The position numbers and the translations under genes were made by a program. The notes beneath the pieces are model-generated. The model did no database searches. It worked only from the letters and a program-made list of their open reading frames with translations, and was not told where the DNA came from. A DNA stretch of 64,000 nucleotides from the NCBI GenBank assembly GCA_963793425.1, contig CAWCAG010000003.1, positions 39,085 through 103,084 of the forward strand. The letters run 5' to 3'. Below, piece by piece: positions 1 through 64,000 of the stretch. The DNA comes from an uncultured cyanobacterium (GTDB taxonomy: Bacteria > Cyanobacteriota > Cyanobacteriia > Cyanobacteriales > CAWCAG01). The stretch's first letter is position 1. Each line of letters starts with the position of its first letter.

Positions 1-1110
1 GTGTAACCATCAACTGTAATTTGATAAGCTCCTGATTCAGTCAGGGTTATGGGAGTACTGTCACTGGCAGTGTTACCACTAAAGACCGACTCACCACTAG
101 GACTGCGAACTTCAACCCTGATACTACTATCACCATCACGGGGGTCGAAGTACAGAGTTTGACCAACTACTCCTGTGAGGGTGTAAGTATCCTGTTCACC
201 TAACTTAGTAATCTCTCCTATTACTAAATCGTTAGCCAACAAAGGTACTTCTGGTGAGGTGGTAACGACACGCTGCAAACTGTAGTTAACAGGAACATCA
301 CTTTCTCCCCGCAGCATTAGATAGTAATCACCATCTCCTGGTAGAACATATTCAAAGTCACTGCTGAGTCCAACTTCCCGAAGTTCATTATTGTTAGCAT
401 TGAATAAATGCCAGTTAGTAGTGGGAGTATTCTCTTGACTATCAAAGTAAACCCTTTCTCCTTCAGTACCAGTGAATTGATAGAACTTAATTGCTTTTGC
501 TTCTAAAGTACCCTGAGTCAAAGTTTCTACAGGTAATAAAGGAGCGTTATTAATATCACTAATGTCAAGTAACTGGAAACTATAATTCTCTCGTATATTC
601 TGTATTTCCATCAACAACTAGACTATATTCTCCTGCTTCAGGCAAGATAGCTGGAGTACGCTTACTATCTTCTTGTAACCGAGTATCAATAACTTTGTAC
701 CACTGGGACTAATTAAGGTAGCCTTGTATTGAGTGCATCTACAAGAGTGTCTAGGAAAAGTCGTTGCCCTTCACTACCTGTGAAGATATAAATATCCTGT
801 TCACCCTTTTCAACAATTTGACCAGAGGTGGGTGTATTCAAATTAAGGCGAAGATGTTTTCTGTAGGAGTAATTACCTCAAAGGAGTAGTTAACAGGATT
901 GAGTGCCATTAACCCCCCTAATTGCTAAGGTATAGGTATCCGTTGCATCAAGAACAAACTCCATATCATAATGCAAATTAGCATGGCTAATACGATTATT
1001 GCCTGAATCATAAAGAGTCCAAGTTGCCCCAGGTATACTACCAGGAGAATCTAGGAAGAGACGTTGTCCTTTACTACCTCCAAATTCATAGAAATGGGTC
1101 TCTTGCCAGG
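1..1110 (-). pseudogene. Frameshifted continuation of the giant surface protein (more PPC-like repeats), running off the window edge
   Basis: Alternative frames read QETHFYEFGGSKGQRLFLD, GEQDIYIFTGSEGQRLFLD, FYQFTGTEGERVYFD and GEQDTYTLTGVVGQTLYFD, the same repeat type as the end of ORF 1051..8802. Several single-base indels lie between about 590 and 1110. Confidence 0.85.
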
Positions 1111-4100
1111 ATCTAGAATGCCACTAATTACAGTATCAGTATTAATTTCTTCAGCTAAACCTAAATCAAAGATATTGAAACTGTAACTACCTGTCTCTTC
1201 TCCTGAAGCATCAATCTTGACTCGATAAGTACCACTTTCATCCAGGATAATTGGTTCTGGATCTCCACTATATTCAAAGTTACGAGTTAATACAGAGTGA
1301 CCACTAGGACTGATGATTGTTGCAGTATGTGACCAAGTAGCTGTTGTATCTTTAAACAAGCGGTCAAAGTAGATACGTTGTCCTGGAGTTCCTGTAAAAG
1401 TATAGAAATCTTCTTCGCCTTTTTCGACAATCTCCCCTAAAACGGTTTGAGAGTTATCATTATCTCCCAAATTCATAGGAGTTGTAACTTCAGTGGGAGT
1501 AATAATCTCAAAGGAGTAATCAACGCTGCTTGTGAAACTAGATTTTCCTCGCAGTGCTAACAAATATTCGCCATCTTTTGGCAAATAAACTTCCATGTCT
1601 CCGAAGTTGCCATTGGAGGTGACTAGGTTATTGTTAGCATCATACAAAACCCAATCTAAACTACCACTATTACTAATCTGGTCAAAGAAAAGTTTTTGCC
1701 CCGCATTGCCAGTGAAGCGGTGAACATCATCTTCAGAACCGGGGCTGAGTGTACCATAAATGACTTCATCAAAAGGCGCAATGGGAGTGAGGTTGTAGTC
1801 AATCACACTAAAACCATAACTGCCTGTATGATCTCCTACCGCATCAACTACAACGCGGTAATTTCCTGTTTCAGTTAGGTTAAGAATACTATTACTAATA
1901 AAATGGGTACTAAGTATCTCTTCCCCATTAGGACTATAAACTTTGAATCTCCAATCTCGATAGCTACCACTATATTGCAAGGGGTCGAAGTAGATACGCT
2001 GTCCTGCTACTCCACTAAAGCTAAATTCATCGTTTTCCCCTGGTAAGCTAGCACGTCCTAAGACTGTATCTCCCAGTACCAATACTGGGGGCGGTGTCCA
2101 TTCTGTGACCCCAGTGTCCGGATGTACTTTCATCCCTTCTGGCCCCAAAATCAAACTGTAGGTTAGGTTATCTTGGTCAGGGTCTTCCGCTTCTGAATCG
2201 TAGCTATAAAGTTGGTTAATCCAAGCGTCTACTTCTGGGGTTGAGGTGAAGACAGGAGGACGATTAGCAGGGTCTTCAACTACTGCTAAGGTGAAGGTTT
2301 GTAGGTCAATTCCACCTCTACCATCACTAACCCTAACTACCACACTATGGTTAGCAACGTCTGCTGTGGTAGGACTCCAAGTAATTAGTCCGGTGCTAAG
2401 GTCAATAGTTGCACCGTCGGGGGCTACTAATAATTCGTAGGTGAGGTTGTCTCCTTCTAAATCCTTGGCTTCTACATCATAGCTGTAAGGTAAACCTGCA
2501 ATTGCTTCAGTGTCAGCTTCGCTAGTGATACTAGGAGCAGAGTTCAAAGTAGAAAGTACTACCAAATCATAGGTAAACTGTATTCCTTCTGGATTGAAGA
2601 AGGTTAGAGTTTTAGTTTCTGTTATTTCGTTAAGGTCTAAAGAACCATTGTCAACTAGATGAGTGAAGTCAAAATAGGGCAAACCTTGAGGAGTTATACC
2701 ATCTGCATTAGCTACCTTAACACCAGGGTCACTAATTCCTTTGACTGCTACTAATAAAGGCCCATCTAAAGGATAAGAACCGTCGTTACGAATAGCTACA
2801 TCAGTGGAGAGGATATCATTTCCTTCATTGAAAGAGGTTTGCTGGTACTCTATTTCCGCGCTGGGTGAAACATCCGTAAGTTGAGTGAAGTCAATAGGCT
2901 CGTTGCTACTACTAATTTCTTGGGAAGGAACAGCAGCTACTTCTATACCGTCTCCTGGTATTAGTTCAATGTTGGTGATGCGTACTGAGGTGGTGGTGTC
3001 GCTATCATCGTTAACTAAGCGCAGGATTAATTTGGCTTCTGTATCAGCAGTTATCCCCGTCAGATTAACTTTGACAGTTTGACCATCAATTGTTACCCCT
3101 GGTGCTAAATCAGTGCTTTCTCCTTCTGTGATGTTGAAGAAAGCATCTTTGCCCTTACCAATGGTATGAACTAAAGGTTTTCCTTCCCCATCTACTAATG
3201 CTACTTCAAAGGCATCGTTGATAAAGCTGGGGTCGGTTGCGTCAAAGTTGAGGTCTGCAAAGGTAAAGGTTAAGACAGAAGAAGAGGCAGGAATGTTTAA
3301 ATCTTGTTCGTAACTAACACCAAAGTTTTCTTCTTCAATTAAAACAATATCGTTGGATAGGAGTTGGTCATCATCAACAATTGTGCCAATGCCTTCTCCA
3401 TCTTCAACTGTTGCTACGTTGGGATTAGCTAGGTTGAGAGTGAAGGTTTCATCAACTTCATCTACAGTATCGCTACTGATAGGTATGAGAATATCTTTAC
3501 TCGTTTCTCCTGGGGCGAAGGTGATTGTTCCACTAAAGGCTTGATAATCTTCCCCTGCAACGGCATCTCTATCCTGGGTGAAGTATTCTACGGTAACAGT
3601 TTCGGTGCTAGTTGCTGATAAAGTTACAGTAAACTGGGCATCGGTTGTACCTGTATCTCCTTCTACTACTGTGGCATCGCTAACGTTTAGTTGTAACGGC
3701 TGGGAGTCATCGTTGTCAACGATTGTAGCTACGCCTTCACTATCGGTTATTGTTCCGTTGGTAGGATTGGATAAAGTAACATTGAAGGTTTCATCTATTT
3801 CATCTACACTATCCCCTATTACTGGCACAGTGATGGTTTTGCTTGTTTCCCCTGGAGCAAAGGTTATTGTTCCGTTAGTAGCTTCATAGTCTTCCCCTAC
3901 AACTGCTGTGCCATCTGTAGTTGTGAAGTCTAGGGTTATATAGCGATCACTTGGCTCTGATAAACTAACGACAAATTCTGCTTGAGTTGTTCCTGTATCT
4001 CCTTCCGTGAGAGAAATATCTCCTACTGTAATGTCAGGATTGATTGGAGTAGTAACTGCCTGCCCCAAGATTACTAACTCGTAATCAAACTGTACTCCAT

Positions 4101-7100
4101 TGGGGTTGTGGAAACTGAGAGGCCTAACATCGTGAGGATCTGCGGCTTCTCCTGTCCATAAGTTTGTAAAGTCATAATAAGGCAAACCGTCAGGAGTAAC
4201 CCCATCAGCATTGACAACTTCTACTGAAGGGTCACTGATTCCTTTAACTGCTACTAATACAGGGCCGTCGAATTTCTGATACGGAGCCTCAAGCACAGAT
4301 ACTTCAGTCGAGAGAACTTCAGTTTTATCATTAAAAGAGGTCTGATGATACTCGACTAAAGCTTCTTGAGAGATATCTGAGAGTTGGAAAATATCAACTG
4401 GATTATTAGACAGGGGTGGTAGAGAACGATCATCAATAACAGGAGTATCATTTCCCTCAAATATCTCAATATTGGTAAGGTTTACTGAAGTAGTTGTGTC
4501 GTTATCATTGTTAAGTAGCCGGAAAACTAATTTAGCATCCGTGCCTGCGGTAATACCAGCTAAATTAACTTCAACAATATTCCTGTCACCTTTAAGAGTT
4601 ACTCCAGGAGGAGAGTGAGGATATTCCGCTTCGCTGAAGTTGAAGAAAGCATCGTTGTCTGTAGGAGTGTAAGCTAGCGCTCGACCCCAACTGCCAATAC
4701 TAGGAACTAAAGAATCACCGTTAGAATCGACTAAAGCTACTTCAAAAGCATCTTTTACAAACCCAGAATCTGAGGTATCAAAGTCGAGATCCGAGATAAA
4801 AAATCTTAGGGCTGAAGAGTCTGATGGGATATCAAAATTGTATTCAAAACCAGTATAAAAAGAGTTCCCCTCACTCAAGCTTACATCACTAATAGATAGT
4901 AGCAGAGGCCCTTGATCATCATTGTAAATTGTTCCCCAGCCTTGAGTAGAATAGGGAGAAAGAGCTGCATTGGTAGCATTGCTAAAATCAACGTAAAATT
5001 GCTCATCTGTTTCGTCTAACGTATCACCAATAACAGGTACAACTAAAGTCTGACTAGTTTCTCCTGGAGCAAAAGTTAGAGTTCCACTAACAGCCTGATA
5101 GTCTTCTCCTGCTGTAGCACTTGCATCATTAGTAATAAAGTCAACAGTTATAGTTTCGTCGCTAGCTTCCGACAGACTAACAACAAACTCTGCATTTGAT
5201 GTTCCTGTATCTCCCTCCAAAAGAGCAGAATGATCAATGTCAATAATTGGCCCATCATCAGTAATAATAGAACCCCAACCAGAGGAGTCGGTAATAATAG
5301 CACCACCAGCATTAGACAAGTTTACAGAGAAAGACTCATCTGTTTCGTCTAATTCGTCTCCAACAACTGGTACAACGAGAGTTTGTGTTGTTTCTCCTGG
5401 TGCAAAAGTTAGAGTTCCACTAACAGTCTGATAATCTTCTCCTGCTGTGGCTCCGTTATAGTGACTGGATGTATTAAAATCAACGGTAATCGGTTGAGAA
5501 CCTGCTTCAGATAGACTAACAGTAAATAAGGCATCAGTAGTACCTGTATCTCCTTCAGTTACAGAAACATTATCTATTGATAAAGCTAGGATTGCACCAT
5601 CGTTATTAAGAATAGTTCCTTGAGCAGCAGAATCAGCTACACTAGCGTTACTAGCGTTGTAGAGGTTAACACCGAATATTTCATCAGGTTCGCCTAGAGT
5701 ATCACCAATGATTGGTATGTTAATAGTTTGCGTTGTTTCACCTGGAGCAAAAGTTAGAGTTCCACTAACGAACTGATAATCTTCTCCTCGTGTGGCTTGA
5801 TTATAATAACTGAAGGTATTGAAATTGACGGTAACTGCCTGAGTACTAGCTTCAGATAAACTGACATCGAATAACGCATCAGTAGTACCTGTATCTCCTT
5901 CTACTGTCAAGACATCAGCTATTGATAAAGTTGGAGGCGAACCATCATCATTAAAAATAGTTCCTTGAGCAAAAGACTGAGTGATATTAGCATTGGTAGC
6001 ACCGTACAAGCTCACATTAAATGTTTCATCAAGCTCACCGGAAGTATCACCAATAATCGGTACAGAGATACTTTGAGTCGTTTCTCCTGGAGCGAAAGTC
6101 AAAGTACCGTTAACTGCTTGATAATCTTCTCCTGCTACAGCCTTGTTAGTAAAGCCATCTAAAGTGTTGAAGTTAACAGTGATTGGCTGAGTACTAGCTT
6201 CAGATAAACTGACATCAAATACTGCGTCAGTAGTACCTATATCTCCTTCTGCTGTAAAGGCATCAGTTATTGATAAAGTTGGTGGTGGAGCTTCGTCATT
6301 AAGGATAGTTCCCTGAGCAAAAGGTTGAGAGATACTAGCGTTAGTAGCTCCGTACAAACTAATGCCAAATGTTTCATCATATTCCCAAAGAGTATCACCA
6401 ATGACTGGCACAGTAATGCTTCGAGTTGTTTCACCTGGAGCGAAAGTAAGAGTACCGCTAACAGCTTGATAATCTTCTCCTGCTATAGCTCCATTAGAGT
6501 AACCGTTAGATGTGTTGAAGTTAACAGTGATTGGCTGAGTACCCGCTTCAGACAAAGTGACATCAAATACTGCATCAGTATTGTTTGCATCACCTTCGGT
6601 TACAGACACATCTGCTATAGATAAAGCTGGTGGTGAACCATCGTCGTTGAGAATAGTTCCTTGAGCATAGAAACTAGAGGCACTAGCATTCTTAACGCTG
6701 TAGTTAAGCCGAAATATTTCATCAAATTCACTTAAGGTATCGCCAATAACTGGTACGACAATACTTTTAGTTGTATCTCCTGGAGCAAAAGTTAGAGTTC
6801 CACTAACAGACTGATAATCTTCTCCTTCCGTAGCATCATTATCGTATGTAAAGAAGCTAACGGTAATCGGTTGAGCGCCTGCCTCAGATAAACTAACATC
6901 AAATACCGCATCGGTAGTTCCAGAATCACCTTCTGTTACAGATGTATCAGCTATTGACAAAACTGGAGGCAAACCATCATCGTTAAGAATAGTTCCTTGA
7001 GCGAAAGAAGTGGCAATATTAGCATTAGTTGCGCCATAAAGGCTAAGGTAAAATGTCTCGTCTGTTTCACCGAAAGTATCGCCAATAATGGGTACAAAAA

Positions 7101-8802
7101 TATTTTCACTTGTATCTCCTGGAGCAAAAGTTAAAGTGCCACTAACAACTTGATAGTCTTCTCCGTGAGTTGCACCAATACCGCTTATAGAATATTTTAC
7201 TGTTACCGTCTCACTACTTAATTCTGATAAACTAACTGTAAATCCTGCATTAGTAGTACCAGAATCCCCTTCTAAAATACTGACATTATTGATATTAATA
7301 TCAGGAACACTCACGTTAAGAAGTTCTACCTGAATTACTTCCCCACCTGAAAGAGTCAAAAGACCTATATCATTCTCCTGTTGCAGAGCAGTGATATCCC
7401 CAGCATCATAACTATCTTGAGTAACAACAGCAGCAAAGATTGCTCCTTCATCCCCAGGAGAATCAACCGAATTTAACTGAGAATCAAGATAATGACCTAA
7501 TTCTTCAAGAATAACTTTGCCAACAGCTTCAGGGTTATCGAGGTTTTGCTGGAGAAATTCTTCTGAAAGATAAATAGTACCTTCGCCAAAAGCACCATTA
7601 GCATTGAGGTCGTTAAAAGACACTACCTCAAAAGAAGGGAGTTCCTGCTTACTAACTATGTTACTGATTAAGTTAGAAGCAGTTTCTTCATCCCAGCTAT
7701 CTCCAAAAGCCAAGTTCAATCTTTGAACAAAATCTGGCTCAGCAACAAAGTCTTCTAATTGCTGGGAAACATAGTCAAAAGCTTGGGTGAGACTATCTTG
7801 GTACTCTTGGTCAAGATTAAAAGAAGCTAATACTTCATCAAAATCAGTTTCGATTTGGGACTCTGCATAGTTGAGGATCTCTGTACCTAATTCCCCTTCA
7901 CGCCAATCTAAGTCTGGATCTATAACCTCATCAAGCAGGGTAGCTTCTCCTGTTGCTCCCTTAACTTGGAAAATAATATCGTTGTAGTCTCCGTCAGAAG
8001 GGCCATCAACCCGCAAATCCTCTAAAGCAAAGGTATGACCATCACCAGTAACATCAGCTATTTGTCCAAAGTGAAAAGCATCTTCAGGGTTAGCTGTAGC
8101 TAGGGAAAATAGAGGAGTTTTTGCCCCAGCAAGGTCAGGATTAGCGACTACCTCTTCAACCCTGCCATTAGGAACCAACATAAAGCCAAACTCATCTCCT
8201 GGCTTCATGTTGAAGGTTTTAGCTCCTAAATACTCTCCTCGGTTGTAATTAGGTTCCCCTAATTCCCCACTAAACCTCGCCCCTTCCCCTCTATCAGAAA
8301 TGACAATATGGCCTAACTCTGAATCACTCAAAGCACGGCTAGCTGCCTGGGCAATAAACTCTGATGAACCAGCCTCAAGCTCCTCCATCCCTTCTAAGCT
8401 AAAGATGGCCAACTCTCCTTTATACCCACCGCCATCAAAGAGGAAATCAATCTCTACTTGCCCTGAGTCTCCCACTATGAAGTACCCAGAGGTAAAATTC
8501 GATTCTATTTGGACAAAATCGCTCCCATCATCTAACTCCTCTGGGTCGAAAAAGTCTAAGATTTCCGAACCATCGTCTCCTAATTCTTCATCAGCTACAG
8601 AAGCAATTTCTGCTAATTCTTCTACAAAATCAAAGTCATCTTGGTCTGGTAAATCAATTAAATCTGGTACATCATCCCCCCCATCTACTAATCCGGAGGG
8701 AGTCAGAATTGGTTCTAGAATAAAAGTCCGCAGCTTAGGCTTCTGTTCCTTAGCTTGCTTCTTTTTATCGTCTGGATTTTTGGAAGAGTTAAATAATCCC
8801 AT
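1051..8802 (-). CDS. Giant extracellular repeat protein or adhesin: LEP-type leader, DUF4114-like domain, 9 Calx-beta repeats, 2 Ig/cadherin-like repeats, PPC-like repeats
   Basis: N-terminal TFILEPILTPSG; FALEDLRVDGPSDGDYNDIIF; nine EGD.GTT...TLTFAPGET-type repeats; NSAPSITS and NRPPVFTS modules; GQRIYFD repeats. The stop at 1051 results from a frameshift. Confidence 0.85.
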   Translation of the reverse strand: MGLFNSSKNPDDKKKQAKEQKPKLRTFILEPILTPSGLVDGGDDVPDLIDLPDQDDFDFVEELAEIASVADEELGDDGSEILDFFDPEELDDGSDFVQIESNFTSGYFIVGDSGQVEIDFLFDGGGYKGELAIFSLEGMEELEAGSSEFIAQAASRALSDSELGHIVISDRGEGARFSGELGEPNYNRGEYLGAKTFNMKPGDEFGFMLVPNGRVEEVVANPDLAGAKTPLFSLATANPEDAFHFGQIADVTGDGHTFALEDLRVDGPSDGDYNDIIFQVKGATGEATLLDEVIDPDLDWREGELGTEILNYAESQIETDFDEVLASFNLDQEYQDSLTQAFDYVSQQLEDFVAEPDFVQRLNLAFGDSWDEETASNLISNIVSKQELPSFEVVSFNDLNANGAFGEGTIYLSEEFLQQNLDNPEAVGKVILEELGHYLDSQLNSVDSPGDEGAIFAAVVTQDSYDAGDITALQQENDIGLLTLSGGEVIQVELLNVSVPDININNVSILEGDSGTTNAGFTVSLSELSSETVTVKYSISGIGATHGEDYQVVSGTLTFAPGDTSENIFVPIIGDTFGETDETFYLSLYGATNANIATSFAQGTILNDDGLPPVLSIADTSVTEGDSGTTDAVFDVSLSEAGAQPITVSFFTYDNDATEGEDYQSVSGTLTFAPGDTTKSIVVPVIGDTLSEFDEIFRLNYSVKNASASSFYAQGTILNDDGSPPALSIADVSVTEGDANNTDAVFDVTLSEAGTQPITVNFNTSNGYSNGAIAGEDYQAVSGTLTFAPGETTRSITVPVIGDTLWEYDETFGISLYGATNASISQPFAQGTILNDEAPPPTLSITDAFTAEGDIGTTDAVFDVSLSEASTQPITVNFNTLDGFTNKAVAGEDYQAVNGTLTFAPGETTQSISVPIIGDTSGELDETFNVSLYGATNANITQSFAQGTIFNDDGSPPTLSIADVLTVEGDTGTTDALFDVSLSEASTQAVTVNFNTFSYYNQATRGEDYQFVSGTLTFAPGETTQTINIPIIGDTLGEPDEIFGVNLYNASNASVADSAAQGTILNNDGAILALSIDNVSVTEGDTGTTDALFTVSLSEAGSQPITVDFNTSSHYNGATAGEDYQTVSGTLTFAPGETTQTLVVPVVGDELDETDESFSVNLSNAGGAIITDSSGWGSIITDDGPIIDIDHSALLEGDTGTSNAEFVVSLSEASDETITVDFITNDASATAGEDYQAVSGTLTFAPGETSQTLVVPVIGDTLDETDEQFYVDFSNATNAALSPYSTQGWGTIYNDDQGPLLLSISDVSLSEGNSFYTGFEYNFDIPSDSSALRFFISDLDFDTSDSGFVKDAFEVALVDSNGDSLVPSIGSWGRALAYTPTDNDAFFNFSEAEYPHSPPGVTLKGDRNIVEVNLAGITAGTDAKLVFRLLNNDNDTTTSVNLTNIEIFEGNDTPVIDDRSLPPLSNNPVDIFQLSDISQEALVEYHQTSFNDKTEVLSTEVSVLEAPYQKFDGPVLVAVKGISDPSVEVVNADGVTPDGLPYYDFTNLWTGEAADPHDVRPLSFHNPNGVQFDYELVILGQAVTTPINPDITVGDISLTEGDTGTTQAEFVVSLSEPSDRYITLDFTTTDGTAVVGEDYEATNGTITFAPGETSKTITVPVIGDSVDEIDETFNVTLSNPTNGTITDSEGVATIVDNDDSQPLQLNVSDATVVEGDTGTTDAQFTVTLSATSTETVTVEYFTQDRDAVAGEDYQAFSGTITFAPGETSKDILIPISSDTVDEVDETFTLNLANPNVATVEDGEGIGTIVDDDQLLSNDIVLIEEENFGVSYEQDLNIPASSSVLTFTFADLNFDATDPSFINDAFEVALVDGEGKPLVHTIGKGKDAFFNITEGESTDLAPGVTIDGQTVKVNLTGITADTEAKLILRLVNDDSDTTTSVRITNIELIPGDGIEVAAVPSQEISSSNEPIDFTQLTDVSPSAEIEYQQTSFNEGNDILSTDVAIRNDGSYPLDGPLLVAVKGISDPGVKVANADGITPQGLPYFDFTHLVDNGSLDLNEITETKTLTFFNPEGIQFTYDLVVLSTLNSAPSITSEADTEAIAGLPYSYDVEAKDLEGDNLTYELLVAPDGATIDLSTGLITWSPTTADVANHSVVVRVSDGRGGIDLQTFTLAVVEDPANRPPVFTSTPEVDAWINQLYSYDSEAEDPDQDNLTYSLILGPEGMKVHPDTGVTEWTPPPVLVLGDTVLGRASLPGENDEFSFSGVAGQRIYFDPLQYSGSYRDWRFKVYSPNGEEILSTHFISNSILNLTETGNYRVVVDAVGDHTGSYGFSVIDYNLTPIAPFDEVIYGTLSPGSEDDVHRFTGNAGQKLFFDQISNSGSLDWVLYDANNNLVTSNGNFGDMEVYLPKDGEYLLALRGKSSFTSSVDYSFEIITPTEVTTPMNLGDNDNSQTVLGEIVEKGEEDFYTFTGTPGQRIYFDRLFKDTTATWSHTATIISPSGHSVLTRNFEYSGDPEPIILDESGTYRVKIDASGEETGSYSFNIFDLGLAEEINTDTVISGILDPGKRPISMNLEVVKDNVSS

Positions 8803-9140
8803 TGCTCAGATGCGATGATGAGTAGGTGCTGGAGTTAGGAATTATTCTAGGTTACAAGTACTTCAATCTCTGCCTTGGGAATTACGTAATGATACTACGG
8901 ATCTTTCTTTATTCGTACTTTCAAGTAACTGTAAAGCTCAATTACTTTTATTGTCTACCTCCTAGGAAGTAGTTAGGTTTCCCGCTTCTCTCCGTACTCT
9001 TTTAGCTTGCTCGTATAACCACTCAAATTAAGCTAAGAGCAAGGATTTTTGTCACAAAACTTATCCTCGGTCAGAGAATTTGGCGAACATTTTGAGAAAA
9101 CATGGGTTTATCTTAGGCTTAAAGTGCATTTACTTTCCCT

Positions 9141-10565
9141 ATGGCAATGAATCTAGCTGAAACTACTCTTAGCTACCACAAACAGCTATGTCCAGACTTA
9201 ACTACTTATTGGCAGTTAAGACACTCACCGGATTCAGAGGGGTTTTTCCTTAGAGCTAAAGGACTAAATCTCTGCCACAGCTTCAGCAGTAAAGAAGCTT
9301 TTGTCCTACAACACTTCAATGGCAAATGGACTGTAGATAAAATTCAAAAACGTTCTCAGAAGCATTTTTCTGGGCAAGTTTCTTCTAACTTCGTAGAAGA
9401 GTTACTAGAAAAGCTTGTCAGCTTAGACATTGTTGTACCAGCCTCAGAGTTAGAAGCTAGAGGAATACAACTTAAACCCTGCGTTGAATTCATTCTCCAT
9501 CCAGAGGGACATTGGATACTTCGCAACCCAGAAGACATTACCCACATACAGGTTTGTCCTCGTGGTAAAGCTATTGTAGAACAGTTGCAGGCATACTCCC
9601 CTGAAGAAATAGTTAAACAGGGAGAATTTCAACCAGCAGAAATCAAAGATATTTTAGGGCAGCTAAGAGTAACAGCTATGATAGCTGGAACTAAACCTCC
9701 TCAACCTCCGAAAAAGAAATTTAATCCCCTACAACTACTATTTTTCCGAGTCAAACTCTTTAACCCAGATCCCTACCTATTAACACCAGCCAAACTTCTA
9801 GCTTGGATTTGGACAAAGCCTTTCTTTTTAATACTTTGCGCCTTTCTCTCCTTATCAACAGTAGTTGGTTTGAACCACAGAGCGCACATCCTATTAACAG
9901 GACAAATACTCTGGCAAAACTACGGTGCAACCTTAATCATTCCCTTCGGTTTACTAGCTGTATTAGTTGTCACTATCCATGAATTAGGTCATGCCCTCAC
10001 CCTCAAACACTACAATGGCATCGTACCGGAAGTAGGTTTGCTGTTTATGTTTATGATGCCAGCAGCCTACACTAACACCAGCGATTCTTATTGTTTAGTT
10101 AAGCGTAGACAAAGAGTCTTTGTAGTTGGGGCAGGGATTTTAACTCAATTAACTGTAGGGGGAATCGCCTTTTGGTTGTGGCAGATTTCGGTAGAAAGCA
10201 GTTGGTTATATCAAAGCAGTTACTTACTACTCATTGCTGCTTTATTTACCATCGCTGTTAACCTCAATCCCCTAGCCAGATTTGATGGCTATCACTTACT
10301 GGTTGCTTTGACTGGCATTAATAATTTACGCAAACGTTCTTTTGACTATTATCGTAACTTATTTACCTTTACTCCCACAGAAGAACCAAAGCAAACTCAA
10401 CCTATTTTAGCTGCCTACGCTCCCTTTAGCTTTGCCTATATTATCTTCGTCTTCGGTAGTATCTTTCGTCTTATTATTCACTGGAGTTTAGACAACATTC
10501 CTATCACTGCTTTTTTGCTATTACTAGCATGGGCAATTTACTACTTTTTTCCTAGGCAACATTAG
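9141..10565 (+). CDS. M50 (site-2) family membrane metallopeptidase with two putative N-terminal PqqD/RRE-like domains
   Basis: HELGH and NLNPLARFDGY motifs with multiple hydrophobic helices. Two N-terminal repeats have a strand-then-helix pattern (EAFVLQHFNGKWTV...VEELLEKL; GKAIVEQL...IKDILGQL). Confidence 0.85.
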   Translation: MAMNLAETTLSYHKQLCPDLTTYWQLRHSPDSEGFFLRAKGLNLCHSFSSKEAFVLQHFNGKWTVDKIQKRSQKHFSGQVSSNFVEELLEKLVSLDIVVPASELEARGIQLKPCVEFILHPEGHWILRNPEDITHIQVCPRGKAIVEQLQAYSPEEIVKQGEFQPAEIKDILGQLRVTAMIAGTKPPQPPKKKFNPLQLLFFRVKLFNPDPYLLTPAKLLAWIWTKPFFLILCAFLSLSTVVGLNHRAHILLTGQILWQNYGATLIIPFGLLAVLVVTIHELGHALTLKHYNGIVPEVGLLFMFMMPAAYTNTSDSYCLVKRRQRVFVVGAGILTQLTVGGIAFWLWQISVESSWLYQSSYLLLIAALFTIAVNLNPLARFDGYHLLVALTGINNLRKRSFDYYRNLFTFTPTEEPKQTQPILAAYAPFSFAYIIFVFGSIFRLIIHWSLDNIPITAFLLLLAWAIYYFFPRQH

Positions 10566-10650
10566 CTGTTAGCTGTTAGCTATTCCCTACAGCCTACGGC
10601 AACGCATCCGCGAAACGCCAACCCTATTCCCTGTTCCCTGTTCCCAAAAA

Positions 10651-11997
10651 ATGATTAATAACTCAACTGATAAAAAACACCTTAGAGCAGTTAATCCTAA
10701 AACCCATTCTCCAACCCTTAAAAAACCAGAATCATCACCTCAGCCCACAGACAAAGCACCGCCACAAACTAAAAAGAAGTCCTACACAGGTTGGTTGATC
10801 TTTGGCAGTATTGTCATCGTTTTGGGAGCGGTTAGCCAAATTCCTATTTCTCCTACCGTTAGAGCAGATGCTTGGTTAGAACCAGACCCAGAAGCTAGAC
10901 AGGTTGTTCACATGGAAGTACCGGGGAAAATAACTGAGGTTTTAGTTAAACCAAATCAAAATATCGAACCTGGAGATGCCATTGCCATATTGGAAACTGA
11001 ACAATTAGAAGAAGAGATTATTGAGTGGGATTTACGGGTACAAGAAAGCTTATCTGGAGTAGAAAATGCTAATCAACAGGTAAGTAATGCTCAAGCAAAG
11101 ATCCAACAGACTCGCATTAATGAACAACAAATTCAAAATCGAGTAGCTAAACTACAGCAAGAAACTGAGCTTATGGAAGCTGGCTCTCTTCCTCCTCATC
11201 TTCAAGCTATTGAACAAGAAGTTACTACTCTGAAGCAAACCGTAGCTAGTTTAGACCAAACCATTAGCCGCTATCAAAGCTTAGTACAAGAGGGAGCCGT
11301 TTCTTATGAGCAAGTTAATGAACAAGAGCGGCACAAACTGAATGTACTAAGGCAAATATCTGACCAACAAGCAGAGATTGAAACTCATAAAAGACAGTTG
11401 TACAAACAATTGCAAAATAAACAAGAAGAACTCAACCATTTGCAAACTGCTACTGTCATAGCCCAACAGGAATTAGCGACGGCACAAACTCAAATTAAAA
11501 CTCAAGCTCCTATCTTACAGAAAGTTAAGCAACAAAGGGATAAGAAAAATGAGTTGCAAGCTAACTCTCAGGTAATCAGAGCTAGTCAAGGGGGAAAGAT
11601 TATTTCTCAAAACTTATACGCTTTAGAAGGGAAAACCTTAGAGCCAGGAGAACCGATTTTAGAAATAGCTCAACCTAATCAGTTAGTTGCTGTCATTGAA
11701 GTACGTCAAGAAGAAGCTGATTTAATCAAGGAGGGAGCAATAGTTACTTTTAATCCTGTAGAGCCGGGTTATGAAAGTTTCACTACTAATATTGAAGAGA
11801 TTATTGATGTTTTAGAAGTTGATGAACAATTGAAGAAATCCACTTTGCAGGTTATTGCTCAAGTTGAAACTAAAGGAAGCGATTTGAAGCCAGGAGCTAA
11901 AGTGTTTGCCAAGATTAAGTCTCCTCAACAAATTCGTCTTTATCAAAAGGTTTGGCGGGAGTTTCTTAACTTGTTTAAGATTCGCAAGTATTCTTAA
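10651..11997 (+). CDS. HlyD-like membrane fusion protein (periplasmic adaptor)
   Basis: Single N-terminal TM segment, lipoyl half-motifs (VPGKITEVLVKPNQNIEPGD; IRASQGGKI...LEPGEPILEI), long central coiled coil, C-terminal LKPG. Confidence 0.85.
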   Translation: MINNSTDKKHLRAVNPKTHSPTLKKPESSPQPTDKAPPQTKKKSYTGWLIFGSIVIVLGAVSQIPISPTVRADAWLEPDPEARQVVHMEVPGKITEVLVKPNQNIEPGDAIAILETEQLEEEIIEWDLRVQESLSGVENANQQVSNAQAKIQQTRINEQQIQNRVAKLQQETELMEAGSLPPHLQAIEQEVTTLKQTVASLDQTISRYQSLVQEGAVSYEQVNEQERHKLNVLRQISDQQAEIETHKRQLYKQLQNKQEELNHLQTATVIAQQELATAQTQIKTQAPILQKVKQQRDKKNELQANSQVIRASQGGKIISQNLYALEGKTLEPGEPILEIAQPNQLVAVIEVRQEEADLIKEGAIVTFNPVEPGYESFTTNIEEIIDVLEVDEQLKKSTLQVIAQVETKGSDLKPGAKVFAKIKSPQQIRLYQKVWREFLNLFKIRKYS

Positions 11998-12080
11998 ATG
12001 ATTGATACTTAGATAACTCTACTATTGTCGCAGACTAAATTAATAACTATTTGAACCTACCCATTTATCACTTTTTACCA

Positions 12081-15000
12081 ATGAATAAGCAGCTACCTTT
12101 ATCTTTGAGCTTAATCGCTTCGGTCTTAGCTAATTTCGCTCCTCAAATAGCTTTAGCTCAATCTATTGTCGCTACACCGGATAATACAGGTACGGTTATT
12201 CAATATAACGGCAATACTTATACGATTAATGGTGGTACTCAAGCAGGAGCAAACTTATTTCATAGTTTTGTTGAATTTGGACTATCTCCAGGAGAAATTG
12301 CCAGCTTTCTTAGCAACCCTAATATTAATAATATCTTAGGAAGAGTTACGGGAGGAAACCCTTCTTTAATAGAAGGTTTACTACAGGTAAGTGGTGGCAA
12401 TTCTAATCTCTTTTTGATGAATCCGGCAGGGATAGTTTTCGGTACTCAAGGAAGATTGGATGTACCCGGTAGTTTTATTGCCACCACAGCAGACAAAATT
12501 GGTTTTTCTGAGGATAGTTGGTTTAATTCTAGAGGTGATAATAATTATCAAAATTTAGTCGCTTCTCCGAGTAGCTTTGTTTTCACCCAGACTATCCCAG
12601 GTACAATTATCAACGCAGGTAATTTAACTACTTCCTTTGGTAACAACCTAAGTTTAGTCGGTGGCACTATTGTTAATACTGGAACTATCTCTGCATTGGG
12701 AGGAAATGTTACTCTGGCTGCTGTCCCAGGAGAAAACCTGGTACGCATTTCCCAAGCTGGCATGATCCTCGGCTTAGAAGTTTCCCCAGAATCCTTAACT
12801 AAAGGCATTTCACCTCTTGATTTACCCAAGTTATTAACTAACCCTAAAATCCGCAATGCTACCAAGTTGAAGTTAGACAGCAACGTCTTACCTAGGAATG
12901 TCACCATTGCTGGAGAAGTAAGAGGGCAAACAGTTAACTTTGCTGCTGCCAATAGAGTTATTCCCGTCTCTTCAGCTAAACAATTAGTATTTACTGGAGA
13001 TGGCACAAAAAGTTCGCCTACAGTGACTTTGTTTCCTCAAACTCCAGAAGATGCGTTCGCTTATGTTTTTATAGATGCTACAGTGCCAGATTATCAAAGT
13101 TTCTTATATGGAGGTAAACCGGGAACTACCAGTGTCGTAGTAACAGAGAATGAAAATGGCGTTGCTAAGATTAGCAGTACCCTCACCAACGTGACTGATT
13201 TAGAGGAATTGCACCTCCTTGTAGAGGGAGATGAAGGTAACTTTTGGTTGGGTAATACTTTCATCAGTAACCAAAACCTACAACAACATCAACAGAGCTT
13301 GCAAAGCTGGTCTAAATCTTTTGCTCCAGGAGCAGATATGCTTATTTATAGCTGTTTCACTGCTTTGGGGATAACTGGAGAAGCTTTGTTGCAGGGGATT
13401 GCTTCAACTACAGGAGCAGATGTAGCAGCTTCTACAAACCTAACAGGTGATGCTTTTTTAGGAGGAGATTGGGTTTTAGAAAAAAGTGTCGGCAACATCG
13501 AAGCAGATTTAGCTTTTCGTAACTTAGTATTAGATACTTTCCAAGGAAAGCTACAAGTCTTCACAGCTACTAATACTGCTGAATTAATTAACCACCTAAA
13601 CTCTAGTAATAGCAACGCACAAGACGACACTATCAACTTATTACCTAACATCACCTACACTATCAATGCTGTTGAAAACATTACCGATGGTAACAATGGC
13701 TTACCAATTATTCTTGCTGATGGAGGTAGGAGTATAACTATTAACAGTAAAGGCTCTACTTTAGCCAGAAGTAACATAGGAAGAACCCCTGATTTTCGCC
13801 TTCTCTATGTGGCAACAGGGGCAGATGTTACCCTCAATGATTTAACTATCAGCAATGGTAAAACCTCTGGTACAGTCTTTGCTGATGATGCTGCTGGTGG
13901 TGGCATTTTTAATCAGGGACAGTTGACTTTAAACAGAACTACTGTTGTTAGCAATGTCGCGACTAACAAGGGCGGTGGCATTTTTAATAGTGATAATAGC
14001 TCTCTAACTTTAACTCAGAGCAACATTGCTAATAACTCAGCCCTCAATTTCGGACAGGGGGGCGGCATTTACAACGGCAATAATAGTCTTCTTACAGTTA
14101 CTAATAGTACTATCGCTAATAACTCTGTTAACTCTAATGGTAATGGTGGTGGCATTTACAATACTCAAGATACAGTCACTATCAATGACAGCACTCTCAA
14201 GAACAACTCAGCAGAAGTTAGCGGTGGTGCTATTCATAGCAATGCAGGCATCTTAAATGTAACTAATAGCAGCATTGAGAATAACTCCAGTCAGTTTTTG
14301 GGAGGTGGCTTCCATAGCAGCAATAGCAGTCAAACGACTATTACAGGTAGTAACTTTATTAAAAACTCGGCTATTATTGGCGGTGCAATTAGTAACAACA
14401 AGAGCCAAGCTACTATTACCAACAGTAGTATTGATAGTAATACTACTCTTCCTAATGGCAACGGTGGTGGCATTGCCAACGATAGCGATAGTAGACTTAC
14501 CATTATGGGTAGTACCATCAGTAACAACTTAGCTAATGCTGGTGGTGGTATTTATAATCAGAGGAATAGTACAGCCACAATTACCAACACTACCATTAGT
14601 GGCAATCGTAGTAATGGTGCGGGAGGGGGCATTTCTAATAGCGATGCTAGTACCATTTCCTTAACTAACAGCACTGTTACTAATAACATTGCTGATGTTG
14701 ATGGCGATAATATTGGTGATGGAGGAGGCATTTTTAGCTTTAATTTCTCTACCTACATTGCCCGTAATAGCATTATCGCTGGTAACTCTGATGTGGGGGG
14801 ACAGGGGAATGATGTTTTTGGTGATAATCTCACTGGTGATGGTCATAATTTAATTGGTGATTTGACTGGCATAGGGACTAGTAGTTTGGGAGGTGGTAGT
14901 GATTTAACTTTTACTCAACTAGGAATTAGCGATATTGAACAAGTGCTTTTTCCCCTTGGTGGCTACGGCGGCTCTACCCAAACCCACGCCCTCCGCCCTG

Positions 15001-15746
15001 GTAGCCCTGCCCTTGATGCAGGGGATAATAATTTAGTTTCTGGAGGAATAACCACTGACCAAAGAGGTATGAATCGCTTTATGAGTAGTACTGTGGATAT
15101 CGGAGCTTACGAATCCTCCGGCTTTGCCCTCACAGTTGTAGCCGGAAGTCCCCAAACTACTGATGTTAATACTACCTTCTCTACTCCTCTTACAGTTCAA
15201 GTTACTGACCAAGCTTCTAACGCTCCTCTACCTTTAGATAGTTCAGTTGTTACCTTCAGTCTTTCTAGTCAAGGGTTTGGCACTTTGAGGAGCGGCACAG
15301 CCGTCACAACCGACACTCAAGGCAAAGCTAGTAATACCCTTACAGCTAGTAATCTTCCTGGTAGCTATCAAGTAACTGCTTCTCTTTCTGGTTCGGCTAC
15401 AGTTGATTTTCAACTCACTAACAAGCCATCTCTCCCTCCTCCCAACAGGCCAATACCTATTGACAATCAGCCCCCCATTACAAATAATGACCAATCAAAC
15501 CTTATTTCTCCTCCAGAATCAGATACTATTTCTCACTCTCAACCAATACCTGAAGCCATACCAAAAGTTTCCCTTACCTGCACAGATGAGGTTATTTCTC
15601 AACTTCCTCATTCTGAGTTTTTGTCTGCCGTCACAAACTCAGGAAGCTTACCAGATAAGCAGTTATTAACAGAGCTAGAGGAGTTATTGCAAAGTTGTCA
15701 TTTTCCTTATTTTGATGACAATCACAGTACAATCTCGAACCCCTGA
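12081..15746 (+). CDS. Filamentous-haemagglutinin N-terminal domain exoprotein with DUF4347-like domain, GGGIxN beta-helix repeats, choice-of-anchor Q-like and Ig-like domains
   Basis: Signal peptide ending ALA-Q; NLFHSF and NLFLMNPAGIVFG; ADMLIYSC...GGDWVLE; many GGGIYN repeats; THALRPGSPALDAG...DQRG...VDIGAYE. ATG at 12081 preferred over TTG at 12051. Confidence 0.85.
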   Translation: MNKQLPLSLSLIASVLANFAPQIALAQSIVATPDNTGTVIQYNGNTYTINGGTQAGANLFHSFVEFGLSPGEIASFLSNPNINNILGRVTGGNPSLIEGLLQVSGGNSNLFLMNPAGIVFGTQGRLDVPGSFIATTADKIGFSEDSWFNSRGDNNYQNLVASPSSFVFTQTIPGTIINAGNLTTSFGNNLSLVGGTIVNTGTISALGGNVTLAAVPGENLVRISQAGMILGLEVSPESLTKGISPLDLPKLLTNPKIRNATKLKLDSNVLPRNVTIAGEVRGQTVNFAAANRVIPVSSAKQLVFTGDGTKSSPTVTLFPQTPEDAFAYVFIDATVPDYQSFLYGGKPGTTSVVVTENENGVAKISSTLTNVTDLEELHLLVEGDEGNFWLGNTFISNQNLQQHQQSLQSWSKSFAPGADMLIYSCFTALGITGEALLQGIASTTGADVAASTNLTGDAFLGGDWVLEKSVGNIEADLAFRNLVLDTFQGKLQVFTATNTAELINHLNSSNSNAQDDTINLLPNITYTINAVENITDGNNGLPIILADGGRSITINSKGSTLARSNIGRTPDFRLLYVATGADVTLNDLTISNGKTSGTVFADDAAGGGIFNQGQLTLNRTTVVSNVATNKGGGIFNSDNSSLTLTQSNIANNSALNFGQGGGIYNGNNSLLTVTNSTIANNSVNSNGNGGGIYNTQDTVTINDSTLKNNSAEVSGGAIHSNAGILNVTNSSIENNSSQFLGGGFHSSNSSQTTITGSNFIKNSAIIGGAISNNKSQATITNSSIDSNTTLPNGNGGGIANDSDSRLTIMGSTISNNLANAGGGIYNQRNSTATITNTTISGNRSNGAGGGISNSDASTISLTNSTVTNNIADVDGDNIGDGGGIFSFNFSTYIARNSIIAGNSDVGGQGNDVFGDNLTGDGHNLIGDLTGIGTSSLGGGSDLTFTQLGISDIEQVLFPLGGYGGSTQTHALRPGSPALDAGDNNLVSGGITTDQRGMNRFMSSTVDIGAYESSGFALTVVAGSPQTTDVNTTFSTPLTVQVTDQASNAPLPLDSSVVTFSLSSQGFGTLRSGTAVTTDTQGKASNTLTASNLPGSYQVTASLSGSATVDFQLTNKPSLPPPNRPIPIDNQPPITNNDQSNLISPPESDTISHSQPIPEAIPKVSLTCTDEVISQLPHSEFLSAVTNSGSLPDKQLLTELEELLQSCHFPYFDDNHSTISNP

Positions 15747-15780
15747 TATCTCAATCACTCATTACCTATTAACTAAAAAT

Positions 15781-16482
15781 ATGAACCCCAAAATTACCAT
15801 TCAAGAACTCTCTATCCTAGTTACTTCTCCTAACCATAATCCTAGTCTATTAACTCCTGATTTCCTCGCTGGTAGTGGTATTGTTCCCAAAGACTGGCAA
15901 CTGGCTCGTCCTCCTTTGATGAAACCTCAGCTATCACAGATTGCTTTTACTAATGGTATCAATCTTGTTGCTCAGCCTGGTTCTCTTACTTTTACTGAAT
16001 CTATCAAGAAGCAAGATGAAGAGCAAACGGAGGATACTGAAGATTTAAAAGTATCTACCATTGCTCGTCAGTACGTCCAAACTTTACCTAATCTTGACTA
16101 CAGGGCTGTTGCTATTAATCCCAGGAGTTTTCTTACCTTTGAAGTTGAAGATGAGTTTGCTGCCCGTGATTACATTGTCAAACACTTTCTTACCCCTGCA
16201 CCCTGGCTTGAAGTAGGTACAACTCCTGCTAGAGCTTCTCTTAATTTAGCTTATGCTTTTGAGGCTACTAAGCTTAATCTGACTATTGCTGAGGTTAAGT
16301 TACAGCAAGAAGATAAGCCTGCAACTCCTGCTATTTTGTTTTCTGGTAACTTCCCCTATAAGATTACTGAAACTAGCAATGGGCAGAAACAAAGTCAGCT
16401 TTTTACTTTTCTTGAACATTGGCAACGGGATTTAGAACTTTTCGGGCAAACTATGGATAAGTTTTTACAACCAAGTACTTGA
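15781..16482 (+). CDS. Hypothetical protein (NHNPSLLTPDFL motif)
   Basis: Long ORF co-directional with the secretion genes; ATG at 15781; resembles a cyanobacterial hypothetical family. Confidence 0.7.
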   Translation: MNPKITIQELSILVTSPNHNPSLLTPDFLAGSGIVPKDWQLARPPLMKPQLSQIAFTNGINLVAQPGSLTFTESIKKQDEEQTEDTEDLKVSTIARQYVQTLPNLDYRAVAINPRSFLTFEVEDEFAARDYIVKHFLTPAPWLEVGTTPARASLNLAYAFEATKLNLTIAEVKLQQEDKPATPAILFSGNFPYKITETSNGQKQSQLFTFLEHWQRDLELFGQTMDKFLQPST

Positions 16483-16491
16483 TGATTTTCT

Positions 16492-16749
16492 CTAATCTTC
16501 TACTAATAACGCCTCCTCTATCAACTCTCTGATAAATTCGGCTTTACTCTTTTCTGCTTCAAATACATACCGAGATAGTTTTTTGTAGAGACTTAGGGGC
16601 ATATCTACAGAAACTCTTTTGGTTACTTCTTTTTCTTCCTCTTGGTGCTGCTGTTTACCCTGCTTCTGCTGGGATAAAGTTTCCGAAGGAGATGTTTCTT
16701 CAGCAATGAATTTCTTCAAATCATCTGATAGTTTCTTTCTCGGACTCAT
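16492..16749 (-). CDS. Ribbon-helix-helix partition adaptor (ParG/CopG-like)
   Basis: Overlaps the parA stop by 4 nt; KRVSVDMPLSLYKKLSRY...SKAEFIRELIEEAL. Confidence 0.75.
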   Translation of the reverse strand: MSPRKKLSDDLKKFIAEETSPSETLSQQKQGKQQHQEEEKEVTKRVSVDMPLSLYKKLSRYVFEAEKSKAEFIRELIEEALLVED

Positions 16750-17381
16750 AAACTCAGTACCTCTTTACATAAAGAGTCATATTCCTTAGCTGCTTCTTTT
16801 CCGCTATGTCCTAGTTCCCACACTACTTTTTCCTGTCCCGCAGAATCGGCGACCGCCTGACGTTGATGGATGACACTTTTGAGTAGTTTGATATCTTCTA
16901 GGGAGGCTAACAACTCTAAGGCTTCTGCTTTAAGCCTAGTTCTGGGAACAGCCCGATTGATAAATACTGCCGCCTTTGGTTCACCTTTACGGATTCTCCT
17001 TGCTTGACGTATTAAGTTGATGGCATTACCTGATGATTGCAAGTCAAGGGCCGTAGGTTGGCAAGGAATAATCGCTTTATCTGTGTAACTGAGAATTACA
17101 CGGGTAGTTTCTGAGATGTTACCCGCAGCGTCAATAATGGTATATTCTTGTTTTTCTGCTAGGTCTGGAATGGCATCTGCCAAGATGTTGGGGTCAGTGA
17201 TTAAGGAACTTGGTAGGTTACATTGGAGGGTTAATACCCATTCTGTGGCGGATCTCTGGGCATCTGTGTCTATTAGCAGTACGGTTTTTTTCTTTTTTAC
17301 TGCTAGATAATAAGCCAGATGTAGTGCCGTACAAGTTTTACCTGTTCCCCCTTTTTGATTAACGAGGGCGATGATAGTCAT
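16746..17381 (-). CDS. parA: ParA family partition ATPase (short, type Ib)
   Basis: NQKGGTGKT deviant Walker A, LLIDTDAQ, IIDAAG. Confidence 0.92.
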   Translation of the reverse strand: MTIIALVNQKGGTGKTCTALHLAYYLAVKKKKTVLLIDTDAQRSATEWVLTLQCNLPSSLITDPNILADAIPDLAEKQEYTIIDAAGNISETTRVILSYTDKAIIPCQPTALDLQSSGNAINLIRQARRIRKGEPKAAVFINRAVPRTRLKAEALELLASLEDIKLLKSVIHQRQAVADSAGQEKVVWELGHSGKEAAKEYDSLCKEVLSL

Positions 17382-17382
17382 T

Positions 17383-17842
17383 TTACTCAATTACTCAATT
17401 ACTTAGTTACTTAGTTACTTAGTCACTCAACTGTTTAATAATTTGATTATTTCATAATCAGTACTACTCTCAAGTTGAAATTGCTTCTAATGCGAAGGCT
17501 ATTAGTTTTCATGGTAACTGCTAGAATACTTAGTTACTTAATTACTTAGTTGAGTAATTAAGTAACTACTCTTACTCTGGCCGCTGTTAAAGTGAACTTT
17601 CCTCATCTGCGCCATAATCGATTTTTTCTACAGCATTTATGATTCCAAAGCAATTGTGCAAGGCATCGTTGCACAATCTAATAGAGGTTACATAATTACT
17701 ATCGGAGAAAGCAGATGGTTGTTGAGACAAAGTTCTTAAGATTTAGGTGACTTTTGCCATTTTAGCTAGTCTCTACTCACGAAGGAAAGCTAGTTTCTAT
17801 TAGTTACTCAATTAAGTAATTACTTAATTGAGTAATTGAGTA
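17383..17842. repeat. Three clusters of 8-bp TTACT(C/T)A(A/G) direct and inverted repeats; candidate centromere/operator
   Basis: Clusters at about 17383-17430, 17527-17570 and 17803-17842 upstream of parA, mirrored at about 60710-61175. Confidence 0.75.
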
Positions 17843-17941
17843 GTTTTTTTGTCGGACACTTTTTTTTGAAACTTTTGAACTTGTGTAGACGGAATTATCT
17901 AATTTTTTAGTACAAACTAACTACATAGCCAAGAAACTAAA

Positions 17942-18608
17942 TTAAGAATAATCGCTCTCTAATTTTTCCTGCTGGGAGGGCGAACAACCCTCAGCAGACT
18001 CTAGGCCGTCATAAAACTCGAACACGACATACCCCAGCATCGATAAGCTCGATACCGCACCCCTCACTTGCTCAGTTGTCACTTCCAAGTATTTTTGTAA
18101 TTCATCGAGATTACGATAACCCAATATCTCTTGTATTATCCTTAACGGTATCCCCGCATTACTCATCTGAGTCAAAGCTGTCCGACGAAAACTATAGGTA
18201 CTCACCCCTTCTATCCCCAACTTCTCACAACTCACCCTCAAGATCCTCGCTGCGCTATCTGGGTTGATATGACTCTTGCCATGACGACCAGGAAACAAAA
18301 ACCGACCCCTCGGTGATGGATAGTAAGAAACTAGTAAGGTTCTTAATTCCTCATTTATTGGTATGGCACGGGTATCTAGCTGTCCTTTGGTATTAGCTTT
18401 ACGAAAGATGATTTCTCCCCTAAGTTTTCCTTTGCCGTTGTAGACATCCTTAAAATTCCAAGGTAAAAGCTTCATTAATACGACAGGCGGTGTAAAGACA
18501 AACTTCAAACAAAGCCCGATCTCTAGAGTTAGTTAACCCTTGGCTAAATAGCAACTGAATCTCTTCTAAGGTAAGAATTTTTGCTCTACCGTGCCTATTG
18601 ATTTTCAT
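17942..18608 (-). pseudogene. Tyrosine recombinase, frameshifted and catalytically degenerate
   Basis: ATG 18608 MKINRHGRAKILT...RDRALF...TACRINE, then a frameshift near 18455. STYSFRRT and LGY replace the HxxR and SGH histidines seen in the 42486 remnant. Confidence 0.85.
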
Positions 18609-18647
18609 TTCATGATGTCCCTACACCCTCACACGAAGTCATACTAC

Positions 18648-19857
18648 TAGTCTGTCAAAGTAATAATGACGGATAATGTGAGATGTAAATCTTGCCAAAT
18701 CTACGCTATTAATGCCAGCTAAAAAATATATTGTCTCTCTGAGTGAGGATGAACGCTTTTCACTGCAAGAATTAACCCAAAAAGGGAAAGCTGCTGCCCG
18801 AAAAATTAATCATGCTCGTATCTTACTCAAAGCAGATATTAATCAAGATAACGGGGGGTGGAATGACCAGATGATTAGCCAAGCATTGGATATCAGTACG
18901 AGAACCATTGAGAGAGTTAGACAAAGATTTGTCGAAGAAGGATTAGAACAAGCACTGAGTCCTGGTCGGAAAAACTCCTTGAAACTAAAAAAGATAGATG
19001 GAGAAGCTGAAGCTCATTTAATTGCCATAGCTTGTGGGAAATCTCCAACAGGTTCTAGCCGTTGGACTTTACGATTACTAGCTGACGAAATGGTGGTTTT
19101 AGGATATGTGGAAAGTATTTCTCATGAAAGTGTTAGACAAGTCTTAAAAAAAACGAAATCAAACCTTGGCTGCAAGAATGTTGGGTAATTCCTCCTCAAG
19201 CTAATGCAGAGTTTGTTTGTCAGATGGAAGAAGTTTTAGAGCTTTATACCCGCCCCTATGACCCTTGTTACCCGTTAGTTTGCTTTGACGAAAGCTCTAA
19301 ACAATTAATTTCCGAAACGCGACAACCCCTAACTGCTGAACCTGGAAAACCTGAACGCTTTGATTATCAATACCAACGAGAAGGAGTGAGAAATTTATTC
19401 ATGTTTTTTGAACCTTTAAAAGCTTGGAGACACGTTGAGGTAACTGACCAACGTACCAGCATCGATTATGCTCAACAAATGAAATACTTAGTGGATGAAT
19501 GTTACCCAGAGGCTATCAAAATTCGAGTGGTTCAAGATAACCTAAATACTCATGTCAAAGCCTCATTGTACAAAGCATTTTGCCCTTGTGAAGCTCGCCG
19601 AATACTAGACAAATTAGAGTTTTACTATACTCCTAAACATGGTAGTTGGTTAAATATGGCTGAAATTGAATTGAGTGTTTTAAACAGGCAATGTCTTAAT
19701 CGGCGTATTCCTTTTGAGGAGACTTTAATCCAGGAAGTGCAGGCTTGGGAGCAACGAAGGAATCGAACTTCAACTCCAGTCGATTGGCAATTTACCACTG
19801 AAGATGCTCGCATCAAGTTAACTAAATTGTATCCGTCAGTTTCTTCTTGACAGACTA
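18648..19857 (+). mobile_element. IS630-family element, two-ORF type
   Basis: Imperfect terminal inverted repeats TAGTCTGTCAA...TGACGGAT with TA at both ends. Confidence 0.9.
18712..19850 (+). CDS. IS630 transposase (ORFs 18712..19188 and 19224..19850, joined by a probable -1 frameshift)
   Basis: HTH ORF with RWTLRLLA; A8 run at 19146-19153; DDE ORF with CFDES, QDNLNTH, PKHGSWLNMAEIE. Confidence 0.9.
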
Positions 19858-19931
19858 CTACTAGAAGTGCCAGCTTAGAGACGAGGGCAAAGCTGCGCTC
19901 GTCCTTACTCTTAAAATCAAGACCTCTTCAC

Positions 19932-20222
19932 CTAAGCATCTACTAGCTCTATTTGCAGGCGCTTACCCAAAATTGAGGCGGCACGGTCTATAGTTTTTAG
20001 GGTGACAGAAGTGTTGTTTGGATTGAGAAGCCTATCTAGGGAGGATCTACTGGTACTCATGGCTTCTGCCATCTGAGTTTTACTCATTCCACGTTTGTTC
20101 ATTTCTTGAGTAATCTGCCACGCTATAACTCGCTTGAGTGCTACGGCAGTAACCTCTGATAAAATGCCTTCTTCTTCAAGAAATTCGTCAAAGGAAGAGC
20201 CTATATGAATATTCTTAGTCAT
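19932..20222 (-). CDS. XRE-type HTH antitoxin (HigA-like)
   Basis: HIGSSFDEFL N-terminus and HTH MSKTQMAEAMSTSRSSLDRLL; overlaps and follows the toxin gene. Confidence 0.82.
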   Translation of the reverse strand: MTKNIHIGSSFDEFLEEEGILSEVTAVALKRVIAWQITQEMNKRGMSKTQMAEAMSTSRSSLDRLLNPNNTSVTLKTIDRAASILGKRLQIELVDA

Positions 20223-20571
20223 CTTTTTGAGCCTCTAATTTGTTTTTCCTTTGGCGTGCTTTGTCTAAATATTCTGTGGGAGTTTTTTGGGTTTTCTTGA
20301 TAAATCCATGTAATAAAATCATCTGTCCTTCATAGATACAGAACAAGACCCTGGCTATTTTGTCTGTAGGAAGATTAGAACGAACTTCGTAGAGTCCTTT
20401 GCCCAAAGGACGACAAGTAGGCATTCCTACAGGCCATCCAAACTCAACAGTTTTAATGTCGTTACCTATTACTCTCCTTTCTGATGCCTCTAACCCTAGA
20501 AGCCATTCTCGAACAGGGAGCTTTCCCGTTTCGGTTTGAAAGAATTTGGCAGGTAGACGCTTATTGCTCAT
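20215..20571 (-). CDS. RelE/ParE-superfamily toxin (Gp49/HigB-like)
   Basis: PVREWL...GWPVGMP...GLYEVRS...LLHGFIKKTQKTP; toxin-first gene order. Confidence 0.85.
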   Translation of the reverse strand: MSNKRLPAKFFQTETGKLPVREWLLGLEASERRVIGNDIKTVEFGWPVGMPTCRPLGKGLYEVRSNLPTDKIARVLFCIYEGQMILLHGFIKKTQKTPTEYLDKARQRKNKLEAQKDD

Positions 20572-20615
20572 ATTTGATTATTGTACCTAAAAAGGTACTT
20601 GAAACAATACTCTCT

Positions 20616-21095
20616 TTACCCCACCCAAAAATAAATCCCAGCAAGTGATAACCAAACAGGAGTTAGTTGACGAAAGAACAAACTTAGAACTAAAGTCAAA
20701 ATCAAAGCCCCTACATGAGCATGAAGGTCAAAGATTAGCCTCCCAGAAACCTCTCTAACTCCATTCCATTTAGCCTGCTTCTTACTTTTGAAATGGTTAA
20801 TTATCTCTCGTTCCAACAGCAACAATTTCTCTTGTGAGTAGCTAGGAAGAGGAAGATAATAGAGCCTTGCCCAAGGTAGTAATTGAGCTTTAGACAGCTT
20901 GTGATGTGTGTAGAATCCGCTACTATTCCAACGAGCATTAAGGTTGCTACTCATTCCCACATAAACTACTTCCCAGAAAGAAATTAATAGATAAATTCCT
21001 GGTTCTTTAGGTAACTGCTTTCGCTTCCATAACCAGACAGATTTGAGTGAAAGTCTGGGGTGTTTTAACTTGTACCTGGTTATCGCATTTAACAT
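20616..21095 (-). CDS. GIY-YIG nuclease-domain protein with C-terminal hydrophobic anchor (copy A)
   Basis: PGIY...VYVGMSSNLNARW...HHK, a conserved Glu helix and a hydrophobic C-terminus; paralog at 53345. Confidence 0.75.
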   Translation of the reverse strand: MLNAITRYKLKHPRLSLKSVWLWKRKQLPKEPGIYLLISFWEVVYVGMSSNLNARWNSSGFYTHHKLSKAQLLPWARLYYLPLPSYSQEKLLLLEREIINHFKSKKQAKWNGVREVSGRLIFDLHAHVGALILTLVLSLFFRQLTPVWLSLAGIYFWVG

Positions 21096-21163
21096 TTATG
21101 TTCATTCCCTCAAACAAAAGCAGCAGAATTTCAGTCTGCTGCTTTATTACCAGTTATTTGCTA

Positions 21164-23371
21164 TCACCGCTTAACGGCAGTACTACGGCTAAAGGTCTTT
21201 TGCTGACAATTAGAGTTAAGGCAGTAAAAACGTGTTTTACCTCTGGGTTTAGTATTTCCGCTACCACAACTAGGGCAATGATATTTAATAGTATCTTGGA
21301 CATCAGACTGCCTGGACAGACTACCGCCTATAGGGAAATCTGTCCGAAATTCTGTCGGGTCAGACATCTCTCTACTAGTAAGTGCTTCAGGATTTACACC
21401 TTCTATCGCTTGTCCGAGTTGGGCAGCGCTTGGACACTTAAATTCGTTGCTACGTTCTTGAGCTAAACTAACAGTATCATAATCAAAAGAATAGCTATCT
21501 AGGCTAGGTAGAAAGAATAGCTTTGGTGAGCGCTCATCTGCAACTAAAACGAGACGGTATTCTTTGGCTTCATTGCCAATTAGTTTGTTTTGATTGATTA
21601 TCCACTCTTCTATATCTTCTAAGGTTGAACCTATCTTTTCTATGTTTTTGTTGCCGAGCTTTTTACCGTACATATCAACATATTCCCTAATCATCTTCGC
21701 TCCAAAGACAATCTCAGTAAAAAGGGTGTTTCTGTCGTTATTGGTGAAGCCTGGTAATACTTTGGTGTTAACTGATTGCCCAGCGATTATGAAGCCCATG
21801 TTAGTGTGGTGAGCTTGTTTTAAACAGGTTTTGAATTTCTCTCCTAACTCTTTGGGGTTACTAGCAGACATGAGGGAATTATCAAATTCATCCCATACCC
21901 ACAAATCAAAGATTTCTTTACGGTAAGCTACGTTCTTTTCTCTATATTTCCATTCTTTTTCAAAGTCAACAAAAGATTGGTGGGAAGCTTCCCAAGTCCG
22001 ATAATGCAAGAAGGGGTCTAGGGGATAGTTTACGTCTTTTTCACTACCATCTCGACCAGGATAGCTCACCTTGATGTTCATCAAAGGGACTTTCCTACCA
22101 GTTGGTTTGTTGGCGACTTTACCACCAATTTTTAACAGGTGAGAAACTAAGACGATGATGGTTGGGCTTTTGCCACTACCAGGTTTAGCTATTAACCTGA
22201 ACCTGTAAGACTGGTTTTCTAGGTACTGTAGAAATTCTTCAGGAGTACCTACTAAATCTTTAATGCTGTCTTGGGTTAGTGCTGGAAGTACCCGAAATGA
22301 GACAACTAAAAGAGCCGATAGTGGTGACTTCTCAAACTTAGTGATTTTATGGATTCCTAAATGTTGAGTCAATCGTTCCTGCTGGCTCTTGATAAAGCTC
22401 AAGATGGCTTCCGGGGAGTGTTTACTTGAGTAGCTAAAGCCAACGCTACTAATCCCGTTGTAATCGCCTTTAAGCCCTTCTAGCTTTAAAGGAATGGTCT
22501 GTTTAGATAAATCCCAAACTTCACGAGCAAATGCCCCTCCGAGTTTAATAATTGGGTCTAATGAGTCTTTGGGGTAATCAGGTTCTAGTAACTCACCATC
22601 TTTTTCTCTTTGTAGGAACTGGATTTGAGTTTCTCGCAGTTTGATAATCTTTCTTAAAGCAAGGGATTCTTCGTTAAATTGATGCCTGAATTTGTGTAGC
22701 AGTTCGTTATAGTTCTCTGCTGCCTGTCTACATCCTTGGGTCTTTAAACGTACCTCATCACGGCATTTGAGAATGATTCGCCGATACTCAGCGTCTAAAG
22801 AGCGCTGCTCCTTGAGCAAATTAAAGTCCTCATGACAAATCTGCTGAATATTTGTTTGCTTGATACGGGCTACTTCTGAGGCAATTTCTTCACTCAAGTC
22901 TTCTTCGTATTTCTTCGCCCATTCGGTAAGCTCAGAGTTTAAAGAGTCTATTTTTTCTTGGTTAGAGGCTATCGCCCGCTTTAGTTTCTCAATGTTAAAT
23001 TTCAGATTATCAATTTGCTGAGTCTGTACATTAGCGAATAACCCTACTTGTTCTAATTTCTTTTTCTTACCTTGGAGTTGAGCTTTGTGATACTTTAAAT
23101 CCCCTAAAAGCTCCTCATTTTTCATCTCTAGTCTGTAGAGCCTATTTAACTCTATTTTCTTCTCAGCTAGCGCCCTATCAACCTTAGAAAACTTTTTGGT
23201 AGCACGCTCATCCATTAAAAAACTAGCTATACCCGCAGCAGGTAATGCCCCTAATACAGAAGCCGCCGCTATTTTCCCAGGAGAGGTAGTTACTGCTGCT
23301 CCAAACAGAAAACCGATGGCGGCACTACAAGAAATACCGCCAATTGTTAGAATTAAATCTTCTTTTTTCAT
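21164..23371 (-). CDS. Membrane-anchored coiled-coil P-loop ATPase with C-terminal zinc ribbon, possibly FtsK/HerA-like (copy A)
   Basis: Two N-terminal hydrophobic segments, long coiled coil, AKPGSGKS, WVWDEFD, IIAGQS, CPSCGS...C....C. Confidence 0.75.
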   Translation of the reverse strand: MKKEDLILTIGGISCSAAIGFLFGAAVTTSPGKIAAASVLGALPAAGIASFLMDERATKKFSKVDRALAEKKIELNRLYRLEMKNEELLGDLKYHKAQLQGKKKKLEQVGLFANVQTQQIDNLKFNIEKLKRAIASNQEKIDSLNSELTEWAKKYEEDLSEEIASEVARIKQTNIQQICHEDFNLLKEQRSLDAEYRRIILKCRDEVRLKTQGCRQAAENYNELLHKFRHQFNEESLALRKIIKLRETQIQFLQREKDGELLEPDYPKDSLDPIIKLGGAFAREVWDLSKQTIPLKLEGLKGDYNGISSVGFSYSSKHSPEAILSFIKSQQERLTQHLGIHKITKFEKSPLSALLVVSFRVLPALTQDSIKDLVGTPEEFLQYLENQSYRFRLIAKPGSGKSPTIIVLVSHLLKIGGKVANKPTGRKVPLMNIKVSYPGRDGSEKDVNYPLDPFLHYRTWEASHQSFVDFEKEWKYREKNVAYRKEIFDLWVWDEFDNSLMSASNPKELGEKFKTCLKQAHHTNMGFIIAGQSVNTKVLPGFTNNDRNTLFTEIVFGAKMIREYVDMYGKKLGNKNIEKIGSTLEDIEEWIINQNKLIGNEAKEYRLVLVADERSPKLFFLPSLDSYSFDYDTVSLAQERSNEFKCPSAAQLGQAIEGVNPEALTSREMSDPTEFRTDFPIGGSLSRQSDVQDTIKYHCPSCGSGNTKPRGKTRFYCLNSNCQQKTFSRSTAVKR

Positions 23372-23547
23372 TGTTTTTTAGCCCCTAGTGATAACAGGGG
23401 CTACTCCTTGATTACACCAAATCAACTCATCAAAAACCAAATAAAAAGTCAACGAGAATTTCTCAAACCAAAAGTACCTCTAGCCTTAACCTTTACCCTT
23501 TACCCCTTCCCCTTTCTTCACCCGTCAATCGAAAATTGACAAACAGA

Positions 23548-24210
23548 TCACCCATACTCACCTAACTTCTTTTGAAAAAGCTCCAATTCACCATCCAACT
23601 CATTGAGTTTGGTTTGGCTATCTTCTAGTTGATTAACCTGAATCTGTAACTCCAGGGCTAACTGCCCTTTGCTGATGGCGTTAGAGGCTATATCTTTGTA
23701 AGTTTTGGCTCTATTGAGGTCGTAGGCTATCGCTGCTTGTTTAGTGCCTTCTATATCGCTCTGTAGCCCGATATAATTACCTTTTGATTGCTCAATAGTA
23801 CGTTGGGTCGAAATGGCTGTGTTGAAAGCTTTGGCTCTGTCTCCAATAGCTCCATAAATGCTATTGTCGAGCTTGTATTTCTGGCGATGTAAGTCAACGG
23901 CATAGTTAGCCATCTCGTATTTGGTAGAGGCTTTGCTGTAAGTAGCTTTTGTTACTCCAGGAAGGCTCTCCGGAGGATTGAGCGGGTCATCAACCTCATA
24001 GTCTTTTAAAGGAAATTCAGGGGTATTAAATGAGGCATCAGCTAAATTAAATTCTGAAATACCTGGTATTTCGACCTTTCCAGATTTGATTATCTCTTCT
24101 GTTTTGAAAGGCGCTTTCCCTCGTCTCACTTCTTTAGTGCCTTGTCTAGTCAGGGTATTAGCTATTTTTGCAGCCCTGGTAGAAATAATTCCTGTAGATT
24201 TTTCAGCCAT
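23548..24210 (-). CDS. Hypothetical 220-aa protein with coiled-coil C-terminus (copy A)
   Basis: Closely similar paralog at 50305..50967. Confidence 0.8.
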   Translation of the reverse strand: MAEKSTGIISTRAAKIANTLTRQGTKEVRRGKAPFKTEEIIKSGKVEIPGISEFNLADASFNTPEFPLKDYEVDDPLNPPESLPGVTKATYSKASTKYEMANYAVDLHRQKYKLDNSIYGAIGDRAKAFNTAISTQRTIEQSKGNYIGLQSDIEGTKQAAIAYDLNRAKTYKDIASNAISKGQLALELQIQVNQLEDSQTKLNELDGELELFQKKLGEYG

Positions 24211-24386
24211 GATTTCCTGTTGCTAATAAGGGTGTTCGCTTTGATCTCAAGTTTGCGATGGCGCTCATCAAGTTCAAAGAGTTTTTGGTCTAGCCATTCC
24301 TCAAATTTGAATTCTTCTAAGCCATCTTCAATCTGCTCTAAGTCAGCTTCAGGAGGGGATTCAGTTGGTTCTGGGAGATTATTCAT
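24162..24386 (-). CDS. Hypothetical 74-aa protein (copy A)
   Basis: Paralog at 50129..50353 with the same overlaps to neighbouring genes. Confidence 0.75.
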   Translation of the reverse strand: MNNLPEPTESPPEADLEQIEDGLEEFKFEEWLDQKLFELDERHRKLEIKANTLISNRKSWLKNLQELFLPGLQK

Positions 24387-24612
24387 CTAGTCCCTCCCGT
24401 TTACGCTGTAATGCCTGTATTTTCTGGTCGAGTTCTGCTTGTTTTTTTTCTAAGGATGATAGGGATTCATCAAGCCAGTCTGGTGGTTGTGTCATTGCTT
24501 CTACTTCTTGATTGAGTTGTTGAAGTCTTTGCTCTAACTCTGGGGTTGTGGGAGGGGATGAATAAAGGTCCTCTAGCCTCTTTTTGTTTTCATTCAGTTC
24601 TTCTGGGGTCAT
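24379..24612 (-). CDS. Hypothetical 77-aa coiled-coil protein (copy A)
   Basis: Paralog at 49903..50136 (MTPEELNE...). Confidence 0.75.
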   Translation of the reverse strand: MTPEELNENKKRLEDLYSSPPTTPELEQRLQQLNQEVEAMTQPPDWLDESLSSLEKKQAELDQKIQALQRKREGLDE

Positions 24613-24689
24613 AATTAACGCTCTTGAGCTAATAGCTAGGGTTTACTGAGTATTCAAAACCAAACATATATCTCCCCAACTGTTTTTCT

Positions 24690-24848
24690 TTAGCGTCCAG
24701 CCCCTCTACACTGAGACGGTTGGGCTGTTAGAGGCACTGAGTCACTATTATTAGCCCAAAATACTGTTATTACCGCTATTCCTAGAGCTAGGGCTATACA
24801 GCCTACCCCGTATAACGTTTTAATGCCTGGGTATTTTCTTTTATTCAT
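24690..24848 (-). CDS. 52-aa signal-peptide microprotein ending CRGAGR, PatX/PatS-like (copy A)
   Basis: Translated by hand: MNKRKYPGIKTLYGVGCIALALGIAVITVFWANNSDSVPLTAQPSQCRGAGR*. The C-terminus is conserved with 49704..49826 through synonymous changes. Confidence 0.8.
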   Translation of the reverse strand: MNKRKYPGIKTLYGVGCIALALGIAVITVFWANNSDSVPLTAQPSQCRGAGR

Positions 24849-24885
24849 TGCTATGATTAGGTTTGAGTGAGTTAAGTTAATGAGC

Positions 24886-25080
24886 TTACGCTGCTTGTTT
24901 TGCTTGCTCAGAGGTGGCAGTTAGTTTAGAGCTAGCTGTCACCAATTTTTCTTGGTACTCTGCTATGTGGTAGAGCAGTTCCTCGATAGCGGGGTCGTCG
25001 TAGAAGCGTTGTAACTCTTGAAGTTGGGCTATTACTTCTCCGAGCTTGATAGAAGTCGTGTTAATTAGGTTTGTGTTCAT
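24886..25080 (-). CDS. Hypothetical 64-aa helical protein (copy A)
   Basis: Paralog at 49468..49665 (EELL.HIA.YQ.KLVT...QAA). Confidence 0.75.
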   Translation of the reverse strand: MNTNLINTTSIKLGEVIAQLQELQRFYDDPAIEELLYHIAEYQEKLVTASSKLTATSEQAKQAA

Positions 25081-25105
25081 TTCAGGCTAAAGTGATGGTT
25101 CGTTT

Positions 25106-25225
25106 TTAGTTTTTCGGTTGAACATTATTAATCTGCTGATTAGTACTTCCATCAATGAAATAGCCACCTGCTATCCCTACACCCAATAGCAATAGAGTAA
25201 GGAGCAGCATGATGATTACTTCCCC
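25106..25225 (-). CDS. -1-frame transmembrane extension of 25216..25977, or a separate small ORF
   Basis: GEVIIMLLLTLLLLGVGIAGGYFIDGSTNQQINNVQPKN* overlaps the GK* end of the upstream gene; homologous to 49274..49375. Confidence 0.65.
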   Translation of the reverse strand, partial: GEVIIMLLLTLLLLGVGIAGGYFIDGSTNQQINNVQPKN

Positions 25226-25977
25226 ACTAAGGAATTGAGGCTTTTTAACATTTCCCCCATCTGGTCAAGGGTCGCTTGGTTGGTATCCTTAGAAGCTTGG
25301 GCTTGTTGGCTCATCTCATGAAGTTTGGCAAGCTGGGTAATTTGGTTTTGTGCTGCCTGTGTTTGAGCGGCTACTTGGTTCGCTTCCTCTATCTGTTGAT
25401 GCGTCCTCGCTGTTGCTACCTCGATTAAGTCTTGCAGCTTGTCGTTGATTGATTTTTGTTTCAATATTTCGGGGGTGTCAACCTGTACTATTTCTGCATT
25501 TAGTACTGGTAGTTCTGGTAGGTCTGGGACTTCGATTTGATAGGGGTTAATAGCTTCTGAACACTCGCTTTCGGGGATTTGCTGTGCTTCAGGGTAAGTC
25601 GCTAAATGCTCACTAATTGGTAGATTTTCTATAAATTCCTTGGGGCTAACTCCAGATTCTTTTTGCTCATTCATTAGTTGAACCAAAGTGTTGAAGCCAT
25701 TCTCACTAATTTTTCTGCCGATATAGAACTCATACCCACTAGTTTCTAGGGGTTTAAGCCAGGTTTTGGTTAGATTCTGGCGAGTGGTTTGTAAAAAACT
25801 GGCAACTGCACTTTTGGTTGCGGGAAATTCAGGCAGACTTTGGTTCCCTCTAGTTACGTTTTTGGTTGCATCTGGTTGCTTGCAACTGGGACGTAACCCG
25901 CTTGTAACTGTTGCATCTTGGTTGCAGTTTCCAGTTTCAAATTCTTTAAATTCATTCACATCAATCTCTTTAGCCAT
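25216..25977 (-). CDS. Putative HTH and coiled-coil protein, first gene of the operon (copy A)
   Basis: TKSAVASFLQTTRQNLTKTW HTH-like segment; Q-rich coiled coil ending GK*; distant paralog at 48528. Confidence 0.7.
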   Translation of the reverse strand: MAKEIDVNEFKEFETGNCNQDATVTSGLRPSCKQPDATKNVTRGNQSLPEFPATKSAVASFLQTTRQNLTKTWLKPLETSGYEFYIGRKISENGFNTLVQLMNEQKESGVSPKEFIENLPISEHLATYPEAQQIPESECSEAINPYQIEVPDLPELPVLNAEIVQVDTPEILKQKSINDKLQDLIEVATARTHQQIEEANQVAAQTQAAQNQITQLAKLHEMSQQAQASKDTNQATLDQMGEMLKSLNSLVGK

Positions 25978-26142
25978 AGTTACTTCATTTTCCTCTTCGA
26001 TTTACCCACAGTTTCCTCTCTTAATCGTAATTGCAGTATAGTTGCATGGCGATTGCAGTGTCAAGACACAACAAAGATTTTTCTATGATAAAACTAAGAT
26101 GTATTTACCCTGCAATAGCCATGTAAAGATAGGATAGTAAAG

Positions 26143-26430
26143 ATGAAGATTGATACGATACACCCAAAAATGGCTACAGAAGGACTAAGACTAACCGTAG
26201 TTTTGAGCGATTTTGCCTCTAGGCGGCTAATCTGGTGGGCTAAAACCCACGACAAGACTAAATCAGCATACGCGGCTCAAATAATTGAGGCGAGAGTAGA
26301 ATCTGATATCTCAACGATCGAAGCCTCAATTAATCAATGCGCTCAAGACAGGGGAATTAGCCCCGATAAACTTAAAGAAGAATGGTTGTTAGAAGATAAC
26401 TATCTAGAACTAAAAAGAGAGGGTGAATAA
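26143..26430 (+). CDS. Small ribbon-helix-helix-like regulator divergent from the operon
   Basis: RLTVVLSDFASRRLIWWA...KSAYAAQIIE strand-helix-helix pattern; occupies the same position as 46959..47183. Confidence 0.55.
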   Translation: MKIDTIHPKMATEGLRLTVVLSDFASRRLIWWAKTHDKTKSAYAAQIIEARVESDISTIEASINQCAQDRGISPDKLKEEWLLEDNYLELKREGE

Positions 26431-26667
26431 ATCATCAATATTCCAATTAACAAGGGGGAACCGTGATGAGCGTTAAATGTTTAGACAAACTAGAGAATTC
26501 GTTAGAGATAACGAAGTGATTGTCAATTTCTAGCGCTTGAATAGTTGAAAGGAATGGACAGTAAAAAGTGAAATAGATTTAGATAGTTAGATTAGCGCAA
26601 TCTTGCTTATCGTAGGGAATTAAGCAATAGCACAGGCTTGCAAATAGTCTATAATTACAATCAACAT

Positions 26668-26775
26668 AAAAAAGCCCCAGTGCAATGCACTAGGACTGGA
26701 CTAAAAACCCTAAAAGCCGAAAACTTTTAGGCGCTAATGAAGAATTTTGAGATTGAGACCCTCTTTAATTCTTTA
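26668..26775 (-). ncRNA. Candidate antisense copy-control RNA in the rep leader (copy A)
   Basis: Hairpin CCTAAAAG/CTTTTAGG, plus a hairpin followed by a T-run on the strand antisense to rep; conserved at about 46605-46725. Confidence 0.45.
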
Positions 26776-27055
26776 TTTGACGCACAAAAATGCGTCTACA
26801 TATATTTTCTAATGTAATACACTACAGAGTGGTTTAGCAATTACTATGCAGTAACAAAATTAGGATAAGCGCTTAAAGGACAGGGCTTTTGGGATTTCGC
26901 AAAATTTTTACCCAAAATGCCAGAATCAAAATTTAGTACAAATATCACCAATCTTGGGGGCGCTGAACAGTGAGCCTGACCCCCAAACAAAGCCAGAAAC
27001 TAACAGAAAGTGCGCTCATCCTGGCTCTCCAGGAAAATAGAGGGGGGCAAATCAA

Positions 27056-30000
27056 ATGATTTACTCTCCTAGCAAGCAAAGGTTAATTCCTACTAACCGC
27101 TTTAACCCTTGCCCCGTATGCTCCGACATCTCTGGCGATTGTCGCCACGGTGAAAACGAACTAATCCTTTGCCATACATACATAGATGGAGGGGTAGATG
27201 CCCCTGGCTATGAGTTCAAAAAGTCCGGGAAATTGGGAAATTGGGGAGTTTATGCCCCACCCAGAGAAGCTAAAGACTGGTTGCCCAAAGAACTCTGGAT
27301 TAGACAGCAGCAGCAATTAAGAGCCAAGCTTGAAGCTGACAAACGCCGCCAGTACCAAGAGGCTCTATCAGTCTTCGAGCGGGATAAAGCGATTAGGAAA
27401 ATTGCTAAGTCATTGGGCTTGAAGGCTGAACATAGAGAAGACTTAAAGCACCGTGGTTTAAATGATGACCAGATTGAGCTTGGACTATTCTTCTCAATTA
27501 CCCCTTATGCTCCTGTCCCCTCTGATATCCCCTCTAATCTTCCTGGAATAGGTCACGGGGGTAAATTACTTTCTAATTCCTCTGGTTACGCCTGTGTAGC
27601 CTTCGACAATCACAGAAAGGCTATTGGGTGGCAAATCAGAGTAGATGGTGCTACAGAAGCTGGCAAGTACCGATGGGCTAAAGGTTTAAAATCTAGCCAC
27701 TTAAAGAATGGGGAACTCCCCTTAACCGTAGTAGGAGAAGATGCCGAAGAAACTAATAGAGTCCATTTAACAGAAGGATTCTTAAAACCCTATATTGCCC
27801 AATCCAAACACGGTGGTAAATGGCTAGGCAGCCCTGGAGGTAACTTCTCTGGCTCTCCAGAACAGTTCAAATTAGCCACAGCCAAAGCTGAAATTGCCAT
27901 CATTTACCCTGACGCTGGAGACGTACTTAACCCCCACGTCATGAAGCGCTGGCGAAACCAAATTGGCTTTGCCCAGAATCGAGGCTTGAAAGTCCTAATC
28001 GCCTGGTGGGGTCAAGTTAGTAAAGAATTATGGCTAGATATTGATGAGATAAAGCCGGGGCAAACGGTTAAGTACCTATCCCCAGAAGAGTTCTATCAAC
28101 TATCTCAAATACAGAAGAAGAAAAAAGAAGATTGGGATAGGTGGATTAAATCCCGTCGGCTATCCCCCCATACCAGACAAAAGCAACGTTTTGTTAAGAT
28201 TTCTCCCTTAGCTGAAGCAAAGGCAATTTTAGTAAAATCTGGCACTGGTACAGGAAAAACCCATGAAATAAAAAGAATTATTAAGGAGAATCCCAACAAA
28301 GGGTTTTTAAGTATTGGTTACAGAAATGGGCCATTGCTTCAATTTTGTATTGAGTCGGGATTTTATCATCTTCAATCAGAGTTAAAGAACCAGGATGAAT
28401 ATGCTCTTATTCATGACCCTAGAAGCTGTATCGCTTTTTGCCTACACTCAATTCTCCATTTTTCCCCTGAAGATTTTGATGACAGGATATTAATTCTTGA
28501 TGAAATTGTTAGTATCTTACGTTCACTCGCTAAAGATAAAAATCTTCGGTTTAAGTCCAGGGTTAAAGCTCTTCTCATTGAAGCACTAACGAGGGCATCA
28601 AAGATATATTGCCTTGACGGGCATCTGACCAATAAAGAAGTTAGACTAATTGGCTCTGTTCTTGGAGAAGAGGCCCTCACTTCGGTTATTGAAAATAGTT
28701 TCACTGGCCACAGACCACAAACAAAATTCATCACAAACAGCAGAAACGAGAACGGGGAACTAGTAGAGCCGGACAAAAGCGAAGTTCTCAAAGCCATTCT
28801 CAATCTCCCAGAAGGAGTCAATATTGCTGTTTGTAGTGACAACCAGAAGGAGCTAGAAGCCCTTGATAACAAACTTAAAGCTAGGGGCATAAGAACTTTC
28901 AGGCTCGACTCAACTAAAGCCGGAACCAAACAAGCTAGGCAATTTTATGCCGATAGTCCCGGTTATCTGGTTAAGCATAGGATACAAGTTTTGCTGTATT
29001 CCCCTAGTGGTGAAGCTGGCTTAAACATTGATATTAAAGGGTATTTTAGTGAAATATATGCTCTATTTTATGGTGTGCTTTCAACTAACCAACAGATGCA
29101 GCTAATTGCTAGGGTCAGAGATAAGGACGCAGCCCTCATCGTCGTACCTGCGACCAGGGCAGTTAGCAACGACGAGGTATCCGATTCTTTTATTCCTGAT
29201 GAAGTCAAACAAGCTTGGGAAGAATATGCGATTCTCAATGGTGAAGCTGTATTAGATGGCGTGGACTCTAAAGAACAATACCTTAAGCTCATGCAACAGA
29301 TGATGAGTGCTTACGATGATGAGTTTTATGTCTATGAATGCCAACTTAGAGCGGCTGAGAATTACGAACGCCAAAACCTAAAACAGTGCCTGCGCTACGC
29401 TCTAGAAGATTCTGGCTACCCTGTTACCGACGTTATTGTCCAGAAATATAATGAGGTTACTAAAGGTATAGCCGAGGAGAAAAAAGCAGTGGAACAAGCC
29501 AATGCCACTCAAGAGTTTCATTCTCCATATATGACAACCGAGGAAGCTAACGAAAAGTCTCGCGATATCTCCGCAACAGTTGAGCAAAAGGCTGCTGTTA
29601 AAAAGCGTAGGCTGTTAGACAGACTGCCGGGAATCGAAGAGAAAACTATCATCACCAGCGAGACTGTTGAGGCTACTAATTCTCAGACAGGGGAAGTAGA
29701 AGAGAAAGAGGTAAAAGTTGAAAAACCTGCTTTTTCTCCTGAAACTATCTTGAGGCTTGAAGACAAAAGTAAAAGGCTAATCTCTAAACAAGAACTCCGG
29801 TTTTTTGTTGATCACCCAGAAATGGCCCTTCTGTTGGACAGACACAAACTCTTTCAGAAATTCAACTTCTTTACTGACCCTGAATCTAATGGTTACGGTT
29901 TGGGAGTATCCCCAATTGAGTTTAGGTCGAAAACTCTTCTGGTTAAAACCCTCATTGAAATGGGTATCAAGGATTTCCTAGAGCCGGGAACCTCTTGGAA

Positions 30001-30493
30001 CCAAAAAGACCAAAGAGTCCTTGATTTCCAGCGAAAAGGTAGAAAGAACTGGCGAAAACTTAGGTTCAAGGTAGGCAAATATACACCTGTTCAATACCTC
30101 AATAAAGCTATCCGGATGCTTGGGTTCCAGATTCAGAGACGCAAGGTTAAAGGGGAGAGGACATATTCAATTAAGGATGAACTTGGTTCTCTTGAATCAG
30201 TCGTTTATCAATGTGTAACACAGAGGATTGAGGATAAAGTGTCTCAATCTTCCCCAGACTTTCAATTCATCCTTAATCGAATTAAACCCCCTATACCAGA
30301 GGACGTTGAAGATGCCGCAGATATTCTTGCCCAGATAAACACCTTTGAAGACTTCCAGGAAATTCTCTACCCCACAGGGGAACTCGCTCAAGGCTTCAGC
30401 GCTAATCTAATGAGAAAAGCTACAAAGCTCTTAGAGAAGAGTAAACAAGCGATGATTGCTCAATGGCTCTGGACAATTAAAGCCCCTACTTAA
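27056..30493 (+). CDS. Plasmid replication primase-helicase (zinc finger, Toprim-like and SF2 helicase domains; CyRepA-like)
   Basis: NPCPVC...DC...LCH, HLTEGFLKP, YPDAGD, KSGTGTGKT, LILDE, QLIARVR. Confidence 0.8.
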   Translation: MIYSPSKQRLIPTNRFNPCPVCSDISGDCRHGENELILCHTYIDGGVDAPGYEFKKSGKLGNWGVYAPPREAKDWLPKELWIRQQQQLRAKLEADKRRQYQEALSVFERDKAIRKIAKSLGLKAEHREDLKHRGLNDDQIELGLFFSITPYAPVPSDIPSNLPGIGHGGKLLSNSSGYACVAFDNHRKAIGWQIRVDGATEAGKYRWAKGLKSSHLKNGELPLTVVGEDAEETNRVHLTEGFLKPYIAQSKHGGKWLGSPGGNFSGSPEQFKLATAKAEIAIIYPDAGDVLNPHVMKRWRNQIGFAQNRGLKVLIAWWGQVSKELWLDIDEIKPGQTVKYLSPEEFYQLSQIQKKKKEDWDRWIKSRRLSPHTRQKQRFVKISPLAEAKAILVKSGTGTGKTHEIKRIIKENPNKGFLSIGYRNGPLLQFCIESGFYHLQSELKNQDEYALIHDPRSCIAFCLHSILHFSPEDFDDRILILDEIVSILRSLAKDKNLRFKSRVKALLIEALTRASKIYCLDGHLTNKEVRLIGSVLGEEALTSVIENSFTGHRPQTKFITNSRNENGELVEPDKSEVLKAILNLPEGVNIAVCSDNQKELEALDNKLKARGIRTFRLDSTKAGTKQARQFYADSPGYLVKHRIQVLLYSPSGEAGLNIDIKGYFSEIYALFYGVLSTNQQMQLIARVRDKDAALIVVPATRAVSNDEVSDSFIPDEVKQAWEEYAILNGEAVLDGVDSKEQYLKLMQQMMSAYDDEFYVYECQLRAAENYERQNLKQCLRYALEDSGYPVTDVIVQKYNEVTKGIAEEKKAVEQANATQEFHSPYMTTEEANEKSRDISATVEQKAAVKKRRLLDRLPGIEEKTIITSETVEATNSQTGEVEEKEVKVEKPAFSPETILRLEDKSKRLISKQELRFFVDHPEMALLLDRHKLFQKFNFFTDPESNGYGLGVSPIEFRSKTLLVKTLIEMGIKDFLEPGTSWNQKDQRVLDFQRKGRKNWRKLRFKVGKYTPVQYLNKAIRMLGFQIQRRKVKGERTYSIKDELGSLESVVYQCVTQRIEDKVSQSSPDFQFILNRIKPPIPEDVEDAADILAQINTFEDFQEILYPTGELAQGFSANLMRKATKLLEKSKQAMIAQWLWTIKAPT

Positions 30494-30568
30494 CACCCAA
30501 ATAATCAAATACAATGAATTGGAGATGGAGACATCCCCTACTTTGTTGTGTCTGTATATGTGAAATTG

Positions 30569-30676
30569 GACTAGTTTTACCCCCAATTACTGTTTTTGCC
30601 CCTAGCTTTTGCCATTAACAGCAGCTAGGGGCATTCTTATCATCCCTAAAAGCCCGAAAAGGGGGTAAAACTAGTC
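30569..30676. repeat. Nested inverted repeats downstream of rep; candidate origin
   Basis: GACTAGTTTTACCCCC 30569-30584 pairs with 30661-30676 (16 bp) and encloses TGCCCCTAGCT 30597-30607 / 30623-30633 (11 bp). Confidence 0.7.
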
Positions 30677-30971
30677 TCCTTTTAAAGGAAAACTGCGTTT
30701 GTTGACAACAAAACTAAGGGTGGACAGGGGTGAAAATTAATTTTGTAGGGTGAGGCTATCTGGCTACCCAAAGTATCTACTGCAAAGGGATTAGAGATAG
30801 ACACCTCGCACTATGTTTATATAACAACCAGGGGTAGATGCTCCCTTTTTTTGTAGATTAGCTTGGTTGAGCAATTCTCAATAATAGGAAGTAGAGGATC
30901 TTTGAATTTAGTAGTCTGTCAATTAGAAATCGACGGGTAAGCGCCGAGACCCCGCGTCGGCGTAAGACGGG

Positions 30972-31670
30972 CTAAAGAGTAAGCTCGTGGGTCTGAGATT
31001 TTTGCTGAGAAATTTGTTTCTGTTTGTCTCTTTCAGCCTTAAAATCTCTAATTTTAGGAGCTACTTTTTTCTCGAAATACTGGGCTTTTTCTTCAGTTAA
31101 AGTACTTCCTTTATCAAGCCAAACTTCCCTCTTGCTATCCCATTGGGCCACCATAACGGTAGTGTCTTGATTCTTATCAATTAAAGTAAGGCAGTTGGTT
31201 TGGGGGTTCCAACGAGCGGAGTGATTTTCTCCTTCTACCTTATGGCTCCGAGAAGATACCACACCAAACCAAGAAGATACTACCGGGGCAGTACGTTCAA
31301 TTAGAGACTGCTGGTCAACAAGAGGTTTTTCTGTTGGCACATTAGACTCTTTAATTTCTTCTAGGGACGAAGAAGTTTCTATCTCTTGTCCTATGGCTTC
31401 GCGTAGCTGAGTTCTCTTGTCTGGTGGCGGAGAAGTATTTTTCCTGATCTTAACTTCTGAGTCTGTTTGAGGTTGTGGTTCGAGAGTTTCTTGTTTCTGT
31501 TCTGGTTGAAAGTAACTATGCTCTGGTGTTAAATGAGGTTCGAGAGTTTCTGCTACTGCTGGTAAGGTGTATTTACTACCAAGCTGATAACCAGCAAAAC
31601 TAGGAGAAAGTCTAAGTGTAATAGAACGCGAACGAGACTTATCTGGGGAATGCTTCTTTGTGTCAGCCAT
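30972..31670 (-). CDS. Protein sharing the C-terminal domain of the relaxase at 55386 but lacking a relaxase domain
   Basis: QQSLIERTAPVVSSW...HSARWN..TNCLTL...LTEEK aligns with the relaxase C-terminus. Confidence 0.7.
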   Translation of the reverse strand: MADTKKHSPDKSRSRSITLRLSPSFAGYQLGSKYTLPAVAETLEPHLTPEHSYFQPEQKQETLEPQPQTDSEVKIRKNTSPPPDKRTQLREAIGQEIETSSSLEEIKESNVPTEKPLVDQQSLIERTAPVVSSWFGVVSSRSHKVEGENHSARWNPQTNCLTLIDKNQDTTVMVAQWDSKREVWLDKGSTLTEEKAQYFEKKVAPKIRDFKAERDKQKQISQQKSQTHELTL

Positions 31671-31928
31671 ACAAAAAATAAATTAACTGTAAACCTCAAA
31701 AAGAGTTCCAAATCGTATATGATGAAATAGAAGCAGACAAACTGAAAAAAACAATCGCTTCTGAATTAGTTTTCAAAAAGTTTGTCGGCTAATCAACAGA
31801 AACTATCACCATTGACAAAAGAGGAAATACCTCAAAAAGAGCTTGTGAGACAAAAACATAGCTTGATTTAAGAATGTATTATACTACAAAAAAACTACTT
31901 AGGCTAAGAAAGCAGCAAAAACCCAGAA

Positions 31929-32130
31929 AATGTAACGGTTATGTCACTAACGAGTGTTTGTAATAGCAGTACTATGTAATTACCATGTGACTTTTCCCCT
32001 GCAACTGGGCAAAATGGGTCTTATTTTGCCTGTGTAGCACAGATGTAATATGTAAAAATAGAGGAAAATGTAACTTTAGTGTTACGGTTGAGTACCTGAA
32101 ATGTAATTACCATGTGACTATTATGTCACT
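31929..32130 (+). repeat. ATGT(A/G/C)A boxes in 11-bp-spaced groups; candidate parC-like site or operator (copy A)
   Basis: For example ATGTAA-TTACC-ATGTGA-CTATT-ATGTCA at 32101-32128; block duplicated at about 57099-57300. Confidence 0.6.
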
Positions 32131-32162
32131 GGCAAAAAGCCCGTTTTCGGTTAATAAAGAAA

Positions 32163-32648
32163 ATGAATCAGAAAAAAAATTCCCGAAAAGTTTTTCGATA
32201 TACCTTAACTTCTGTCACAGGTGTTGACACGAAGAACAATACCTTGATTAATTATCTACAGAAAAGATGGAACAATAAGAAACTTCGCAAAGAAGAAGTA
32301 ACTAAAACTATTGAAGCGAGAATCATGGCCCTAGCTTTATTAGAGAAATATCAGGGAGATGATGAAGCTCTACAACAAAACAAAGAGAAAATTCTGTTTG
32401 CAGCGATAGAATCAATCATGGGAATGAATGTTTTTATCATGGCTATTAAAGATGCCATTAAGAAAGATTTGGGTATCGAGATTGGTGATTTGTTGCACCA
32501 AACAGATGTCTATGGTTTAGAATCTTCGGGTGAAGCTGATGAAAGTAATCATGATACTCAGCCAAGCAGTAGCAGTGAAGATGATTCTAGAAGAGAAAAA
32601 GCTTTTAGAGAAAAGAAACAAGAAATAGAGACAATGTTTGGTGCTTGA
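32163..32648 (+). CDS. 161-aa hypothetical protein with acidic tail, possibly ParR-like (copy A)
   Basis: Nearly identical to 57332..57817; basic N-terminus, acidic C-terminus, preceded by an iteron-like block. Confidence 0.65.
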   Translation: MNQKKNSRKVFRYTLTSVTGVDTKNNTLINYLQKRWNNKKLRKEEVTKTIEARIMALALLEKYQGDDEALQQNKEKILFAAIESIMGMNVFIMAIKDAIKKDLGIEIGDLLHQTDVYGLESSGEADESNHDTQPSSSSEDDSRREKAFREKKQEIETMFGA

Positions 32649-32711
32649 GTAGGAAAATACAGGCAGTGGTTGCACCATAAGGATTTAAACTTTAGTGTAA
32701 GCTTGGCTATC

Positions 32712-32766
32712 AAACCAGATAACCAGATAGCCAAAGAACCAGACAGCCAGAAAACCAGATAACTAG
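32712..32766 (+). repeat. AACCAGAT-type 8-mer tandem repeats; candidate centromere
   Basis: Tandem A(A/G)CCAGA units immediately before parA, recurring at about 33404-33460 and 33615-33650. Confidence 0.75.
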
Positions 32767-33360
32767 ATGAAAATTATCACGGTAACAGGATATAAAGGTG
32801 GTGTGGCCAAAAGTACAACAGCGATTCATCTTGCTGCGTTTTTGAGTGGCCATGGGGAAACTCTTCTTGTAGATGGCGACTCTAATCGTACTGCTCTAGA
32901 GTGGTCTAAACGAGGACAAATGCCTTTCCGAACTGTTGACCAACGACAATCGATGAAAGCTATGAATAAGGCTGAGTACATCGTCATTGATACTCCTGCA
33001 CGTCCCAATTCTGATGATTTAACGGAACTCGCAGAGGGTGGCGACCTACTAATTCTGCCAACTAAGCCTGATGTGGTGAGTTTAGAACCAATGTTAGAAA
33101 CAGCTAAAGCTCTGGGTGAGGCTAAGTATTACATACTTCTAACGGTTGTCCCTCCTTATCCAAGCAAAGAGGGAGAAGTCCTAAAAAAGGAATTGCTTGA
33201 AGGGGGGCTTCCTGTGTTCAAAAGTACGATTCGTCGTACCGTAGGTTTTGAAAAAGCTGCTTTGGCAGGTGTCCCTATAGGTGGATTAGAAGGTGCTAGG
33301 TTTGATAAGGCTTGGCAAGATTATGTTCGTTTTGGCGAAGAAGTTCTAGAGGTATTGTGA
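32767..33360 (+). CDS. parA: ParA family partition ATPase (second type)
   Basis: GYKGGVAKST, LLVDGDSN, IVIDTPARP. Confidence 0.9.
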   Translation: MKIITVTGYKGGVAKSTTAIHLAAFLSGHGETLLVDGDSNRTALEWSKRGQMPFRTVDQRQSMKAMNKAEYIVIDTPARPNSDDLTELAEGGDLLILPTKPDVVSLEPMLETAKALGEAKYYILLTVVPPYPSKEGEVLKKELLEGGLPVFKSTIRRTVGFEKAALAGVPIGGLEGARFDKAWQDYVRFGEEVLEVL

Positions 33361-33632
33361 TGGGCAAATACAAAGACCTAATTGACAAAGCTAAAAAAAC
33401 AAAAAACCAGGCAAGCAAGAAACCAGATGACCAGAAGTCTGGTAAACCAGAAAACCAGATAAAGGATGAAGAAGCTCAATTACCTGAAGAGAAAGAGGTA
33501 AACCTCTGTATCAAAGTTCCTATTTCCTTAAGACAGCATTGGGCAGCAGAGGCTAAACGGCAAGGGACAACAATGACCTCTGTGATTGTAGAAGCTTTGA
33601 GCGATAAATTTGGTAAACCAGATAACTGGTAA
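33360..33632 (+). CDS. RHH partition adaptor
   Basis: ATG overlaps the parA stop (TGATG); VNLCIKVPISLRQHWAAEAKRQGTTMTSVIVEAL. Confidence 0.75.
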   Translation: MGKYKDLIDKAKKTKNQASKKPDDQKSGKPENQIKDEEAQLPEEKEVNLCIKVPISLRQHWAAEAKRQGTTMTSVIVEALSDKFGKPDNW

Positions 33633-33682
33633 ACCAGATAACTAGATAGATAGTTTTGTTGAACCCTCTGCTGTTCCCAAGC

Positions 33683-34560
33683 TTATTGAGTGGATACTGA
33701 ATCTGTTTTTTTAGAAGTCTTTGACTGTTTCTCCTTGATGTCCTTCTTTCTAAAAGGTTTAAGAAATTTGGGAATCTTCTTAGTTGGCTTTTCAAGTACT
33801 TCTTCAACCACATAGACACCATCACGGAAACTAGCTTTAACTTGGACAAAGTACCTCTTCATCTTCGAGTTTTTATCCTTTTGAGGGTCAAACTTGAATG
33901 GTTCTACCGGAGCATCATCCCAAACTACAGGGATATGATTAGGTTTGAGTAAAGAGAGTTGTTGTTGTATTGATAATTTCTTAATCGCACCTAATACCTC
34001 TTGATTGCGGTAAATAGAAATGACTGGGGAAGAGGACTTGGGAATAAACTGCCAAATACCACGAAGTATAAAGTCCCGGTCAGACTCATCAGTTACGTCA
34101 CACTCTGAGTTGAAGGCGACCAGGGAAAAATAAGGTTTGGGCTGCAAAAGTGAGGGTTTATATTGAGCATGGGGATAAAGCTTAAGAAGCATCGGTCTAG
34201 AACCGTTGTTTTCTAACTCAGCTTTAAGTAAATTATGGACTTTCCTTCTCAATCTTCCCCAAAGTAAATCATAGGAGTGTTCATCAATAGTGACTTTGAG
34301 AAGCTCGTCCTGAATAAACGGAGTAGCAATAATAGCACCTATTGCTTGGAACAGAGGAGGCTTTATTTCTGGTAGTGTTTCTGGCGGTGCTTTTTTTTCT
34401 AACTGAGATGATGGTTTAGTTTCAACAGATGTGGAGACTGAAGTAGATTGAGGAGGTTCAGTCGATTGAGATGTTTCAACAGTAGTCTTATTCGTCTTGG
34501 TCTTTTCGTGATTTTTAGTAGTCTTAGTATTGTTATTGGTTTTAGTAGTCTTAGTAGTTT
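33683..34560 (-). pseudogene. Hypothetical gene truncated at its 5' end by IS630
   Basis: The frame of ORF 33683..34252 stays open up to the IS boundary (TTKTTKTNN...PLFQAIGAI...) with no ATG in that stretch. Confidence 0.7.
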
Positions 34561-35741
34561 TAAGCTGTTAAGCATTTAAACTGTGATAATAGCATTGCCT
34601 TTATTTTTGAGCTTTCGTCCCCATTTAATAATTAAGCCACCTTCGTTTAGCAGCTTATGTAGTAAACACTCTAATTCTTCAATAGACTTAAAGAGTCGAT
34701 TAGCAATATATTCTTTGGCTGAATGCCAAACTAGTTCAATTAAGTTATAATCTGGGCTATATTCTGGTAAATATTCTAAGTGAATATTCGGCATTTCCCC
34801 TTCTATCTTCTGAATATATTCTTTCTTTTTATGAAAACTAGCGTTATCGAGAATAATCACTATCTTAGGTCCTTTTTCATCAAATTCTTCTCTTTTATTT
34901 CCCCCTTCAATCCATTCATTGATTATCTCTTGGTAAAAGCTTTTTAGAACTTCATAAAAATTCTTGCTATTGCTTTTATCAAGGAAATCGACAAATCTTT
35001 TTTTATCTGAGTGACGCAATGCTCCCATAACGTTAACTCTCCCTTTCCTTCTATCTCCTCTGACTTTTCTACGCTTTCCTTTTTCAGACCAATTTTTCCT
35101 TCTAATCACTCTTAAACTGAAACCACTCTCGTCCCAAAACCAGACCTGGACAAGCTCTGGCTTCTCTTTTTCTGTCTTTAAATACTCATCTATTTTCTTC
35201 TGAAAAGCTTTTCTTTTTTGAGGGTCGCTCTTTTTCTCTAAGCTATATTTTGTCCATAGATAAACGTACTTTTTTCTTGCTAAAATTCTCCTTACTTGGG
35301 AACCGCTTAATTTTATACCTGTTACTTCTTCTAAATATGTTGCTAATCTTTGGGCTGACCATCTCCCAAACTCATATCCTAATTCTTGCGGCTCTTTTTC
35401 TATTGTTTCTAATAATATTTCTATATATTTCTCTGTTGCTTTTTGATGATTCCCTTTCATCCTTTCGTCTTTAAGACTCTCTAAGTTGTCTGGGTCTCCA
35501 TGGACGCACCAGTAGCAGACTTTATTCTTTGAGCAACCGACAAATTCAGCAATATCTTGCTGGGTTTTACCATCATTTAGTAATAGTAAGATGAGAATTC
35601 TTTCTCTAATATTCCCATTTTCTTCTCTCTTTAGAGCTTTTTGTAGCTTTTCTTTTTGTTCTGATGTGAGATGATTTTTGGCTGGCATTTTACGCTGATT
35701 TTGATTTTAGATTATACCCTATTTAAAAGCATGACAGCTTA
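34561..35741 (-). mobile_element. IS630-family element (copy 1 of 2)
   Basis: Terminal repeats TAAGCTGTTAAGCATTTAAA and TTTAAAAGCATGACAGCTTA; near-identical to 62820..64000. Confidence 0.92.
34576..35688 (-). CDS. IS630 transposase
   Basis: WDESGF, LDNASFH, PEYSPDYNLIE. Confidence 0.93.
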   Translation of the reverse strand: MPAKNHLTSEQKEKLQKALKREENGNIRERILILLLLNDGKTQQDIAEFVGCSKNKVCYWCVHGDPDNLESLKDERMKGNHQKATEKYIEILLETIEKEPQELGYEFGRWSAQRLATYLEEVTGIKLSGSQVRRILARKKYVYLWTKYSLEKKSDPQKRKAFQKKIDEYLKTEKEKPELVQVWFWDESGFSLRVIRRKNWSEKGKRRKVRGDRRKGRVNVMGALRHSDKKRFVDFLDKSNSKNFYEVLKSFYQEIINEWIEGGNKREEFDEKGPKIVIILDNASFHKKKEYIQKIEGEMPNIHLEYLPEYSPDYNLIELVWHSAKEYIANRLFKSIEELECLLHKLLNEGGLIIKWGRKLKNKGNAIITV

Positions 35742-36616
35742 GCCCAGAAATCATCACGTCGATAGACTACTTGTTGCTTTTTCGCTTTACCGTCGCTGTT
35801 GAAAACAGTAATGCTACTCTTTTTACCAAAGGGAGGATTAGTCAGCACCATTTCAAAGCGATCACTTAAATCAGACATCAAGCTATCTTTAGCTTCTACG
35901 GGACTTTCATCACCACTAATACCATGTAAATAAAGGTTCATCGCACAAAGGCGTACTACTCCATCAGCCACATCTAAACCTTTAAAAGTTTGGTGTTTAA
36001 TGAATTCTTTTTGGGCTTTGTCGAGGCGATAACTGTTGTGTAAATAGCGATGGGCTACCAGGAAAAAGCCACCCGTACCACAAGCGGGGTCACAGATACG
36101 CTGGTCTGGTTGCGGGTGCATCACTTCTACCATTGCTTCAATGAGGGAACGGGGAGTAAAATACTGACCTACACCACTTTTAGTATCTTCTGCGTTTTTT
36201 TGTAAGAGTCCCTCGTAAATTTCTCCTTTAACATCAATATTTAAACCCATCCAAGTTTCAGAGTTAATCAAACTAATAAGGCGTTTAAGTTTGGCGGGGT
36301 CTTGGATTTTGTTTTGGGATTTACGGAAGATGACTCCTAAAAGTCCTTTAGCTTTGCCTAATTCTTCTAAGGTTTTACGGTATTGAGTTTCTAGGGCTTC
36401 ACCATCTTTATTTAAAAGAGACTGCCAGTTATGAGTTTCGGGAATGGATGAAGGTTTAGCTAAAGGTGGTGGTAGTCGGGTTTGTTCGTCTACCATTTTG
36501 AGAAAAAGTAGGTAAGTAAGCTGTTCTACATAATCGCTATAGCTTACACCGTCATCTCTGAGGACATTGCAGTAGTTCCAGAGTTTCTGGACAATGGTAG
36601 AGGACTGATTGGTCAT
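35723..36616 (-). pseudogene. hsdM: Type I R-M methyltransferase subunit, C-terminally truncated by IS630
   Basis: GQYFTPR, DPACGTGGF, TNPPF. The frame enters the IS after DDFWA, and the remainder is not found on the other side of the IS. Confidence 0.88.
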
Positions 36617-36638
36617 ATTAAGCAACTAATAAGTTTTT

Positions 36639-37019
36639 TTAGACTAAATCGAGGTTAGTTTGGGCAAATTCGAGCATAGTTTCAGCCTGCTCGATTAGTT
36701 CTTTGGCATCATCTTTAGTTATGTTAGCGTCAGTATTATAGTCTCCTTGTAGACGCATTGTTTCTGCTTCAATTAAGTAACGATGAAACTCTACTGGTAG
36801 TCTTTTTTTGCTAGCAAATTCTCGACCAAAAGCACCGATAACAGCAGAGTGTTTAGAAAAAGATAGACCCTCTTTGAGTAAGAAAGCTTCGGCAATATAA
36901 AACATAGAATAATAAGCACGAGAAGCACTAAAATCAGGATAACCATCCTCGTTGATTTTCCTAGCTACTTCTAAACTTCTTGTTGCTTTATCTAATAGCT
37001 TTGCCTGCTCTTGATTCAT
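36639..37019 (-). CDS. HEPN domain protein
   Basis: SRAYYSMF...FSKHSAVI..F...RLQGDY; coupled to the MNT gene. Confidence 0.85.
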   Translation of the reverse strand: MNQEQAKLLDKATRSLEVARKINEDGYPDFSASRAYYSMFYIAEAFLLKEGLSFSKHSAVIGAFGREFASKKRLPVEFHRYLIEAETMRLQGDYNTDANITKDDAKELIEQAETMLEFAQTNLDLV

Positions 37020-37363
37020 ACCTCTCTACCTTCTTTTCTAATATTGCGGTAGTAGTTATTTTCGTAGTTTTCTAATCTTTCTAAGCTAGAGAAGTTACAG
37101 CTAATAACAGCATCGTATTTTAAGCAAAGTTCTGTGATAAAGTGGCTAACTTTCTTAATTTCACTAAAAAGATGAAAGTCTTTTTTAAGAACTACTAATA
37201 TATCAATATCAGAGTCTGGCTGTGCGTCGCCTCTGGCTTGGGAACCATAGAGGATGATTTTTGCTAGTTGTTGTTGATAAATATTTTCTAAGTAGGATTT
37301 TAGTTCTTTAAGTATGTTATTTACTGGGACAGAAAGTTTTGGTTTTGTTGCTTGGTTTAGCAT
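37016..37363 (-). CDS. Minimal nucleotidyltransferase (MNT)
   Basis: LYGSQARGDAQPDSDIDILV. Confidence 0.88.
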   Translation of the reverse strand: MLNQATKPKLSVPVNNILKELKSYLENIYQQQLAKIILYGSQARGDAQPDSDIDILVVLKKDFHLFSEIKKVSHFITELCLKYDAVISCNFSSLERLENYENNYYRNIRKEGREV

Positions 37364-37386
37364 AAATTTAGTTTTTTTTATAAGGT

Positions 37387-37950
37387 TTATTTATCAATAT
37401 CAACTGTGTGAGAATATAGATTTCTAATTTCCATCTTGGCTAAATCAATGGTGAATCTGTATTTGCTAGATACTGAACCAAAATGATGACCGTAGTAAGT
37501 ACTAAATGCGGTAATCCAAGTACTATCGCTATGTTCTTGTTTAAATGCTCTTAAACGCTGTTCATCATTTAAACAAAGACATCCCAATCCGTCAGTATCT
37601 ACAGGTAAAGTATTATCTTTAAGGTGAAACCCATCTTGAGTTTTCCAAGGGTCAGAGGAAGATTCCCGTTCTAATAATTGCAGGGGTTTTCCTTGAAACC
37701 AGAAAGTTAGCATGATGCCATATTCAAGCCAATCAACACCAGGGCCAGCCCGATGACAAGTTTCTGCTAATTTAGCTACTAAATACTCACCGCGATCGCC
37801 TTCAATTTGGGGTAAGAAAAGAAAGTTAACTTCTCCTAGATTTCCTGTGAAGATTATGCCAGGGTCACTGTGGGGAGAATCAAGAAATATTTGTCTGGCT
37901 TTTTCTCTATTTTCAGCGAAAGTATCCATACAATTTCTATCCCAAATCAT
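37387..37950 (-). CDS. Hypothetical protein inside the R-M operon
   Basis: 187-aa ORF overlapping the hsdS stop, co-directional with the operon. Confidence 0.6.
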   Translation of the reverse strand: MIWDRNCMDTFAENREKARQIFLDSPHSDPGIIFTGNLGEVNFLFLPQIEGDRGEYLVAKLAETCHRAGPGVDWLEYGIMLTFWFQGKPLQLLERESSSDPWKTQDGFHLKDNTLPVDTDGLGCLCLNDEQRLRAFKQEHSDSTWITAFSTYYGHHFGSVSSKYRFTIDLAKMEIRNLYSHTVDIDK

Positions 37951-39556
37951 TGTTTTTGATGTCTAGTTCTAGTTGTTTAGTTTTGCTAGTTTTTTGACGC
38001 TTTTTAGTAGTTTTTCTGGTTTTCTTTTTTGCTTTCTGCTTGGCTTCTCTTTGGGCTTTTTCTGCTTTGATGCGTTCTAGTAGTTTGCTGGCTGGTTCAT
38101 CTTTGGGGTCTTGGGGTACTAGTTGACCAGTGAAAGCTTGTTTTAAGATGCTTTGACGTAGTTTTTCGGAGCGTTTGAGGTTGGTTTCTATGGTTTTTTC
38201 TAAGTGGTCTATAATTGAAAACTTTTCTTCAATTTCTACAACGATTTCCTTCTGTTCAGTTGTAGAAAATAGTGGGACAGGCATTTGATTTAGTGTTTCG
38301 AGGTTAATCCCTGTATAAGCAATACCTTTCGTATGTCTAGAAAGCCAATTTTGTACTACACTGGAGCCTATCATAATTGCATAACATTCTGAGTAAATAC
38401 TACGGGATGGGACAATCAGTCCTATTTCTCTTGAAATGTTATATCCCTGGCACTTTTGAGGGACAGAAATAACCCCTCCCAGTGTTCCTCTTATAGTAAC
38501 TAAAACTTCTTCTCCATTTAAAATAGTTCTGTTATATTTATTGGAAATTATGGGAGATATTCTTTTAATTCCTTTTAGGTCTAATTTTAAATATCTAACA
38601 TTACTAGATCGTAATGTAGGCACTCCGTTTTCTATATGTTGACCTAATTTAATAACACCATAAGTAATGTTTCTTGAAGCATCATTTATTTGTTCTGCAC
38701 TCACCCAACACCAACCATCAGGCAACTCAGGTAAATCAGACGTATCTGGTGCAACTGGTTCTTTATATTTCTGCTTCCATTTATCATTTTTAGGAGTTTT
38801 ACCCTTAGCTTCCATTTTCGCTAACTCGTCAGCTTCCCACTTCTCGCGGCGCTGTTTAAGTATGCGCTTAAGTAAGTCCGAAGCTGGTTCTAATTCTCCT
38901 TGATGTGCTTCTCGCCATTCCTTGGTTAAGTTGCCTTCAACTGCTGCTTTTAATACTGCCTGACGGTAACGTTTTAATTTGGTTTTTAGTTTGTTGAGTA
39001 GTTCAATTCCTGCATCTAATTTGCTGAAAAGTTCCTCTATTTTGGCAACGATGCGATGCTGTTCGTTGAGGGGAGGAAGAGGAATATTTATTTTCTTTAT
39101 TCTAAACAACGCTAGTTTAGGCTGATTAGTAGAAATGGTTAGGAATTTAATTTGTTCCTGAACAAAATTAGAACTTAATAAATAACAAATAAACTTTTTA
39201 CTGAGGTTACATATATTTGTGATTTTAGCTGCGTTTTCAGTTAGATTCGCCCCACTTAGATAAGCTGGGATGAAGCCAACTTTTCCTATTGAGCCTGCGA
39301 TTGAGATGTATAAATCTTGGTGTGAGATTGTATAGTTGGCAATTTTTTCATGAGTTTCTAGCTCAATAAACTTCAAATTGCTCAAATGTACGGTATAGTT
39401 ACCAAAATCAATTACTCTTATATATGGATATTTGGTATGATTTTCTGCATATTCATAACCTTTAGGAAGACGTTTTCCTCCTTTTACTTGAGAAACATTT
39501 CCTACCGTTGTCCACACCCAACCTTCAGGCAAATCATACAAACCCTCACCCATCAC
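37937..39556 (-). CDS. hsdS: Type I R-M specificity subunit
   Basis: LPEGWVW and LPDGWCW repeats, PLPPLNEQHRIV, LRQSILKQAFTGQLVPQDP. Confidence 0.92.
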   Translation of the reverse strand: MMGEGLYDLPEGWVWTTVGNVSQVKGGKRLPKGYEYAENHTKYPYIRVIDFGNYTVHLSNLKFIELETHEKIANYTISHQDLYISIAGSIGKVGFIPAYLSGANLTENAAKITNICNLSKKFICYLLSSNFVQEQIKFLTISTNQPKLALFRIKKINIPLPPLNEQHRIVAKIEELFSKLDAGIELLNKLKTKLKRYRQAVLKAAVEGNLTKEWREAHQGELEPASDLLKRILKQRREKWEADELAKMEAKGKTPKNDKWKQKYKEPVAPDTSDLPELPDGWCWVSAEQINDASRNITYGVIKLGQHIENGVPTLRSSNVRYLKLDLKGIKRISPIISNKYNRTILNGEEVLVTIRGTLGGVISVPQKCQGYNISREIGLIVPSRSIYSECYAIMIGSSVVQNWLSRHTKGIAYTGINLETLNQMPVPLFSTTEQKEIVVEIEEKFSIIDHLEKTIETNLKRSEKLRQSILKQAFTGQLVPQDPKDEPASKLLERIKAEKAQREAKQKAKKKTRKTTKKRQKTSKTKQLELDIKNNDLG

Positions 39557-42294
39557 CCAGCCAATACCTCATTTAACTCAGCCAAAATCCCCAGCAACTT
39601 ATCACCAAATAACTCATAAGCCCGAAAAGCACCACCTTCGTTAACAAAAGGCATATTCTCCAAATCTTCCGCCTCAACCCTCATACTCGTAGCAATATAC
39701 TCTTTAATCATCTCTAACCACCTTACCTGGTCTGGGGTAAAATCCTGACCCCCTAACCAACTCCCAAACCTTTCTTCTACTATCACAGCAAAAGGTTCTA
39801 AACGCTCGGTTTCTCCTATAGCAAAACTAACCAAAGAAACCAGATCCGTTAATAACTTTTCTATCCCTGCACCCCTAACCCTATCTGCTGCTAACTGCTG
39901 GTAAGCTTGCCAGAGTTTTTCTGGAGTTAGATGATAAGGGGGTAATTGTAAAGCTTGAGCTAACTGTCTAATTTGCTCATAGGTTAGCTGCCTTTGCCCA
40001 TAGGGACGATTAGAGAGAATTTGTAGGGCAGTGATTTCGGCTTTATTCTCTTCAATAAACTCCTCAAAACTCTCCACTATTCCCCTAGCTTTAGCAGCAG
40101 CCGTAGTATCAAACCCCGCTTCTATAACGACATCTTTGCTAACGGTATCAATAATCTGCTCACTCTTACCCTTAATGCCAAGCAAAAGCCGACGGAAACC
40201 AGCATTATCAAACACCTCACAACCTTGGTTAACCAACTTCTCCTGGGCTGCTTCTAACTGAGTTGAGTTGGGATTTTCTTCCTTAAACTGTTCTTGGGCT
40301 GCTTCAATTTGCCTATCAGGATCAAAACCAGCTAGTAAACCTTTGGTAATCTCTGGTAAAGACTGACCTGCACTCGCTTCTAACAGAGTGCGATCGCCCG
40401 GATCTAAACCCCTATCTAACCTCGCTAAACGCCCAGCTAAAGAAGTTAAACTATCTTCATCCCGTACCCCAATAGCTACATCTTGTAACAACTGTTTAAA
40501 AGCAATACTGTGCTTACGCTCTAAGGGGCGAGAATCTGTTTTATCCGATTCACATACCCCAACCGCATCCACAATCACAAAACGGTCTTTAACCCCAGCA
40601 TCGGGGACAACTTCTCGGAAATCGTTGGAGTTAATCGTCCTGGTTCCCCTCCCCTTCATTTGTTCAAAATAAGTCCTCGATTTCACATCTCGCATAAATA
40701 GCAAACATTCTAAGGGTTTAATATCTGTCCCTGTAGAAATCATATCCACCGTCACAGCGATACGGGGATCATAGCTATTACGCAAATCCTGAATTAATTC
40801 CTCTACCTTCTTACCAGTGGTGCGATAGGTAATCTTACAGCAAAACGGATTACCCTTAGCAAACTCTTCCCGCATCATCCTGACAATATCTTCAGCATGG
40901 GTATCATCTTTAGCAAAAACCAAGGTTTTCGGTACTTCTGTACGACCGGGAAAAATCTCTGTAAATAACTTAGCTCTAAAAGTACGAATCACTGTCCTAA
41001 TCTGGTCTTCAGCAACCACAGAACGGTCTAACTGAGCCTCTGTGTAAGTTAAATCTTCGTCTAACTGTTCCCAACGCCTAGCCCTAGTTTGGCGATCGCG
41101 TTTATCAATGTGATAACCAGCTTCTACCTGACTACCCCCTTCGGTGATTTGGGTACGAATGCGATAGACATCAAAACCAACGTTAACCCCCTCTGCTACT
41201 GCCCTTTCATGGAGATACTCCATGACCAGATTTTGGTTGAAAAAGCCAAAGGTTTGTTTAGAAGGAGTAGCGGTTAAACCGATTAAAAAAGCATCAAAAT
41301 ATTCTAAAACCTGTCGCCAAATGTTGTAAATAGAGCGGTGACACTCATCAGTAATAATAAAATCAAAGGTTTCTATAGGTAAAGCTGGGTTATAAACTAC
41401 TTCCTTGGGTCGCTGATTTTTCTGGTCATGGTCAAAAAGTGAACTTTCTTCCTCCTCTTCCTCAAACTCTCTATTCCCCTGCAACATGGCATAAAGCCTT
41501 TGAATGGTGGTTATACAAACCTTGTTCACCTCATCAATGGCATTAGAGGAGAGTAACTGCACATTATACAATTCAGTAAACTTACGTCCATCATCAGGGG
41601 TAACATACTGCTGAAACTCTTTTTCTGTCTGTTCTCCTAAATTTTTCCTATCAACTAGAAACAAGACCCGTTTTGCCCCGGCTAACTTAATTAACCAATA
41701 AACAAAACTAACGGCGGTGTAAGTTTTACCACTTCCTGTAGCCATTTGAATCAAGGCTCTAGGGCGATTTTCTCGAAAAGACTCAAATAACCCACAGAGG
41801 GCTTCTTCTTGGCATTTTCTTAAATCCGGTGTCTTGATTTCTGGTAGTTGTTTTAACTGGTTTCTTAGGGTGGTCGAATCGGTTAACCACTTCTCCAAAG
41901 TTTCCGGTTTATGGAAAGCAAACAACCTGCGCGAACGTGGGTCTGAGTCCCTCTCATCCCGGAAAAAAGTTTCCCCTCCTGTACTTTCATAGGCAAAAGC
42001 TAAAGGCTTATGGTGACAAGGTAACTTAGGGGGCAGATTAAACAAATACTTACCTGATTGAAACTCCACACCACTAAGAGTTATCCCTTGGGGTTTAGCT
42101 TCAATTACTCCTGCGGCCCTACGGTTAATAAATAGTAAATAGTCAGCAAAACCTGATTTGAGAGGATATTCCCGTACTGCAATTCCCAGGGCTGCCCCCA
42201 GGTTTAAATTTTCATAATCCTGTACTAACCAACCTGCGGCGGTGAGGAGTTGGTCTATCTTGTCTCTAGCTTTTTGTTCTGGTTGTTTGACCAA
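39553..42294 (-). CDS. hsdR: Type I R-M restriction subunit (EcoAI/EcoEI-like)
   Basis: ADY...IEAK, MATGSGKT, DECHR, GLTATP, QMKGRGTR. Confidence 0.92.
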   Translation of the reverse strand: MVKQPEQKARDKIDQLLTAAGWLVQDYENLNLGAALGIAVREYPLKSGFADYLLFINRRAAGVIEAKPQGITLSGVEFQSGKYLFNLPPKLPCHHKPLAFAYESTGGETFFRDERDSDPRSRRLFAFHKPETLEKWLTDSTTLRNQLKQLPEIKTPDLRKCQEEALCGLFESFRENRPRALIQMATGSGKTYTAVSFVYWLIKLAGAKRVLFLVDRKNLGEQTEKEFQQYVTPDDGRKFTELYNVQLLSSNAIDEVNKVCITTIQRLYAMLQGNREFEEEEEESSLFDHDQKNQRPKEVVYNPALPIETFDFIITDECHRSIYNIWRQVLEYFDAFLIGLTATPSKQTFGFFNQNLVMEYLHERAVAEGVNVGFDVYRIRTQITEGGSQVEAGYHIDKRDRQTRARRWEQLDEDLTYTEAQLDRSVVAEDQIRTVIRTFRAKLFTEIFPGRTEVPKTLVFAKDDTHAEDIVRMMREEFAKGNPFCCKITYRTTGKKVEELIQDLRNSYDPRIAVTVDMISTGTDIKPLECLLFMRDVKSRTYFEQMKGRGTRTINSNDFREVVPDAGVKDRFVIVDAVGVCESDKTDSRPLERKHSIAFKQLLQDVAIGVRDEDSLTSLAGRLARLDRGLDPGDRTLLEASAGQSLPEITKGLLAGFDPDRQIEAAQEQFKEENPNSTQLEAAQEKLVNQGCEVFDNAGFRRLLLGIKGKSEQIIDTVSKDVVIEAGFDTTAAAKARGIVESFEEFIEENKAEITALQILSNRPYGQRQLTYEQIRQLAQALQLPPYHLTPEKLWQAYQQLAADRVRGAGIEKLLTDLVSLVSFAIGETERLEPFAVIVEERFGSWLGGQDFTPDQVRWLEMIKEYIATSMRVEAEDLENMPFVNEGGAFRAYELFGDKLLGILAELNEVLAG

Positions 42295-42485
42295 GCTGCC
42301 TTTACCACTCCACTGGCTTCACTCTCCTTCATAATAAGGGAAACTTATTTAATTCACGAATTCATGAGGGTTTGACAAGCCCCGTAGTAATTTTGACTCA
42401 ATAAGTTTTCCTTAACCCCCCGTTATTACCCCTAAATTAGTTACCTATTTTCAGCCTTTGGGGGATAATTACACCAAACTAGGGT

Positions 42486-42788
42486 TACCTCAAGGAGTAT
42501 CAACCTACTAGGGGTGATGGTTTACTATTTCCAGGTAGGATAGCAACGAAACCTTTAACTCGCTTTGCGGCCGATAAGATTCTTCGCGATGCCTGTAGTC
42601 GCGTTGGTTTAGAGGGGGTTAGTACCCATAGTTTCAGGAGAACAGCTTTGACTCAAATGAGCAACGCTGGTATTCCCCTACGCCACATACAAGATATCTC
42701 TGGTCACAATGACTTGGGGGTTCTCCAAAAGTACCTAGAGGTTACACCAGAGCAACGCCGTCAAGCCTTATCAGCTATTGGGTTTTAG
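42486..42788 (+). pseudogene. C-terminal remnant of a tyrosine recombinase
   Basis: Translated by hand: LLFPGR...GVSTHSFRRTALTQMSNAGIPLRHIQDISGHNDLGVLQKYLEV...IGF*. No N-terminal half upstream. Confidence 0.85.
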
Positions 42789-42995
42789 CTTTTAGCTCTT
42801 GAAAGCCATATTCTCTAAATTCTTTTGTCTATATATTGAAATTGCTTACTATGTATCATAGTGATACAAAAAGAGCAAAAACTTCCATCATTTCCACTTT
42901 GGCGAGACTAAAAACAGGCTTCCAAAACCCCCTTCCCACGCTAAAGCTGAGGGTGAAGGCATCCTCGAAAAAAAGATTATTCAGTTGTTTAAAGG

Positions 42996-45900
42996 TTAGC
43001 CAGGGGCTTCAATCGCCGTGAGCCACTGATTAACTAAAGCTTGATGTGCCTTATCGAGTAACTTAATAGCCTGCTTCATTAAGTAGGAGGTGAAACCTTC
43101 AATCAAGTGACCGGCCGGGTAGAAAATCTCTCGAAAATCTTCCATTGACTTAAACGCCCCCAGAATCTCAGCCATTTCTTTAGCCCGTTTTCGCTCAATG
43201 CGCTTCTGCTCAAGCTCTGCGAGTTCTTCAGCTAATCTCTTTTCATCTCGTTCTAACCAAACCTGAAAGACTTCTTCTCTCTCATCAGCAATAGGGATCG
43301 CATGACCAAATTCATCAAGCAGAGGTTTATTACTTCCCTGTTCTGCTCGAACATAATCAACCACAACAGGGCCATAAACTTGCTCTTGATGCCCCGCGCT
43401 GCCTTCTTTCCTAAGTGCAGGCATATTTAACCCCAGCTTACGGAGAAACTGCTTAAAGATAACTATAGGAGAACTATTAGGGTTAATCTTAATCCCCAAC
43501 CATTCCTGAATACCCTTAGCTCCCAAGACACAGTTTTCTTTAAACTCAATTAAATCGGGGTCACTGTTACGGTGTTCTGCTTTGTTAGAGTACCTAAGTT
43601 CAGTAAATCCGACCGCATCAAGAGTTAACACTTTGCCAGATTTCAACCCTCGGTTAAAGTCAGGAGAGAAGTAGCGACCTTCATAGACTTTACTTTGGGC
43701 TTTCCTTCTATCCCTGTGGGGTAGGTGCTTACGACCTGTTCTTAACAAGTAGTCTGTGTTCCACTTACTGTAGACTCCTTGCTCATCAAGCTTAACCAGA
43801 GAGGGGGTAACTTCAATACCATACTTACTCTTGATCTGGGCTTTTTTAACCTGTCTCTGTTGTTGAGGTGTTTTGGTTTTCTGGTCTTCAAGCTGCTGTA
43901 ACTCCTCAACGGATAAGTCTTGTTCTTCTGGGACTTGGTGACAATAAGCCTCGTAATTGGTGTCCCTAACTTGTTTGATTTCCTTCTTCAATTCTATGGC
44001 GAGGTCATCATCCTTGCCAACATTTCTGATTGAGTAGCCTTCTGAAGTTAACCCAGCAACAATAGAAGCCCTGTAAGTCTTCATCTCTAAATTAATTCGC
44101 GCCGCAAATTGACACCAAGCTTTGAGTGCAGCGCCGCTAACTTCAGATAATTCCTCCCCTTCAAAGAATCCCCCAGCTTGGGCGAGTAAGGCTAAATGCT
44201 GCTTAGTTTGATTCTGTTGGCTAGCGTAAACCGCAGATTCAGAAGTTTTCCTATTACCCACCCAGTTCATACCTGTTTTGCTGCCCCAGAAGTAACGGGG
44301 AACATCTTCACGTACTCTCCTCAATGCCTGTCTGACACTATTTTCTGTTTGGACTCCATAAGCAATACACCAAACACTATCAAAGTGTCCACGAATATTA
44401 ATACTTACTCCGGTTTCAATAACAGGAGAGGCTAGGACGACATCGTAATATTTAAGCAACTCATTAAGCTTGTCGATACCTCCATAAGCAGGATGGTTGG
44501 GGTCAGCTAAAGACTCCCTGTCAATCCTCAAGACTTTTAGTTCTGGGTTTAATTCGAGTAGGCGTGCTTCTAAGGTTTTAGTCCCCCAAGTAGATTTATC
44601 TTTCTGCCCAGAAACACACACCATCGCTTTACCACCAGCAAGTATGTGCTTTTCTAAATCAGCGACCAGATGACCAGGGTTAGTTTCTGTGTAATTGTAA
44701 AGTTTTGTTTTCTTAGTTCTTTGGTCATCGGCGATGATAGTTAGGGTTCTAACTTTTCTTCCTAAAATGGCTTGGTAAAAATTAACGGTCAAATCATCCA
44801 GGTCAGCACTAGAAAGAATGATTTTGCCTCTAGTAGCGATAATATAGCGAAGAATTTCCCCCAACCTCTGGAAAATGGGAACTCGTTTTTTACCTACTTC
44901 GGTTTTGGAGTCTAGTAAGTGCCACAAAGACTGGTCAGCCTCATCAAGAATGACCCAGGCCCCATAAAGACTTTCTAATTCAAGTTCATCTCTGGCGACT
45001 TTAAGTAATGAATCAAAACATAATACTCTTCCATAGAATCTGGCTAGTTCGTCGGGGTTTTTGTCATTGACATTGGCTAAATAGAAGCGTTTCGCCTGTT
45101 CGTTATTTAAGGTTTGGCGGTGGGTCAAACTGAGGGTTTTACCACCGTGATATTGGTGTTCTGCTATCTTTTTGGCGAGAGCTTCTGTTTTTCCTGCTCC
45201 TTTAGGGGCGCGGATGAGAATGAGATTATTCTTTCTGAAGTTAGGTAAGTTTTCTAAATAGGGTGATTCGTCGCTCAGAACGGCTGTGTAGTCAGCTTTT
45301 ATGGTTAAGCGCTTCTGATGTCTTATCCAGAAAGAATGTAACTCCTCAGAAGCTTCTACCCTCTCCTCGAAAGCTTCTAGCCCCTGGTTATAGATAAAGT
45401 CATCACAGCCCTTACCAAGTTCTCCATTCCAGCGAATGACGGAAACATCACAGCCCAGGCGTTCTAATAATTTCCCTGTTGTATGAGTGGCAGCTGCCAC
45501 ATTATTGATAGTTGCTGCCTTAGAATCTTCGTCTAGGGCGAAATAGATTTTTCTGCCTCCCGTGGCGAAAATCTCTAGTTCTGGGATGAGGAAAGCTGGC
45601 CCTATTGCCTGGTTATATTCATCTTTTGGTCTGCGATAACCGTTATAGATACCAGGTAGTCCAATTGTTAAGAAGCCTTGAGAGATGAGACAAGCTGTTT
45701 TTTTTGCTCCTTCGGTGATGATGAGAGGAATTTGGGGATGGTCTATGGCCCACTGCCAAAATCCCAGAGCTTGCCCATCTTCACATTCTTGGTGGGCTTT
45801 GTGTCCGTCCGCAGGTGACGGTTGGGTCGCATCGGCAGAATTAACGTTTTCTGGTAGGGGTAGGTCAAAGCGATCTCCAATTGATTCCCAAGTCCCTAAG

Positions 45901-46262
45901 TCAACCAGTGGGCAGAAGGTTCTGGTCTTAGTTTTGATTGGTGTCTCATACTTGATCTGCTTCTGTTTGCCGTGGTCGTTATAGCTGCGGGGCTTATCGG
46001 GTTTAAAGGCTCCCCAATTACTCTCTTCTCTGGTTAAGGGGTCGATGGTTTTACACCAGAAGCCGCCTTTTTCTGTGTGGGCGTATTTGTTTAGATAGCG
46101 ATTTCTTAACCTGCCGTCGTTTCTCCTTTCTGAGCGAGGGAGGAAACTGGTTAGTCTTTCTGTTGGTTCTATTCCTTCTAGGGATTTGAAGTTGAGACTG
46201 GCGATTTCAGGGGAAATGGCGCTTTGAGTTAGTTCTTGGTAGTGCTTCGGGGTTAGGCTCAT
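42996..46262 (-). CDS. Plasmid replication protein, DUF3854 (Toprim-like) plus helicase, CyRepA1-like
   Basis: IITEGAKK, FALDED, KGCDD, RAPKGAGKT, ILDEAD, QALRRVR. Confidence 0.85.
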   Translation of the reverse strand: MSLTPKHYQELTQSAISPEIASLNFKSLEGIEPTERLTSFLPRSERRNDGRLRNRYLNKYAHTEKGGFWCKTIDPLTREESNWGAFKPDKPRSYNDHGKQKQIKYETPIKTKTRTFCPLVDLGTWESIGDRFDLPLPENVNSADATQPSPADGHKAHQECEDGQALGFWQWAIDHPQIPLIITEGAKKTACLISQGFLTIGLPGIYNGYRRPKDEYNQAIGPAFLIPELEIFATGGRKIYFALDEDSKAATINNVAAATHTTGKLLERLGCDVSVIRWNGELGKGCDDFIYNQGLEAFEERVEASEELHSFWIRHQKRLTIKADYTAVLSDESPYLENLPNFRKNNLILIRAPKGAGKTEALAKKIAEHQYHGGKTLSLTHRQTLNNEQAKRFYLANVNDKNPDELARFYGRVLCFDSLLKVARDELELESLYGAWVILDEADQSLWHLLDSKTEVGKKRVPIFQRLGEILRYIIATRGKIILSSADLDDLTVNFYQAILGRKVRTLTIIADDQRTKKTKLYNYTETNPGHLVADLEKHILAGGKAMVCVSGQKDKSTWGTKTLEARLLELNPELKVLRIDRESLADPNHPAYGGIDKLNELLKYYDVVLASPVIETGVSINIRGHFDSVWCIAYGVQTENSVRQALRRVREDVPRYFWGSKTGMNWVGNRKTSESAVYASQQNQTKQHLALLAQAGGFFEGEELSEVSGAALKAWCQFAARINLEMKTYRASIVAGLTSEGYSIRNVGKDDDLAIELKKEIKQVRDTNYEAYCHQVPEEQDLSVEELQQLEDQKTKTPQQQRQVKKAQIKSKYGIEVTPSLVKLDEQGVYSKWNTDYLLRTGRKHLPHRDRRKAQSKVYEGRYFSPDFNRGLKSGKVLTLDAVGFTELRYSNKAEHRNSDPDLIEFKENCVLGAKGIQEWLGIKINPNSSPIVIFKQFLRKLGLNMPALRKEGSAGHQEQVYGPVVVDYVRAEQGSNKPLLDEFGHAIPIADEREEVFQVWLERDEKRLAEELAELEQKRIERKRAKEMAEILGAFKSMEDFREIFYPAGHLIEGFTSYLMKQAIKLLDKAHQALVNQWLTAIEAPG

Positions 46263-46393
46263 TGCTTACCCCCGAATGTCAATATGTTTGAATCTTGAGC
46301 GTGGCGACAATCACTACAGATTTCAGAGCAGACGTGGCAAGGATTTGCTCTGTTAGTAGGAATAAGCTTACTCTTGGTGGGGACGTAAATCAT
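46259..46393 (-). CDS. 44-aa zinc-finger fragment homologous to the N-terminus of Rep 27056
   Basis: MIYVPTKSKLIPTNRANPCHVCSEICSDCRH versus MIYSPSKQRLIPTNRFNPCPVCSDISGDCRH; its stop overlaps the rep ATG. Confidence 0.7.
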   Translation of the reverse strand: MIYVPTKSKLIPTNRANPCHVCSEICSDCRHAQDSNILTFGGKQ

Positions 46394-46604
46394 TGTCCAC
46401 CACCCATTACTCAAGCTTAATTGTTTTGATTTAAGCAGCGGCCAGTTTAAAAGTTTGATGTTGGTCTTTTGGCATAACATAACGGGAACTCCCTGTTTGT
46501 GAGTCCCCAAAAGCGTTTATGTTAAGAGCTATTTCTTCCGTTTATGTAGCAAATGTCTGGTAAATTGTCTGACAAATTGACATAATAGACTTATATAAGT
46601 AAGA

Positions 46605-46725
46605 AAGTAATAAAGAGCGTCGCAAACTCAAAATCTTTCTTGAATAGCCCTCAAAAGTTCGTTGCTTTTAGGGATGTTAATTCAAACCCTGGTTGGATCT
46701 GTTAATCCACTGGGGTCTTTTCTTG
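46605..46725 (+). ncRNA. Candidate antisense copy-control RNA in the rep leader (copy B)
   Basis: CCCTCAAAAG...CTTTTAGGG hairpin and ACCCTGGTTGGAT...ATCCACTGGGGT hairpin followed by CTTTTCTT; homologous to copy A. Confidence 0.45.
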
Positions 46726-46958
46726 TTGGTGTCATTATAACCTGAGTCTTAACGCAAGCGGTCGCGCAAAGTTTTGCCCTATGCGGGTTTGTATCATAGT
46801 TAATAAAGTGTTTTCGTACAATAATACCGCTTGTGGTAAAAAAAAACTTGCTATTCATCACCTGTGTAGCTTTGATTGACGTACTCTTTAATCCCTATTA
46901 TTCATCAAGGCTCTGATACGTGAGGTGTTGTATTAACAGATTGTATTAGTCAATAATT

Positions 46959-47183
46959 TTATTCGCCCTCATTACTATCAATTCGTTCTTTACCTCTGGT
47001 CTTTTTAAACTCTTGAGTCGATTTGATAAAGTGCTGTGCCTTATTTAATCTCTCAATTTCGCTATATAACCCGTGCTGGATACATCGGCTACATACGGAT
47101 GAGAAAGATTCGCCCGTTTCCTCAGCTATTAATCTAATCACGTCCAAGTCGTGTTGACTCAATGTAATGGTTGTTTGGGGCAT
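46959..47183 (-). CDS. Small RHH/CopG-like regulator
   Basis: QTTITLSQHDLDVIRLIAEETGESFSSVCSRCI. Confidence 0.6.
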   Translation of the reverse strand: MPQTTITLSQHDLDVIRLIAEETGESFSSVCSRCIQHGLYSEIERLNKAQHFIKSTQEFKKTRGKERIDSNEGE

Positions 47184-47383
47184 AAATGTAAAACCACGTA
47201 TATATAATCCAGATTTATATTTTACAGTTTCATTATGGAGTATTTGAGAGAGTCCAATTCATATACTAATGTAAATTGCCTAATAACAATGTAAATATAC
47301 TTGTTATATTATTCAAATATGTATTAATATGTTTTTGTTGGCCGCAAAGATTGCAGCACACATTGCAACATTGCAGCCGCATA

Positions 47384-48492
47384 TAAGTAGTCAGTCAGAA
47401 TTAATTGTATATTACATAAATAAGCTCTTTTGAGAATAGCTTAGAGATAATCAAGGAATCAAAACCTGAGACTATTAAGTATAATTATGCGATATATAAA
47501 AGGATTAACCCCAGAAAACCTGAAAATGCTATCTCGAATATATAGAGAAAGTAAAAGTTATCAAGTCAGGCAAAGAGCGCACTGCATAACCTTAAGTTAT
47601 CAAAGGTACAAAATAGCAGAACTAATCAGCATTTTCCGAGTAAGCCGCAATACAATTTATAACTGGTTAAATAGTTGGGAAAAAAATGGCTTAGCAGGAC
47701 TTTATAACGAAAAAGGTCGCGGTAGGAAAGAGACATTCACCGAAGAAGAAAAAGCCAAAATCAAAGCCTGGATTAAAGATAATCCTCGGAAATTAGATTT
47801 AGTGCTTGAAAAAATCAAAAAAGAATGGGGGATTGAGACAAGTAAACAAACGATAAAGAGAGTAGCCAAAGCTTTATCGATGAGTTGGCATAGAATGAGA
47901 AGAAGGGTAGGAGGGAAGCCTGACCCCTTTGAATACCAGGATAAACTTGATGAGTTATCACAACTAATTGATCAAGAAAAACGCGCAGAGATAGAAATAA
48001 GATACTTAGATGAGGTTGGTTTTTGTTTGACACCTAATGTCCCTTATGCTTGGCAAGAAATAGGAACAACGGAAACGTTGAAAAGCCAAAGAAGTAGACA
48101 GTTAAATACTTTGGGCTTATTGAATAGAAAAAGCGAATTAGATAGCTATGTATTTGAATGTAGTATCAACAGTGAAGTTGTGGTAGCTTGCATAGATGAT
48201 TTCTGCTCTCGAATAACGAGTGAGACAGTATTAGTAATGGATCAAGCGTCAATTCACAGGACGCAACTACTTAAAGATAAACAAGCACAATGGCGTAAAT
48301 TGGGATTGACAATATTTTGGTTGCCCACTTATTCACCTCAACTTAACCTCATAGAGATATTGTGGAGAAAAATCAAATACGAATGGTTAGGTGCTAGTGC
48401 TTATGAGAGTTGGGCTGATTTAGTCAGCGCTGTGGAAAATATTCTCAAGAACGTAGGAGGAAAATATACAATTAATTTTGTTTAACTACTTA
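47384..48492 (+). mobile_element. IS630-family element (third type)
   Basis: Imperfect terminal repeats TAAGTAGT...AATTAATTGTATATT at both ends, with TA duplication. Confidence 0.9.
47487..48485 (+). CDS. IS630 transposase
   Basis: YLDEVGF, MDQASIH, PTYSPQLNLIE. Confidence 0.92.
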   Translation: MRYIKGLTPENLKMLSRIYRESKSYQVRQRAHCITLSYQRYKIAELISIFRVSRNTIYNWLNSWEKNGLAGLYNEKGRGRKETFTEEEKAKIKAWIKDNPRKLDLVLEKIKKEWGIETSKQTIKRVAKALSMSWHRMRRRVGGKPDPFEYQDKLDELSQLIDQEKRAEIEIRYLDEVGFCLTPNVPYAWQEIGTTETLKSQRSRQLNTLGLLNRKSELDSYVFECSINSEVVVACIDDFCSRITSETVLVMDQASIHRTQLLKDKQAQWRKLGLTIFWLPTYSPQLNLIEILWRKIKYEWLGASAYESWADLVSAVENILKNVGGKYTINFV

Positions 48493-48527
48493 TTGCAAAG
48501 GTTACAACAACAAATAGAAGCAACAAG

Positions 48528-49283
48528 ATGGCTAAAAACTTTGATACGCAAGATTTTCAGGTTATGGCAGATATAGACTGCCAACATGAAACCGAGGAAA
48601 TGATGGCAACAGACATTACAAACATTGCAATAGATAACGAAATGAACATCAGCAGCAACCAAGAAAAAACCTATACAGTCAAGGAACTCTGCAACGAGTT
48701 AGGTAAGGCAGAACGGACTGTTAGGGGATGGATTAAGACCGTTAAAGATACTTATTCTTGGCTTGATGAATCTGAAATTAGTTCTAAGCAAGGGCGTACA
48801 GTCTATTACACGGCGTTTACTCTTACTCAGCTTGAAGACATCAAAACTCACCTTGATGGTGGAGATACGCTTGATAGCTGGGTACAAACGGTGTCTATGG
48901 TAATAAGTCCAGAGAACCAAAAAGACTCCACAGAGGATATTGTCGAGCCTGCAAATGGGGCTTTGGCTACATACAACCCCAGTACCTTAGCTACTACTCC
49001 TAAATATGTTCCGGCTGAGTTAGTTACATATGACTTAGAACCGTTAGAGCAGCCATCTTTACTCGACCAACTCACCGAGCTAGCCGACACAGCCCAAGCA
49101 GAAGCAGAAGCAGAAGTAGAAAAAACACGCCAAGCTTCTGAAAACTCTAAAGTAGTACGCACGAAACTAACGCAATACGTGCAAGCGAAACAGACAGCAG
49201 AAGTGGCCAAACTAGATCGAGAAAAGCAGCAGCAAGAAGACGCAAAACTACTCTCCCAATTACAGCAGTTAATGGGAAAGTAG
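48528..49283 (+). CDS. HTH and coiled-coil protein, first gene of the operon (copy B)
   Basis: YTVKELCNELGKAERTVRGWI HTH; ends MGK*. Confidence 0.75.
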   Translation: MAKNFDTQDFQVMADIDCQHETEEMMATDITNIAIDNEMNISSNQEKTYTVKELCNELGKAERTVRGWIKTVKDTYSWLDESEISSKQGRTVYYTAFTLTQLEDIKTHLDGGDTLDSWVQTVSMVISPENQKDSTEDIVEPANGALATYNPSTLATTPKYVPAELVTYDLEPLEQPSLLDQLTELADTAQAEAEAEVEKTRQASENSKVVRTKLTQYVQAKQTAEVAKLDREKQQQEDAKLLSQLQQLMGK

Positions 49284-49375
49284 TCATCGGTCTAATCGTT
49301 GCTCTAGCAGTAGTTCTGACTGGAGTAGGGATAGGCTATTTCATCACTAACAACCAAATACATCATGGTCAATAA
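49274..49375 (+). CDS. -1-frame transmembrane extension of 48528..49283
   Basis: G GGA AAG heptamer directly before TAG; the -1 frame reads GKVVIGLIVALAVVLTGVGIGYFITNNQIHHGQ* and has no ATG/GTG/TTG of its own. Confidence 0.65.
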   Translation, partial: GKVVIGLIVALAVVLTGVGIGYFITNNQIHHGQ

Positions 49376-49467
49376 AAGAACAGACCCAAAGCTGGTTTTA
49401 GCTATTAGCTATTAGCTTTTAGCTTTTAGCTTCTGAATCATTTTTTTCTGATAACGCTCTAACGAAG

Positions 49468-49665
49468 ATGACCTCAATTAAACCACCAACTCCTTTGAGT
49501 ATTGCCCTCGGTAAGGCGATACACGAACTGCAAAAACGCCAACACCAAAACCCAGACAAAGAAACTGAGGAACTGCTTAATCACATAGCTACTTACCAAC
49601 AAAAATTAGTGACAGTTAGGTGTGAACTAACTGCCACAAATGAGAAAAAGACACAAGCTGCTTAA
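49468..49665 (+). CDS. Hypothetical 65-aa protein (copy B)
   Basis: Paralog of 24886..25080. Confidence 0.75.
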   Translation: MTSIKPPTPLSIALGKAIHELQKRQHQNPDKETEELLNHIATYQQKLVTVRCELTATNEKKTQAA

Positions 49666-49703
49666 AACTCGTTGACTCAAACTCATAGAACCCAATCATA
49701 GCA

Positions 49704-49826
49704 ATGAAAACCAGAAAAATCATAGCCTTAGCCCTCGTAGCCCTCCTGACATTTACCCTAGTCACTTTGGTCAACACCTCACCCCTTACAGCCCAAGCAT
49801 CCCAGTGTAGAGGCGCTGGAAGGTAA
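49704..49826 (+). CDS. 40-aa signal-peptide microprotein ending CRGAGR, PatX/PatS-like (copy B)
   Basis: Translated by hand: MKTRKIIALALVALLTFTLVTLVNTSPLTAQASQCRGAGR*. Same AATCATAGCA context before the ATG as copy A. Confidence 0.82.
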   Translation: MKTRKIIALALVALLTFTLVTLVNTSPLTAQASQCRGAGR

Positions 49827-49902
49827 AGAAAAACAGCTAGAAGTACTAATAACTGTACAGCTAGCTGTTGTCGCAGACTTAACTAATAAGGTGATAACTG
49901 TT

Positions 49903-50136
49903 ATGACCCCAGAAGAATTAAATGAAAGCAAACAGAGGTTAGAGAAGCTAATTTCATCCCCTCCCACAACCCCAGAATTAGAGCAAAAACTTCAACAACT
50001 CAATAAAAAGGTTGAAGCAATAACACAACCACCAGAGTGGCTCAATGAATCTCTAACATCTCTCGACAAAAAACAAGCAGAACTAGATCAGAAAATCAAA
50101 GACTTAAAGCGCAAACGGGAGGGAGTAGATGAATAA
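49903..50136 (+). CDS. Hypothetical 77-aa coiled-coil protein (copy B)
   Basis: Paralog of 24379..24612; ATG 49903 chosen by alignment. Confidence 0.75.
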   Translation: MTPEELNESKQRLEKLISSPPTTPELEQKLQQLNKKVEAITQPPEWLNESLTSLDKKQAELDQKIKDLKRKREGVDE

Positions 50137-50353
50137 TCTACCAGAACCAACCGAATCCCCTCCAGAAGCCGACTTAGAAATGATTGAGGATGGCTTAGAA
50201 GAGTTCAAATTTGAAGAATGGCTTGAAGGAGAACTAAAAAAACTTGATGAGCGCCACCGCAGATTAGAGATCAAAGCGAACACCCTTATTAGCAACAGAA
50301 AATCATGGCTGAAAAATCTACAGGAATTATTTCTACCAGGGCTGCCAAAATAG
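50129..50353 (+). CDS. Hypothetical 74-aa protein (copy B)
   Basis: Paralog of 24162..24386. Confidence 0.75.
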   Translation: MNNLPEPTESPPEADLEMIEDGLEEFKFEEWLEGELKKLDERHRRLEIKANTLISNRKSWLKNLQELFLPGLPK

Positions 50354-50967
50354 CGAATGCCCTTAATAAGCAAGGGACTAAAGAAGTGAGGCGAGGGAAA
50401 GCGCCTTTCAAAACAGAAGAGATAATCAAATCTGGAAAAGTCGAAGTACCAGGTATTTCGGAATTTAACTTAGCTGAAGCCTCGGTTAACACCCCGGAAT
50501 TTCCTTTAAGCGACTACGAGGTTGACGACCCGCTCAATCCTCCTGATAGCCTCCCTGGGGTGACTAAAGCTACCCATAGCCAAGCCTCAACCAAATACGA
50601 AATGGCTAACTATGCCGTTGACTTACATCGCCAAAAATACAAGCTCGACAATAACATTTATGGAGCTATTGGAGACAGAGCCAAAGCATTTGACACAGCC
50701 ATTTCGACCCAACGCACTATTGAGCAATCAAAAGGTAATTACATCGGGCTACAGAGCGATATAGAAGGCACTAAACAAAGTGCGATCGCCTACGACCTTA
50801 ATAGAGCTAAAACTTACAAAGATATAGCCTCAAACGCCATCAGCAAGGGGCAGTTAGCCCTGGAGTTACAGATTCAGGTTAACCAACTAGAAGATAGCCA
50901 AACCAAACTCGATGAGTTGGACGGTGAATTGGAGCTTTTTCAGAAAAGACTAGGTGAGTATCAGTAA
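50305..50967 (+). CDS. Hypothetical 220-aa protein (copy B)
   Basis: Paralog of 23548..24210. Confidence 0.8.
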   Translation: MAEKSTGIISTRAAKIANALNKQGTKEVRRGKAPFKTEEIIKSGKVEVPGISEFNLAEASVNTPEFPLSDYEVDDPLNPPDSLPGVTKATHSQASTKYEMANYAVDLHRQKYKLDNNIYGAIGDRAKAFDTAISTQRTIEQSKGNYIGLQSDIEGTKQSAIAYDLNRAKTYKDIASNAISKGQLALELQIQVNQLEDSQTKLDELDGELELFQKRLGEYQ

Positions 50968-51085
50968 TTAGCTTAGCTTCCAGTCGACGGGGAAGGGGAA
51001 AGAATCGACATATTTGGTTTTTGATAACCGGATTTTGTGTAGTCAGGGAGTAGCCCCTGGTGATAACGAGGGGCTAAAGATAACA

Positions 51086-53285
51086 ATGAAAAAAGAAGAT
51101 GTAATTCTAGCAATTGGTAGTATTTCTTGTAGTACAGCCATCGGTTTTCTATTTGGGGCTGCGGTAACTAGTTCTCCTGGGAAAATAGCGGCAGCTTCTA
51201 TATTGGGGGCATTACCTGCGGCTGGTATTTCTGGGATAGTAATCGACCACAAGGCTACTAAAAAGCTCTCTAAGGTCGATAGAGCGTTAGCTGAGAAGAA
51301 AGTAGAGCTAAATAGGCTCTACAGACTAGAGATGAAAAATGAGGAGCTTATCGGGGATTTAAAGTATCACAAAGCTCAACTCCAAGGTAAGACAAAGGAA
51401 CTCGAACAAGTAGGATTATTCGCTAATGTACAGACTCAGCAAATTGACAGTTAAAATCTAACATTGAGAAATTAAAACGGGCGATAGCCTCCAACCAAGA
51501 GGAAATAGACTCTCTTAAACTCTGAGCTTAAAGACTGGGCAAGGAAATACGAAGAAGACTTAGCAGAAGAAATCGCCTTAGAAGTAGCCCGTATTAAGCA
51601 AACAAATATTCAGCAGATTTGTCATGAGGACTTTAGCTTACTCAAAGAGCAGCGAACGCTTGATGCGGAGTACCGGGCTATTATTCTCAAATGCCGTGAT
51701 GAGGTACGTCTAAAGACTCAAGGCTGTCGCCAAGCAGCCGAGAACTATAACGAACTGCTACACAAATTCAGGCATCAATTCAGCACTGAATCTGAGGCCC
51801 TTAGAAAGATTATCAAACTGCGAGAAACTCAAATCCAGTTCCTACAAAGAGAAAAAGATGGTGAGTTACTAGAGCCGAATTACCCCAAAGACTCATTAGA
51901 CCCCATCATCAAACTCGGCGGGGCATTTGCTCGTGAAGTTTGGGATTTATCTAAGCAGATCTATCCCCTTGAGGCTAGAAGGGCTTAAAGGGGATTACAA
52001 CGGGATTAGTAGCGTTGGCTTTAGCTACTCAAGTAAACACTCCCCAGAAGCGATTCTAGGCTTCATTAAGAGCCAGCAGGAACGTCTAACCCAGCATCTA
52101 GGAATCCACAAAATTACCAAGTTTGAAAAGTCACCACTATCGGCTCTTCTGGTTGTCTCATTTAGAGTACTTCCAGCACTAACCCAAGACAGCATCAAAG
52201 AGCTAGTAGGTAGTGGTGAAGAGTTCCTAAAGTGGGTAGGGAATCAGTCTTACCGATTCCGCTTAATTGCTGCTCCAGGCTTCGGTAAATCTCCAACCAT
52301 CATTGTTCTGGTTTCCCACATTCTAAAAGTGGGAGGAAAAAGAGCGAATATTCCCAGTGGGCAGTTAATCCCAAACATTGATTTAACGCTCTCCTATCCA
52401 GGTATTGATGGTAGTGAGAAAGATATCGATTACCCGTTAGAGCCATTCGTTAAATATCGAACTTGGGAAGATGCCCACACTTCTTTTGCTGAGTTCCATG
52501 ATGAATGGAAGTACCGAGAAAAGCATAGAGAATACAGACAAGCCAGTTTTAGTTTATGGGTATGGGATGAATTCGATAATTCCCTAACTAGTGCTAGTAA
52601 TCCTAGAGAACTAGGCACAAGCTTTAAGGAGTGTTTGAAACAAGCACATCATACTAATATGGGGTTTATTATTGCTGGTCAATCGGTCAACACTAAAGCC
52701 TTACCCGGATTTACTAACAATGACCGCAATACTTTATTTACTGAGATTGTTTGCGGCATCCCGGTTATTCGTGAATTTCTCGATATGTATGGCAAAAAGC
52801 TAGGTAGTAAAAAGGTAGCTACTATCCTAGCTAATCTAGACAATATTGAAGAATGGACTAACAGTAAGAATAAAGCAATTACGGATACAGCACGAGAATA
52901 TAGAGTAGTGCTAGCAGTTGATGAGAAAAGTCCTAAACTATTTTTCTTACCTAATCTAGATAACTACGATTTAGATAAGCAAACTGTTAGTAATTCAGTG
53001 GAAAATCAAGTACCAATTGATGAAAAAGCGACTACCAGAGATTACCAACTTACCAAAGCTGAAACTACTGCAACTGAGTCAAGCAAAGACTCTCAGCCAT
53101 TACCAGCTAATTTGCCAGAAAACCCTATGTCCCCCTCTGGGACACCTTACCAAAATACTAGTAAACCTCATTGTCCTGGTTGCGGTAGTAGTAATGTAGG
53201 TAGCAGAGGAAAAGGTCGTTTCACTTGTAAGAATAGTAGCTGTAAAAGAAAGTCATTTTCTGAAAGTAAAGCTGTATGGAAGTAG
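51086..53285 (+). pseudogene. Membrane P-loop ATPase (copy B), frameshifted
   Basis: Colinear with 21164..23371, with indels near 51450, 51518 and 51960; retains AAPGFGKS, WVWDEFD and the zinc ribbon. Confidence 0.8.
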
Positions 53286-53344
53286 TAGGACTGTTTAATT
53301 AGCCTTACGGTTTATTACTGTGGAGCTTTTATTGAAGAAAAGTA

Positions 53345-53824
53345 ATGTTAACTCAATTCAGATTAAAACATCCCAGGCTAGCGCTAAATTCCGTTAGCCT
53401 TAACAAGCGCCGAAAACTTCCCCACGAACCAGGAATCTACCTTTTGATTTCTTTTTGGGAGGTAGCTTACGTAGGTATGAGTACTAATCTATTCAATCGG
53501 TGGAATGGATATCACCATAAGATTGAATATGCTCAACTATTACCCCTCCCAAGACTTTATTATCTTCCCCTTAATGAGTGGTCAGATAAACGATTAAAGA
53601 AGCTAGAAACTAAAATTAAACACCATTATCAAGCTAAGAATCAGGCTAAATGGAATGACATTACTGTAATCCCTAAACATTATATTTGGGAACTCTGGCG
53701 AGATTTAGTGGTGGTCGTAGTAATGATTATGATGAGTTTGCTAATGAGACAGATGATAGCTATCTGGCTTATTTTTGGTGGTTTCTATTTTTGCTATGAG
53801 GGGCGAAAAAGACCAAGAGAATAA
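53345..53824 (+). CDS. GIY-YIG protein with C-terminal hydrophobic anchor (copy B)
   Basis: EPGIYLLISFWEVAYVGMSTNLFNRWNGYHHK; hydrophobic tail. Confidence 0.75.
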   Translation: MLTQFRLKHPRLALNSVSLNKRRKLPHEPGIYLLISFWEVAYVGMSTNLFNRWNGYHHKIEYAQLLPLPRLYYLPLNEWSDKRLKKLETKIKHHYQAKNQAKWNDITVIPKHYIWELWRDLVVVVVMIMMSLLMRQMIAIWLIFGGFYFCYEGRKRPRE

Positions 53825-53955
53825 CTACATCAAATCTCCAACGCCTCATTAGTTAACCCCAGTCTGGATGATCACGGCGGGAGTTTATTTTTTGTGGGGT
53901 TAGTTGTTTTGCTCAGTAAAATAGAGAGTAGCTTCTAAACGGAACTGAACAAGCC

Positions 53956-54757
53956 ATGTTACAGTACGATTTGTCTCGTCTTCCAACCGCAGAAGAACTA
54001 CCTAGCGTAGACTTTGAACCAGTGGATAATGAACTGCAAAGATTTGTCCCCTTTTTACTACAGCAAATCCTCACCTTCATCTGGCCAGAAAGAGAGGACT
54101 TCTTCTTTGGCATGGACATAGCCTACTACTATGACTCATCCCAACCTGCGGTATCTCCAGATGGATTTTTAAGTATAGGTGTAGAAACAAGGAAAAGACG
54201 AAGCGACAATAGAGACAGTAATGGGCGAATCAGTTATCTATTGTGGGAAGAAAACTATGTAGTCCCTACCTTGGTAATAGAATGCGTATCTCAAAAATAC
54301 GGAGGGGAATACGACGAAAAAAAAGACTTATATGCTCAGTTAGGGATACTCTACTACATCATCTATGACGGAGGTCGCTACCACAGTGAAAAAGGAGATA
54401 GAAGTAAAGGAGATCCTTTTGAAGTACATCGCTTAGAAAACGGGGTGTATGTAAGGCAACAAGGAGAACCAGTATGGCTGCCAGAAATCGGATTAGGAAT
54501 AGGCAGAAAGCGTGGAGAGTATAGTAGATGGACGAGGGAATGGTTGTACTGGTACGACCAGCAAGGTAATCGTTATTCTCCCGCTAAATGAAGCGTTTGA
54601 GACTCAACGGTTCATAGCTCAACAACAAAGAGCCATAGCAGAAGAAGAAAAAGCTAAGGCTGAACAAAACGAAGCGATCGCAATTCAAGAAAGAGCAAGA
54701 GCAGAACTATTAGCAGCAAAACTACGAGAGTTAGGCATAGACCCAGACCAAATCTAA
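53956..54757 (+). pseudogene. Uma2 (DUF820) family endonuclease, frameshifted before its coiled-coil tail
   Basis: LPTAEELP, SPDGF, LVIECVS, WLYWYDQQGNRY; the tail AELLAAKLRELGIDPDQI is in another frame (shift near 54580). Confidence 0.85.
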
Positions 54758-55064
54758 GTAACTTCGGGACACTGATATTCTAAATTGTCCCGAAGTTGAG
54801 TTAATCCCACAAATGAAAAGAATTTAGATAGTAGTTTCAAACTTGACAAAAAGAATTTAGATAGCCTAACTGAAGTTGAGATTCAATTGCCAAGCTTTAA
54901 CTTTTTCTAAAAAGTTTGGCCCAGTTTGTGCCGAAAACAATTTGTTTGAATGATGCTGAAGCCCTTAGCATGGTTAGGTTTTAATAAAATGTATGACAAA
55001 CCTATGGCTTGATGTAAGAACTTGACATACTACAAAACACAGAACTTTTCTAAAAAAGGTATAG

Positions 55065-55243
55065 ATGTGTATTTCTAGACCCACATTTAGGATTAAATGT
55101 GGGTTTTCAAACGCACATATTGCAGGTATTTCTAATCTCAGTGTCTGAAAAAGCTAATGTAGTACTTGTGTAACTAATAAATACTGTAAATGTGTGTTTC
55201 CAAACACACATTTAGCGTCAGATGTGCGTTTCTAAACGCACAT
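55065..55243. promoter_or_regulatory. Four 22-bp imperfect palindromes upstream of the relaxase; candidate oriT or operator
   Basis: ATGTG.GTTT..AAAC.CACAT-like units starting at 55065, 55097, 55190 and 55222. Confidence 0.6.
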
Positions 55244-55385
55244 ATATTTGTCTTTTTTTTGATAAAAATCGAGTTTTAACTAACTTGTAATACCAAAGAC
55301 AGAAGTAAGAAAAAATCAGAGCAATGCTCAAGTATTTTTGTCTATAATTTAGAAACAGCAAGGCATTTTGGAAAGTTAGTTAGAG

Positions 55386-56756
55386 ATGATTAGTAACTTA
55401 GACAGAATTAGTAGCGATAGTATCAGTAGAACAGTCAACTATGTTCTCAAAGACTCGGCTCAAGTTGTAGCTACCAATATGCCTGCTGGGTTGTTAAAAA
55501 AATGTCGAAATTTAACCACCTCATTTCGTTCAATCGCTTCACTCAACAAAAGAGTAAAAAAACCTTTGTACCACATCTCAATTCGCTGCGCTCCTGAAGA
55601 TGGTTCACTATCTCCCTTGGAGTGGTCGAAGATTAGTGGAAGGTTTTTAGAGTTAATGGAACTAGAAGAGAATCCTTTCACAGCAGCAACTCACGGAGAT
55701 AATCATGTACACCTACTGATAAGCAGAGTTGACGATAGTGGTAAGTGTTACGATGCTTCGTGGGATTGTTTTAAAGCTCAGAAAGCCCTAAGAACTATAG
55801 AATCAGAAGGTGGATACCGCCGGGTCAAAAGTAGTTTTGAAGTCAGAAAAAGTAGGGATACTAAAGGGCAAGTACATCGAATCAAAAAAGAGCAAGAAGA
55901 GTATAAAAATGGCTTAAGGGATGAACCACCAGAACCGAGTAAGAAAACTCAACTACAGCAGGCAATAGACAAAGGAATAGAACAGGCTAGTTCTGTAGAA
56001 GGAATTAAAGAGTTTCTCAGTTCTCAAAACATTCAGACGAGGCAAAAAAACCAGGGATGGAGTGTTGAGCTAGACGAGTATCACTTTGCTGGCAATCAGC
56101 TTGGTCGTGACTACACCTTGAATTCGGTTAGAGATGCTCTGGAGTCTCAAGTAAATAGAGAACAGGAAACTCCAGAACCAGAAATTACAAAGGAAGCAGA
56201 ACCAGAGTTAACCCCACAAGTCTCGACAGACACAGAAATTAGTAACAGACAGAACTTAGAACAGGAGCCGGAACAGAGTGTAGTCTCAGAAGCTCAAACA
56301 GATAGAGAGCAAATCGATTCTCACTCTAGAGTTATAGAACTTATCACCAGGAATGAAGAACTCAGGCTAGCCAAAGAAGCTAAACAAGCTAAGAAAGCAG
56401 AAGAAGCCAAGAAAGCCAAAGCTAATCAGCAGTCTTTAGTAGAACGCATTGCCCCAATAGTATCTTCATGGATTAATCTCCTTGGAGAAGGTTCTTTTGA
56501 AGGGAAAAAGCATAGTGCTTCTTGGAATTGTGAAACTAACTGCTTAACTCTAAGAGACAAAACTTTAGACGAGTCCGACAACCCAGTTATGTTGGCTAGT
56601 TGGGACGAAGAGAAACAACTATGGAAAGACACAGCCAGCAAGTTAACAGAAGAAAAAGTCCGTTACTGGGAAAAAGAAGTTGAACCCAGAGTATTAGCCC
56701 AGCAAAGAAAACAGCGAACTCAAACTCAGGCAAATAGTCGAGAAATGAGTTTGTGA
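55386..56756 (+). CDS. Relaxase/mobilisation nuclease (MOBP-like)
   Basis: N-terminal Tyr (VNYVL), LYHISI, THGDNHVHLLISRV histidine triad. Confidence 0.85.
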   Translation: MISNLDRISSDSISRTVNYVLKDSAQVVATNMPAGLLKKCRNLTTSFRSIASLNKRVKKPLYHISIRCAPEDGSLSPLEWSKISGRFLELMELEENPFTAATHGDNHVHLLISRVDDSGKCYDASWDCFKAQKALRTIESEGGYRRVKSSFEVRKSRDTKGQVHRIKKEQEEYKNGLRDEPPEPSKKTQLQQAIDKGIEQASSVEGIKEFLSSQNIQTRQKNQGWSVELDEYHFAGNQLGRDYTLNSVRDALESQVNREQETPEPEITKEAEPELTPQVSTDTEISNRQNLEQEPEQSVVSEAQTDREQIDSHSRVIELITRNEELRLAKEAKQAKKAEEAKKAKANQQSLVERIAPIVSSWINLLGEGSFEGKKHSASWNCETNCLTLRDKTLDESDNPVMLASWDEEKQLWKDTASKLTEEKVRYWEKEVEPRVLAQQRKQRTQTQANSREMSL

Positions 56757-57013
56757 TACTAAGAGTATTCCAATTAATGAAGTATCCAACATTTTATGGT
56801 TTCAGCTAGAGCGCTGGAGCGCTTTTAGCTGTCAACTTTTAGCTGTTGACTTTTTTTTTTCAAAGCTAGGGACAGTTTGTGCGAGAAATAATCTGTTTGG
56901 GAGCCTCCAACAGGGAGCTTCTAACTTTTCTCCAAGAGTCTGGCTTAGTTTCTGTCGGAAACAGTTTTTTTGAATGGTGCTGAAATCCTTGATTTGAGGG
57001 GGTTTTTGCTAAT

Positions 57014-57817
57014 GTATAACAAACCTATGGCTTGAAGTAAGAAATGAGCATACTACAAAAAAACGACTCAGGCTAAGAAAGTGGCAAAAAGCCGGAAAAT
57101 GTAACGGTTATGTCACTAACGAGTGCTTGTAATAGCAGTACCATGTAATTACCATGTGACTTTTCCTCTACAACTAGGCAAAATGAGTCTTGTTTTGCTT
57201 GTGTAGCACAAATGTAATATGCAAAAATAGAGGAAAATGTAACTTTAGTGTTACGGTTGAGTACCTGAAATGTAATTACCATGTGACTATTATGTCACTG
57301 GTAAAAAGCCCGTTTTTGCTTAATAAAAAAAATGAATCAGAAAAAAAATTCCCGAAAAGTTTTTCGATATACTTTAACTTCTGTCACAGGTGTTGACACG
57401 AAGAACAATACCTTGATTAATTATCTACAGAAAAGGTGGAGCAATAAGAAACTTCGCAAAGAAGAAGTAACTAAAACTATTGAAGCGAGAATCATGGCTC
57501 TAGCTTTATTAGAAAAGTATCAAGGAGATGATGAAGCTCTACAACAAAACAAAGAGAAAATTCTGTTTGCAGCGATAGAATCAATCATGGGGATGAATGT
57601 CTTTATCATGGCGATTAAAGATGCCATTAAGAAAGATTTGGGTATCGAGATTGGTGATTTGTTGCACCAAACAGATGTCTATGGTTTAGATTCTTCGGGT
57701 GAAGATGATGAAAGTAATCAGAGTACTCAGCCAAGCAGTAGCAGTGAAGATGATTCTAGAATAGAAAAAGCTTTTGAAGAATCCAAACGAGAAATGGAAA
57801 TAATGTTTGGTGGCTAG
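57014..57817 (+). repeat. Direct repeat of about 31845..32648 (iteron-like block plus 161-aa gene)
   Basis: Colinear non-coding and coding sequence. Confidence 0.85.
57332..57817 (+). CDS. 161-aa hypothetical protein, possibly ParR-like (copy B)
   Basis: Nearly identical to 32163..32648 except for the tail. Confidence 0.65.
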   Translation: MNQKKNSRKVFRYTLTSVTGVDTKNNTLINYLQKRWSNKKLRKEEVTKTIEARIMALALLEKYQGDDEALQQNKEKILFAAIESIMGMNVFIMAIKDAIKKDLGIEIGDLLHQTDVYGLDSSGEDDESNQSTQPSSSSEDDSRIEKAFEESKREMEIMFGG

Positions 57818-57985
57818 ACTAGTGGAGGCGGAGGTGCGGATGGCAGTTGGTAGCATTGCAGGGACTTTAGCTAAGGAGCATCTACTCTTACTAAGAGTGA
57901 TTGCTTCGATAATCTTGAGTTATTCAGGGATGAGTATACAGAAAAACAACTTTGAAAATTATATCTCCACCTCTTGTTCTGTCTC

Positions 57986-58456
57986 TCATAGCATTTGGCT
58001 TAAAGCTTGATCTGAGGCGTTAGCACAAATTTTAACAGCATTGGAAAAACAATGCCCGAAATCTTTTTCCGGTACTTGTGCGCTTTCTAGACAATCATTA
58101 ATTTGTAGAAGAAGTGGGTCGTAAACAACTACTTCCTGCATGACGCGAGGCCATTCTTTGGGAACGTTTCTATGTTCAGGAACATCTATCTGACCACTAT
58201 TACTTAGCAAAGCAAATTCCCTGATGACCGGAAGCCCCCTAAAGCGTTTGGCTATTTTTATCAGTCTCTTTGGTGAAGCCATCTTTTCTAAGAGAATCTT
58301 TCTGGGAATTAGTAGTTTGGTTCTTTTTCGGTAGTTGTTTTTTTCAGTAAATGTTTCTGATTTTCGTATTTCTTTAAATTCTTTAATTGCTGTCTTCATG
58401 AAGGGAAACTCCACTGTGTTATTGAGATTGCTGACTACTGTATTACCATGATACAA
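57986..58456 (-). CDS. Hypothetical protein
   Basis: 156-aa ORF with no recognised motif. Confidence 0.45.
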   Translation of the reverse strand: MYHGNTVVSNLNNTVEFPFMKTAIKEFKEIRKSETFTEKNNYRKRTKLLIPRKILLEKMASPKRLIKIAKRFRGLPVIREFALLSNSGQIDVPEHRNVPKEWPRVMQEVVVYDPLLLQINDCLESAQVPEKDFGHCFSNAVKICANASDQALSQML

Positions 58457-58717
58457 AAGTAGGAAAACTCAAACCATCGATTTTTCGGTTGGCAAGAGCG
58501 TTTATGGCGTAGTGATCGCATCGTTTCTATAATCCCTTATACTAATACAGTCGTATTGGTATGATATTGTTGGCAGTTTACCAGAAAAAGTCAACGACAA
58601 AGGGGAAAAATGAAGTACTTGGGAGGCCCTGGTGCAGCAGATTTAGTTATAGAAGTACTCTTACCAGGACATCGAAACATAGACCAAATAGAGCGTAAAC
58701 AGCGCTAAGAAAAACCC

Positions 58718-59692
58718 TTAGAGCAAATCTGCCATAGTTACAAAACAGGCTTCCACCTCTGCCCAATCAGGAAAAGAGCTATAACAAAGGTTGCTACACT
58801 GTTGAGTATATTCTCGGCTAATAACTTGGGACAACTCCCCAGTAGGAAAAAGAGCTTCGCTAGTAGAGAAACTCATATTTTCTGGGGGAATGTAACTTTT
58901 GGGAAAAGACTGGCGACTAATTTGGTCACAATCGGTCTTAATTAATTGATATTCCTCACTTTGAAGCATCTGTTGCACCTGGGGATGTTGAGCTAAACAG
59001 AAGAGGTCGTAGTAATGTCGAGCGTAGCTACCTATGGGCGTTCCTTGCTGTTGATACATCACCACCTTAGAGTGAATAGTAAACATCTTCTCCACAAAAG
59101 TCCGTCGAAAATGTAGTAAAACCATAGGAAAGGGTGATTCATCTTCAGCATCTAAGCTGTTTTGAGTATCCTCAAGAAACTCAGCAAGGTAGGAACGCAG
59201 CAGTATTTCTTCAGTAGGATAACTACCACTACGAGTTCCCATCTCCAGAAGTACTCGATTAGCGATCGCTGGTATGGCAGAAAATTCTGGAGAGTAGCTA
59301 AAGTAACTATTGCGACTAACACCTTTCTTACTAAAACCTTCCCCTTTCAAAAGAGTTAAACCAGGATGATTGCTGACTAACTCAGTTATGGCTTTCAACT
59401 CTCGGTCAACACCATTGCGACTAAGAGGAGGATTGAAAGCTTCTCGATATAAAAACAAATCGATATCTTCAGAAAAGCGCTCGATGAGTTTCCATCCTTT
59501 AGAAAGGCTCGTACCACCCTTAAAAATCACCTGGGTGGGCCAGGAATTAGCCACAAGGCGTAAAGCTTCTGTAACATAGTAATCCTTCTCGATTAGCTGC
59601 TCGGTTAATCCTAAAGGGGCAAAATGTTCTTGAGCAGCAATAATAGCATCGCGAAAGGATGGATGTTGAAAAAGCTTCATTTCCCCTGCCAC
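58718..59692 (-). CDS. AbiEii/AbiGii-family nucleotidyltransferase toxin
   Basis: IEKDY, FKGGTSLSK, RFSEDIDL, TFVEK, RHYYD. Confidence 0.9.
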   Translation of the reverse strand: MAGEMKLFQHPSFRDAIIAAQEHFAPLGLTEQLIEKDYYVTEALRLVANSWPTQVIFKGGTSLSKGWKLIERFSEDIDLFLYREAFNPPLSRNGVDRELKAITELVSNHPGLTLLKGEGFSKKGVSRNSYFSYSPEFSAIPAIANRVLLEMGTRSGSYPTEEILLRSYLAEFLEDTQNSLDAEDESPFPMVLLHFRRTFVEKMFTIHSKVVMYQQQGTPIGSYARHYYDLFCLAQHPQVQQMLQSEEYQLIKTDCDQISRQSFPKSYIPPENMSFSTSEALFPTGELSQVISREYTQQCSNLCYSSFPDWAEVEACFVTMADLL

Positions 59693-60393
59693 TCCTGAGC
59701 ATAATCTAGAGAGCCTAAAATACCGAAATCAAAGCGAGATAAAGGATTTAACCCCTGCCTCAACTTGGTTAACAACTCTTGATTGTGATTCAGTTCTTGA
59801 CCAATAGCTCCCAGCATAGCTTGAACACGAGAAGGTTCAAAGGGGGCTACCTTCACCAATTTGGCAAAGCGTTCCTCATTAAGAAAAAACTCTAGTAAGC
59901 GCTCCTTAGTTTGCTTAGGGGATAACTCGCTCCACCGTCCTCTGTTTCTGAGGAAATCTAATAAAGAAGCCTCAGTAGCAGAAAGACTATCCCAGGTAGA
60001 AGGACGGCGAGTATAAAGTTTACTACGAGGATGAAGTAGCTTACTAGGGACACTAGTAGCAGAAGTAGCAAATTCACCTTGTACAGCATTTTGAGTCGTA
60101 AACCCTAACAAATTAGCTGCACTAACACCAGCAGGATGTAACTTATGCTTAAGAGCTACCTGTTGTAGTTCACCTTGGGAAGGACGACTAGCACCGAAGC
60201 GAGTTTGGCGGGGATGATAGTAAAGCCCTTTGCTAACTCTGCGTAGAAAACCTTCTTGGGACAAACGGGAGAGAGTTTTACTAACCGCAGTAGGAGAAAG
60301 AGAAGAAAAGTCACAATAGCGCCAGTATCTTTCTCCTTGAGATTGAATCTGATAGCGGATAAGCTCTGCTGTGCTGGTTGAGGGTTTTGTCAT
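59677..60393 (-). CDS. AbiEi-like (DUF6088-like) antitoxin and regulator
   Basis: LSRLSQEGFLRRVSKGLYY, AANLLGFTTQ; overlaps the AbiEii start. Confidence 0.82.
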   Translation of the reverse strand: MTKPSTSTAELIRYQIQSQGERYWRYCDFSSLSPTAVSKTLSRLSQEGFLRRVSKGLYYHPRQTRFGASRPSQGELQQVALKHKLHPAGVSAANLLGFTTQNAVQGEFATSATSVPSKLLHPRSKLYTRRPSTWDSLSATEASLLDFLRNRGRWSELSPKQTKERLLEFFLNEERFAKLVKVAPFEPSRVQAMLGAIGQELNHNQELLTKLRQGLNPLSRFDFGILGSLDYAQEWQGK

Positions 60394-60540
60394 TGCTACA
60401 CCTGAAGGCTATAGATGTTGCTAAATTTCAATGATGCTGTGGGTCGAAGGCTAATTTAATTATTTAATTAAGAGAGAACAAAAGCAAGTTTTATTGTAAA
60501 AAACTTGACATAACACTGGAGTATGTCGAGAAGTTTGGAT

Positions 60541-61788
60541 ATGACGGCCTAGAGTCTGATGAGGGGTCTTCGCCCCTTGATTCGGAAAAATTAGAGAGCG
60601 ATTATTCTTGAGCTAGTTTCTTAGCTATGTAGTTAATTTGTACTAAATAATTTGACAATTCCGTCTACACAAGTTCAAAAGTTTCAGAAAAAAGTGTTCG
60701 ACAAAAAAGCTCAATTACTCAATTAAGTAATTACTTAATTGAGTAACTAATAAAAACTAGCTTTCCTTCATGAGTAGAGACTAGCTAAGATGGCAAAAGT
60801 CACCTAAATTTTAAGAACTTTGTCTCAACAACCATCTGCTTTCTCCGATAGTAATTATGTAACCTCTATTAGATTGTGCAACGATGCCTTGCACAATTGC
60901 TTTGGAATCATAAATGCTGTAGAAAAAATCGATTATGGCGCAGATGAGGAAAGTTCACTTTAGCAGCGGCCAGAGTAAGAGTCGTTACTTAATTACTTAG
61001 TTGAGTAATTAAGTAACTAAGTATTCTAGCAGTTACCATGAAAATTAATAGCCTTGGCATTAGAAGCAATTTCAACTTGAGAGTAGTACTAATTATGAAA
61101 TAATCAAATTATTCAACAGTTGAGGAACTAAGCAACTAAGTAATTAACCAACTAAGTAATTGAGTAATTGAGTAAAATGACTATCATCGCCCTCGTCAAT
61201 CAAAAAGGGGGAACAGGTAAAACTTGTACGGCACTACATCTGGCTTATTATCTAGCAGTGAAAAAGAAAAAAACCGTACTGCTAATAGACACAGATGCCC
61301 AGAGATCCGCCACAGAATGGGTATCAACTCTCCAATGTAACTTACCTAGTTCCTTAATCACCGACCCCAACATCTTGGCAGATGCCATTCCAGACCTAGC
61401 AGAAAAACAGGAATATACCATTATTGACGCTGCGGGTAATATCTCAGAAACTACCCGTGTCATTCTCAGCTATGCAGATAAAGCGATTATCCCTTGTCAA
61501 CCTACAGCCCTTGACTTGCAATCATCAGGTAATGCTATTAATCTAATACGTCAAGCAAGGAGAATTCGTAAAGGTGAACCAAAGGCGGCAGTATTTATCA
61601 ATCGGGCTGTTCCCAGAACTAGGCTCAAAGCAGAAGCCTTAGATTTATTAGCCTCCTTAGAAGATATCAAACTACTCAAAAGTGTCATACATCAACGTCA
61701 GGCGATTGCTGATTCTGCGGGACAAGAAAAAGTAGTATGGGAACTAGGTCGTAGCGGAAAAGAAGCAGCTAGGGAATATGACTCTCTA
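60541..61788 (+). repeat. Inverted duplicate of about 16775..18012 (integrase 3' tip, repeat clusters, parA)
   Basis: Reverse-complement colinearity across the whole intergenic region and parA. Confidence 0.9.
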
Positions 61789-61830
61789 GACATCTCCGAA
61801 AAAGAATCAAACTATAATAAAAGAAGATAA
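61177..61830 (+). CDS. parA: ParA copy with its last codons replaced by IS sequence
   Basis: Six substitutions relative to 16746..17381; diverges after EYDSL at the IS boundary. Confidence 0.88.
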   Translation: MTIIALVNQKGGTGKTCTALHLAYYLAVKKKKTVLLIDTDAQRSATEWVSTLQCNLPSSLITDPNILADAIPDLAEKQEYTIIDAAGNISETTRVILSYADKAIIPCQPTALDLQSSGNAINLIRQARRIRKGEPKAAVFINRAVPRTRLKAEALDLLASLEDIKLLKSVIHQRQAIADSAGQEKVVWELGRSGKEAAREYDSLDISEKESNYNKRR

Positions 61831-62819
61831 AAGAGAATTTTCAATCAGAAATAATGAGTAAAATACTGGAATATATTCAGCAACATCCCAGAGAATCTCA
61901 GCGTTTAGTAGGTTTAAAATATGAACAGTTAGAAAAACTGCTCTCCAAGGTTATTGAACTAGAAGCTCAAAAACGAAAATTAGCTGAAGCTCAAAAAGTT
62001 AGAATTATTGGTTCTGGAGGTGGTAGAAAAGCAAAACTATCTCCACCAGAACAAGTAATCCTAACCTTAACATATTTACGGCATTTAACGACATTTCAGC
62101 TACTAGGGATTCAGTTTGGTGTCAGTGAAACAACTGCTAATAATATTTTTAACTATTGGTGTCCCTTATTAGGAGAATTATTACCAGCAAGTATCTATGA
62201 GCAGGTAAAAAAAACGAGTGTGACTATGAAATAGTCAAAGAGATGTTAGCAGAGTTCGAGTTAATTGTAGATAGCTATGAGCAGCCTATAGAAAGACCTG
62301 GAAAGCATGAAGAGCAAAAGAAGTATTACTCAGGTAAAAAAGCTAATCACACAAGAAAAACTCAAGTAATTGTTTTACCAAAAGGTCAAGATATTGTCGA
62401 TGTGGAAGCGGGCTTACCAGGTCCAAAAAGTGACATCAAACTATTTAGGGAAACGAAAACAAAATTTAGTGACCAGCAAAAGTTTAGTGGAGATAAAGCT
62501 TATCAAGGAGACAAATCAACGAGAACTCCTCTAAAGAAGCCGAGAAAAAAACAACTAAATGCTCAAGAAAAACAAAGAAATAAAGAGCTATCTAAGGAGC
62601 GAATATTCGTAGAACATTTAATTAGATTAATTAAGATATTTAGAGTAGCTACTGAAAGATTTAGATTAAATTCCCATAAATATGAGCAGGTAGTTATGAC
62701 AATTTGTGGGCTAGTGAGATTAAGAATTGGTGCTTTTGTATTTTAGTGAAGATATATCTGCCCTTGCCCTTAGTAAATAACTATCTAATTAGAGCTATCT
62801 TTTTGTTAGTTATGGGTAG
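61789..62819 (+). mobile_element. IS5-family (IS702-like) element, right end cut off by IS630
   Basis: Begins GACATCTCC after CTA; no matching GGAGATGTC before the IS630. Confidence 0.75.
61854..62746 (+). CDS. IS5-family transposase (ORFs 61854..62234 and 62243..62746, probable -1 frameshift)
   Basis: GGGRKAKL...FQLLGIQFGVSETTA; A8 at 62207-62214; IVDSYEQPIERP, YYSGKK, GDKAYQG, RIFVEHLI. Confidence 0.85.
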
Positions 62820-64000
62820 TAAGCTGTTAAGCATTTAAACTGTGATAATAGCATTGCCTTTATTTTTGAGCTTTCGTCCCCATTTAATAATTAAGCCACC
62901 TTCGTTTAGCAGCTTATGTAGTAAACACTCTAATTCTTCAATAGACTTAAAGAGTCGATTAGCAATATATTCTTTGGCTGAATGCCAAACTAGTTCAATT
63001 AAGTTATAATCTGGGCTATATTCTGGTAAATATTCTAAGTGAATATTCGGCATTTCCCCTTCTATCTTCTGAATATATTCTTTCTTTTTATGAAAACTAG
63101 CGTTATCGAGAATAATCACTATCTTAGGTCCTTTTTCATCAAATTCTTCTCTTTTATTTCCCCCTTCAATCCATTCATTGATTATCTCTTGGTAAAAGCT
63201 TTTTAGAACTTCATAAAAATTCTTGCTATTGCTTTTATCAAGGAAATCGACAAATCTTTTTTTATCTGAGTGACGCAATGCTCCCATAACGTTAACTCTC
63301 CCTTTCCTTCTATCTCCTCTGACTTTTCTACGCTTTCCTTTTTCAGACCAATTTTTCCTTCTAATCACTCTTAAACTGAAACCACTCTCGTCCCAAAACC
63401 AGACCTGGACAAGCTCTGGCTTCTCTTTTTCTATCTTTAAATACTCATCTATTTTCTTCTGAAAAGCTTTTCTTTTTTGAGGGTCGCTCTTTTTCTCTAA
63501 GCTATATTTTGTCCATAGATAAACGTACTTTTTTCTTGCTAAAATTCTCCTTACTTGGGAACCGCTTAATTTTATACCTGTTACTTCTTCTAAATATGTT
63601 GCTAATCTTTGGGCTGACCATCTCCCAAACTCATATCCTAATTCTTGCGGCTCTTTTTCTATTGTTTCTAATAATATTTCTATATATTTCTCTGTTACTT
63701 TTTGATGATTCCCTTTCATCCTTTCGTCTTTAAGACTCTCTAAGTTGTCTGGGTCTCCATGGACGCACCAGTAGCAGACTTTATTCTTTGAGCAACCGAC
63801 AAATTCAGCAATATCTTGCTGGGTTTTACCATCATTTAGTAATAGTAAGATGAGAATTCTTTCTCTAATATTCCCATTTTCTTCTCTCTTTAGAGCTTTT
63901 TGTAGCTTTTCTTTTTGTTCTGATGTGAGATGATTTTTGGCTGGCATTTTACGCTGATTTTGATTTTAGATTATACCCTATTTAAAAGCATGACAGCTTA
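62820..64000 (-). mobile_element. IS630-family element (copy 2 of 2)
   Basis: Same terminal repeats as 34561..35741; ends exactly at the window edge. Confidence 0.92.
62835..63947 (-). CDS. IS630 transposase
   Basis: Differs from 34576..35688 at two residues seen by eye (KATEK/KVTEK, LKTEK/LKIEK). Confidence 0.93.
   Translation of the reverse strand: MPAKNHLTSEQKEKLQKALKREENGNIRERILILLLLNDGKTQQDIAEFVGCSKNKVCYWCVHGDPDNLESLKDERMKGNHQKVTEKYIEILLETIEKEPQELGYEFGRWSAQRLATYLEEVTGIKLSGSQVRRILARKKYVYLWTKYSLEKKSDPQKRKAFQKKIDEYLKIEKEKPELVQVWFWDESGFSLRVIRRKNWSEKGKRRKVRGDRRKGRVNVMGALRHSDKKRFVDFLDKSNSKNFYEVLKSFYQEIINEWIEGGNKREEFDEKGPKIVIILDNASFHKKKEYIQKIEGEMPNIHLEYLPEYSPDYNLIELVWHSAKEYIANRLFKSIEELECLLHKLLNEGGLIIKWGRKLKNKGNAIITV

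Follow-up and report, generated by a model that had tools for sequence, protein, structure and literature searches.

A candidate tag-and-receptor system for giant polymorphic-toxin-like proteins in filamentous cyanobacteria

Analysis of a 64,000-nucleotide stretch of DNA from an uncultured cyanobacterium (the window) revealed a locus in which a giant open reading frame (ORF) with an N-terminal leader tag adjoins genes for an M50 metalloprotease and a HlyD-type adaptor. We consider it reasonably probable (roughly 0.6) that this locus encodes a tag-and-receptor system that filamentous cyanobacteria dedicate to giant polymorphic-toxin-like proteins. In the best reading, the M50 protein, which carries RRE-type domains, would be both receptor and peptidase for the tag on a Sec-independent route, with HlyD as periplasmic conduit; the steps that we infer are tag binding and cleavage and the export of the cargo, including its direction.

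A tagged giant gene beside an M50-HlyD pair

The first part of the cargo gene (1051..8802, minus strand, 2583 amino acids) is separated by a 338-nt intergenic spacer (8803..9140), in which a repeat search gave no noteworthy repeat, from a divergent operon encoding an intact M50 metalloprotease (9141..10565, plus strand, 474 amino acids) and a HlyD-type periplasmic adaptor (10651..11997, plus strand, 448 amino acids). Pfam matches, coordinates, and domain boundaries agree with the initial annotation, which had described a giant gene divergent from a HlyD gene and an M50 gene with two repeat domains. The same annotation had reported no ABC ATPase or TolC gene in the window, and a scan of 46 window ORFs returned no Pfam ABC_tran or OEP match; likewise, none of the 52 ABC_tran and 3 OEP matches in the genome fell anywhere on the contig holding the window (C3) or on contig C6, which carries a paralogous locus. 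This paralogous locus is a second copy of the entire arrangement. The genome contains exactly two M50 copies of this clade and exactly two tag matches, and each tag gene adjoins an M50-HlyD pair; both contigs concerned are plasmid-like. Because both copies are paired in this way, the arrangement is more than chance. Overall, the observation of a giant ORF, M50, and HlyD without ABC or TolC is confirmed and is stronger than first noted.

Directly 3' of hlyD lies a gene (12051..15746, plus strand) for a Sec-signal protein with TPS, DUF4347, and beta-helix features (Pfam TPS, 142 bits; DUF4347, 161 bits). On C6 and in genus g4, too, TPS genes occur close to tagged giants. Since at least 12 TPS paralogues are encoded in the genome, chance adjacency is conceivable, and membership of this protein in the system is uncertain.

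The giant protein begins MGLFNSSKNPDDKKKQAKEQKPKLRTFILEPILTPSGLVDGGDD. Its tag (residues 1 to 44; 8671..8802, minus strand) opens with a short hydrophobic cap (MGLF) and a basic stretch and goes on to the TFILEPILTPSG box and LVDGGDD. The core box is T-F-I-L-E-P-I-L-T-P-S-G (residues 26 to 37; 8692..8727, minus strand) and would be the strand bound by the RRE. The maximum 12-residue Kyte-Doolittle mean in the first 80 residues was 1.33, compared with 2.12 for the signal peptide of the neighboring TPS protein and 2.74 for the HlyD membrane helix, so that hydropathy and sequence bear out the earlier description of a protein without a Sec signal that opens on a basic stretch and box.

The tag of the cargo is about 45 residues long. 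Its short hydrophobic cap leads into a basic stretch of about 25 residues (net charge, +8); next come the near-invariant K-[ST]-F-I-L-E-x-I-x-T-P-S box and a Gly-rich turn, after which a strongly acidic linker follows. L29 and P35 are invariant and S36 is near-invariant among 16 aligned tags (alignment A1). The box was found in 118 of the 120 database matches listed and started at residue 27 to 35 in 109 of these 118, with column frequencies of 100% (L), 99% (I), 99% (T), 100% (P), and 100% (S) and with glycine at positions +11 and +12 in 61% and 78%. A Sec-like hydrophobic core was seen in none of the 120 tagged proteins listed.

No NCBIfam or meaningful Pfam model was matched at E ≤ 10 by any of 16 cyanobacterial tags. 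The initial annotation had linked the tag to LEPR-type motifs. As a resemblance this is reasonable: the NCBIfam LEPR-XLL domain, an N-terminal domain of giant planctomycete proteins, is likewise a short L-E-P-centered motif near the N terminus of giant proteins that lack a Sec signal and are probably extracellular. However, the conserved core of the cyanobacterial tag is I-L-E-x-I-x-T-P-S, and because the tag matches no NCBIfam model, membership in LEPR-XLL does not hold at the level of sequence models. A second comparison is with peptidase-containing ABC transporters (PCATs), which act on double-glycine leaders together with HlyD and TolC. There, too, an N-terminal leader is recognized and removed by a dedicated peptidase that is membrane-bound and linked to a HlyD-type adaptor, and Gly-Gly often follows the box in cyanobacterial tags. 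Here, in contrast, the locus has neither a C39 domain nor an ABC ATPase, the protease is a metallo-intramembrane enzyme, and the spacing of conserved residues presumably does not fit the double-glycine consensus. The single C39 domain in the whole genome lies far from the locus.

Behind the tag, the giant ORF encodes an acidic linker, DUF4114, nine Calx-beta domains, He_PIG, and PPC-like repeats, in that order (Pfam Calx-beta, 417.6 bits in 9 stretches, plus DUF4114 and He_PIG). A 4554-residue ORF that starts at 3..617 (minus strand) and extends beyond the window continues these repeats; it also contains 18 RHS repeats and an Rhs core end, and its C-terminal domain measures about 250 residues. 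The two ORFs are probably one gene: public contigs differ by six 1-base indels across 593-1104, with a net of +2, the shift required to bring them into one frame. For the window's cargo, the RHS repeats are followed by a membrane-plus-ankyrin ORF, and the C6 cargo ends in M23. Typical tagged cargo carries an S8 peptidase, then CHAP, SH3, LGFP, or PPC, and then a C-terminal toxin-type domain; C-terminal domains include Colicin_E5, Ntox30/44/50, AHH, EndoU, Pesticin, and M23, and sizes range from 1,000 to 7,000 residues. The tag thus heads polymorphic-toxin-like, extracellular or toxin-type proteins.

The M50 protease and its tandem RRE domains

By sequence and structural model, 9141..10565 encodes an M50, or site-2-type, intramembrane metalloprotease whose N terminus carries RRE domains in tandem. 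Pfam Peptidase_M50 was matched at 30.2 bits (cut-off, 27.2), and H280, E281, G283, and H284 of the HELGH zinc-binding and catalytic motif (9978..9992, plus strand), together with N376, P377, and D382, do not vary among 28 homologues. The AlphaFold2 (AF2) model (pLDDT, 85.7) gave Foldseek matches to 3b4r and 8vjl with a probability of 1.00, its membrane part matching MjS2P and SpoIVFB:pro-sigma-K. SpoIVFB, represented by 8vjl, is an M50 protease that works on the cytoplasmic side of a membrane, where it cuts a short N-terminal pro-sequence off an otherwise soluble protein. Unlike the cyanobacterial enzyme, it uses a CBS domain at its C terminus and lacks an RRE, and it releases a sigma factor that acts in the cytoplasm and is not exported.

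The N terminus was modeled as tandem domains of three strands and three helices (pLDDT, 89.6). Domain 1 (residues 24 to 94; 9210..9422, plus strand), with three strands and then three helices in the AF2 model, is missing in genus g3, where the M50s are short (alignment A2); domain 2 (residues 116 to 177; 9486..9671, plus strand) is kept in 28 of 28 aligned homologues. Pfam PqqD did not match the M50 N terminus at E ≤ 0.01. The top Foldseek matches of the N-terminal model are RiPP leader-binding proteins, the best in the PDB being ThcOx (E, 2e-5), TbiB1 with leader, TigE, LynD/TruD, lasso B1, PqqD, and the PbtF RRE; domain 2 gave TM scores of 0.66 to 0.68 to TbiB1 (5v1u), 0.69 to lasso B1 (6jx3), and 0.59 to PqqD (5sxy). 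These models favor the earlier proposal of PqqD/RRE modules, for which a fold prediction had been named as the check.

The closest relatives in kind are the RiPP RRE-M50 peptidases (daptide, NF041824; YydH/EpeP/LiaK, NF058609), which share an RRE-type domain ahead of a HExxH/NxxPxxxxDG membrane protease. The best NCBIfam match was daptide_HExxH, at 141 bits over residues 136 to 465 and thus below the cut-off of 300. The cyanobacterial system differs in having two RREs, substrates of 1,000 to 7,000 residues instead of peptides, no modifying enzymes, and a HlyD adaptor or PEP-CTERM protein as partner. Distant M50 relatives have a small Nif11-like peptide and a radical-SAM gene as neighbors, consistent with an origin from RiPP leader peptidases.

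Linkage of tag and M50 across genomes

Co-occurrence of tagged proteins with M50-HlyD pairs had been proposed as a further check, and it was borne out for tag and M50. The tag profile matched 25 of 401 genomes of the cyanobacterial phylum, of which 24 carry the M50 clade; the profile was built from M50-adjacent genes, making this overlap partly circular, and 10 of the 24 contributed no sequence to it. Among 363 genomes without any M50 match there was one tag match, a weak one (E, 1.8e-4; 24 of 68 positions; a 74-residue frame). A tag-bearing gene lay inside the fetched flank at 19 of 34 M50 loci, and the tagged cargo differed in domain make-up. Several genomes fit one protease serving many cargoes, with eight (G190), five (G344), four (G328), and three (G008) tags and one M50 match each. 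Five of 29 M50-clade genomes lacked a tag: in G005 the M50 gene sits at a contig end, in G083 both M50 and HlyD are broken, G212 has an M50 fragment only, G089 has a doubtful divergent tag only, and G095 has none.

These data bear on the idea that the M50-HlyD pair handles a small RiPP or bacteriocin, or takes part in site-2 signaling, with the giants as bystanders. The RiPP-like clusters of distant M50 relatives and the RiPP proteases among the nearest NCBIfam models are in its favor, but the shared occurrence of tag and M50 with varied cargo speaks against it, as do the lack of a conserved small precursor gene or modifying enzyme across the 34 loci and of an adjoining anti-sigma/sigma pair at most of them. 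We regard this explanation as very improbable.

HlyD, energy source, and the proposed route

HlyD matched HlyD_D23 (45.8 bits) and HlyD_3 (39.6 bits), each above its cut-off. Its cytoplasmic N-terminal tail has a conserved L-x-V-x-P motif; a single membrane helix, a long coiled coil, and a beta-barrel make up the rest. Other cyanobacteria encode M50-HlyD fusions of 915 to 996 residues that share about 50% identity with the entire M50; in one of them (P0252), residues 574 to 985 matched the system HlyD profile in hhalign with a probability of 100 (E, 5e-68). Such fusions speak for a direct physical link between protease and adaptor. With a system-specific profile (A4; true members >500 bits, generic adaptors ≤117 bits), HlyD was absent from eight genomes searched (five of genus g3 plus G104, G284, and G144), where the best matches reached ≤117 bits and those inspected in g3 were CusB-like; in these genomes a small signal-peptide and PEP-CTERM protein follows M50 instead. 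HlyD is not adjacent to M50 at 16 of 34 loci, and in genus g4 it lies beside distant tagged giants. The initial interpretation is therefore supported in part, namely for the RRE fold, the co-occurrence, and the LEPR resemblance; the sequence models speak against LEPR-XLL membership, and the loci and genomes just described speak against a type-I-like exporter as a general model.

In its strong form, that interpretation makes M50 receptor, peptidase, and inner-membrane channel at once, which with HlyD and a TolC-like channel would form an ABC-independent exporter. The absence of an ABC ATPase from C3 and C6 and the M50-HlyD fusions are compatible with this, and replacement of the ABC component has been suggested before for a related SecA_DEAD/M50/HlyD module, in which M50 was proposed as a possible membrane pore (Kamneva 2015, PMC4452313). 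That module likewise couples M50 to HlyD-type adaptors at loci without an ABC transporter; cyanobacteria are outside the phyla named in the available part of that paper, which names no substrate, tag, or RRE, and the cyanobacterial form lacks a second SecA_DEAD and usually has M50 and HlyD as separate genes. Similar proposals concern EpeP, discussed as performing both cleavage and export (PMC10885120), and PrsW, a multi-pass membrane peptidase tied to polymorphic toxins, including Rhs-containing ones, for which a role in processing and extruding these toxins was suggested (Zhang et al. 2012, PMC3482391). PrsW, however, is fused to the toxin N terminus and unrelated to M50, whereas here the peptidase is a separate gene and tag reading via RRE is proposed; the first 300,000 characters of PMC3482391 contain no mention of M50, HlyD, site-2, or DUF4114. 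Against the strong form, no energy source was found for the cyanobacterial form, which is without the additional SecA that the published module has (one canonical SecA here and one in each of five other system genomes); cargo of this size would need to pass through a six-helix protease; and the g3 and f6 lineages keep tag and M50 without HlyD. We consider it unlikely.

A minor but appreciable likelihood goes to a role in maturation only, in which RRE-M50 would remove an intracellular pro-peptide or membrane tether and unlinked general machinery would carry the cargo across the envelope, for example a type I ABC pump encoded on the chromosome together with TolC, or a TpsB/Omp85 partner. HlyD would then serve that pump and would not work with M50 as a channel. 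In favor of this reading, the locus has no linked motor, whereas TolC-type genes and the 52 ABC ATPase matches are found in other parts of the genome. Some lineages do without HlyD, several cargo genes have TPS and TPS-POTRA-ShlB genes in their vicinity, and the known RiPP M50s are leader peptidases (PMC10885120). On the other side, the fusions favor direct protease-adaptor coupling, both own-genome copies combine cargo, M50, and HlyD without a pump, and no candidate pump co-varied with M50 in the loci examined, an ABC ATPase occurring at 4 of 34 and never beside M50.

We return to the tag-and-receptor reading. The cargo would be synthesized without a Sec signal and with a tag of about 45 residues, and the cytoplasmic RRE domain or domains of the membrane M50 may capture the box as an added beta-strand, by analogy with leader-peptide capture by RiPP RREs. 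The adjoining segment would then enter the HExxH site at the cytoplasmic membrane face, where the tag would be cut off much as SpoIVFB cuts the pro-sequence from pro-sigma-K. Where present, HlyD may be physically coupled to M50 as a conduit toward an outer-membrane channel encoded elsewhere. In the literature searched, we found no earlier description of toxin cargo for the cyanobacterial split form. RRE-M50, usually with HlyD, travels with tagged giants, which points to an unstudied route for their recognition, trimming, and probably export.

The giant gene, its divergent neighbours and a second copy in the genome

The giant ORF (1051..8802, − strand; 2583 aa) starts MGLFNSSKNPDDKKKQAKEQKPKLRTFILEPILTPSGLVDGGDD and is divergent, across a 338-nt spacer, from a gene encoding a 474-aa M50 peptidase (9141..10565, + strand), beyond which lies the gene for a 448-aa HlyD-type adaptor (10651..11997, + strand). 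Pfam searches placed nine Calx-beta stretches, DUF4114, and He_PIG on the giant, and matches to Peptidase_M50, HlyD_D23, and HlyD_3 confirmed the divergent M50 and HlyD-like genes described in the initial annotation. That annotation had also stated that the giant lacks a Sec signal and that the window contains no ABC or TolC gene, and both statements hold. Over residues 1-80 of the giant, the highest 12-residue Kyte-Doolittle mean was 1.33, compared to 2.12 for the signal peptide of a neighbouring TPS protein and 2.74 for the membrane helix of the HlyD; because a hydrophobic core is absent, a Sec or Tat signal on the giant was dismissed. No ABC or OEP Pfam domain was found in the window. Across the genome, none of the 52 ABC_tran matches and none of the three OEP matches fell on contig C3, which carries the window, or on contig C6, which carries a second copy of the arrangement; the OEP genes lie on the chromosome-size contig C5, outside the locus.

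On C6, an M50 that is 50% identical to that of the window is followed by a HlyD gene, and a divergent 1662-aa ORF starts MALPENKSSRSSNSKIQAFILEPILTPSGLLDGGDDG. The domain order of this second giant is tag (the N-terminal segment of about 45 residues), DUF4114, S8, LGFP, SH3, and M23. When the genome was searched with a profile of the tag, exactly two places matched, the C3 giant and the C6 ORF. TPS-domain proteins adjoin the system in both loci (window 12051-15746, + strand; C6:27042-30902), and in genus g4 a 1463-aa protein combining a TPS domain, POTRA, and a ShlB-type barrel is followed by a CHAT-TPR protein (L077:14033-18424). Such proteins might act for the tagged giants at the outer membrane.

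The remainder of the window is plasmid-like: positions 16746-64000 contain three ParA genes, a MobA/VirD2 relaxase, DUF3854, a type I R-M system broken by a transposase, HEPN, AbiEii, and several DDE_3 transposases. Public runs matching window positions 501-10500 comprised four DNA metagenome runs of one study, with no RNA run listed. Contigs of three of these four runs skip 452 bases at 8838-9291, which belong to the spacer between cargo and M50 and to the start of M50; a related strain or the paralogous locus is probably their source.

A cyanobacterial N-terminal tag and the proteins that carry it

A profile search of the protein database with the tag returned 134 proteins at E ≤ 0.01 among 8,000 scored candidates. 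Of the 120 proteins listed, all that bore an organism name were cyanobacterial, with names including Microcoleus, Tychonema, Nostoc, Anabaena, Calothrix, Desmonostoc, Trichocoleus, Spirulinaceae, and Halothece. The box K-[ST]-F-I-L-E-x-I-[VIL]-T-P-S was found in 118 of the 120, with its first residue at 27-35 in 109 of them; among the listed tags, its columns are conserved at 100% for L, 99% for I, 99% for T, 100% for P, and 100% for S. The same 120 proteins mostly begin with MGWL, MSLF, MGWH, or MGLF, and the stretch ahead of the box has a median net charge of +8, the 60 residues behind it one of −8.

The initial annotation had set this leader beside the LEPRxLL motif, a reasonable likeness; none of 16 tags matched the curated NCBIfam LEPR-XLL model at E ≤ 10. 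At this threshold the 16 tags matched no NCBIfam family at all, although very faint similarities can be lost to HMMER's filters, and they likewise had no meaningful Pfam match at E ≤ 10. Literature searches on LEPR-XLL returned unrelated genome papers only. A double-glycine leader was also considered, and was dropped because the spacing of the conserved residues is unfit and no C39 domain is nearby; PCAT and other double-glycine systems carry a C39 domain on the exporter, whereas the system described here is without one. It is pure speculation that the invariant T-P-S of the tag is a glycosylation site. GT4 glycosyltransferase genes occur in 6 of 34 fetched loci, directly upstream of M50 in two (L032:157-1320 and C6:18098-19303) and elsewhere within the locus in the other four (L039, L043, L055, and L060).

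By hand count, the 120 listed tagged proteins include 70 with an S8 peptidase, 21 of the dockerin/cadherin type, and 10 with DUF4114. A Pfam scan of 12 tagged proteins gave a recurring order of tag, S8 (residues ~150-406), then CHAP, SH3, LGFP, or PPC, and finally a C-terminal toxin-type domain, which was Colicin_E5, Ntox50, Ntox44, Ntox30, AHH, EndoU, Pesticin, or M23. As judged from these sequences, the combination of tag, S8, repeats, and variable C terminus is a polymorphic toxin architecture, and for this reason we refer to the cargo as toxin-like. Polymorphic toxin systems consist of a constant N-terminal trafficking part, central repeats or a peptidase, a variable C-terminal toxin, and a downstream immunity gene; the cargo here fits this scheme, with the immunity gene a putative element. 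In L039, L047, and L053, calpain-type C2 peptidase domains and a gene for a SurA-like chaperone were seen alongside tagged giants.

On the same strand after the giant lies a 4554-aa ORF that extends beyond the window (3-617 inside it) and contains the same PPC-like repeats together with Ig and cadherin domains, 18 RHS repeats, and an Rhs core end. Its C-terminal domain is Gly-rich, about 250 aa long, and without a Pfam match (L090, the fetched locus G000:C3:24000-39800). The Rhs ORF is followed, just beyond the window start, by an ORF in which membrane helices are combined with ankyrin repeats (L090). ORFs of this kind often encode immunity proteins, and this one is likely an immunity gene. 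From 617 to 1051 there are three or more changes of reading frame. Contigs from the four public runs agree with one another in this region and differ from the window by six 1-base indels (593, 696, 724, 843, 901, and 1104) as well as by many shared substitutions at 590-1110. The net +2 of these indels would bring the giant and the 4554-aa ORF into one frame, so either an assembly artefact or a strain difference may account for the split between them.

Co-occurrence of tag and protease, and predicted leader-binding domains

Within the phylum, 401 genomes were searched with the M50, and 38 matched at E ≤ 1e-10. About 9 kb was fetched on each side of 32 strong M50 matches, which together with the genome's own two loci gave a set of 34 loci. 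A HlyD gene follows M50 in 18 of these, and a tag-bearing gene lies inside the fetched flank in 19. The 15 loci without a clear tag include two in which M50 is at a contig end, one in which it is beside an insertion sequence, one with a broken M50 and HlyD, and L053, where only a doubtful divergent tag was seen. The tag profile, built from 16 sequences, matched 25 of the 401 genomes, and 24 of these 25 are among the 29 genomes in which the cyanobacterial M50 clade occurs; the overlap is circular for the 14 of the 24 genomes whose sequences built the profile, the other 10 having supplied none. The 363 genomes without an M50 match yielded a single tag match, a weak one (E 1.8e-4; 24 of 68 positions) within a frame of 74 aa. 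Tagged genes can outnumber M50 and lie far from it, as in genomes G190 (eight tags), G344 (five), G328 (four), and G008 (three), each of which has one M50 match. The association of tag and M50 is not due to chance, and the partnership foreseen in the initial annotation is borne out by co-occurrence across genomes and loci.

Catalytic features of the M50 are intact. Pfam Peptidase_M50 scored 30.2 bits (cut-off 27.2), and H280, E281, H284, N376, P377, and D382 are invariant across 28 homologues. The S2P core is present, with HExxH in a membrane helix and NxxPxxxxDG, and matched structures 3b4r and 8vjl with probability 1.00. The full-length model (pLDDT 85.7) resembles MjS2P and the SpoIVFB:pro-sigma-K complex.

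The initial annotation had proposed that the N terminus of this protease is PqqD-like, and the predicted structure agrees. Residues 1-192 were predicted (pLDDT 89.6) to form the same three-strand, three-helix unit twice, domain 1 with strands 24-28, 35-39, and 45-48 and helices 50-56, 65-75, and 84-94, and domain 2 with strands 116-119, 125-129, and 134-138 and helices 140-151, 154-160, and 165-177 (residues of the + strand product). Best PDB matches by Foldseek were ThcOx (E 2e-5), leader-bound TbiB1 (TM 0.66-0.68), and lasso B1 (TM 0.69), with further matches to PqqD (TM 0.59), TigE, LynD/TruD, and the PbtF RRE, all of the RiPP leader-binding type; ThcOx itself contains tandem RREs. Pfam PqqD did not match the N terminus, where the sole match of the protein at E ≤ 0.01 was Peptidase_M50. 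On the strength of the models, the N terminus is predicted to be an RRE/PqqD-like leader-binding fold, a type that takes up its leader as an added beta-strand, as it would take up the tag here. Domain 2 is kept in all 28 homologues, and domain 1 is absent from the short M50s of genus g3.

The nearest NCBIfam models are also RiPP proteases, namely daptide_HExxH at 141.2 bits, which does not reach the cut-off of 300 for this model (NF041824), and the YydH/LiaK type at 50 bits. Distant single-RRE M50s from other classes of the phylum (L066-L069) adjoin a gene for a Nif11-like small peptide and a radical-SAM gene, surroundings that look like RiPP clusters and fit descent from RiPP leader peptidases. 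Outside the phylum, the database protein P0288 belongs to an 871-aa M50 family of Actinomycetota and not to the fused form from other Gram-negative phyla. M50s of about 870 aa with an RRE-like N terminus are widespread in Solirubrobacterales, Frankiales, Micromonospora, and Arthrobacter (L093-L172); a quick look at 10 of these 80 loci found no neighbour common to more than 2 of the 10.

Adaptor, search for a motor, and relation to described export modules

The window HlyD scored 45.8 bits against HlyD_D23 and 39.6 bits against HlyD_3, with a coiled-coil region that resembles SMC-type models, and has the family architecture of one membrane helix followed by barrel-sandwich, coiled-coil hairpin, and beta-barrel. 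It falls outside TIGR01843, the type I subfamily, scoring 24.3 bits where the cut-off is 208.65. HlyDs linked to M50 carry a cytoplasmic N-tail with the consensus L-K-V-V-P-P, which reads LRAVNP at residues 11-16 of the window protein (10681-10698). This tail, absent from M50-HlyD fusion proteins, is a possible docking site for M50 or cargo. The fusions themselves are 915-996 aa proteins of Coleofasciculus (including PCC 7420) and Trichocoleus that are ~50% identical to the whole M50; in fusion protein P0252, residues 574-985 match the system HlyD profile with probability 100 (E 5e-68). That the two occur in one chain speaks for a physical complex, and it agrees with an N-in, C-in topology for M50.

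A profile of the system-specific HlyD scored true members above 500 bits and generic adaptors at 117 bits or less. In genus g4, the HlyD adjoins distant tagged giants and not M50. Five g3 genomes and three genomes of family f6 contain tag and M50, and no system-type HlyD was found in them; g3 adaptors scoring 108-117 bits were dismissed, being CusB-like and beside RND pumps in the three loci inspected. Directly downstream of M50, these g3 and f6 genomes encode a small protein with a signal peptide and PEP-CTERM (L054-L062; L046, L048, and L050), of 225-233 aa in g3 and 115-145 aa in f6. Pfam searches of two such proteins gave only a weak PEP-CTERM match on the f6 member (E 5e-4, 20.4 bits, cut-off 20.7).

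Searches for an ABC transporter, a C39 domain, and a second SecA revealed no motor linked to the system. None of the 34 loci has an ABC gene adjacent to M50, and the single C39 match of the genome is on contig C7, away from the locus. SecA_DEAD matches of the genome fall at one locus (G000:C9:579694-580862), in two adjacent pieces of 282 and 688 aa in different frames, which could stem from a frameshift in the assembly or the gene. There is no second SecA here, and five other system genomes have one SecA_DEAD match each, canonical only. A type I secretion system is defined by its dedicated ABC transporter, in contrast to this locus, which is without one.

The accessible text of Kamneva et al. 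2015 (PMC4452313) describes, from five other phyla, a module of a secondary SecA_DEAD, M50/HlyD, HlyD, and GAF-HlyD without an ABC transporter, suggests M50 as a possible pore, and does not name a substrate, tag, or RRE. The cyanobacterial system is alike in that M50 is physically coupled to HlyD in its fusions but differs in having no secondary SecA_DEAD. Eight trafficking modes of polymorphic toxins are set out in the accessible portions of Zhang et al. 2012 (PMC3482391), where M50, HlyD, and site-2 are not mentioned and the PrsW-dependent route is the nearest concept to a system of tag and M50. A 2023 review of RiPP proteases (PMC10885120), as far as its text was available, lists the M50 enzymes TglG, TmoG, and EpeP, the last regarded as responsible for both cleavage and export of its peptide. 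Literature on DUF4114, in the excerpts available, concerns pilus-related motility and the phosphate stimulon rather than secretion. Literature searches on M50 and HlyD gene clusters, cyanobacterial leaders, and daptide M50 returned nothing on this system, nor did a search on polymorphic toxins with an intramembrane metalloprotease in cyanobacteria.

To our knowledge, the release of very large proteins without a Sec signal by filamentous cyanobacteria is poorly understood, and for their polymorphic toxins of the Rhs and S8 types we know of no assigned trafficking route. The best-supported reading is that the RRE-M50 serves giant polymorphic-toxin-like proteins as receptor of their tag and as the putative peptidase that would remove it, with a HlyD conduit coupled to it in most lineages. 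That M50 replaces the ABC pump is speculative, an idea already in print for the related module (PMC4452313). More broadly, RRE-M50, with HlyD where present, might add to the eight modes of 2012 another way of trafficking polymorphic toxins and giant surface proteins, in which an intramembrane metalloprotease would read the tag via RiPP-type domains, cut it, and hand the protein outward through a coupled adaptor, needing neither an ABC pump nor a second SecA, a RiPP leader-peptidase module thus being co-opted for secretion. We regard this full scheme as unlikely, with a probability of roughly 0.15.

The locus offers a testable four-part set: a tag of 45 residues, five of them near-invariant; a tandem RRE as putative receptor; a protease with intact catalytic residues; and an adaptor, which some species have as a fusion with the protease. 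It also connects to the putative SecA_DEAD/M50/HlyD module of other phyla and may reveal the essential parts of that module. Should the mechanism prove correct, RRE-based leader recognition would not be confined to small peptides but would include proteins thousands of residues long, a class of cyanobacterial exoproteins and toxins would become predictable by a simple sequence rule, and the tag could find use as an export tag in cyanobacterial biotechnology.

Follow-up and report, generated by a model that had tools for sequence, protein, structure and literature searches.

A recurrent microprotein gene with a PatX-like build in the backbone operon of CyRepA1-type cyanobacterial plasmids

The microprotein gene and its plasmid modules

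The 64,000-nucleotide stretch of DNA analysed here (the window), from an uncultured cyanobacterium, contains two plasmid backbone modules, each of which holds a copy of a microprotein gene. Module A (20616..25977, minus strand, delimited from ORFs and family scans) starts with genes for proteins of 253 aa (25216-25977) and 64 aa (24886-25080), followed by microprotein copy A (24690..24848, 52 aa in the ORF listing), a 77-aa coiled coil (24379-24612), a 74-aa protein (24162-24386), a 220-aa protein (23548-24210), a 735-aa membrane P-loop ATPase with a C-terminal zinc ribbon (21164-23371) and a GIY-YIG protein (20616-21095), all on the minus strand. A CyRepA1-family plasmid replication gene (27056..30493, plus strand; NCBIfam NF042913, E 4.3e-87, 293 bits against a cut-off of 200) is divergent from module A. 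Module B (48528..53824, plus strand) has the order 251 aa, 65 aa, microprotein (copy B, 49704..49826, plus strand, 40 aa), 81 aa, 74 aa, 220 aa, ATPase and GIY-YIG (53345-53824, plus strand); its 220-aa protein is 93% identical to the module A counterpart and its ATPase is in two pieces (51014-51454 and 51927-53285, plus strand). Divergent from module B is a second replication-type protein (DUF3854, 42996..46262, minus strand; Pfam PF12965, E 1.6e-46), and an IS transposase (47487-48485; DDE_3, E 2.2e-32) lies between the two.

The gene order of module A recurs in other genomes and on closed Nostoc plasmids. A blastn search of the region against PLSDB plasmids returned no match. Several module proteins match no family in Pfam, NCBIfam and PHROGs scans. 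For the 735-aa ATPase, family scans and a profile search against PDB sequences gave no match beyond the coiled coil and zinc ribbon, and its AlphaFold model (mean pLDDT 50) is too poor for a fold search. The plasmid in the window is also rich in addiction modules (HEPN/MNT, AbiE and HigA-like).

The original prediction had described copy A as a 52-aa ORF with a basic N-terminus and a hydrophobic core and had paired it with copy B; the ORF is real, both copies were found again, and a third copy (G000:C2:23670-23792), ending SVTAQASQCRGAGR, lies outside the window on a second plasmid-like contig of the host genome. Copy A opens with the basic MNKRK, continues with a hydrophobic segment about 24 residues long and closes with a polar tail ending SVPLTAQPSQCRGAGR before the stop codon (the whole reading being MNKRK...PLTAQPSQCRGAGR). 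Copy B starts with MKTRK, followed by an 18-residue hydrophobic core and then NTSPLTAQA and SQCRGAGR, so that it ends PLTAQASQCRGAGR before its stop codon. By a hydropathy criterion a basic n-region and hydrophobic core are present in all copies. By eye, the junction of AQA and S in copy B and the C2 copy appears to fit the -3/-1 rule of signal peptidase; copy A, with Pro at -1 of the corresponding AQP-S site and a core some 24 residues long, may stay anchored instead of being cleaved. The window copies have one or two Pro in the last 14 residues and a Cys before RG, without a proline-rich stretch or a Tyr or His at that point. A lipoprotein was considered and rejected by eye, since the Cys in the hydrophobic segment of copy A (YGVGC) does not follow a lipobox and the segments of copy B and the C2 copy have no Cys.

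RGAGR is the motif in all three copies of the host genome (3/3). In six-frame translation of that 5.28-Mb genome, RG[STA]GR occurs 20 times, and only in these copies directly before a stop codon; among 29,063 ORFs of 30-100 aa, eight have both a hydrophobic N-terminus and a loose RG..R(R) tail, three of them being these copies. The joint occurrence of a stop-adjacent motif and a hydrophobic N-terminus in three copies is more than chance. Selection on the peptide had been proposed from nearly synonymous tails beside freely diverged signal regions, and the codon counts bear this out: the last 14 codons of A and B differ by five synonymous changes (cct/ccc, cta/ctt, tct/tcc, ggg/ggc, cgc/agg) and one nonsynonymous change (ccg/gca, Pro/Ala), giving pS 0.51 and pN 0.07 (Nei-Gojobori), and the N-terminal halves are unalike. 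Between B and the C2 copy, over all 40 codons, 15.7 synonymous differences at 32.2 sites and 5.3 nonsynonymous differences at 87.8 sites give pS 0.49 and pN 0.06. The 52-codon plasmid ORF is thus a genuine gene under purifying selection.

A stable stem-loop (49832..49869, plus strand; -19.3 kcal/mol, z -3.65) lies directly 3' of the copy B stop codon. Analogous hairpins of different sequence follow the gene at three loci in other genomes (L064, L070 and L051; z -3.45, -3.49 and -2.95), the hairpin is weak in genome G147 (z -1.5), and it is absent after copy A (z -0.3). No recognisable Shine-Dalgarno sequence was seen at the microprotein ORF, and the DIF1 promoter motif (TCCGGA) was found within 250 nt upstream of none of the 17 genes checked.

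Recurrence of the gene and composition of its family

Syntenic counterparts were defined as small ORFs located 5' of the ATPase gene, with a hydrophobic N-terminus and a tail of the form [RK]G..[RK](R). The ATPase served as anchor for the loci because the 220-aa neighbour was found in 2 of 101 related genomes; used as a query, that neighbour gave no confirmed related locus. Among 65 distinct module loci the gene is present in 17 and absent from 41, with seven too short to judge, i.e. it occurs in 17 of 58 adequately covered modules, mostly in Nostoc, and the modules without it include the host genome's own copy on contig C4. Where present, it precedes the ATPase start by 890-1470 nt (2142 nt in C2) and stands directly upstream of the genes for the small coiled coil, the 220-aa protein and the 735-aa membrane ATPase. 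On closed linear Nostoc plasmids, two such ORFs carry a CDS annotation; the closed plasmids that have the module are classed as non-mobilizable. As judged by gene order, the microprotein gene is an accessory gene with a single fixed place in the backbone operon that neighbours the replication gene of CyRepA1-type cyanobacterial plasmids.

The products at this position share one build: the N-terminus is hydrophobic, the linker polar or proline-rich, and the tail of the form [H/Y/C]RGx[G/S]R(R). A profile search returned 30 database proteins at E<=1, every named one 'hypothetical', and 16 clusters at E<=1e-3 among 1.84 billion representatives. In a 37-row alignment the only invariant residues are M1 and the Arg and Gly of RG, and at least 90% of rows have the Arg that follows. 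At the third motif position the family has Q, K, A, V, E, N, G or S, to which further relatives add D or R; an S there is followed by S or T, and RG[S/T]GR itself is found in 0 of the 37 aligned members. One subgroup has RGGT[TN]RR and two relatives have Lys for Arg (KGQGKR and RGAGKR). Conservation of the motif in further homologues, whose absence would have counted against the original prediction, extends to a basic [RK]G..[RK](R) tail at the same position in 17 of 58 modules, but not to the third residue or, in the Lys variants, to Arg. A full-text literature search found no cyanobacterial paper on RGAGR, RGQGR, RGKGR, RGVGR, RGNGR or RGEGR.

Nostoc members have a signal peptide-like N-terminus, a proline-rich linker and [H/Y]RGxGRR (for example PEPEPVPHRG); inspected by eye, their short h-regions and PSLA-S-type sites look typical of cleaved signal peptides. 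A PEP-CTERM-like sorting signal was rejected, as the PEP-rich run is without a hydrophobic segment after it. In a congeneric genome (G001), the syntenic ORF has 49% identity to copy A. With the host copies left out, a family HMM did not retrieve them (copy A E=10 among 59,286 ORFs), nor did it recover the patX-like ORF of the host chromosome. Aligned by hhalign, the host/G001 group and the Nostoc group match over seven tail columns (probability 81%); this covers the tail only, so the homology of the window copies to the Nostoc family rests on gene position and the tail. A tblastn search with Nostoc member P0007 gave no match against plasmids, a single-sequence protein search with the microprotein returned only itself, and the best ESM Atlas score was 0.82, with no named cluster.

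Relation to PatX and possible functions

The NCBIfam model for PatX (NF047413, heterocyst_PatX; curated cut-off 30 bits) matches 25 of the 37 family members, with a best E of 1.7e-5. The members rescanned singly, Nostoc relatives, score 9.5-25.5 bits, below the cut-off, with NF047413 as the only or second-listed family; the positive control, the chromosomal PatX of G147, scores 58 bits. The model gave no match at E<=10 to copies A and B, the C2 copy or the G001 homologue. Since it also misses the host's own chromosomal patX-like ORF, it is blind in this lineage. The PatX/PatS-likeness claimed in the original prediction is therefore partly upheld: the Nostoc relatives match the PatX model below threshold, whereas the window copies do not match and no aligned member has the canonical RG[S/T]GR.

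PatX is described as Sec-exported and processed by PatP (Alr1666, Peptidase_S13) to HRGTGR, which binds HetR with a Kd of 88 nM (PMC12756182), and as having a proline-rich stretch and a Tyr or His directly before the motif (PMC5812504). The Nostoc counterparts of the microprotein look like diverged PatX (Sec-type signal, proline-rich linker, [H/Y]RGxGRR), and for this reason the microprotein is read as a diverged, plasmid-borne, PatX-like exported signal peptide, a reading that as a whole is given a probability of about one half. The basic, hydrophobic N-terminus would insert the pre-peptide into or through the cytoplasmic membrane, leaving the short polar tail, whose last six to eight residues (SQCRGAGR) are the selected part, on the periplasmic side. 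The exported propeptide would then be trimmed by a PatP-type periplasmic peptidase to an XRGAGR-type oligopeptide, which on release would act as a signal of the PatX/PatS class. Selection and the conserved tail are shown, whereas export and cleavage, the freeing of a short peptide and the identity of the receptor are inferred.

Within this reading HetR is a candidate receptor, at an overall probability clearly below one half. The host's hetR, which the original prediction had tied to the mimicry idea, is present and intact on contig C5 (299 aa, E 6.6e-154 to PDB 3qod), with R223, E253, D256, D270 and D278 in place and T at position 254. A patX-like ORF (ending ERGSGRFDTGPFQG) lies directly upstream of it, and Peptidase_S13 genes are present. 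In the structure of the PatS hexapeptide PatS6 with HetR, binding is described as main-chain strand pairing, contacts of two Arg side chains and a C-terminal carboxylate near R223, the side chain of the first residue being irrelevant and Ser contributing one hydrogen bond (PMC4649674); by analogy, CRGAGR with a free carboxylate would keep all of these contacts but the Ser hydroxyl. A complex prediction with two HetR hoods and residues 23-52 of copy A scored 0.01 (mark 0.32), which gives no verdict and is counted neither for nor against HetR. No nifD was found in the host above the cut-off, and the host makes no heterocysts.

The hetR model is positive in G000 (the host), G001, G147, G183 and G610; genome G604 carries a family member ending HRGGTNRR, and hetR was not found in G604 itself or, in a sample of 31 genomes of its family, in a single one. 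The lack of a canonical RG[S/T]GR, the Lys variants and the member in a lineage where hetR was not found argue against simple HetR mimicry. A back-translated HRGTGR pattern had four matches in five genomes, none a PatX-like ORF. PatX effects in a non-heterocystous Leptolyngbya are reported to have looked HetR-independent (PMC11298460).

A bolder extension, which we regard as rather unlikely, is that plasmids of filamentous cyanobacteria, many of them linear protelomerase plasmids of Nostoc, carry diverged PatX copies within their replication backbone, and that the exported RGxGR(R) peptides of these copies tune the developmental HetR/PatX circuit of the host. The noncanonical third residue would make such a peptide a weak agonist, an antagonist or a competitor for the PatP peptidase or for peptide import, and a mobile element would thereby interfere with a terminal-differentiation decision in a multicellular bacterium.

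HetR would play no part if the microprotein were instead a membrane-anchored or periplasmic subunit or accessory of the backbone machine formed by the 220-aa protein and the membrane ATPase, a machine probably for plasmid maintenance or segregation. The basic, Gly-rich tail would bind a partner such as the cell wall or a module protein, and the likeness to PatX would be convergent or only ancestral. The constant position of the gene in a co-oriented operon beside the replication gene, the lack of a patS/patX-type promoter motif and the occurrence in a lineage where hetR was not found all agree with this, as do the anchor-length hydrophobic segments of copy A and the G001 form; Lys-for-Arg exchanges and a variable third residue would suit a loose electrostatic motif. 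Yet 41 of 58 modules do without the gene, which is therefore not a core subunit, the Nostoc forms match the PatX model and appear by eye to have cleaved signal peptides, and the ATPase has no family or PDB match beyond its coiled coil and zinc ribbon. A purely plasmid-internal role is held to be rather unlikely.

By analogy with known plasmid pheromones or inhibitors, the C-terminal oligopeptide might be exported, re-imported and sensed by a plasmid-encoded regulator, by which plasmid copies or neighbouring cells would coordinate expression of the operon; a plasmid pheromone controlling the operon was what the original prediction had offered beside mimicry. A small precursor with its selected part at the extreme C-terminus would serve this purpose, the three precursors of the cell have diverged but retain an identical mature end, and a hairpin 3' of the gene, seen in several lineages, could favour its expression over that of the genes downstream. 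The idea is nevertheless improbable, as no TPR/RRNPP-type regulator or oligopeptide-permease gene was detected among the module genes (Pfam, NCBIfam and PHROGs) or 32 other window ORFs (Pfam), though a module protein without a family match may be a novel receptor, co-resident plasmids have identical tails, which speaks against signalling specific to one plasmid, and the closed plasmids with the module are of the non-mobilizable type. A membrane-active toxin of a type I toxin-antitoxin system, acting in post-segregational killing, would match the length of 40-52 aa, the single hydrophobic helix with a charged end and the company of other addiction modules on the plasmid; it is highly improbable, given a gene co-oriented inside an operon, selection concentrated on the polar tail with the hydrophobic part free to vary, and Nostoc relatives that resemble cleaved secreted peptides. 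Finally, a chance ORF in an intergenic spacer, suggested by short length and the missing Shine-Dalgarno sequence, has next to no probability in view of the pS/pN pattern, the three genome copies with syntenic counterparts at 17 loci and the CDS annotation of family genes on closed plasmids.

Significance and comparison with known systems

PatS, PatX and HetN stand in textbooks as the diffusible inhibitors behind a bacterial Turing-type pattern. In the literature covered they appear only as host genes; in the supplement of one PatX census, the two passages covered out of three with the word 'plasmid' have it only on peptidase rows. A recurrent plasmid family with the build of PatX and a systematically different third residue would offer a natural RGxGR panel for mapping the sequences accepted by HetR, PatP and the importer. 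Should the peptides act on HetR, a mobile element would here be manipulating multicellular development, and if they serve the plasmid machine only, they would represent a modest new family of small exported proteins. The microprotein also marks an uncharacterised backbone operon common to CyRepA1 plasmids, including linear protelomerase plasmids of symbiotic Nostoc.

Enterococcal conjugative plasmids have peptide pheromone and inhibitor precursors encoded by tiny ORFs, in which a signal-like N-terminus is discarded and the last 7-8 residues are the signal. The microprotein is similarly a tiny plasmid ORF with a signal-like N-terminus, but cognate receptor and import genes were not found here, the host is a diderm cyanobacterium and the plasmids are typed non-mobilizable. 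The profiles used for the family also picked up two chromosomal RGxGRR proteins, one from the host genome (G000:C7:547445-547816, containing SRGDGRRE; NF047413 26.4 bits) and one from Cylindrospermum stagnale PCC 7417 (containing QPYRGGGRRDFYGLPY; NF047413 16.6 bits), in which a signal-like N-terminus is likewise followed by a linker, polar or proline-rich, and by RGxGRR whose third residue is neither Ser nor Thr; they differ in their chromosomal location and in C-terminal extensions past the motif.

PatS is not known to have a signal peptide, and HetN is a large reductase-like protein. PatS of PCC 7120 is described as a 17-residue peptide with the motif ERGSGR (PMC5812504), whereas the microprotein has 40-52 aa, a membrane-targeting segment and the end QCRGAGR. 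It resembles PatS and the RGSGR motif of HetN in its RG-small-GR end, which with a free carboxylate would suit the PatS6-HetR hood geometry (PMC4649674).

PatX (Asl2332 of Nostoc/Anabaena PCC 7120) is set apart by its defining Ser or Thr as third residue, where the microprotein has Ala and its family Q, K, V, E, N, D or G, never Ser or Thr with Gly next. It further differs in that the microprotein gene lies in a plasmid backbone operon and not beside or near hetR, has no DIF1 motif upstream and has one family member in a lineage where hetR was not found. Both proteins are nevertheless small (40-77 aa), with a hydrophobic N-terminal segment that in the microprotein is putatively of the Sec type, the active or selected part being a basic motif of the RGxGR type that ends the protein or lies close to its end, and the Nostoc relatives of the microprotein have in common with PatX the proline-rich run, the preceding His or Tyr and the trailing Arg.

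A microprotein gene within a plasmid backbone operon

The 52-aa ORF at 24690..24848 (- strand; copy A, MNKRKYPGIKTLYGVGCIALALGIAVITVFWANNSDSVPLTAQPSQCRGAGR*) is present as the original prediction described it, and its counterpart at 49704..49826 (+ strand; copy B, MKTRKIIALALVALLTFTLVTLVNTSPLTAQASQCRGAGR*) also ends directly on the tail motif. RG.GR occurs four times in the window and abuts a stop codon only in these two ORFs; a search of the whole assembly revealed a third copy on another contig (C2:23670-23792, ending ...SVTAQASQCRGAGR*). In six frames, RG[STA]GR was found 20 times in 5.28 Mb, and only the three copies place it against a stop. Re-reading the codons confirmed the earlier comparison of the A and B tails: over the last 14 codons pS is 0.51 and pN 0.07 (Nei-Gojobori), and copies B and C2 differ over all 40 codons by 15.7 synonymous and 5.3 nonsynonymous changes (pS 0.49, pN 0.06). 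Selection on the peptide, as proposed, is thereby borne out, and these values mark the ORF as coding and subject to purifying selection.

The contig that holds the window (G000:C3:39085-103084) is either a plasmid or a cointegrate of plasmids, the latter suggested by its two replication regions, which encode a CyRepA1-family protein (27056-30493; NF042913, E 4.3e-87) and a second replication-type protein (42996-46262; DUF3854). It also carries three ParA-type ATPases, one relaxase-domain protein, a type I restriction system, HEPN/MNT and AbiE modules and several IS transposases. DDE_3 transposase copies lie at 34576-35688, 62835-63947, 19224-19850 and 47487-48485 (+), the last between the DUF3854 gene and module B. 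A secretion cluster (9141-15746, +) encoding M50-peptidase-like, HlyD-type membrane-fusion and TPS-domain beta-helix proteins in a row, adjoined by a 2583-aa Calx-beta protein (1051-8802), is unrelated to the microprotein.

Each of the window's two microprotein genes sits within a co-oriented row that begins divergently from a replication gene. Module A (20616..25977, -) encodes, in order, proteins of 253 and 64 aa, the microprotein, a 77-aa coiled coil, proteins of 74, 220 and 735 aa and a GIY-YIG protein; the 735-aa protein combines N-terminal membrane helices, a coiled coil, Walker motifs and a C-terminal zinc ribbon. Neither family scans nor an ATPase profile search gave a family assignment that accounts for the operon, and the AlphaFold model of the 735-aa ATPase was too poor for use. 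Module B (48528..53824, +) is the same row on the opposite strand; its right part agrees closely with that of module A (about 93% identity in the 220-aa protein), and its left part is far more diverged. It may be defective, since its ATPase is broken into two ORFs (51014-51454 and 51927-53285, +) about 470 nt apart. The C2 module has only a partial 220-aa gene, and a further module on contig C4, whose 220-aa protein is 47% identical, lacks both the microprotein gene and the 64-aa gene. Two genes upstream of copy A lies a 34-aa hydrophobic ORF (25106-25210, -), which is doubtful as a real gene because module B holds no ORF of at least 30 aa at the corresponding place on the module strand; the congeneric genome G001 has a dissimilar 35-aa hydrophobic ORF at a like place (L011:6143-6250).

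Four of six folded loci (window 49832-49869; L064:4982-5005; L070:4922-4948; L051:4545-4569) have a stable hairpin that begins no more than about 10 nt from the stop codon of the microprotein gene. Its stem sequence differs from lineage to lineage, and it could form a 3'-end or attenuator structure separating the peptide gene from those downstream.

Recurrence of the gene and its tail

As a lone query the microprotein matches only itself, so neighbouring genes were taken as anchors. The 220-aa protein was found in 2 of 101 related genomes and the ATPase in 8 of 401 sampled across the phylum. The ATPase profile found matches in 17 of 401 genomes drawn from across the order, 39 loci in a species-representative collection, mostly Nostoc, and nine closed plasmids (seven Nostoc, one Tolypothrix, one Fischerella), all typed non-mobilizable. 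Seven of the eight plasmid records examined are marked linear and have a protelomerase gene close to the module; a CyRepA1 gene falls within the stretch in two records (L109, L111). Seven Nostoc records (L107-L113) hold the entire backbone operon on linear-marked plasmids, the protelomerase a few kb away, and every gene of the operon on Nostoc plasmids is "hypothetical" in RefSeq.

The slot was scored for a plus-strand ORF of 35-80 aa that lies in the 3 kb preceding the ATPase, whose N-terminus is hydrophobic and whose tail reads [RK]G x(2-3) [RK][RK]? followed by at most 9 residues. Such an ORF was present at 17 of 65 distinct loci, absent from 41 and unscorable at 7 that were too short, a count in which at least two "absent" loci are one contig counted twice, a truncated copy (L072) is scored absent and some looser module relatives are included. 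Only 8 of 29,063 ORFs of 30-100 aa in the source genome have such an N-terminus and tail, three of them the copies themselves, so the recurrence is not chance. The G001 slot holds a 51-aa ORF (MNTPGIKTLIGVCCIATAIAILVGGIFIAIDANSATANSNSTSQTRGSSRR*) 49% identical to copy A. In other lineages the slot ORF comes immediately before the small coiled-coil gene, with tails such as ...STNPPQEDSQPVRGNGRRN*, ...PEPHRGQGRR*, ...TPLYRGVSRR*, ...PHHRGEGRR*, ...SQPLHRGGTTRR*, ...PKHRGDGRR* and ...PYKGQGKRELKG*. The third motif residue varies among these relatives.

The family is small: a 16-member profile found 30 database proteins at E<=1, nearly all from Nostoc and all those named "hypothetical protein", and a search of 1.84 billion representatives with a 37-member profile gave 16 clusters at E<=1e-3. 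For one member, P0013, the precomputed annotation is Pfam PF28278.1, and a Pfam scan gave no match. Members share an N-terminal M-K-(F/V)-Y, a hydrophobic run to PSLA(S/N), a linker with much Pro, Gln, Ser and Glu, and a tail of the form [H/F/Y]RG x [G/S] R R. Just three positions do not vary across 37 aligned rows, the initial Met and both residues of 'RG', and an Arg follows the motif in at least 90%. The tails are RGQGRR (8/37), RGKGRR (5), RGGTTRR (4), RGAGRR, RGVGRR and RGAGR (3 each, the last being those of the source genome), RGQSRR, RGSSRR and RGGTNRR (2 each), and RGAGKR, RGNGRRN, RGEGRR, RGVSRR and RGSTTRR (1 each). An HMM built without the source genome's copies gave copy A an E of 10 in a set of 59,286 ORFs, and hhalign of the G000/G001 group against the Nostoc group aligned only seven tail columns (probability 81%); what ties the window gene to the family is therefore its slot and its tail rather than its sequence as a whole.

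HetR as a candidate receptor

The microprotein gene is best regarded as an accessory part of a conserved, uncharacterised plasmid backbone operon. Whether its product is an exported signal peptide we put at about even odds (roughly 0.5): the precursor would be exported and then cleaved, and the released peptide would act on a receptor. That this receptor is HetR is a tentative proposal, less likely than not. The host does encode an intact HetR (G000:C5:353364-354263, 299 aa) that aligns without gaps to PDB 3qod and 4hri (E 6.6e-154). R223, E253, D256, D270 and D278 are in place and invariant across five aligned HetR sequences; position 254 is Thr. The PatS6-hood crystal structure shows the peptide paired as a beta strand, with contacts from its two Arg residues to E253, D270' and D278', a single hydrogen bond between its Ser and E253 and its C-terminal carboxylate close to R223; the first residue's side chain is immaterial (PMC4649674). 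CRGAGR with a free carboxylate would retain all of these contacts except that of the Ser hydroxyl. The precursor build, the similarity of the Nostoc members to the PatX model and the mostly Nostocales carriers also argue for HetR.

Against it, the canonical Ser/Thr-Gly is kept in no member, two relatives have Lys for Arg and one subgroup has an extra residue inside the motif. RG[S/T]GR was found in 0 of 37 members, an absence that is suggestive, not statistical, as position 3 takes about ten different residues in rows that are often closely related. Furthermore, an HRGGTNRR member occurs in a 99%-complete genome (G604) where searches with the HetR_C model and with the full HetR protein both came up empty, and hetR was found in none of 31 genomes of its taxonomic family, though the 16-kb contig with this member may be misassigned. 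The host is presumably non-diazotrophic and without heterocysts, as no nifD scored above cut-off.

A purely plasmid-internal role is the strongest alternative, yet an improbable one. Weighing further against HetR, the DIF1 promoter motif was found upstream of none of 17 microprotein genes examined, which fits operon expression better than developmental control. The plasmid pheromone offered by the original prediction beside HetR mimicry is less likely again, as is a toxin; that the ORF is not a gene is likewise improbable given the codon comparisons.

Likeness to PatX

In Nostoc PCC 7120, PatX is a small protein that carries a working Sec signal and must be exported to be active; it is processed by the S13 peptidase PatP (Alr1666), and the hexapeptide HRGTGR, which has a Kd of 88 nM for HetR, detaches HetR from DNA (PMC12756182). 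The host has S13 peptidase genes. Directly upstream of its hetR lies a patX-like ORF (G000:C5:352898-353116; L001:381-599; 72 aa, MKRIIAVV...ILAERGSGRFDTGPFQG*) with a signal-like N-terminus and 8 further residues after the motif, kept in G001. This adjacency is also reported in a non-heterocystous Leptolyngbya, in which the function is described as 'a mystery' and the effects of PatX looked HetR-independent (PMC11298460).

The formal test for PatX likeness is NF047413 (heterocyst_PatX, named in the supplement of PMC12756182), with a curated cut-off of 30 bits. At E<=10 it picks up 25 of the 37 family members (best E 1.7e-5). Matching members scanned singly scored 9.5-25.5 bits, all below cut-off, and it is the sole family listed for them except at L071, where it is listed second; several alignments span the model's full length. 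The positive control, a chromosomal ORF of another genome (G147; ...APVRGSGRRSLMESQRNTYPTV*) that lies some 12 kb away from hetR, scored 58 bits. The model matched neither the three copies, the G001 homologue, the RGGT-type members nor the two closed-plasmid members. It also missed the host's own patX-like ORF and so does not reach this lineage, where blanks say little. What the original prediction observed is confirmed and extended, and its PatX/PatS-like interpretation finds partial support.

No description of the family was found in the searchable literature, although Elhai & Khudyakov 2018, the defining PatX paper, may bear on novelty; in the supplementary table of one PatX census, 'plasmid' occurs three times, at least two of them in rows for peptidases, not PatX.

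The source genome's best NF047413 match, G000:C7:547445-547816 (-), has a signal-like segment and ...SRGDGRREEDERND... (SRGDGRREEDE), at 26.4 bits, below cut-off; its RGDGRR variant also occurs on the closed Nostoc plasmid pNPM10. A chromosomal protein of Cylindrospermum stagnale PCC 7417 (...QPYRGGGRRDFYGLPY) scores 16.6 bits. Such matches to chromosomal proteins with non-canonical motifs show that a wider PatX-like set with a free third residue exists, on chromosomes and plasmids. The window gene is best described as a putative diverged plasmid-borne PatX-like propeptide gene.

Follow-up and report, generated by a model that had tools for sequence, protein, structure and literature searches.

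The micro-ORF at positions 49704..49826 of the window, by which we mean the whole 64,000-nucleotide stretch of DNA analysed here, belongs on the evidence of its sequence to a small family of signal-peptide microproteins that had not been named before and that share the tail R-G-x-[G/S]-R(R). This ORF (copy B) is a real gene under purifying selection and an accessory member of a plasmid operon, conserved among filamentous cyanobacteria with hetR, that, to judge from a structural model, is built around a membrane-anchored DNA-translocase-like ATPase. In predicted architecture and in motif, the plasmid peptide is a look-alike of PatX. The reading that we favour, tentatively and at somewhat less than an even chance, is that of an exported PatX-like peptide targeting the HetR pocket.

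The micro-ORF and its paralogs

Copy B starts with ATG, encodes 40 amino acids followed by a stop codon, and runs from MKTRK through an 18-residue hydrophobic core and PLTAQA to SQCRGAGR. The original prediction, a 40-aa ORF made up mostly of signal peptide followed by SQCRGAGR, was confirmed exactly at these coordinates. The peptide copies and the predicted elements of copy B are as follows.

24690..24848, (-) strand: copy A micro-ORF, 52 aa, ending PLTAQPSQCRGAGR with the tail PSQCRGAGR, located by a six-frame motif scan
49672..49699, (+) strand: promoter-like TTGACT-16 nt-AATCAT, ending 4 nt before the ATG of copy B, a consensus match only
49704..49826, (+) strand: copy B micro-ORF
49704..49793, (+) strand: predicted Sec-type signal peptide of copy B, residues 1-30, with n-region MKTRK, 18-residue core and c-region NTSPLTA
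49794..49823, (+) strand: predicted mature peptide QASQCRGAGR, a 10-mer whose RGAGR core resembles the RG(S/T)GR of PatS, PatX and HetN
Genome contig C2 at 23670, (+) strand: third copy (C2), 40 aa, ending SVTAQASQCRGAGR

The last eight residues are identical in all three copies; the tail had been predicted to be common to two modules, and it is in fact common to three. Copies A and B are 59% identical overall and agree at 13 of 14 positions in the tail, whereas the intergenic DNA 3' of the stop codon is unrelated between them. Copy A is a called gene in the public protein collection (P0002). The spacing and -10 hexamer of the promoter-like element upstream of copy B can also be read for copy A (-35 TTAACT) and for C2 (TTGACT), and the copy B transcript could be leaderless or near-leaderless; one promoter-like site was found in the copy B region against 3.2 expected from shuffles.

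Evidence that copy B is a gene

Sixteen codons differ between copy B and C2, of which 12 are synonymous and 4 non-synonymous. The corresponding Nei-Gojobori estimates in the RGAGR frame were pS 0.487 and pN 0.061 (dN/dS 0.08), whereas the two shifted frames gave dN/dS values of 0.87 and 4.7. Between copies A and B, the last 14 codons contain five synonymous changes and one non-synonymous change, and the final Arg is encoded by CGC in one and AGG in the other. An earlier concern was that the overlapping frame (SVEALEGKEKQ) might be the translated one; this frame is closed by stops in copies A and C2 and shows a non-coding substitution pattern, and it was rejected as a real feature. Genome-wide, 40,943 small ORFs of 25-110 aa were counted, including 6,369 with a hydrophobic N-terminus, and only four of the latter carry RG.[GS]R in their last 8 residues, namely these three paralogs and one unrelated ORF. 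Purifying selection on a real gene follows from the codon pattern, the dN/dS ratio, the closed overlapping frame and the genome-wide rarity of the tail; the gene is probably translated. Rfam gave no matches within the window, and the peptide matched no family in Pfam, NCBIfam or PHROGs.

A plasmid operon around an FtsK/TcpA-like ATPase

The window is part of a 103-kb plasmid-like contig (C3) that carries ParA genes, a relaxase, two DUF3854/helicase Rep-like genes, a type I restriction system, AbiE and IS630-type transposases. Copies A and B each lie in a module of related genes, listed below.

48528..49283, (+) strand: first gene of module B, 251 aa, with a weak HTH match, 23% identical to 25216..25977 of module A
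49468..49665, (+) strand: gene upstream of copy B, 65 aa, 55% identical to 24886..25080 of module A
49903..50136, (+) strand: coiled-coil gene downstream of copy B, 77 aa, 79% identical to 24379..24612
50129..50353, (+) strand: 74-aa gene, 89% identical to 24162..24386
50305..50967, (+) strand: 220-aa anchor protein, 93% identical to 23548..24210
51014..53285, (+) strand: FtsK/TcpA-like ATPase gene of module B, with two frameshifts (ORFs 51014..51454 and 51927..53285)
21164..23371, (-) strand: intact FtsK/TcpA-like protein of module A, 735 aa, with a membrane anchor, a long coiled coil, an ATPase domain and a C-terminal zinc ribbon
20616..21095, (-) strand: GIY-YIG-like gene closing module A (E 2.8e-4, below the Pfam cut-off), 52% identical to 53345..53824
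25106..25210, (-) strand: 34-aa membrane ORF, among the tiny genes of the module

Identity between the two modules increases along the operon up to the 220-aa protein and decreases thereafter. The 735-aa protein is 84% identical in its N-terminal part and 66% identical in its C-terminal part, and the corresponding value for the Rep-like protein is 28%. None of the module proteins matched a curated family. In plasmids of Nostoc and Tolypothrix, the gene at the position of the GIY-YIG-like gene carries a GIY-YIG nuclease annotation. The 735-aa protein was modelled with AF2 from a 24-sequence alignment (mean pLDDT 73.9), and the best Foldseek matches of its ATPase part were 6t8o, the motor domain of FtsK (E 2e-11), and 6o1x, the coupling protein TcpA of pCW3 (E 1.2e-10). 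The lead obtained from the ESM Atlas agrees with this FtsK/TcpA-like assignment. The family of the 735-aa protein has at least 191 members, there are FtsK-like proteins from ENA (P0007-P0010) with 56-66% identity, and every family member with an organism name comes from a filamentous cyanobacterium.

Distribution of the module and members of the peptide family

With the 220-aa protein as an anchor, further occurrences of the module were located. Matches came from 7 genomes out of 401 from the order (this genome included), 8 plasmids in PLSDB that belong to Nostoc or Tolypothrix and of which several are linear and encode a protelomerase, 10 metagenome loci, and 8 of 52 genomes of one family, which yielded 29 loci, four of them repeating earlier ones. 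Altogether, 54 distinct module loci were retrieved. A hydrophobic-start micro-ORF with an RG.[GS]R tail occupies the slot directly upstream of the small coiled-coil genes in 6 of the 54 (copies A, B and C2, genome G027, Nostoc plasmid pNPM10 and metagenome locus L052). The peptide gene is absent from 47 of the 54 distinct loci examined, several of which are truncated upstream, and the fourth module of this genome (contig C4) is likewise without it.

A word-indexed search of 5.8 billion proteins returned a single homolog (P0001), a 40-aa protein from a Spirulinaceae MAG with 78% identity, whose tail is QCRGGGR and which ends LPVTANQTQCRGGGR. It shares a 4,357-nt contig with an 87%-identical homolog of the 735-aa protein of the module. 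A profile search over 1.84 billion representative proteins recovered only P0001 and copy A, and contigs from four DNA runs of one study contained only paralog or strain variants and a loose end matching the P0001 allele. In the same genus, G027 encodes a 51-aa homolog ending QTRGSSRR. Further members occupy the slot in Nostoc N6 plasmid pNPM10, an annotated 51-aa CDS ending PEQPEQPKHRGDGRR, and in L052, a 52-aa ORF ending QQPQQPTPLYRGVSRR; both have a hydrophobic N-terminus and an AXA-like site. The tails across the family read RGAGR, RGGGR, RGDGRR, RGVSRR or RGSSRR, and a signal peptide followed by a short R-G-x-[G/S]-R(R) tail is, from these sequences, the apparent family trait. Two slot peptides depart from the motif: a 55-aa signal-peptide CDS of Nostoc C052 plasmid pC052_H that ends YKGQGKRELKG and has no Arg pair, and an unannotated 35-aa ORF of Tolypothrix that ends AHSNRR.

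In the ESM Atlas, the best score for the peptide was 0.86, to unnamed clusters. The pattern [PS][LV]TA[QN][AQP][ST]QCR occurred at two loci in species-representative genomes (a Chromatiaceae MAG and an Ilumatobacteraceae MAG), which were taken as chance occurrences, and a weak tail match in genome G363 (E 0.89) was discarded as an Arg-rich stretch in the wrong frame.

Predicted signal peptide and cleavage site, and the tail

The maximum 12-residue Kyte-Doolittle hydropathy of copy B was 2.99. Small residues stand at -3 and -1 in the c-region, and the c-region is helix-breaking in every family member. An x-T-A|Q/N site is common to five homologs, and the Nostoc peptides have an AXA-like site in its place. 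Cleavage most likely occurs after T29-A30, with a cut after A32 (AQA) as the alternative. The canonical A-Q-A site that had been proposed exists in copies B and C2, but copy A reads A-Q-P there and the homologs have VTA|N and ATA|N. Similarly, the proposed mature product of 8-10 residues can be narrowed, since the site in the homologs makes cleavage after T-A the likelier event, which would give the 10-mer QASQCRGAGR.

The layout foreseen by the original prediction, in which a signal peptide leads into a very short, conserved C-terminus, was borne out by the comparison among family members. Conservation is lowest in the hydrophobic core and highest in the c-region and the tail, as expected where a signal peptide is cleaved off to leave a functional mature peptide. 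In contrast, the suggestion that the Cys might dimerise or be modified did not hold up: homologs have T, H or Y at this position, so that Cys chemistry is not a family trait. The lipobox of bacterial lipoproteins has the consensus [LVI][ASTVI][GAS]C with an invariant Cys at +1. A bacterial lipoprotein, for example a VirB7-like lipoprotein of a type IV secretion system (T4SS), was considered and rejected, as A-S-Q precedes the Cys of copy B, with Q at -1, and the Cys is replaced in the homologs.

Likeness to PatX, PatS and HetN

The plasmid peptide was compared with PatX as defined by Elhai and Khudyakov (2018), in the form in which PMC7761841, PMC11298460 and PMC12756182 give the definition. 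A hydrophobic, Sec-type N-terminus on a small protein is predicted for copy B. In place of the pentapeptide RG(S/T)GR, however, the plasmid peptide has RGAGR, and the copies on C3 and C2 do not lie near and upstream of hetR, a position that is common but not universal for patX. The NCBIfam model heterocyst_PatX (NF047413; PMC12756182 Table S3) gave no match at E<=10 to any of the three copies; this model appears to be narrow, because the hetR-linked ORF of the same genome is also missed. Three tested PatX features are therefore lacking in the plasmid peptide, namely the S/T residue, the linkage to hetR and the HMM match.

PatX (Asl2332 in Anabaena/Nostoc PCC 7120) is exported as the precursor of HRGTGR, a hexapeptide that inhibits HetR. 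Like PatX, the plasmid peptides are small ORFs with an N-terminal Sec-type signal and a short, basic C-terminal R-G-x-G-R, often followed by another R; some slot peptides of Nostoc plasmids also have a Pro/Gln-rich linker and H or Y before RG, and the host range is that of filamentous cyanobacteria with hetR. Unlike PatX, they are encoded on plasmids in an FtsK-like operon rather than upstream of hetR, they are much shorter, and the RGAGR copies have no linker. The TCCGGA (DIF1) motif was not found near copies A or B, and its four sites in the window all lie elsewhere. PatS is matched in that the pentapeptide stands at the very C-terminus and both arginines and both glycines are kept in RGAGR. 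According to PMC7761841, PatS, a 17-aa precursor with C-terminal RGSGR, has no Sec signal peptide, and HetN, with an internal RGSGR, is a reductase-like protein.

A PatX-like ORF lies no more than 1.3 kb upstream of hetR in 14 of the 30 loci compared, with RGSGR in 12 and RGTGR in 2, mostly as HRGSGRR. None of the five distinct plasmid RG tails was counted as having S or T as the middle residue (A, G, D, V and S-S). An hhalign comparison between profiles of seven plasmid peptides and of ten of the 14 hetR-linked ORFs gave a probability of 94.9 and an E-value of 4.7e-8 over only nine columns (xRGxGRRxx). Four of the 14 were left out of the PatX profile: a long ORF, a near-duplicate, an ORF that lacks a signal peptide and a partial ORF.

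The host HetR circuit and a candidate target

The genome contains one hetR, located on contig C5 (L001:1342-2241), whereas the peptide copies lie on C3 and C2. About 250 nt upstream of hetR, a 71-aa signal-peptide ORF with ERGSGR represents the canonical patX in its classical position. A motif scan of the genome found no PatS-type ORF ending RGSGR and no long HetN-type ORF with an internal RGSGR. A gene of the S13 peptidase family is present, and no second hood-domain protein was found in the genome.

The study of the HetR complex (PMC4649674) describes PatS-6 as a beta-strand against beta3 of the HetR hood domain, with its two arginines bonded to E253, D270' and D278'. Most PatS-6 contacts come from the side chains of the two arginines and from the main chain, the Ser makes one hydrogen bond to E253, and E254 contributes to binding in the HetR-PatS6 structure. 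The host HetR keeps E253, D256, D270, D278 and R223, none of which varies in an alignment of 16 HetRs (those from the 30 loci whose ORF is exactly 299 aa long); position 254 is T in this genus. For PatX, PMC12756182 describes a Sec signal and export that is needed for activity, processing by the S13 peptidase PatP, and a Kd of 88 nM for HRGTGR-HetR.

In the mechanism that we propose, the pro-peptide would be exported through Sec and cut by signal peptidase after T-A, leaving a peptide of about ten residues (QASQCRGAGR) in the periplasm, where a periplasmic peptidase may trim it further, as PatP does PatX. The released RGAGR peptide would then pass between the cells of the filament and occupy the PatS/PatX pocket of the HetR hood domain, with its two arginines directed to E253, D270' and D278' and its backbone paired with strand beta3. 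It could act there as a weaker inhibitor or as a competitor of the ERGSGR signal of the host, and the plasmids would thereby feed an input of their own into the HetR circuit. HetR was ranked first as the candidate target because the tail is invariant at just those positions through which the peptide makes most of its contacts in the solved complex, because the host range of the peptide equals that of HetR, and because no neighbouring receptor candidate co-varies with the peptide. With regard to the last point, the HTH proteins next to copies A and B are only 23% identical while the tails are identical, which argues against a co-evolving plasmid receptor next door.

Several observations on the tails and on HetR count against HetR as the target. 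The tail RGDGRR would place an acid beside E253, RGSSRR and RGVSRR are without the second Gly, and the C052 slot peptide (KGQGKRELKG) has K instead of R. The avoidance of S and T at the middle position of the plasmid tails contrasts with the 14 hetR-linked ORFs, all of which have one or the other, and the peptide gene is missing from most module loci, as described above. The lack of a match to NF047413 and of a DIF1 motif near copies A and B also speaks against this target. HetR of the same genus has T at position 254, and in Leptolyngbya BL0902, which is non-heterocystous, the effects of PatX on transcription looked independent of HetR (PMC11298460).

Alternative explanations

A doubtful but live possibility, and the main rival, is that the peptide serves plasmid self-sensing in the manner of Phr (ICEBs1/pLS20), arbitrium AimP or iCF10: the exported tail would report the density of plasmid carriers, and a receptor other than HetR, plasmid-encoded or not, would tune the operon with the FtsK/TcpA-like translocase and so control how the plasmid is transferred or spreads through the filament. 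PhrI of ICEBs1, Phr of pLS20 and AimP of SPbeta-like phages are encoded on mobile elements, consist of a signal peptide and a C-terminal 5-10-mer, and vary in sequence between elements. The enterococcal peptides iCF10 (from PrgQ) and iAD1 come from tiny plasmid ORFs that are nearly all signal sequence, with the C-terminal 7-8 residues secreted; they interfere with a host-encoded peptide signal of similar sequence and govern conjugation. Copy B shares with Phr and arbitrium the small precursor with a signal peptide and a C-terminal peptide on a mobile element, here in a context of ParA, a relaxase and a Rep-like helicase, and its layout is also that of the Phr and PrgQ precursors. An operon with an FtsK/TcpA-like coupling-type ATPase on a plasmid with a relaxase would suit such a role, as would one identical tail in three co-resident modules and a middle residue that varies with the plasmid lineage (A, G, D, V, S) in the way specificity positions do.

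The receptor is where self-sensing meets its main difficulty. To our knowledge, Phr and arbitrium genes always adjoin the gene of a TPR-type RRNPP receptor, and here the neighbouring genes do not include one. A scan of 56 window proteins at E<=0.01 found no TPR/RRNPP-type family, in agreement with what had been predicted for the window, and a host or novel receptor is thereby implied. The only regulator candidates nearby are the HTH proteins, which diverge between modules A and B although the peptides are identical. A further point against self-sensing is that so many module loci (47 of 54) do without such a peptide, and the R-G-x-G-R match to the one cyanobacterial peptide signal known to us would be left as a coincidence. 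Phr and arbitrium are Firmicutes systems, with motifs unrelated to the RGAGR of the plasmid. The iCF10 and iAD1 peptides are hydrophobic and act on the plasmid receptor PrgX/TraA, whereas the RGAGR tail is basic and the host signal that it resembles is the PatX/HetR morphogen. The likeness to Phr and arbitrium pro-peptides drawn in the original prediction is hence only partly upheld: the closest analogue is PatX/PatS, with RG[S/T]GR and HetR as target, and Phr-like self-sensing is kept as a rival.

A more far-reaching form of the HetR reading, which we consider rather unlikely, is that the plasmids carry morphogen mimics. Secreted RGxGR peptides would diffuse along the filament and engage HetR as weak agonists or PatX antagonists, and the plasmid would steer the differentiation, fragmentation or death of neighbouring cells toward its own spread via the FtsK-like translocase, with the middle residue tuning the pull in each lineage.

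It is distinctly unlikely that the product is a non-signalling structural or accessory envelope protein of the plasmid DNA-translocation apparatus, be it a signal-anchor that stays uncleaved (N-in/C-out) and exposes a basic tail to the periplasm, or a short periplasmic peptide that binds another module protein. The neighbouring genes do include several tiny ones of unknown function, the 34-aa membrane ORF among them, the hydrophobic segment could span the membrane with its 18-20 residues, and the tail is basic and Gly-rich in all members. The conservation is nevertheless distributed the wrong way round for an anchor, the tail being far better conserved than the hydrophobic core between copies A and B; all members have the helix-breaking c-region with small -3 and -1 residues, and the gene is dispensable in most modules.

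Finally, the idea that copy B is not a gene, that is, a chance ORF in a conserved intergenic or regulatory region where the overlapping frame or an RNA element is the real feature, is highly improbable and nearly excluded: copy B is uncalled in the public protein collection (no self-match) and the peptide has no Rfam or Pfam family, but the low dN/dS is confined to the RGAGR frame, the alternative frame has stops in copies A and C2, homologs in two other genomes keep the frame with indels in multiples of three, and copy A and the Nostoc slot peptide are annotated CDSs.

Novelty and significance

PatS, PatX and HetN acting on HetR form the textbook bacterial diffusible-inhibitor patterning system, and the sources of RG(S/T)GR known to us so far are all chromosomal. 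A literature search found no paper with both RGAGR and HetR, and among the matches listed for 'rgagr' all were off-topic. PMC12756182 Table S3 uses the word 'plasmid' three times, at least twice for PatP homologs rather than for PatX; plasmid copies of PatX may have been mentioned earlier in the literature.

If HetR is the target, this peptide would be the first case of a mobile element plugged into the HetR circuit via an exported look-alike. This genome has three plasmid copies beside a single canonical source, its patX, and variant tails recur on Nostoc plasmids. In either case, the natural series of middle residues (A, G, D, V and S) provides a ready set for structure-activity work on the HetR pocket. 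Should the receptor be another protein than HetR, the family would constitute the first peptide communication system described for cyanobacterial plasmids.

Two plasmid backbones on one contig

The contig carried a head-to-head pair of related backbones (window 20600-30500 and 42990-53900), in each of which a Rep-like DUF3854/helicase gene was divergent from the module. Identity between the two was highly variable along the operon, ranging from 23% to 93%; together with the head-to-head arrangement, this uneven identity suggests that the contig is a cointegrate of two plasmids whose central segment has recombined. The two modules also differed in small elements beside their HTH genes.

Small elements beside the HTH genes of modules A and B
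25106-25210, - strand: 34-aa hydrophobic micro-ORF of module A, overlapping the stop of the HTH gene
about 49283-49375, + strand: module B counterpart of the micro-ORF
49385-49440, + strand: run of TTAGCTA/T-type heptamer repeats in module B, flanked by the HTH and 65-aa genes

The module B counterpart of the micro-ORF retained the GYFI core and had no ATG, GTG, or TTG start codon. Heptamer repeats of the TTAGCTA/T type were absent from module A in the alignment of the two modules.

Variant slot peptides and alleles

The microprotein slot, located just upstream of the small coiled-coil genes, was also occupied in Tolypothrix sp. PCC 7712.

L015:3277-3384: unannotated 35-aa slot ORF on Tolypothrix plasmid unnamed12

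A signal peptide (…SPALA|Q) is clearly recognisable in this ORF, which occupies the same module slot; the slot peptide ends in AHSNRR and lacks the RG motif. Alleles were compared between window 49400-50200 and contigs from four sediment metagenome runs containing the plasmid (X1-X4, from a single study). One contig end, at window position 49771, ran on into an allele whose encoded tail region (…HTLPVTANQT) is of the type of P0001, the Spirulinaceae homolog with the tail QCRGGGR; given this continuation, RGGGR and RGAGR variants occurred together in one study.

Other plasmid cargo

35723-42294, - strand: type I restriction-modification operon
1051-8802, - strand, and 9141-15746, + strand: Calx-beta/TPS-domain gene cluster

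In the restriction-modification operon, a HEPN/nucleotidyltransferase pair sits between hsdM and hsdS, and the hsdM ORF, adjoining an IS630-type transposase, is seemingly short (300 aa). The protein of 2,583 aa encoded in the second cluster (window 1051-15746) contains nine Calx-beta repeats, and its gene lies alongside an M50 peptidase-like gene, an HlyD-like gene, and a gene for a 1,231-aa TPS-domain beta-helix protein; these genes constitute a plasmid secretion cargo cluster.

Chromosomal patX-hetR locus

C5:352901-354263 (locus L001:879-2241): patX-like ORF and hetR

The patX-like ORF (71 aa) contains ERGSGR followed by 8 further residues, with hetR directly downstream. Position 254 of the host HetR is T, whereas most HetRs have E. 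A motif scan of the genome retrieved no patS-type or hetN-type ORFs, which fits a non-heterocystous filamentous host.

FtsK/TcpA-like protein

21164-23371, - strand: intact FtsK/TcpA-like gene of module A (735-aa protein)
51014-53285, + strand: interrupted module B copy

In the 735-aa protein, which belonged to no Pfam family, a membrane anchor is combined with a coiled coil about 200 residues long and an FtsK/TcpA-like ATPase fold, and a zinc ribbon is present at the C-terminus. Two frameshifts (window 51440-51930, + strand) break the module B gene into a 146-aa ORF and a 452-aa ORF, with a short intervening stretch in a different frame. At least 191 homologs of the 735-aa protein were found; all those named to an organism came from filamentous cyanobacteria, and many were located on linear protelomerase plasmids of Nostoc. 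The protein could be a dsDNA translocase serving plasmid transfer or spread along the filament.
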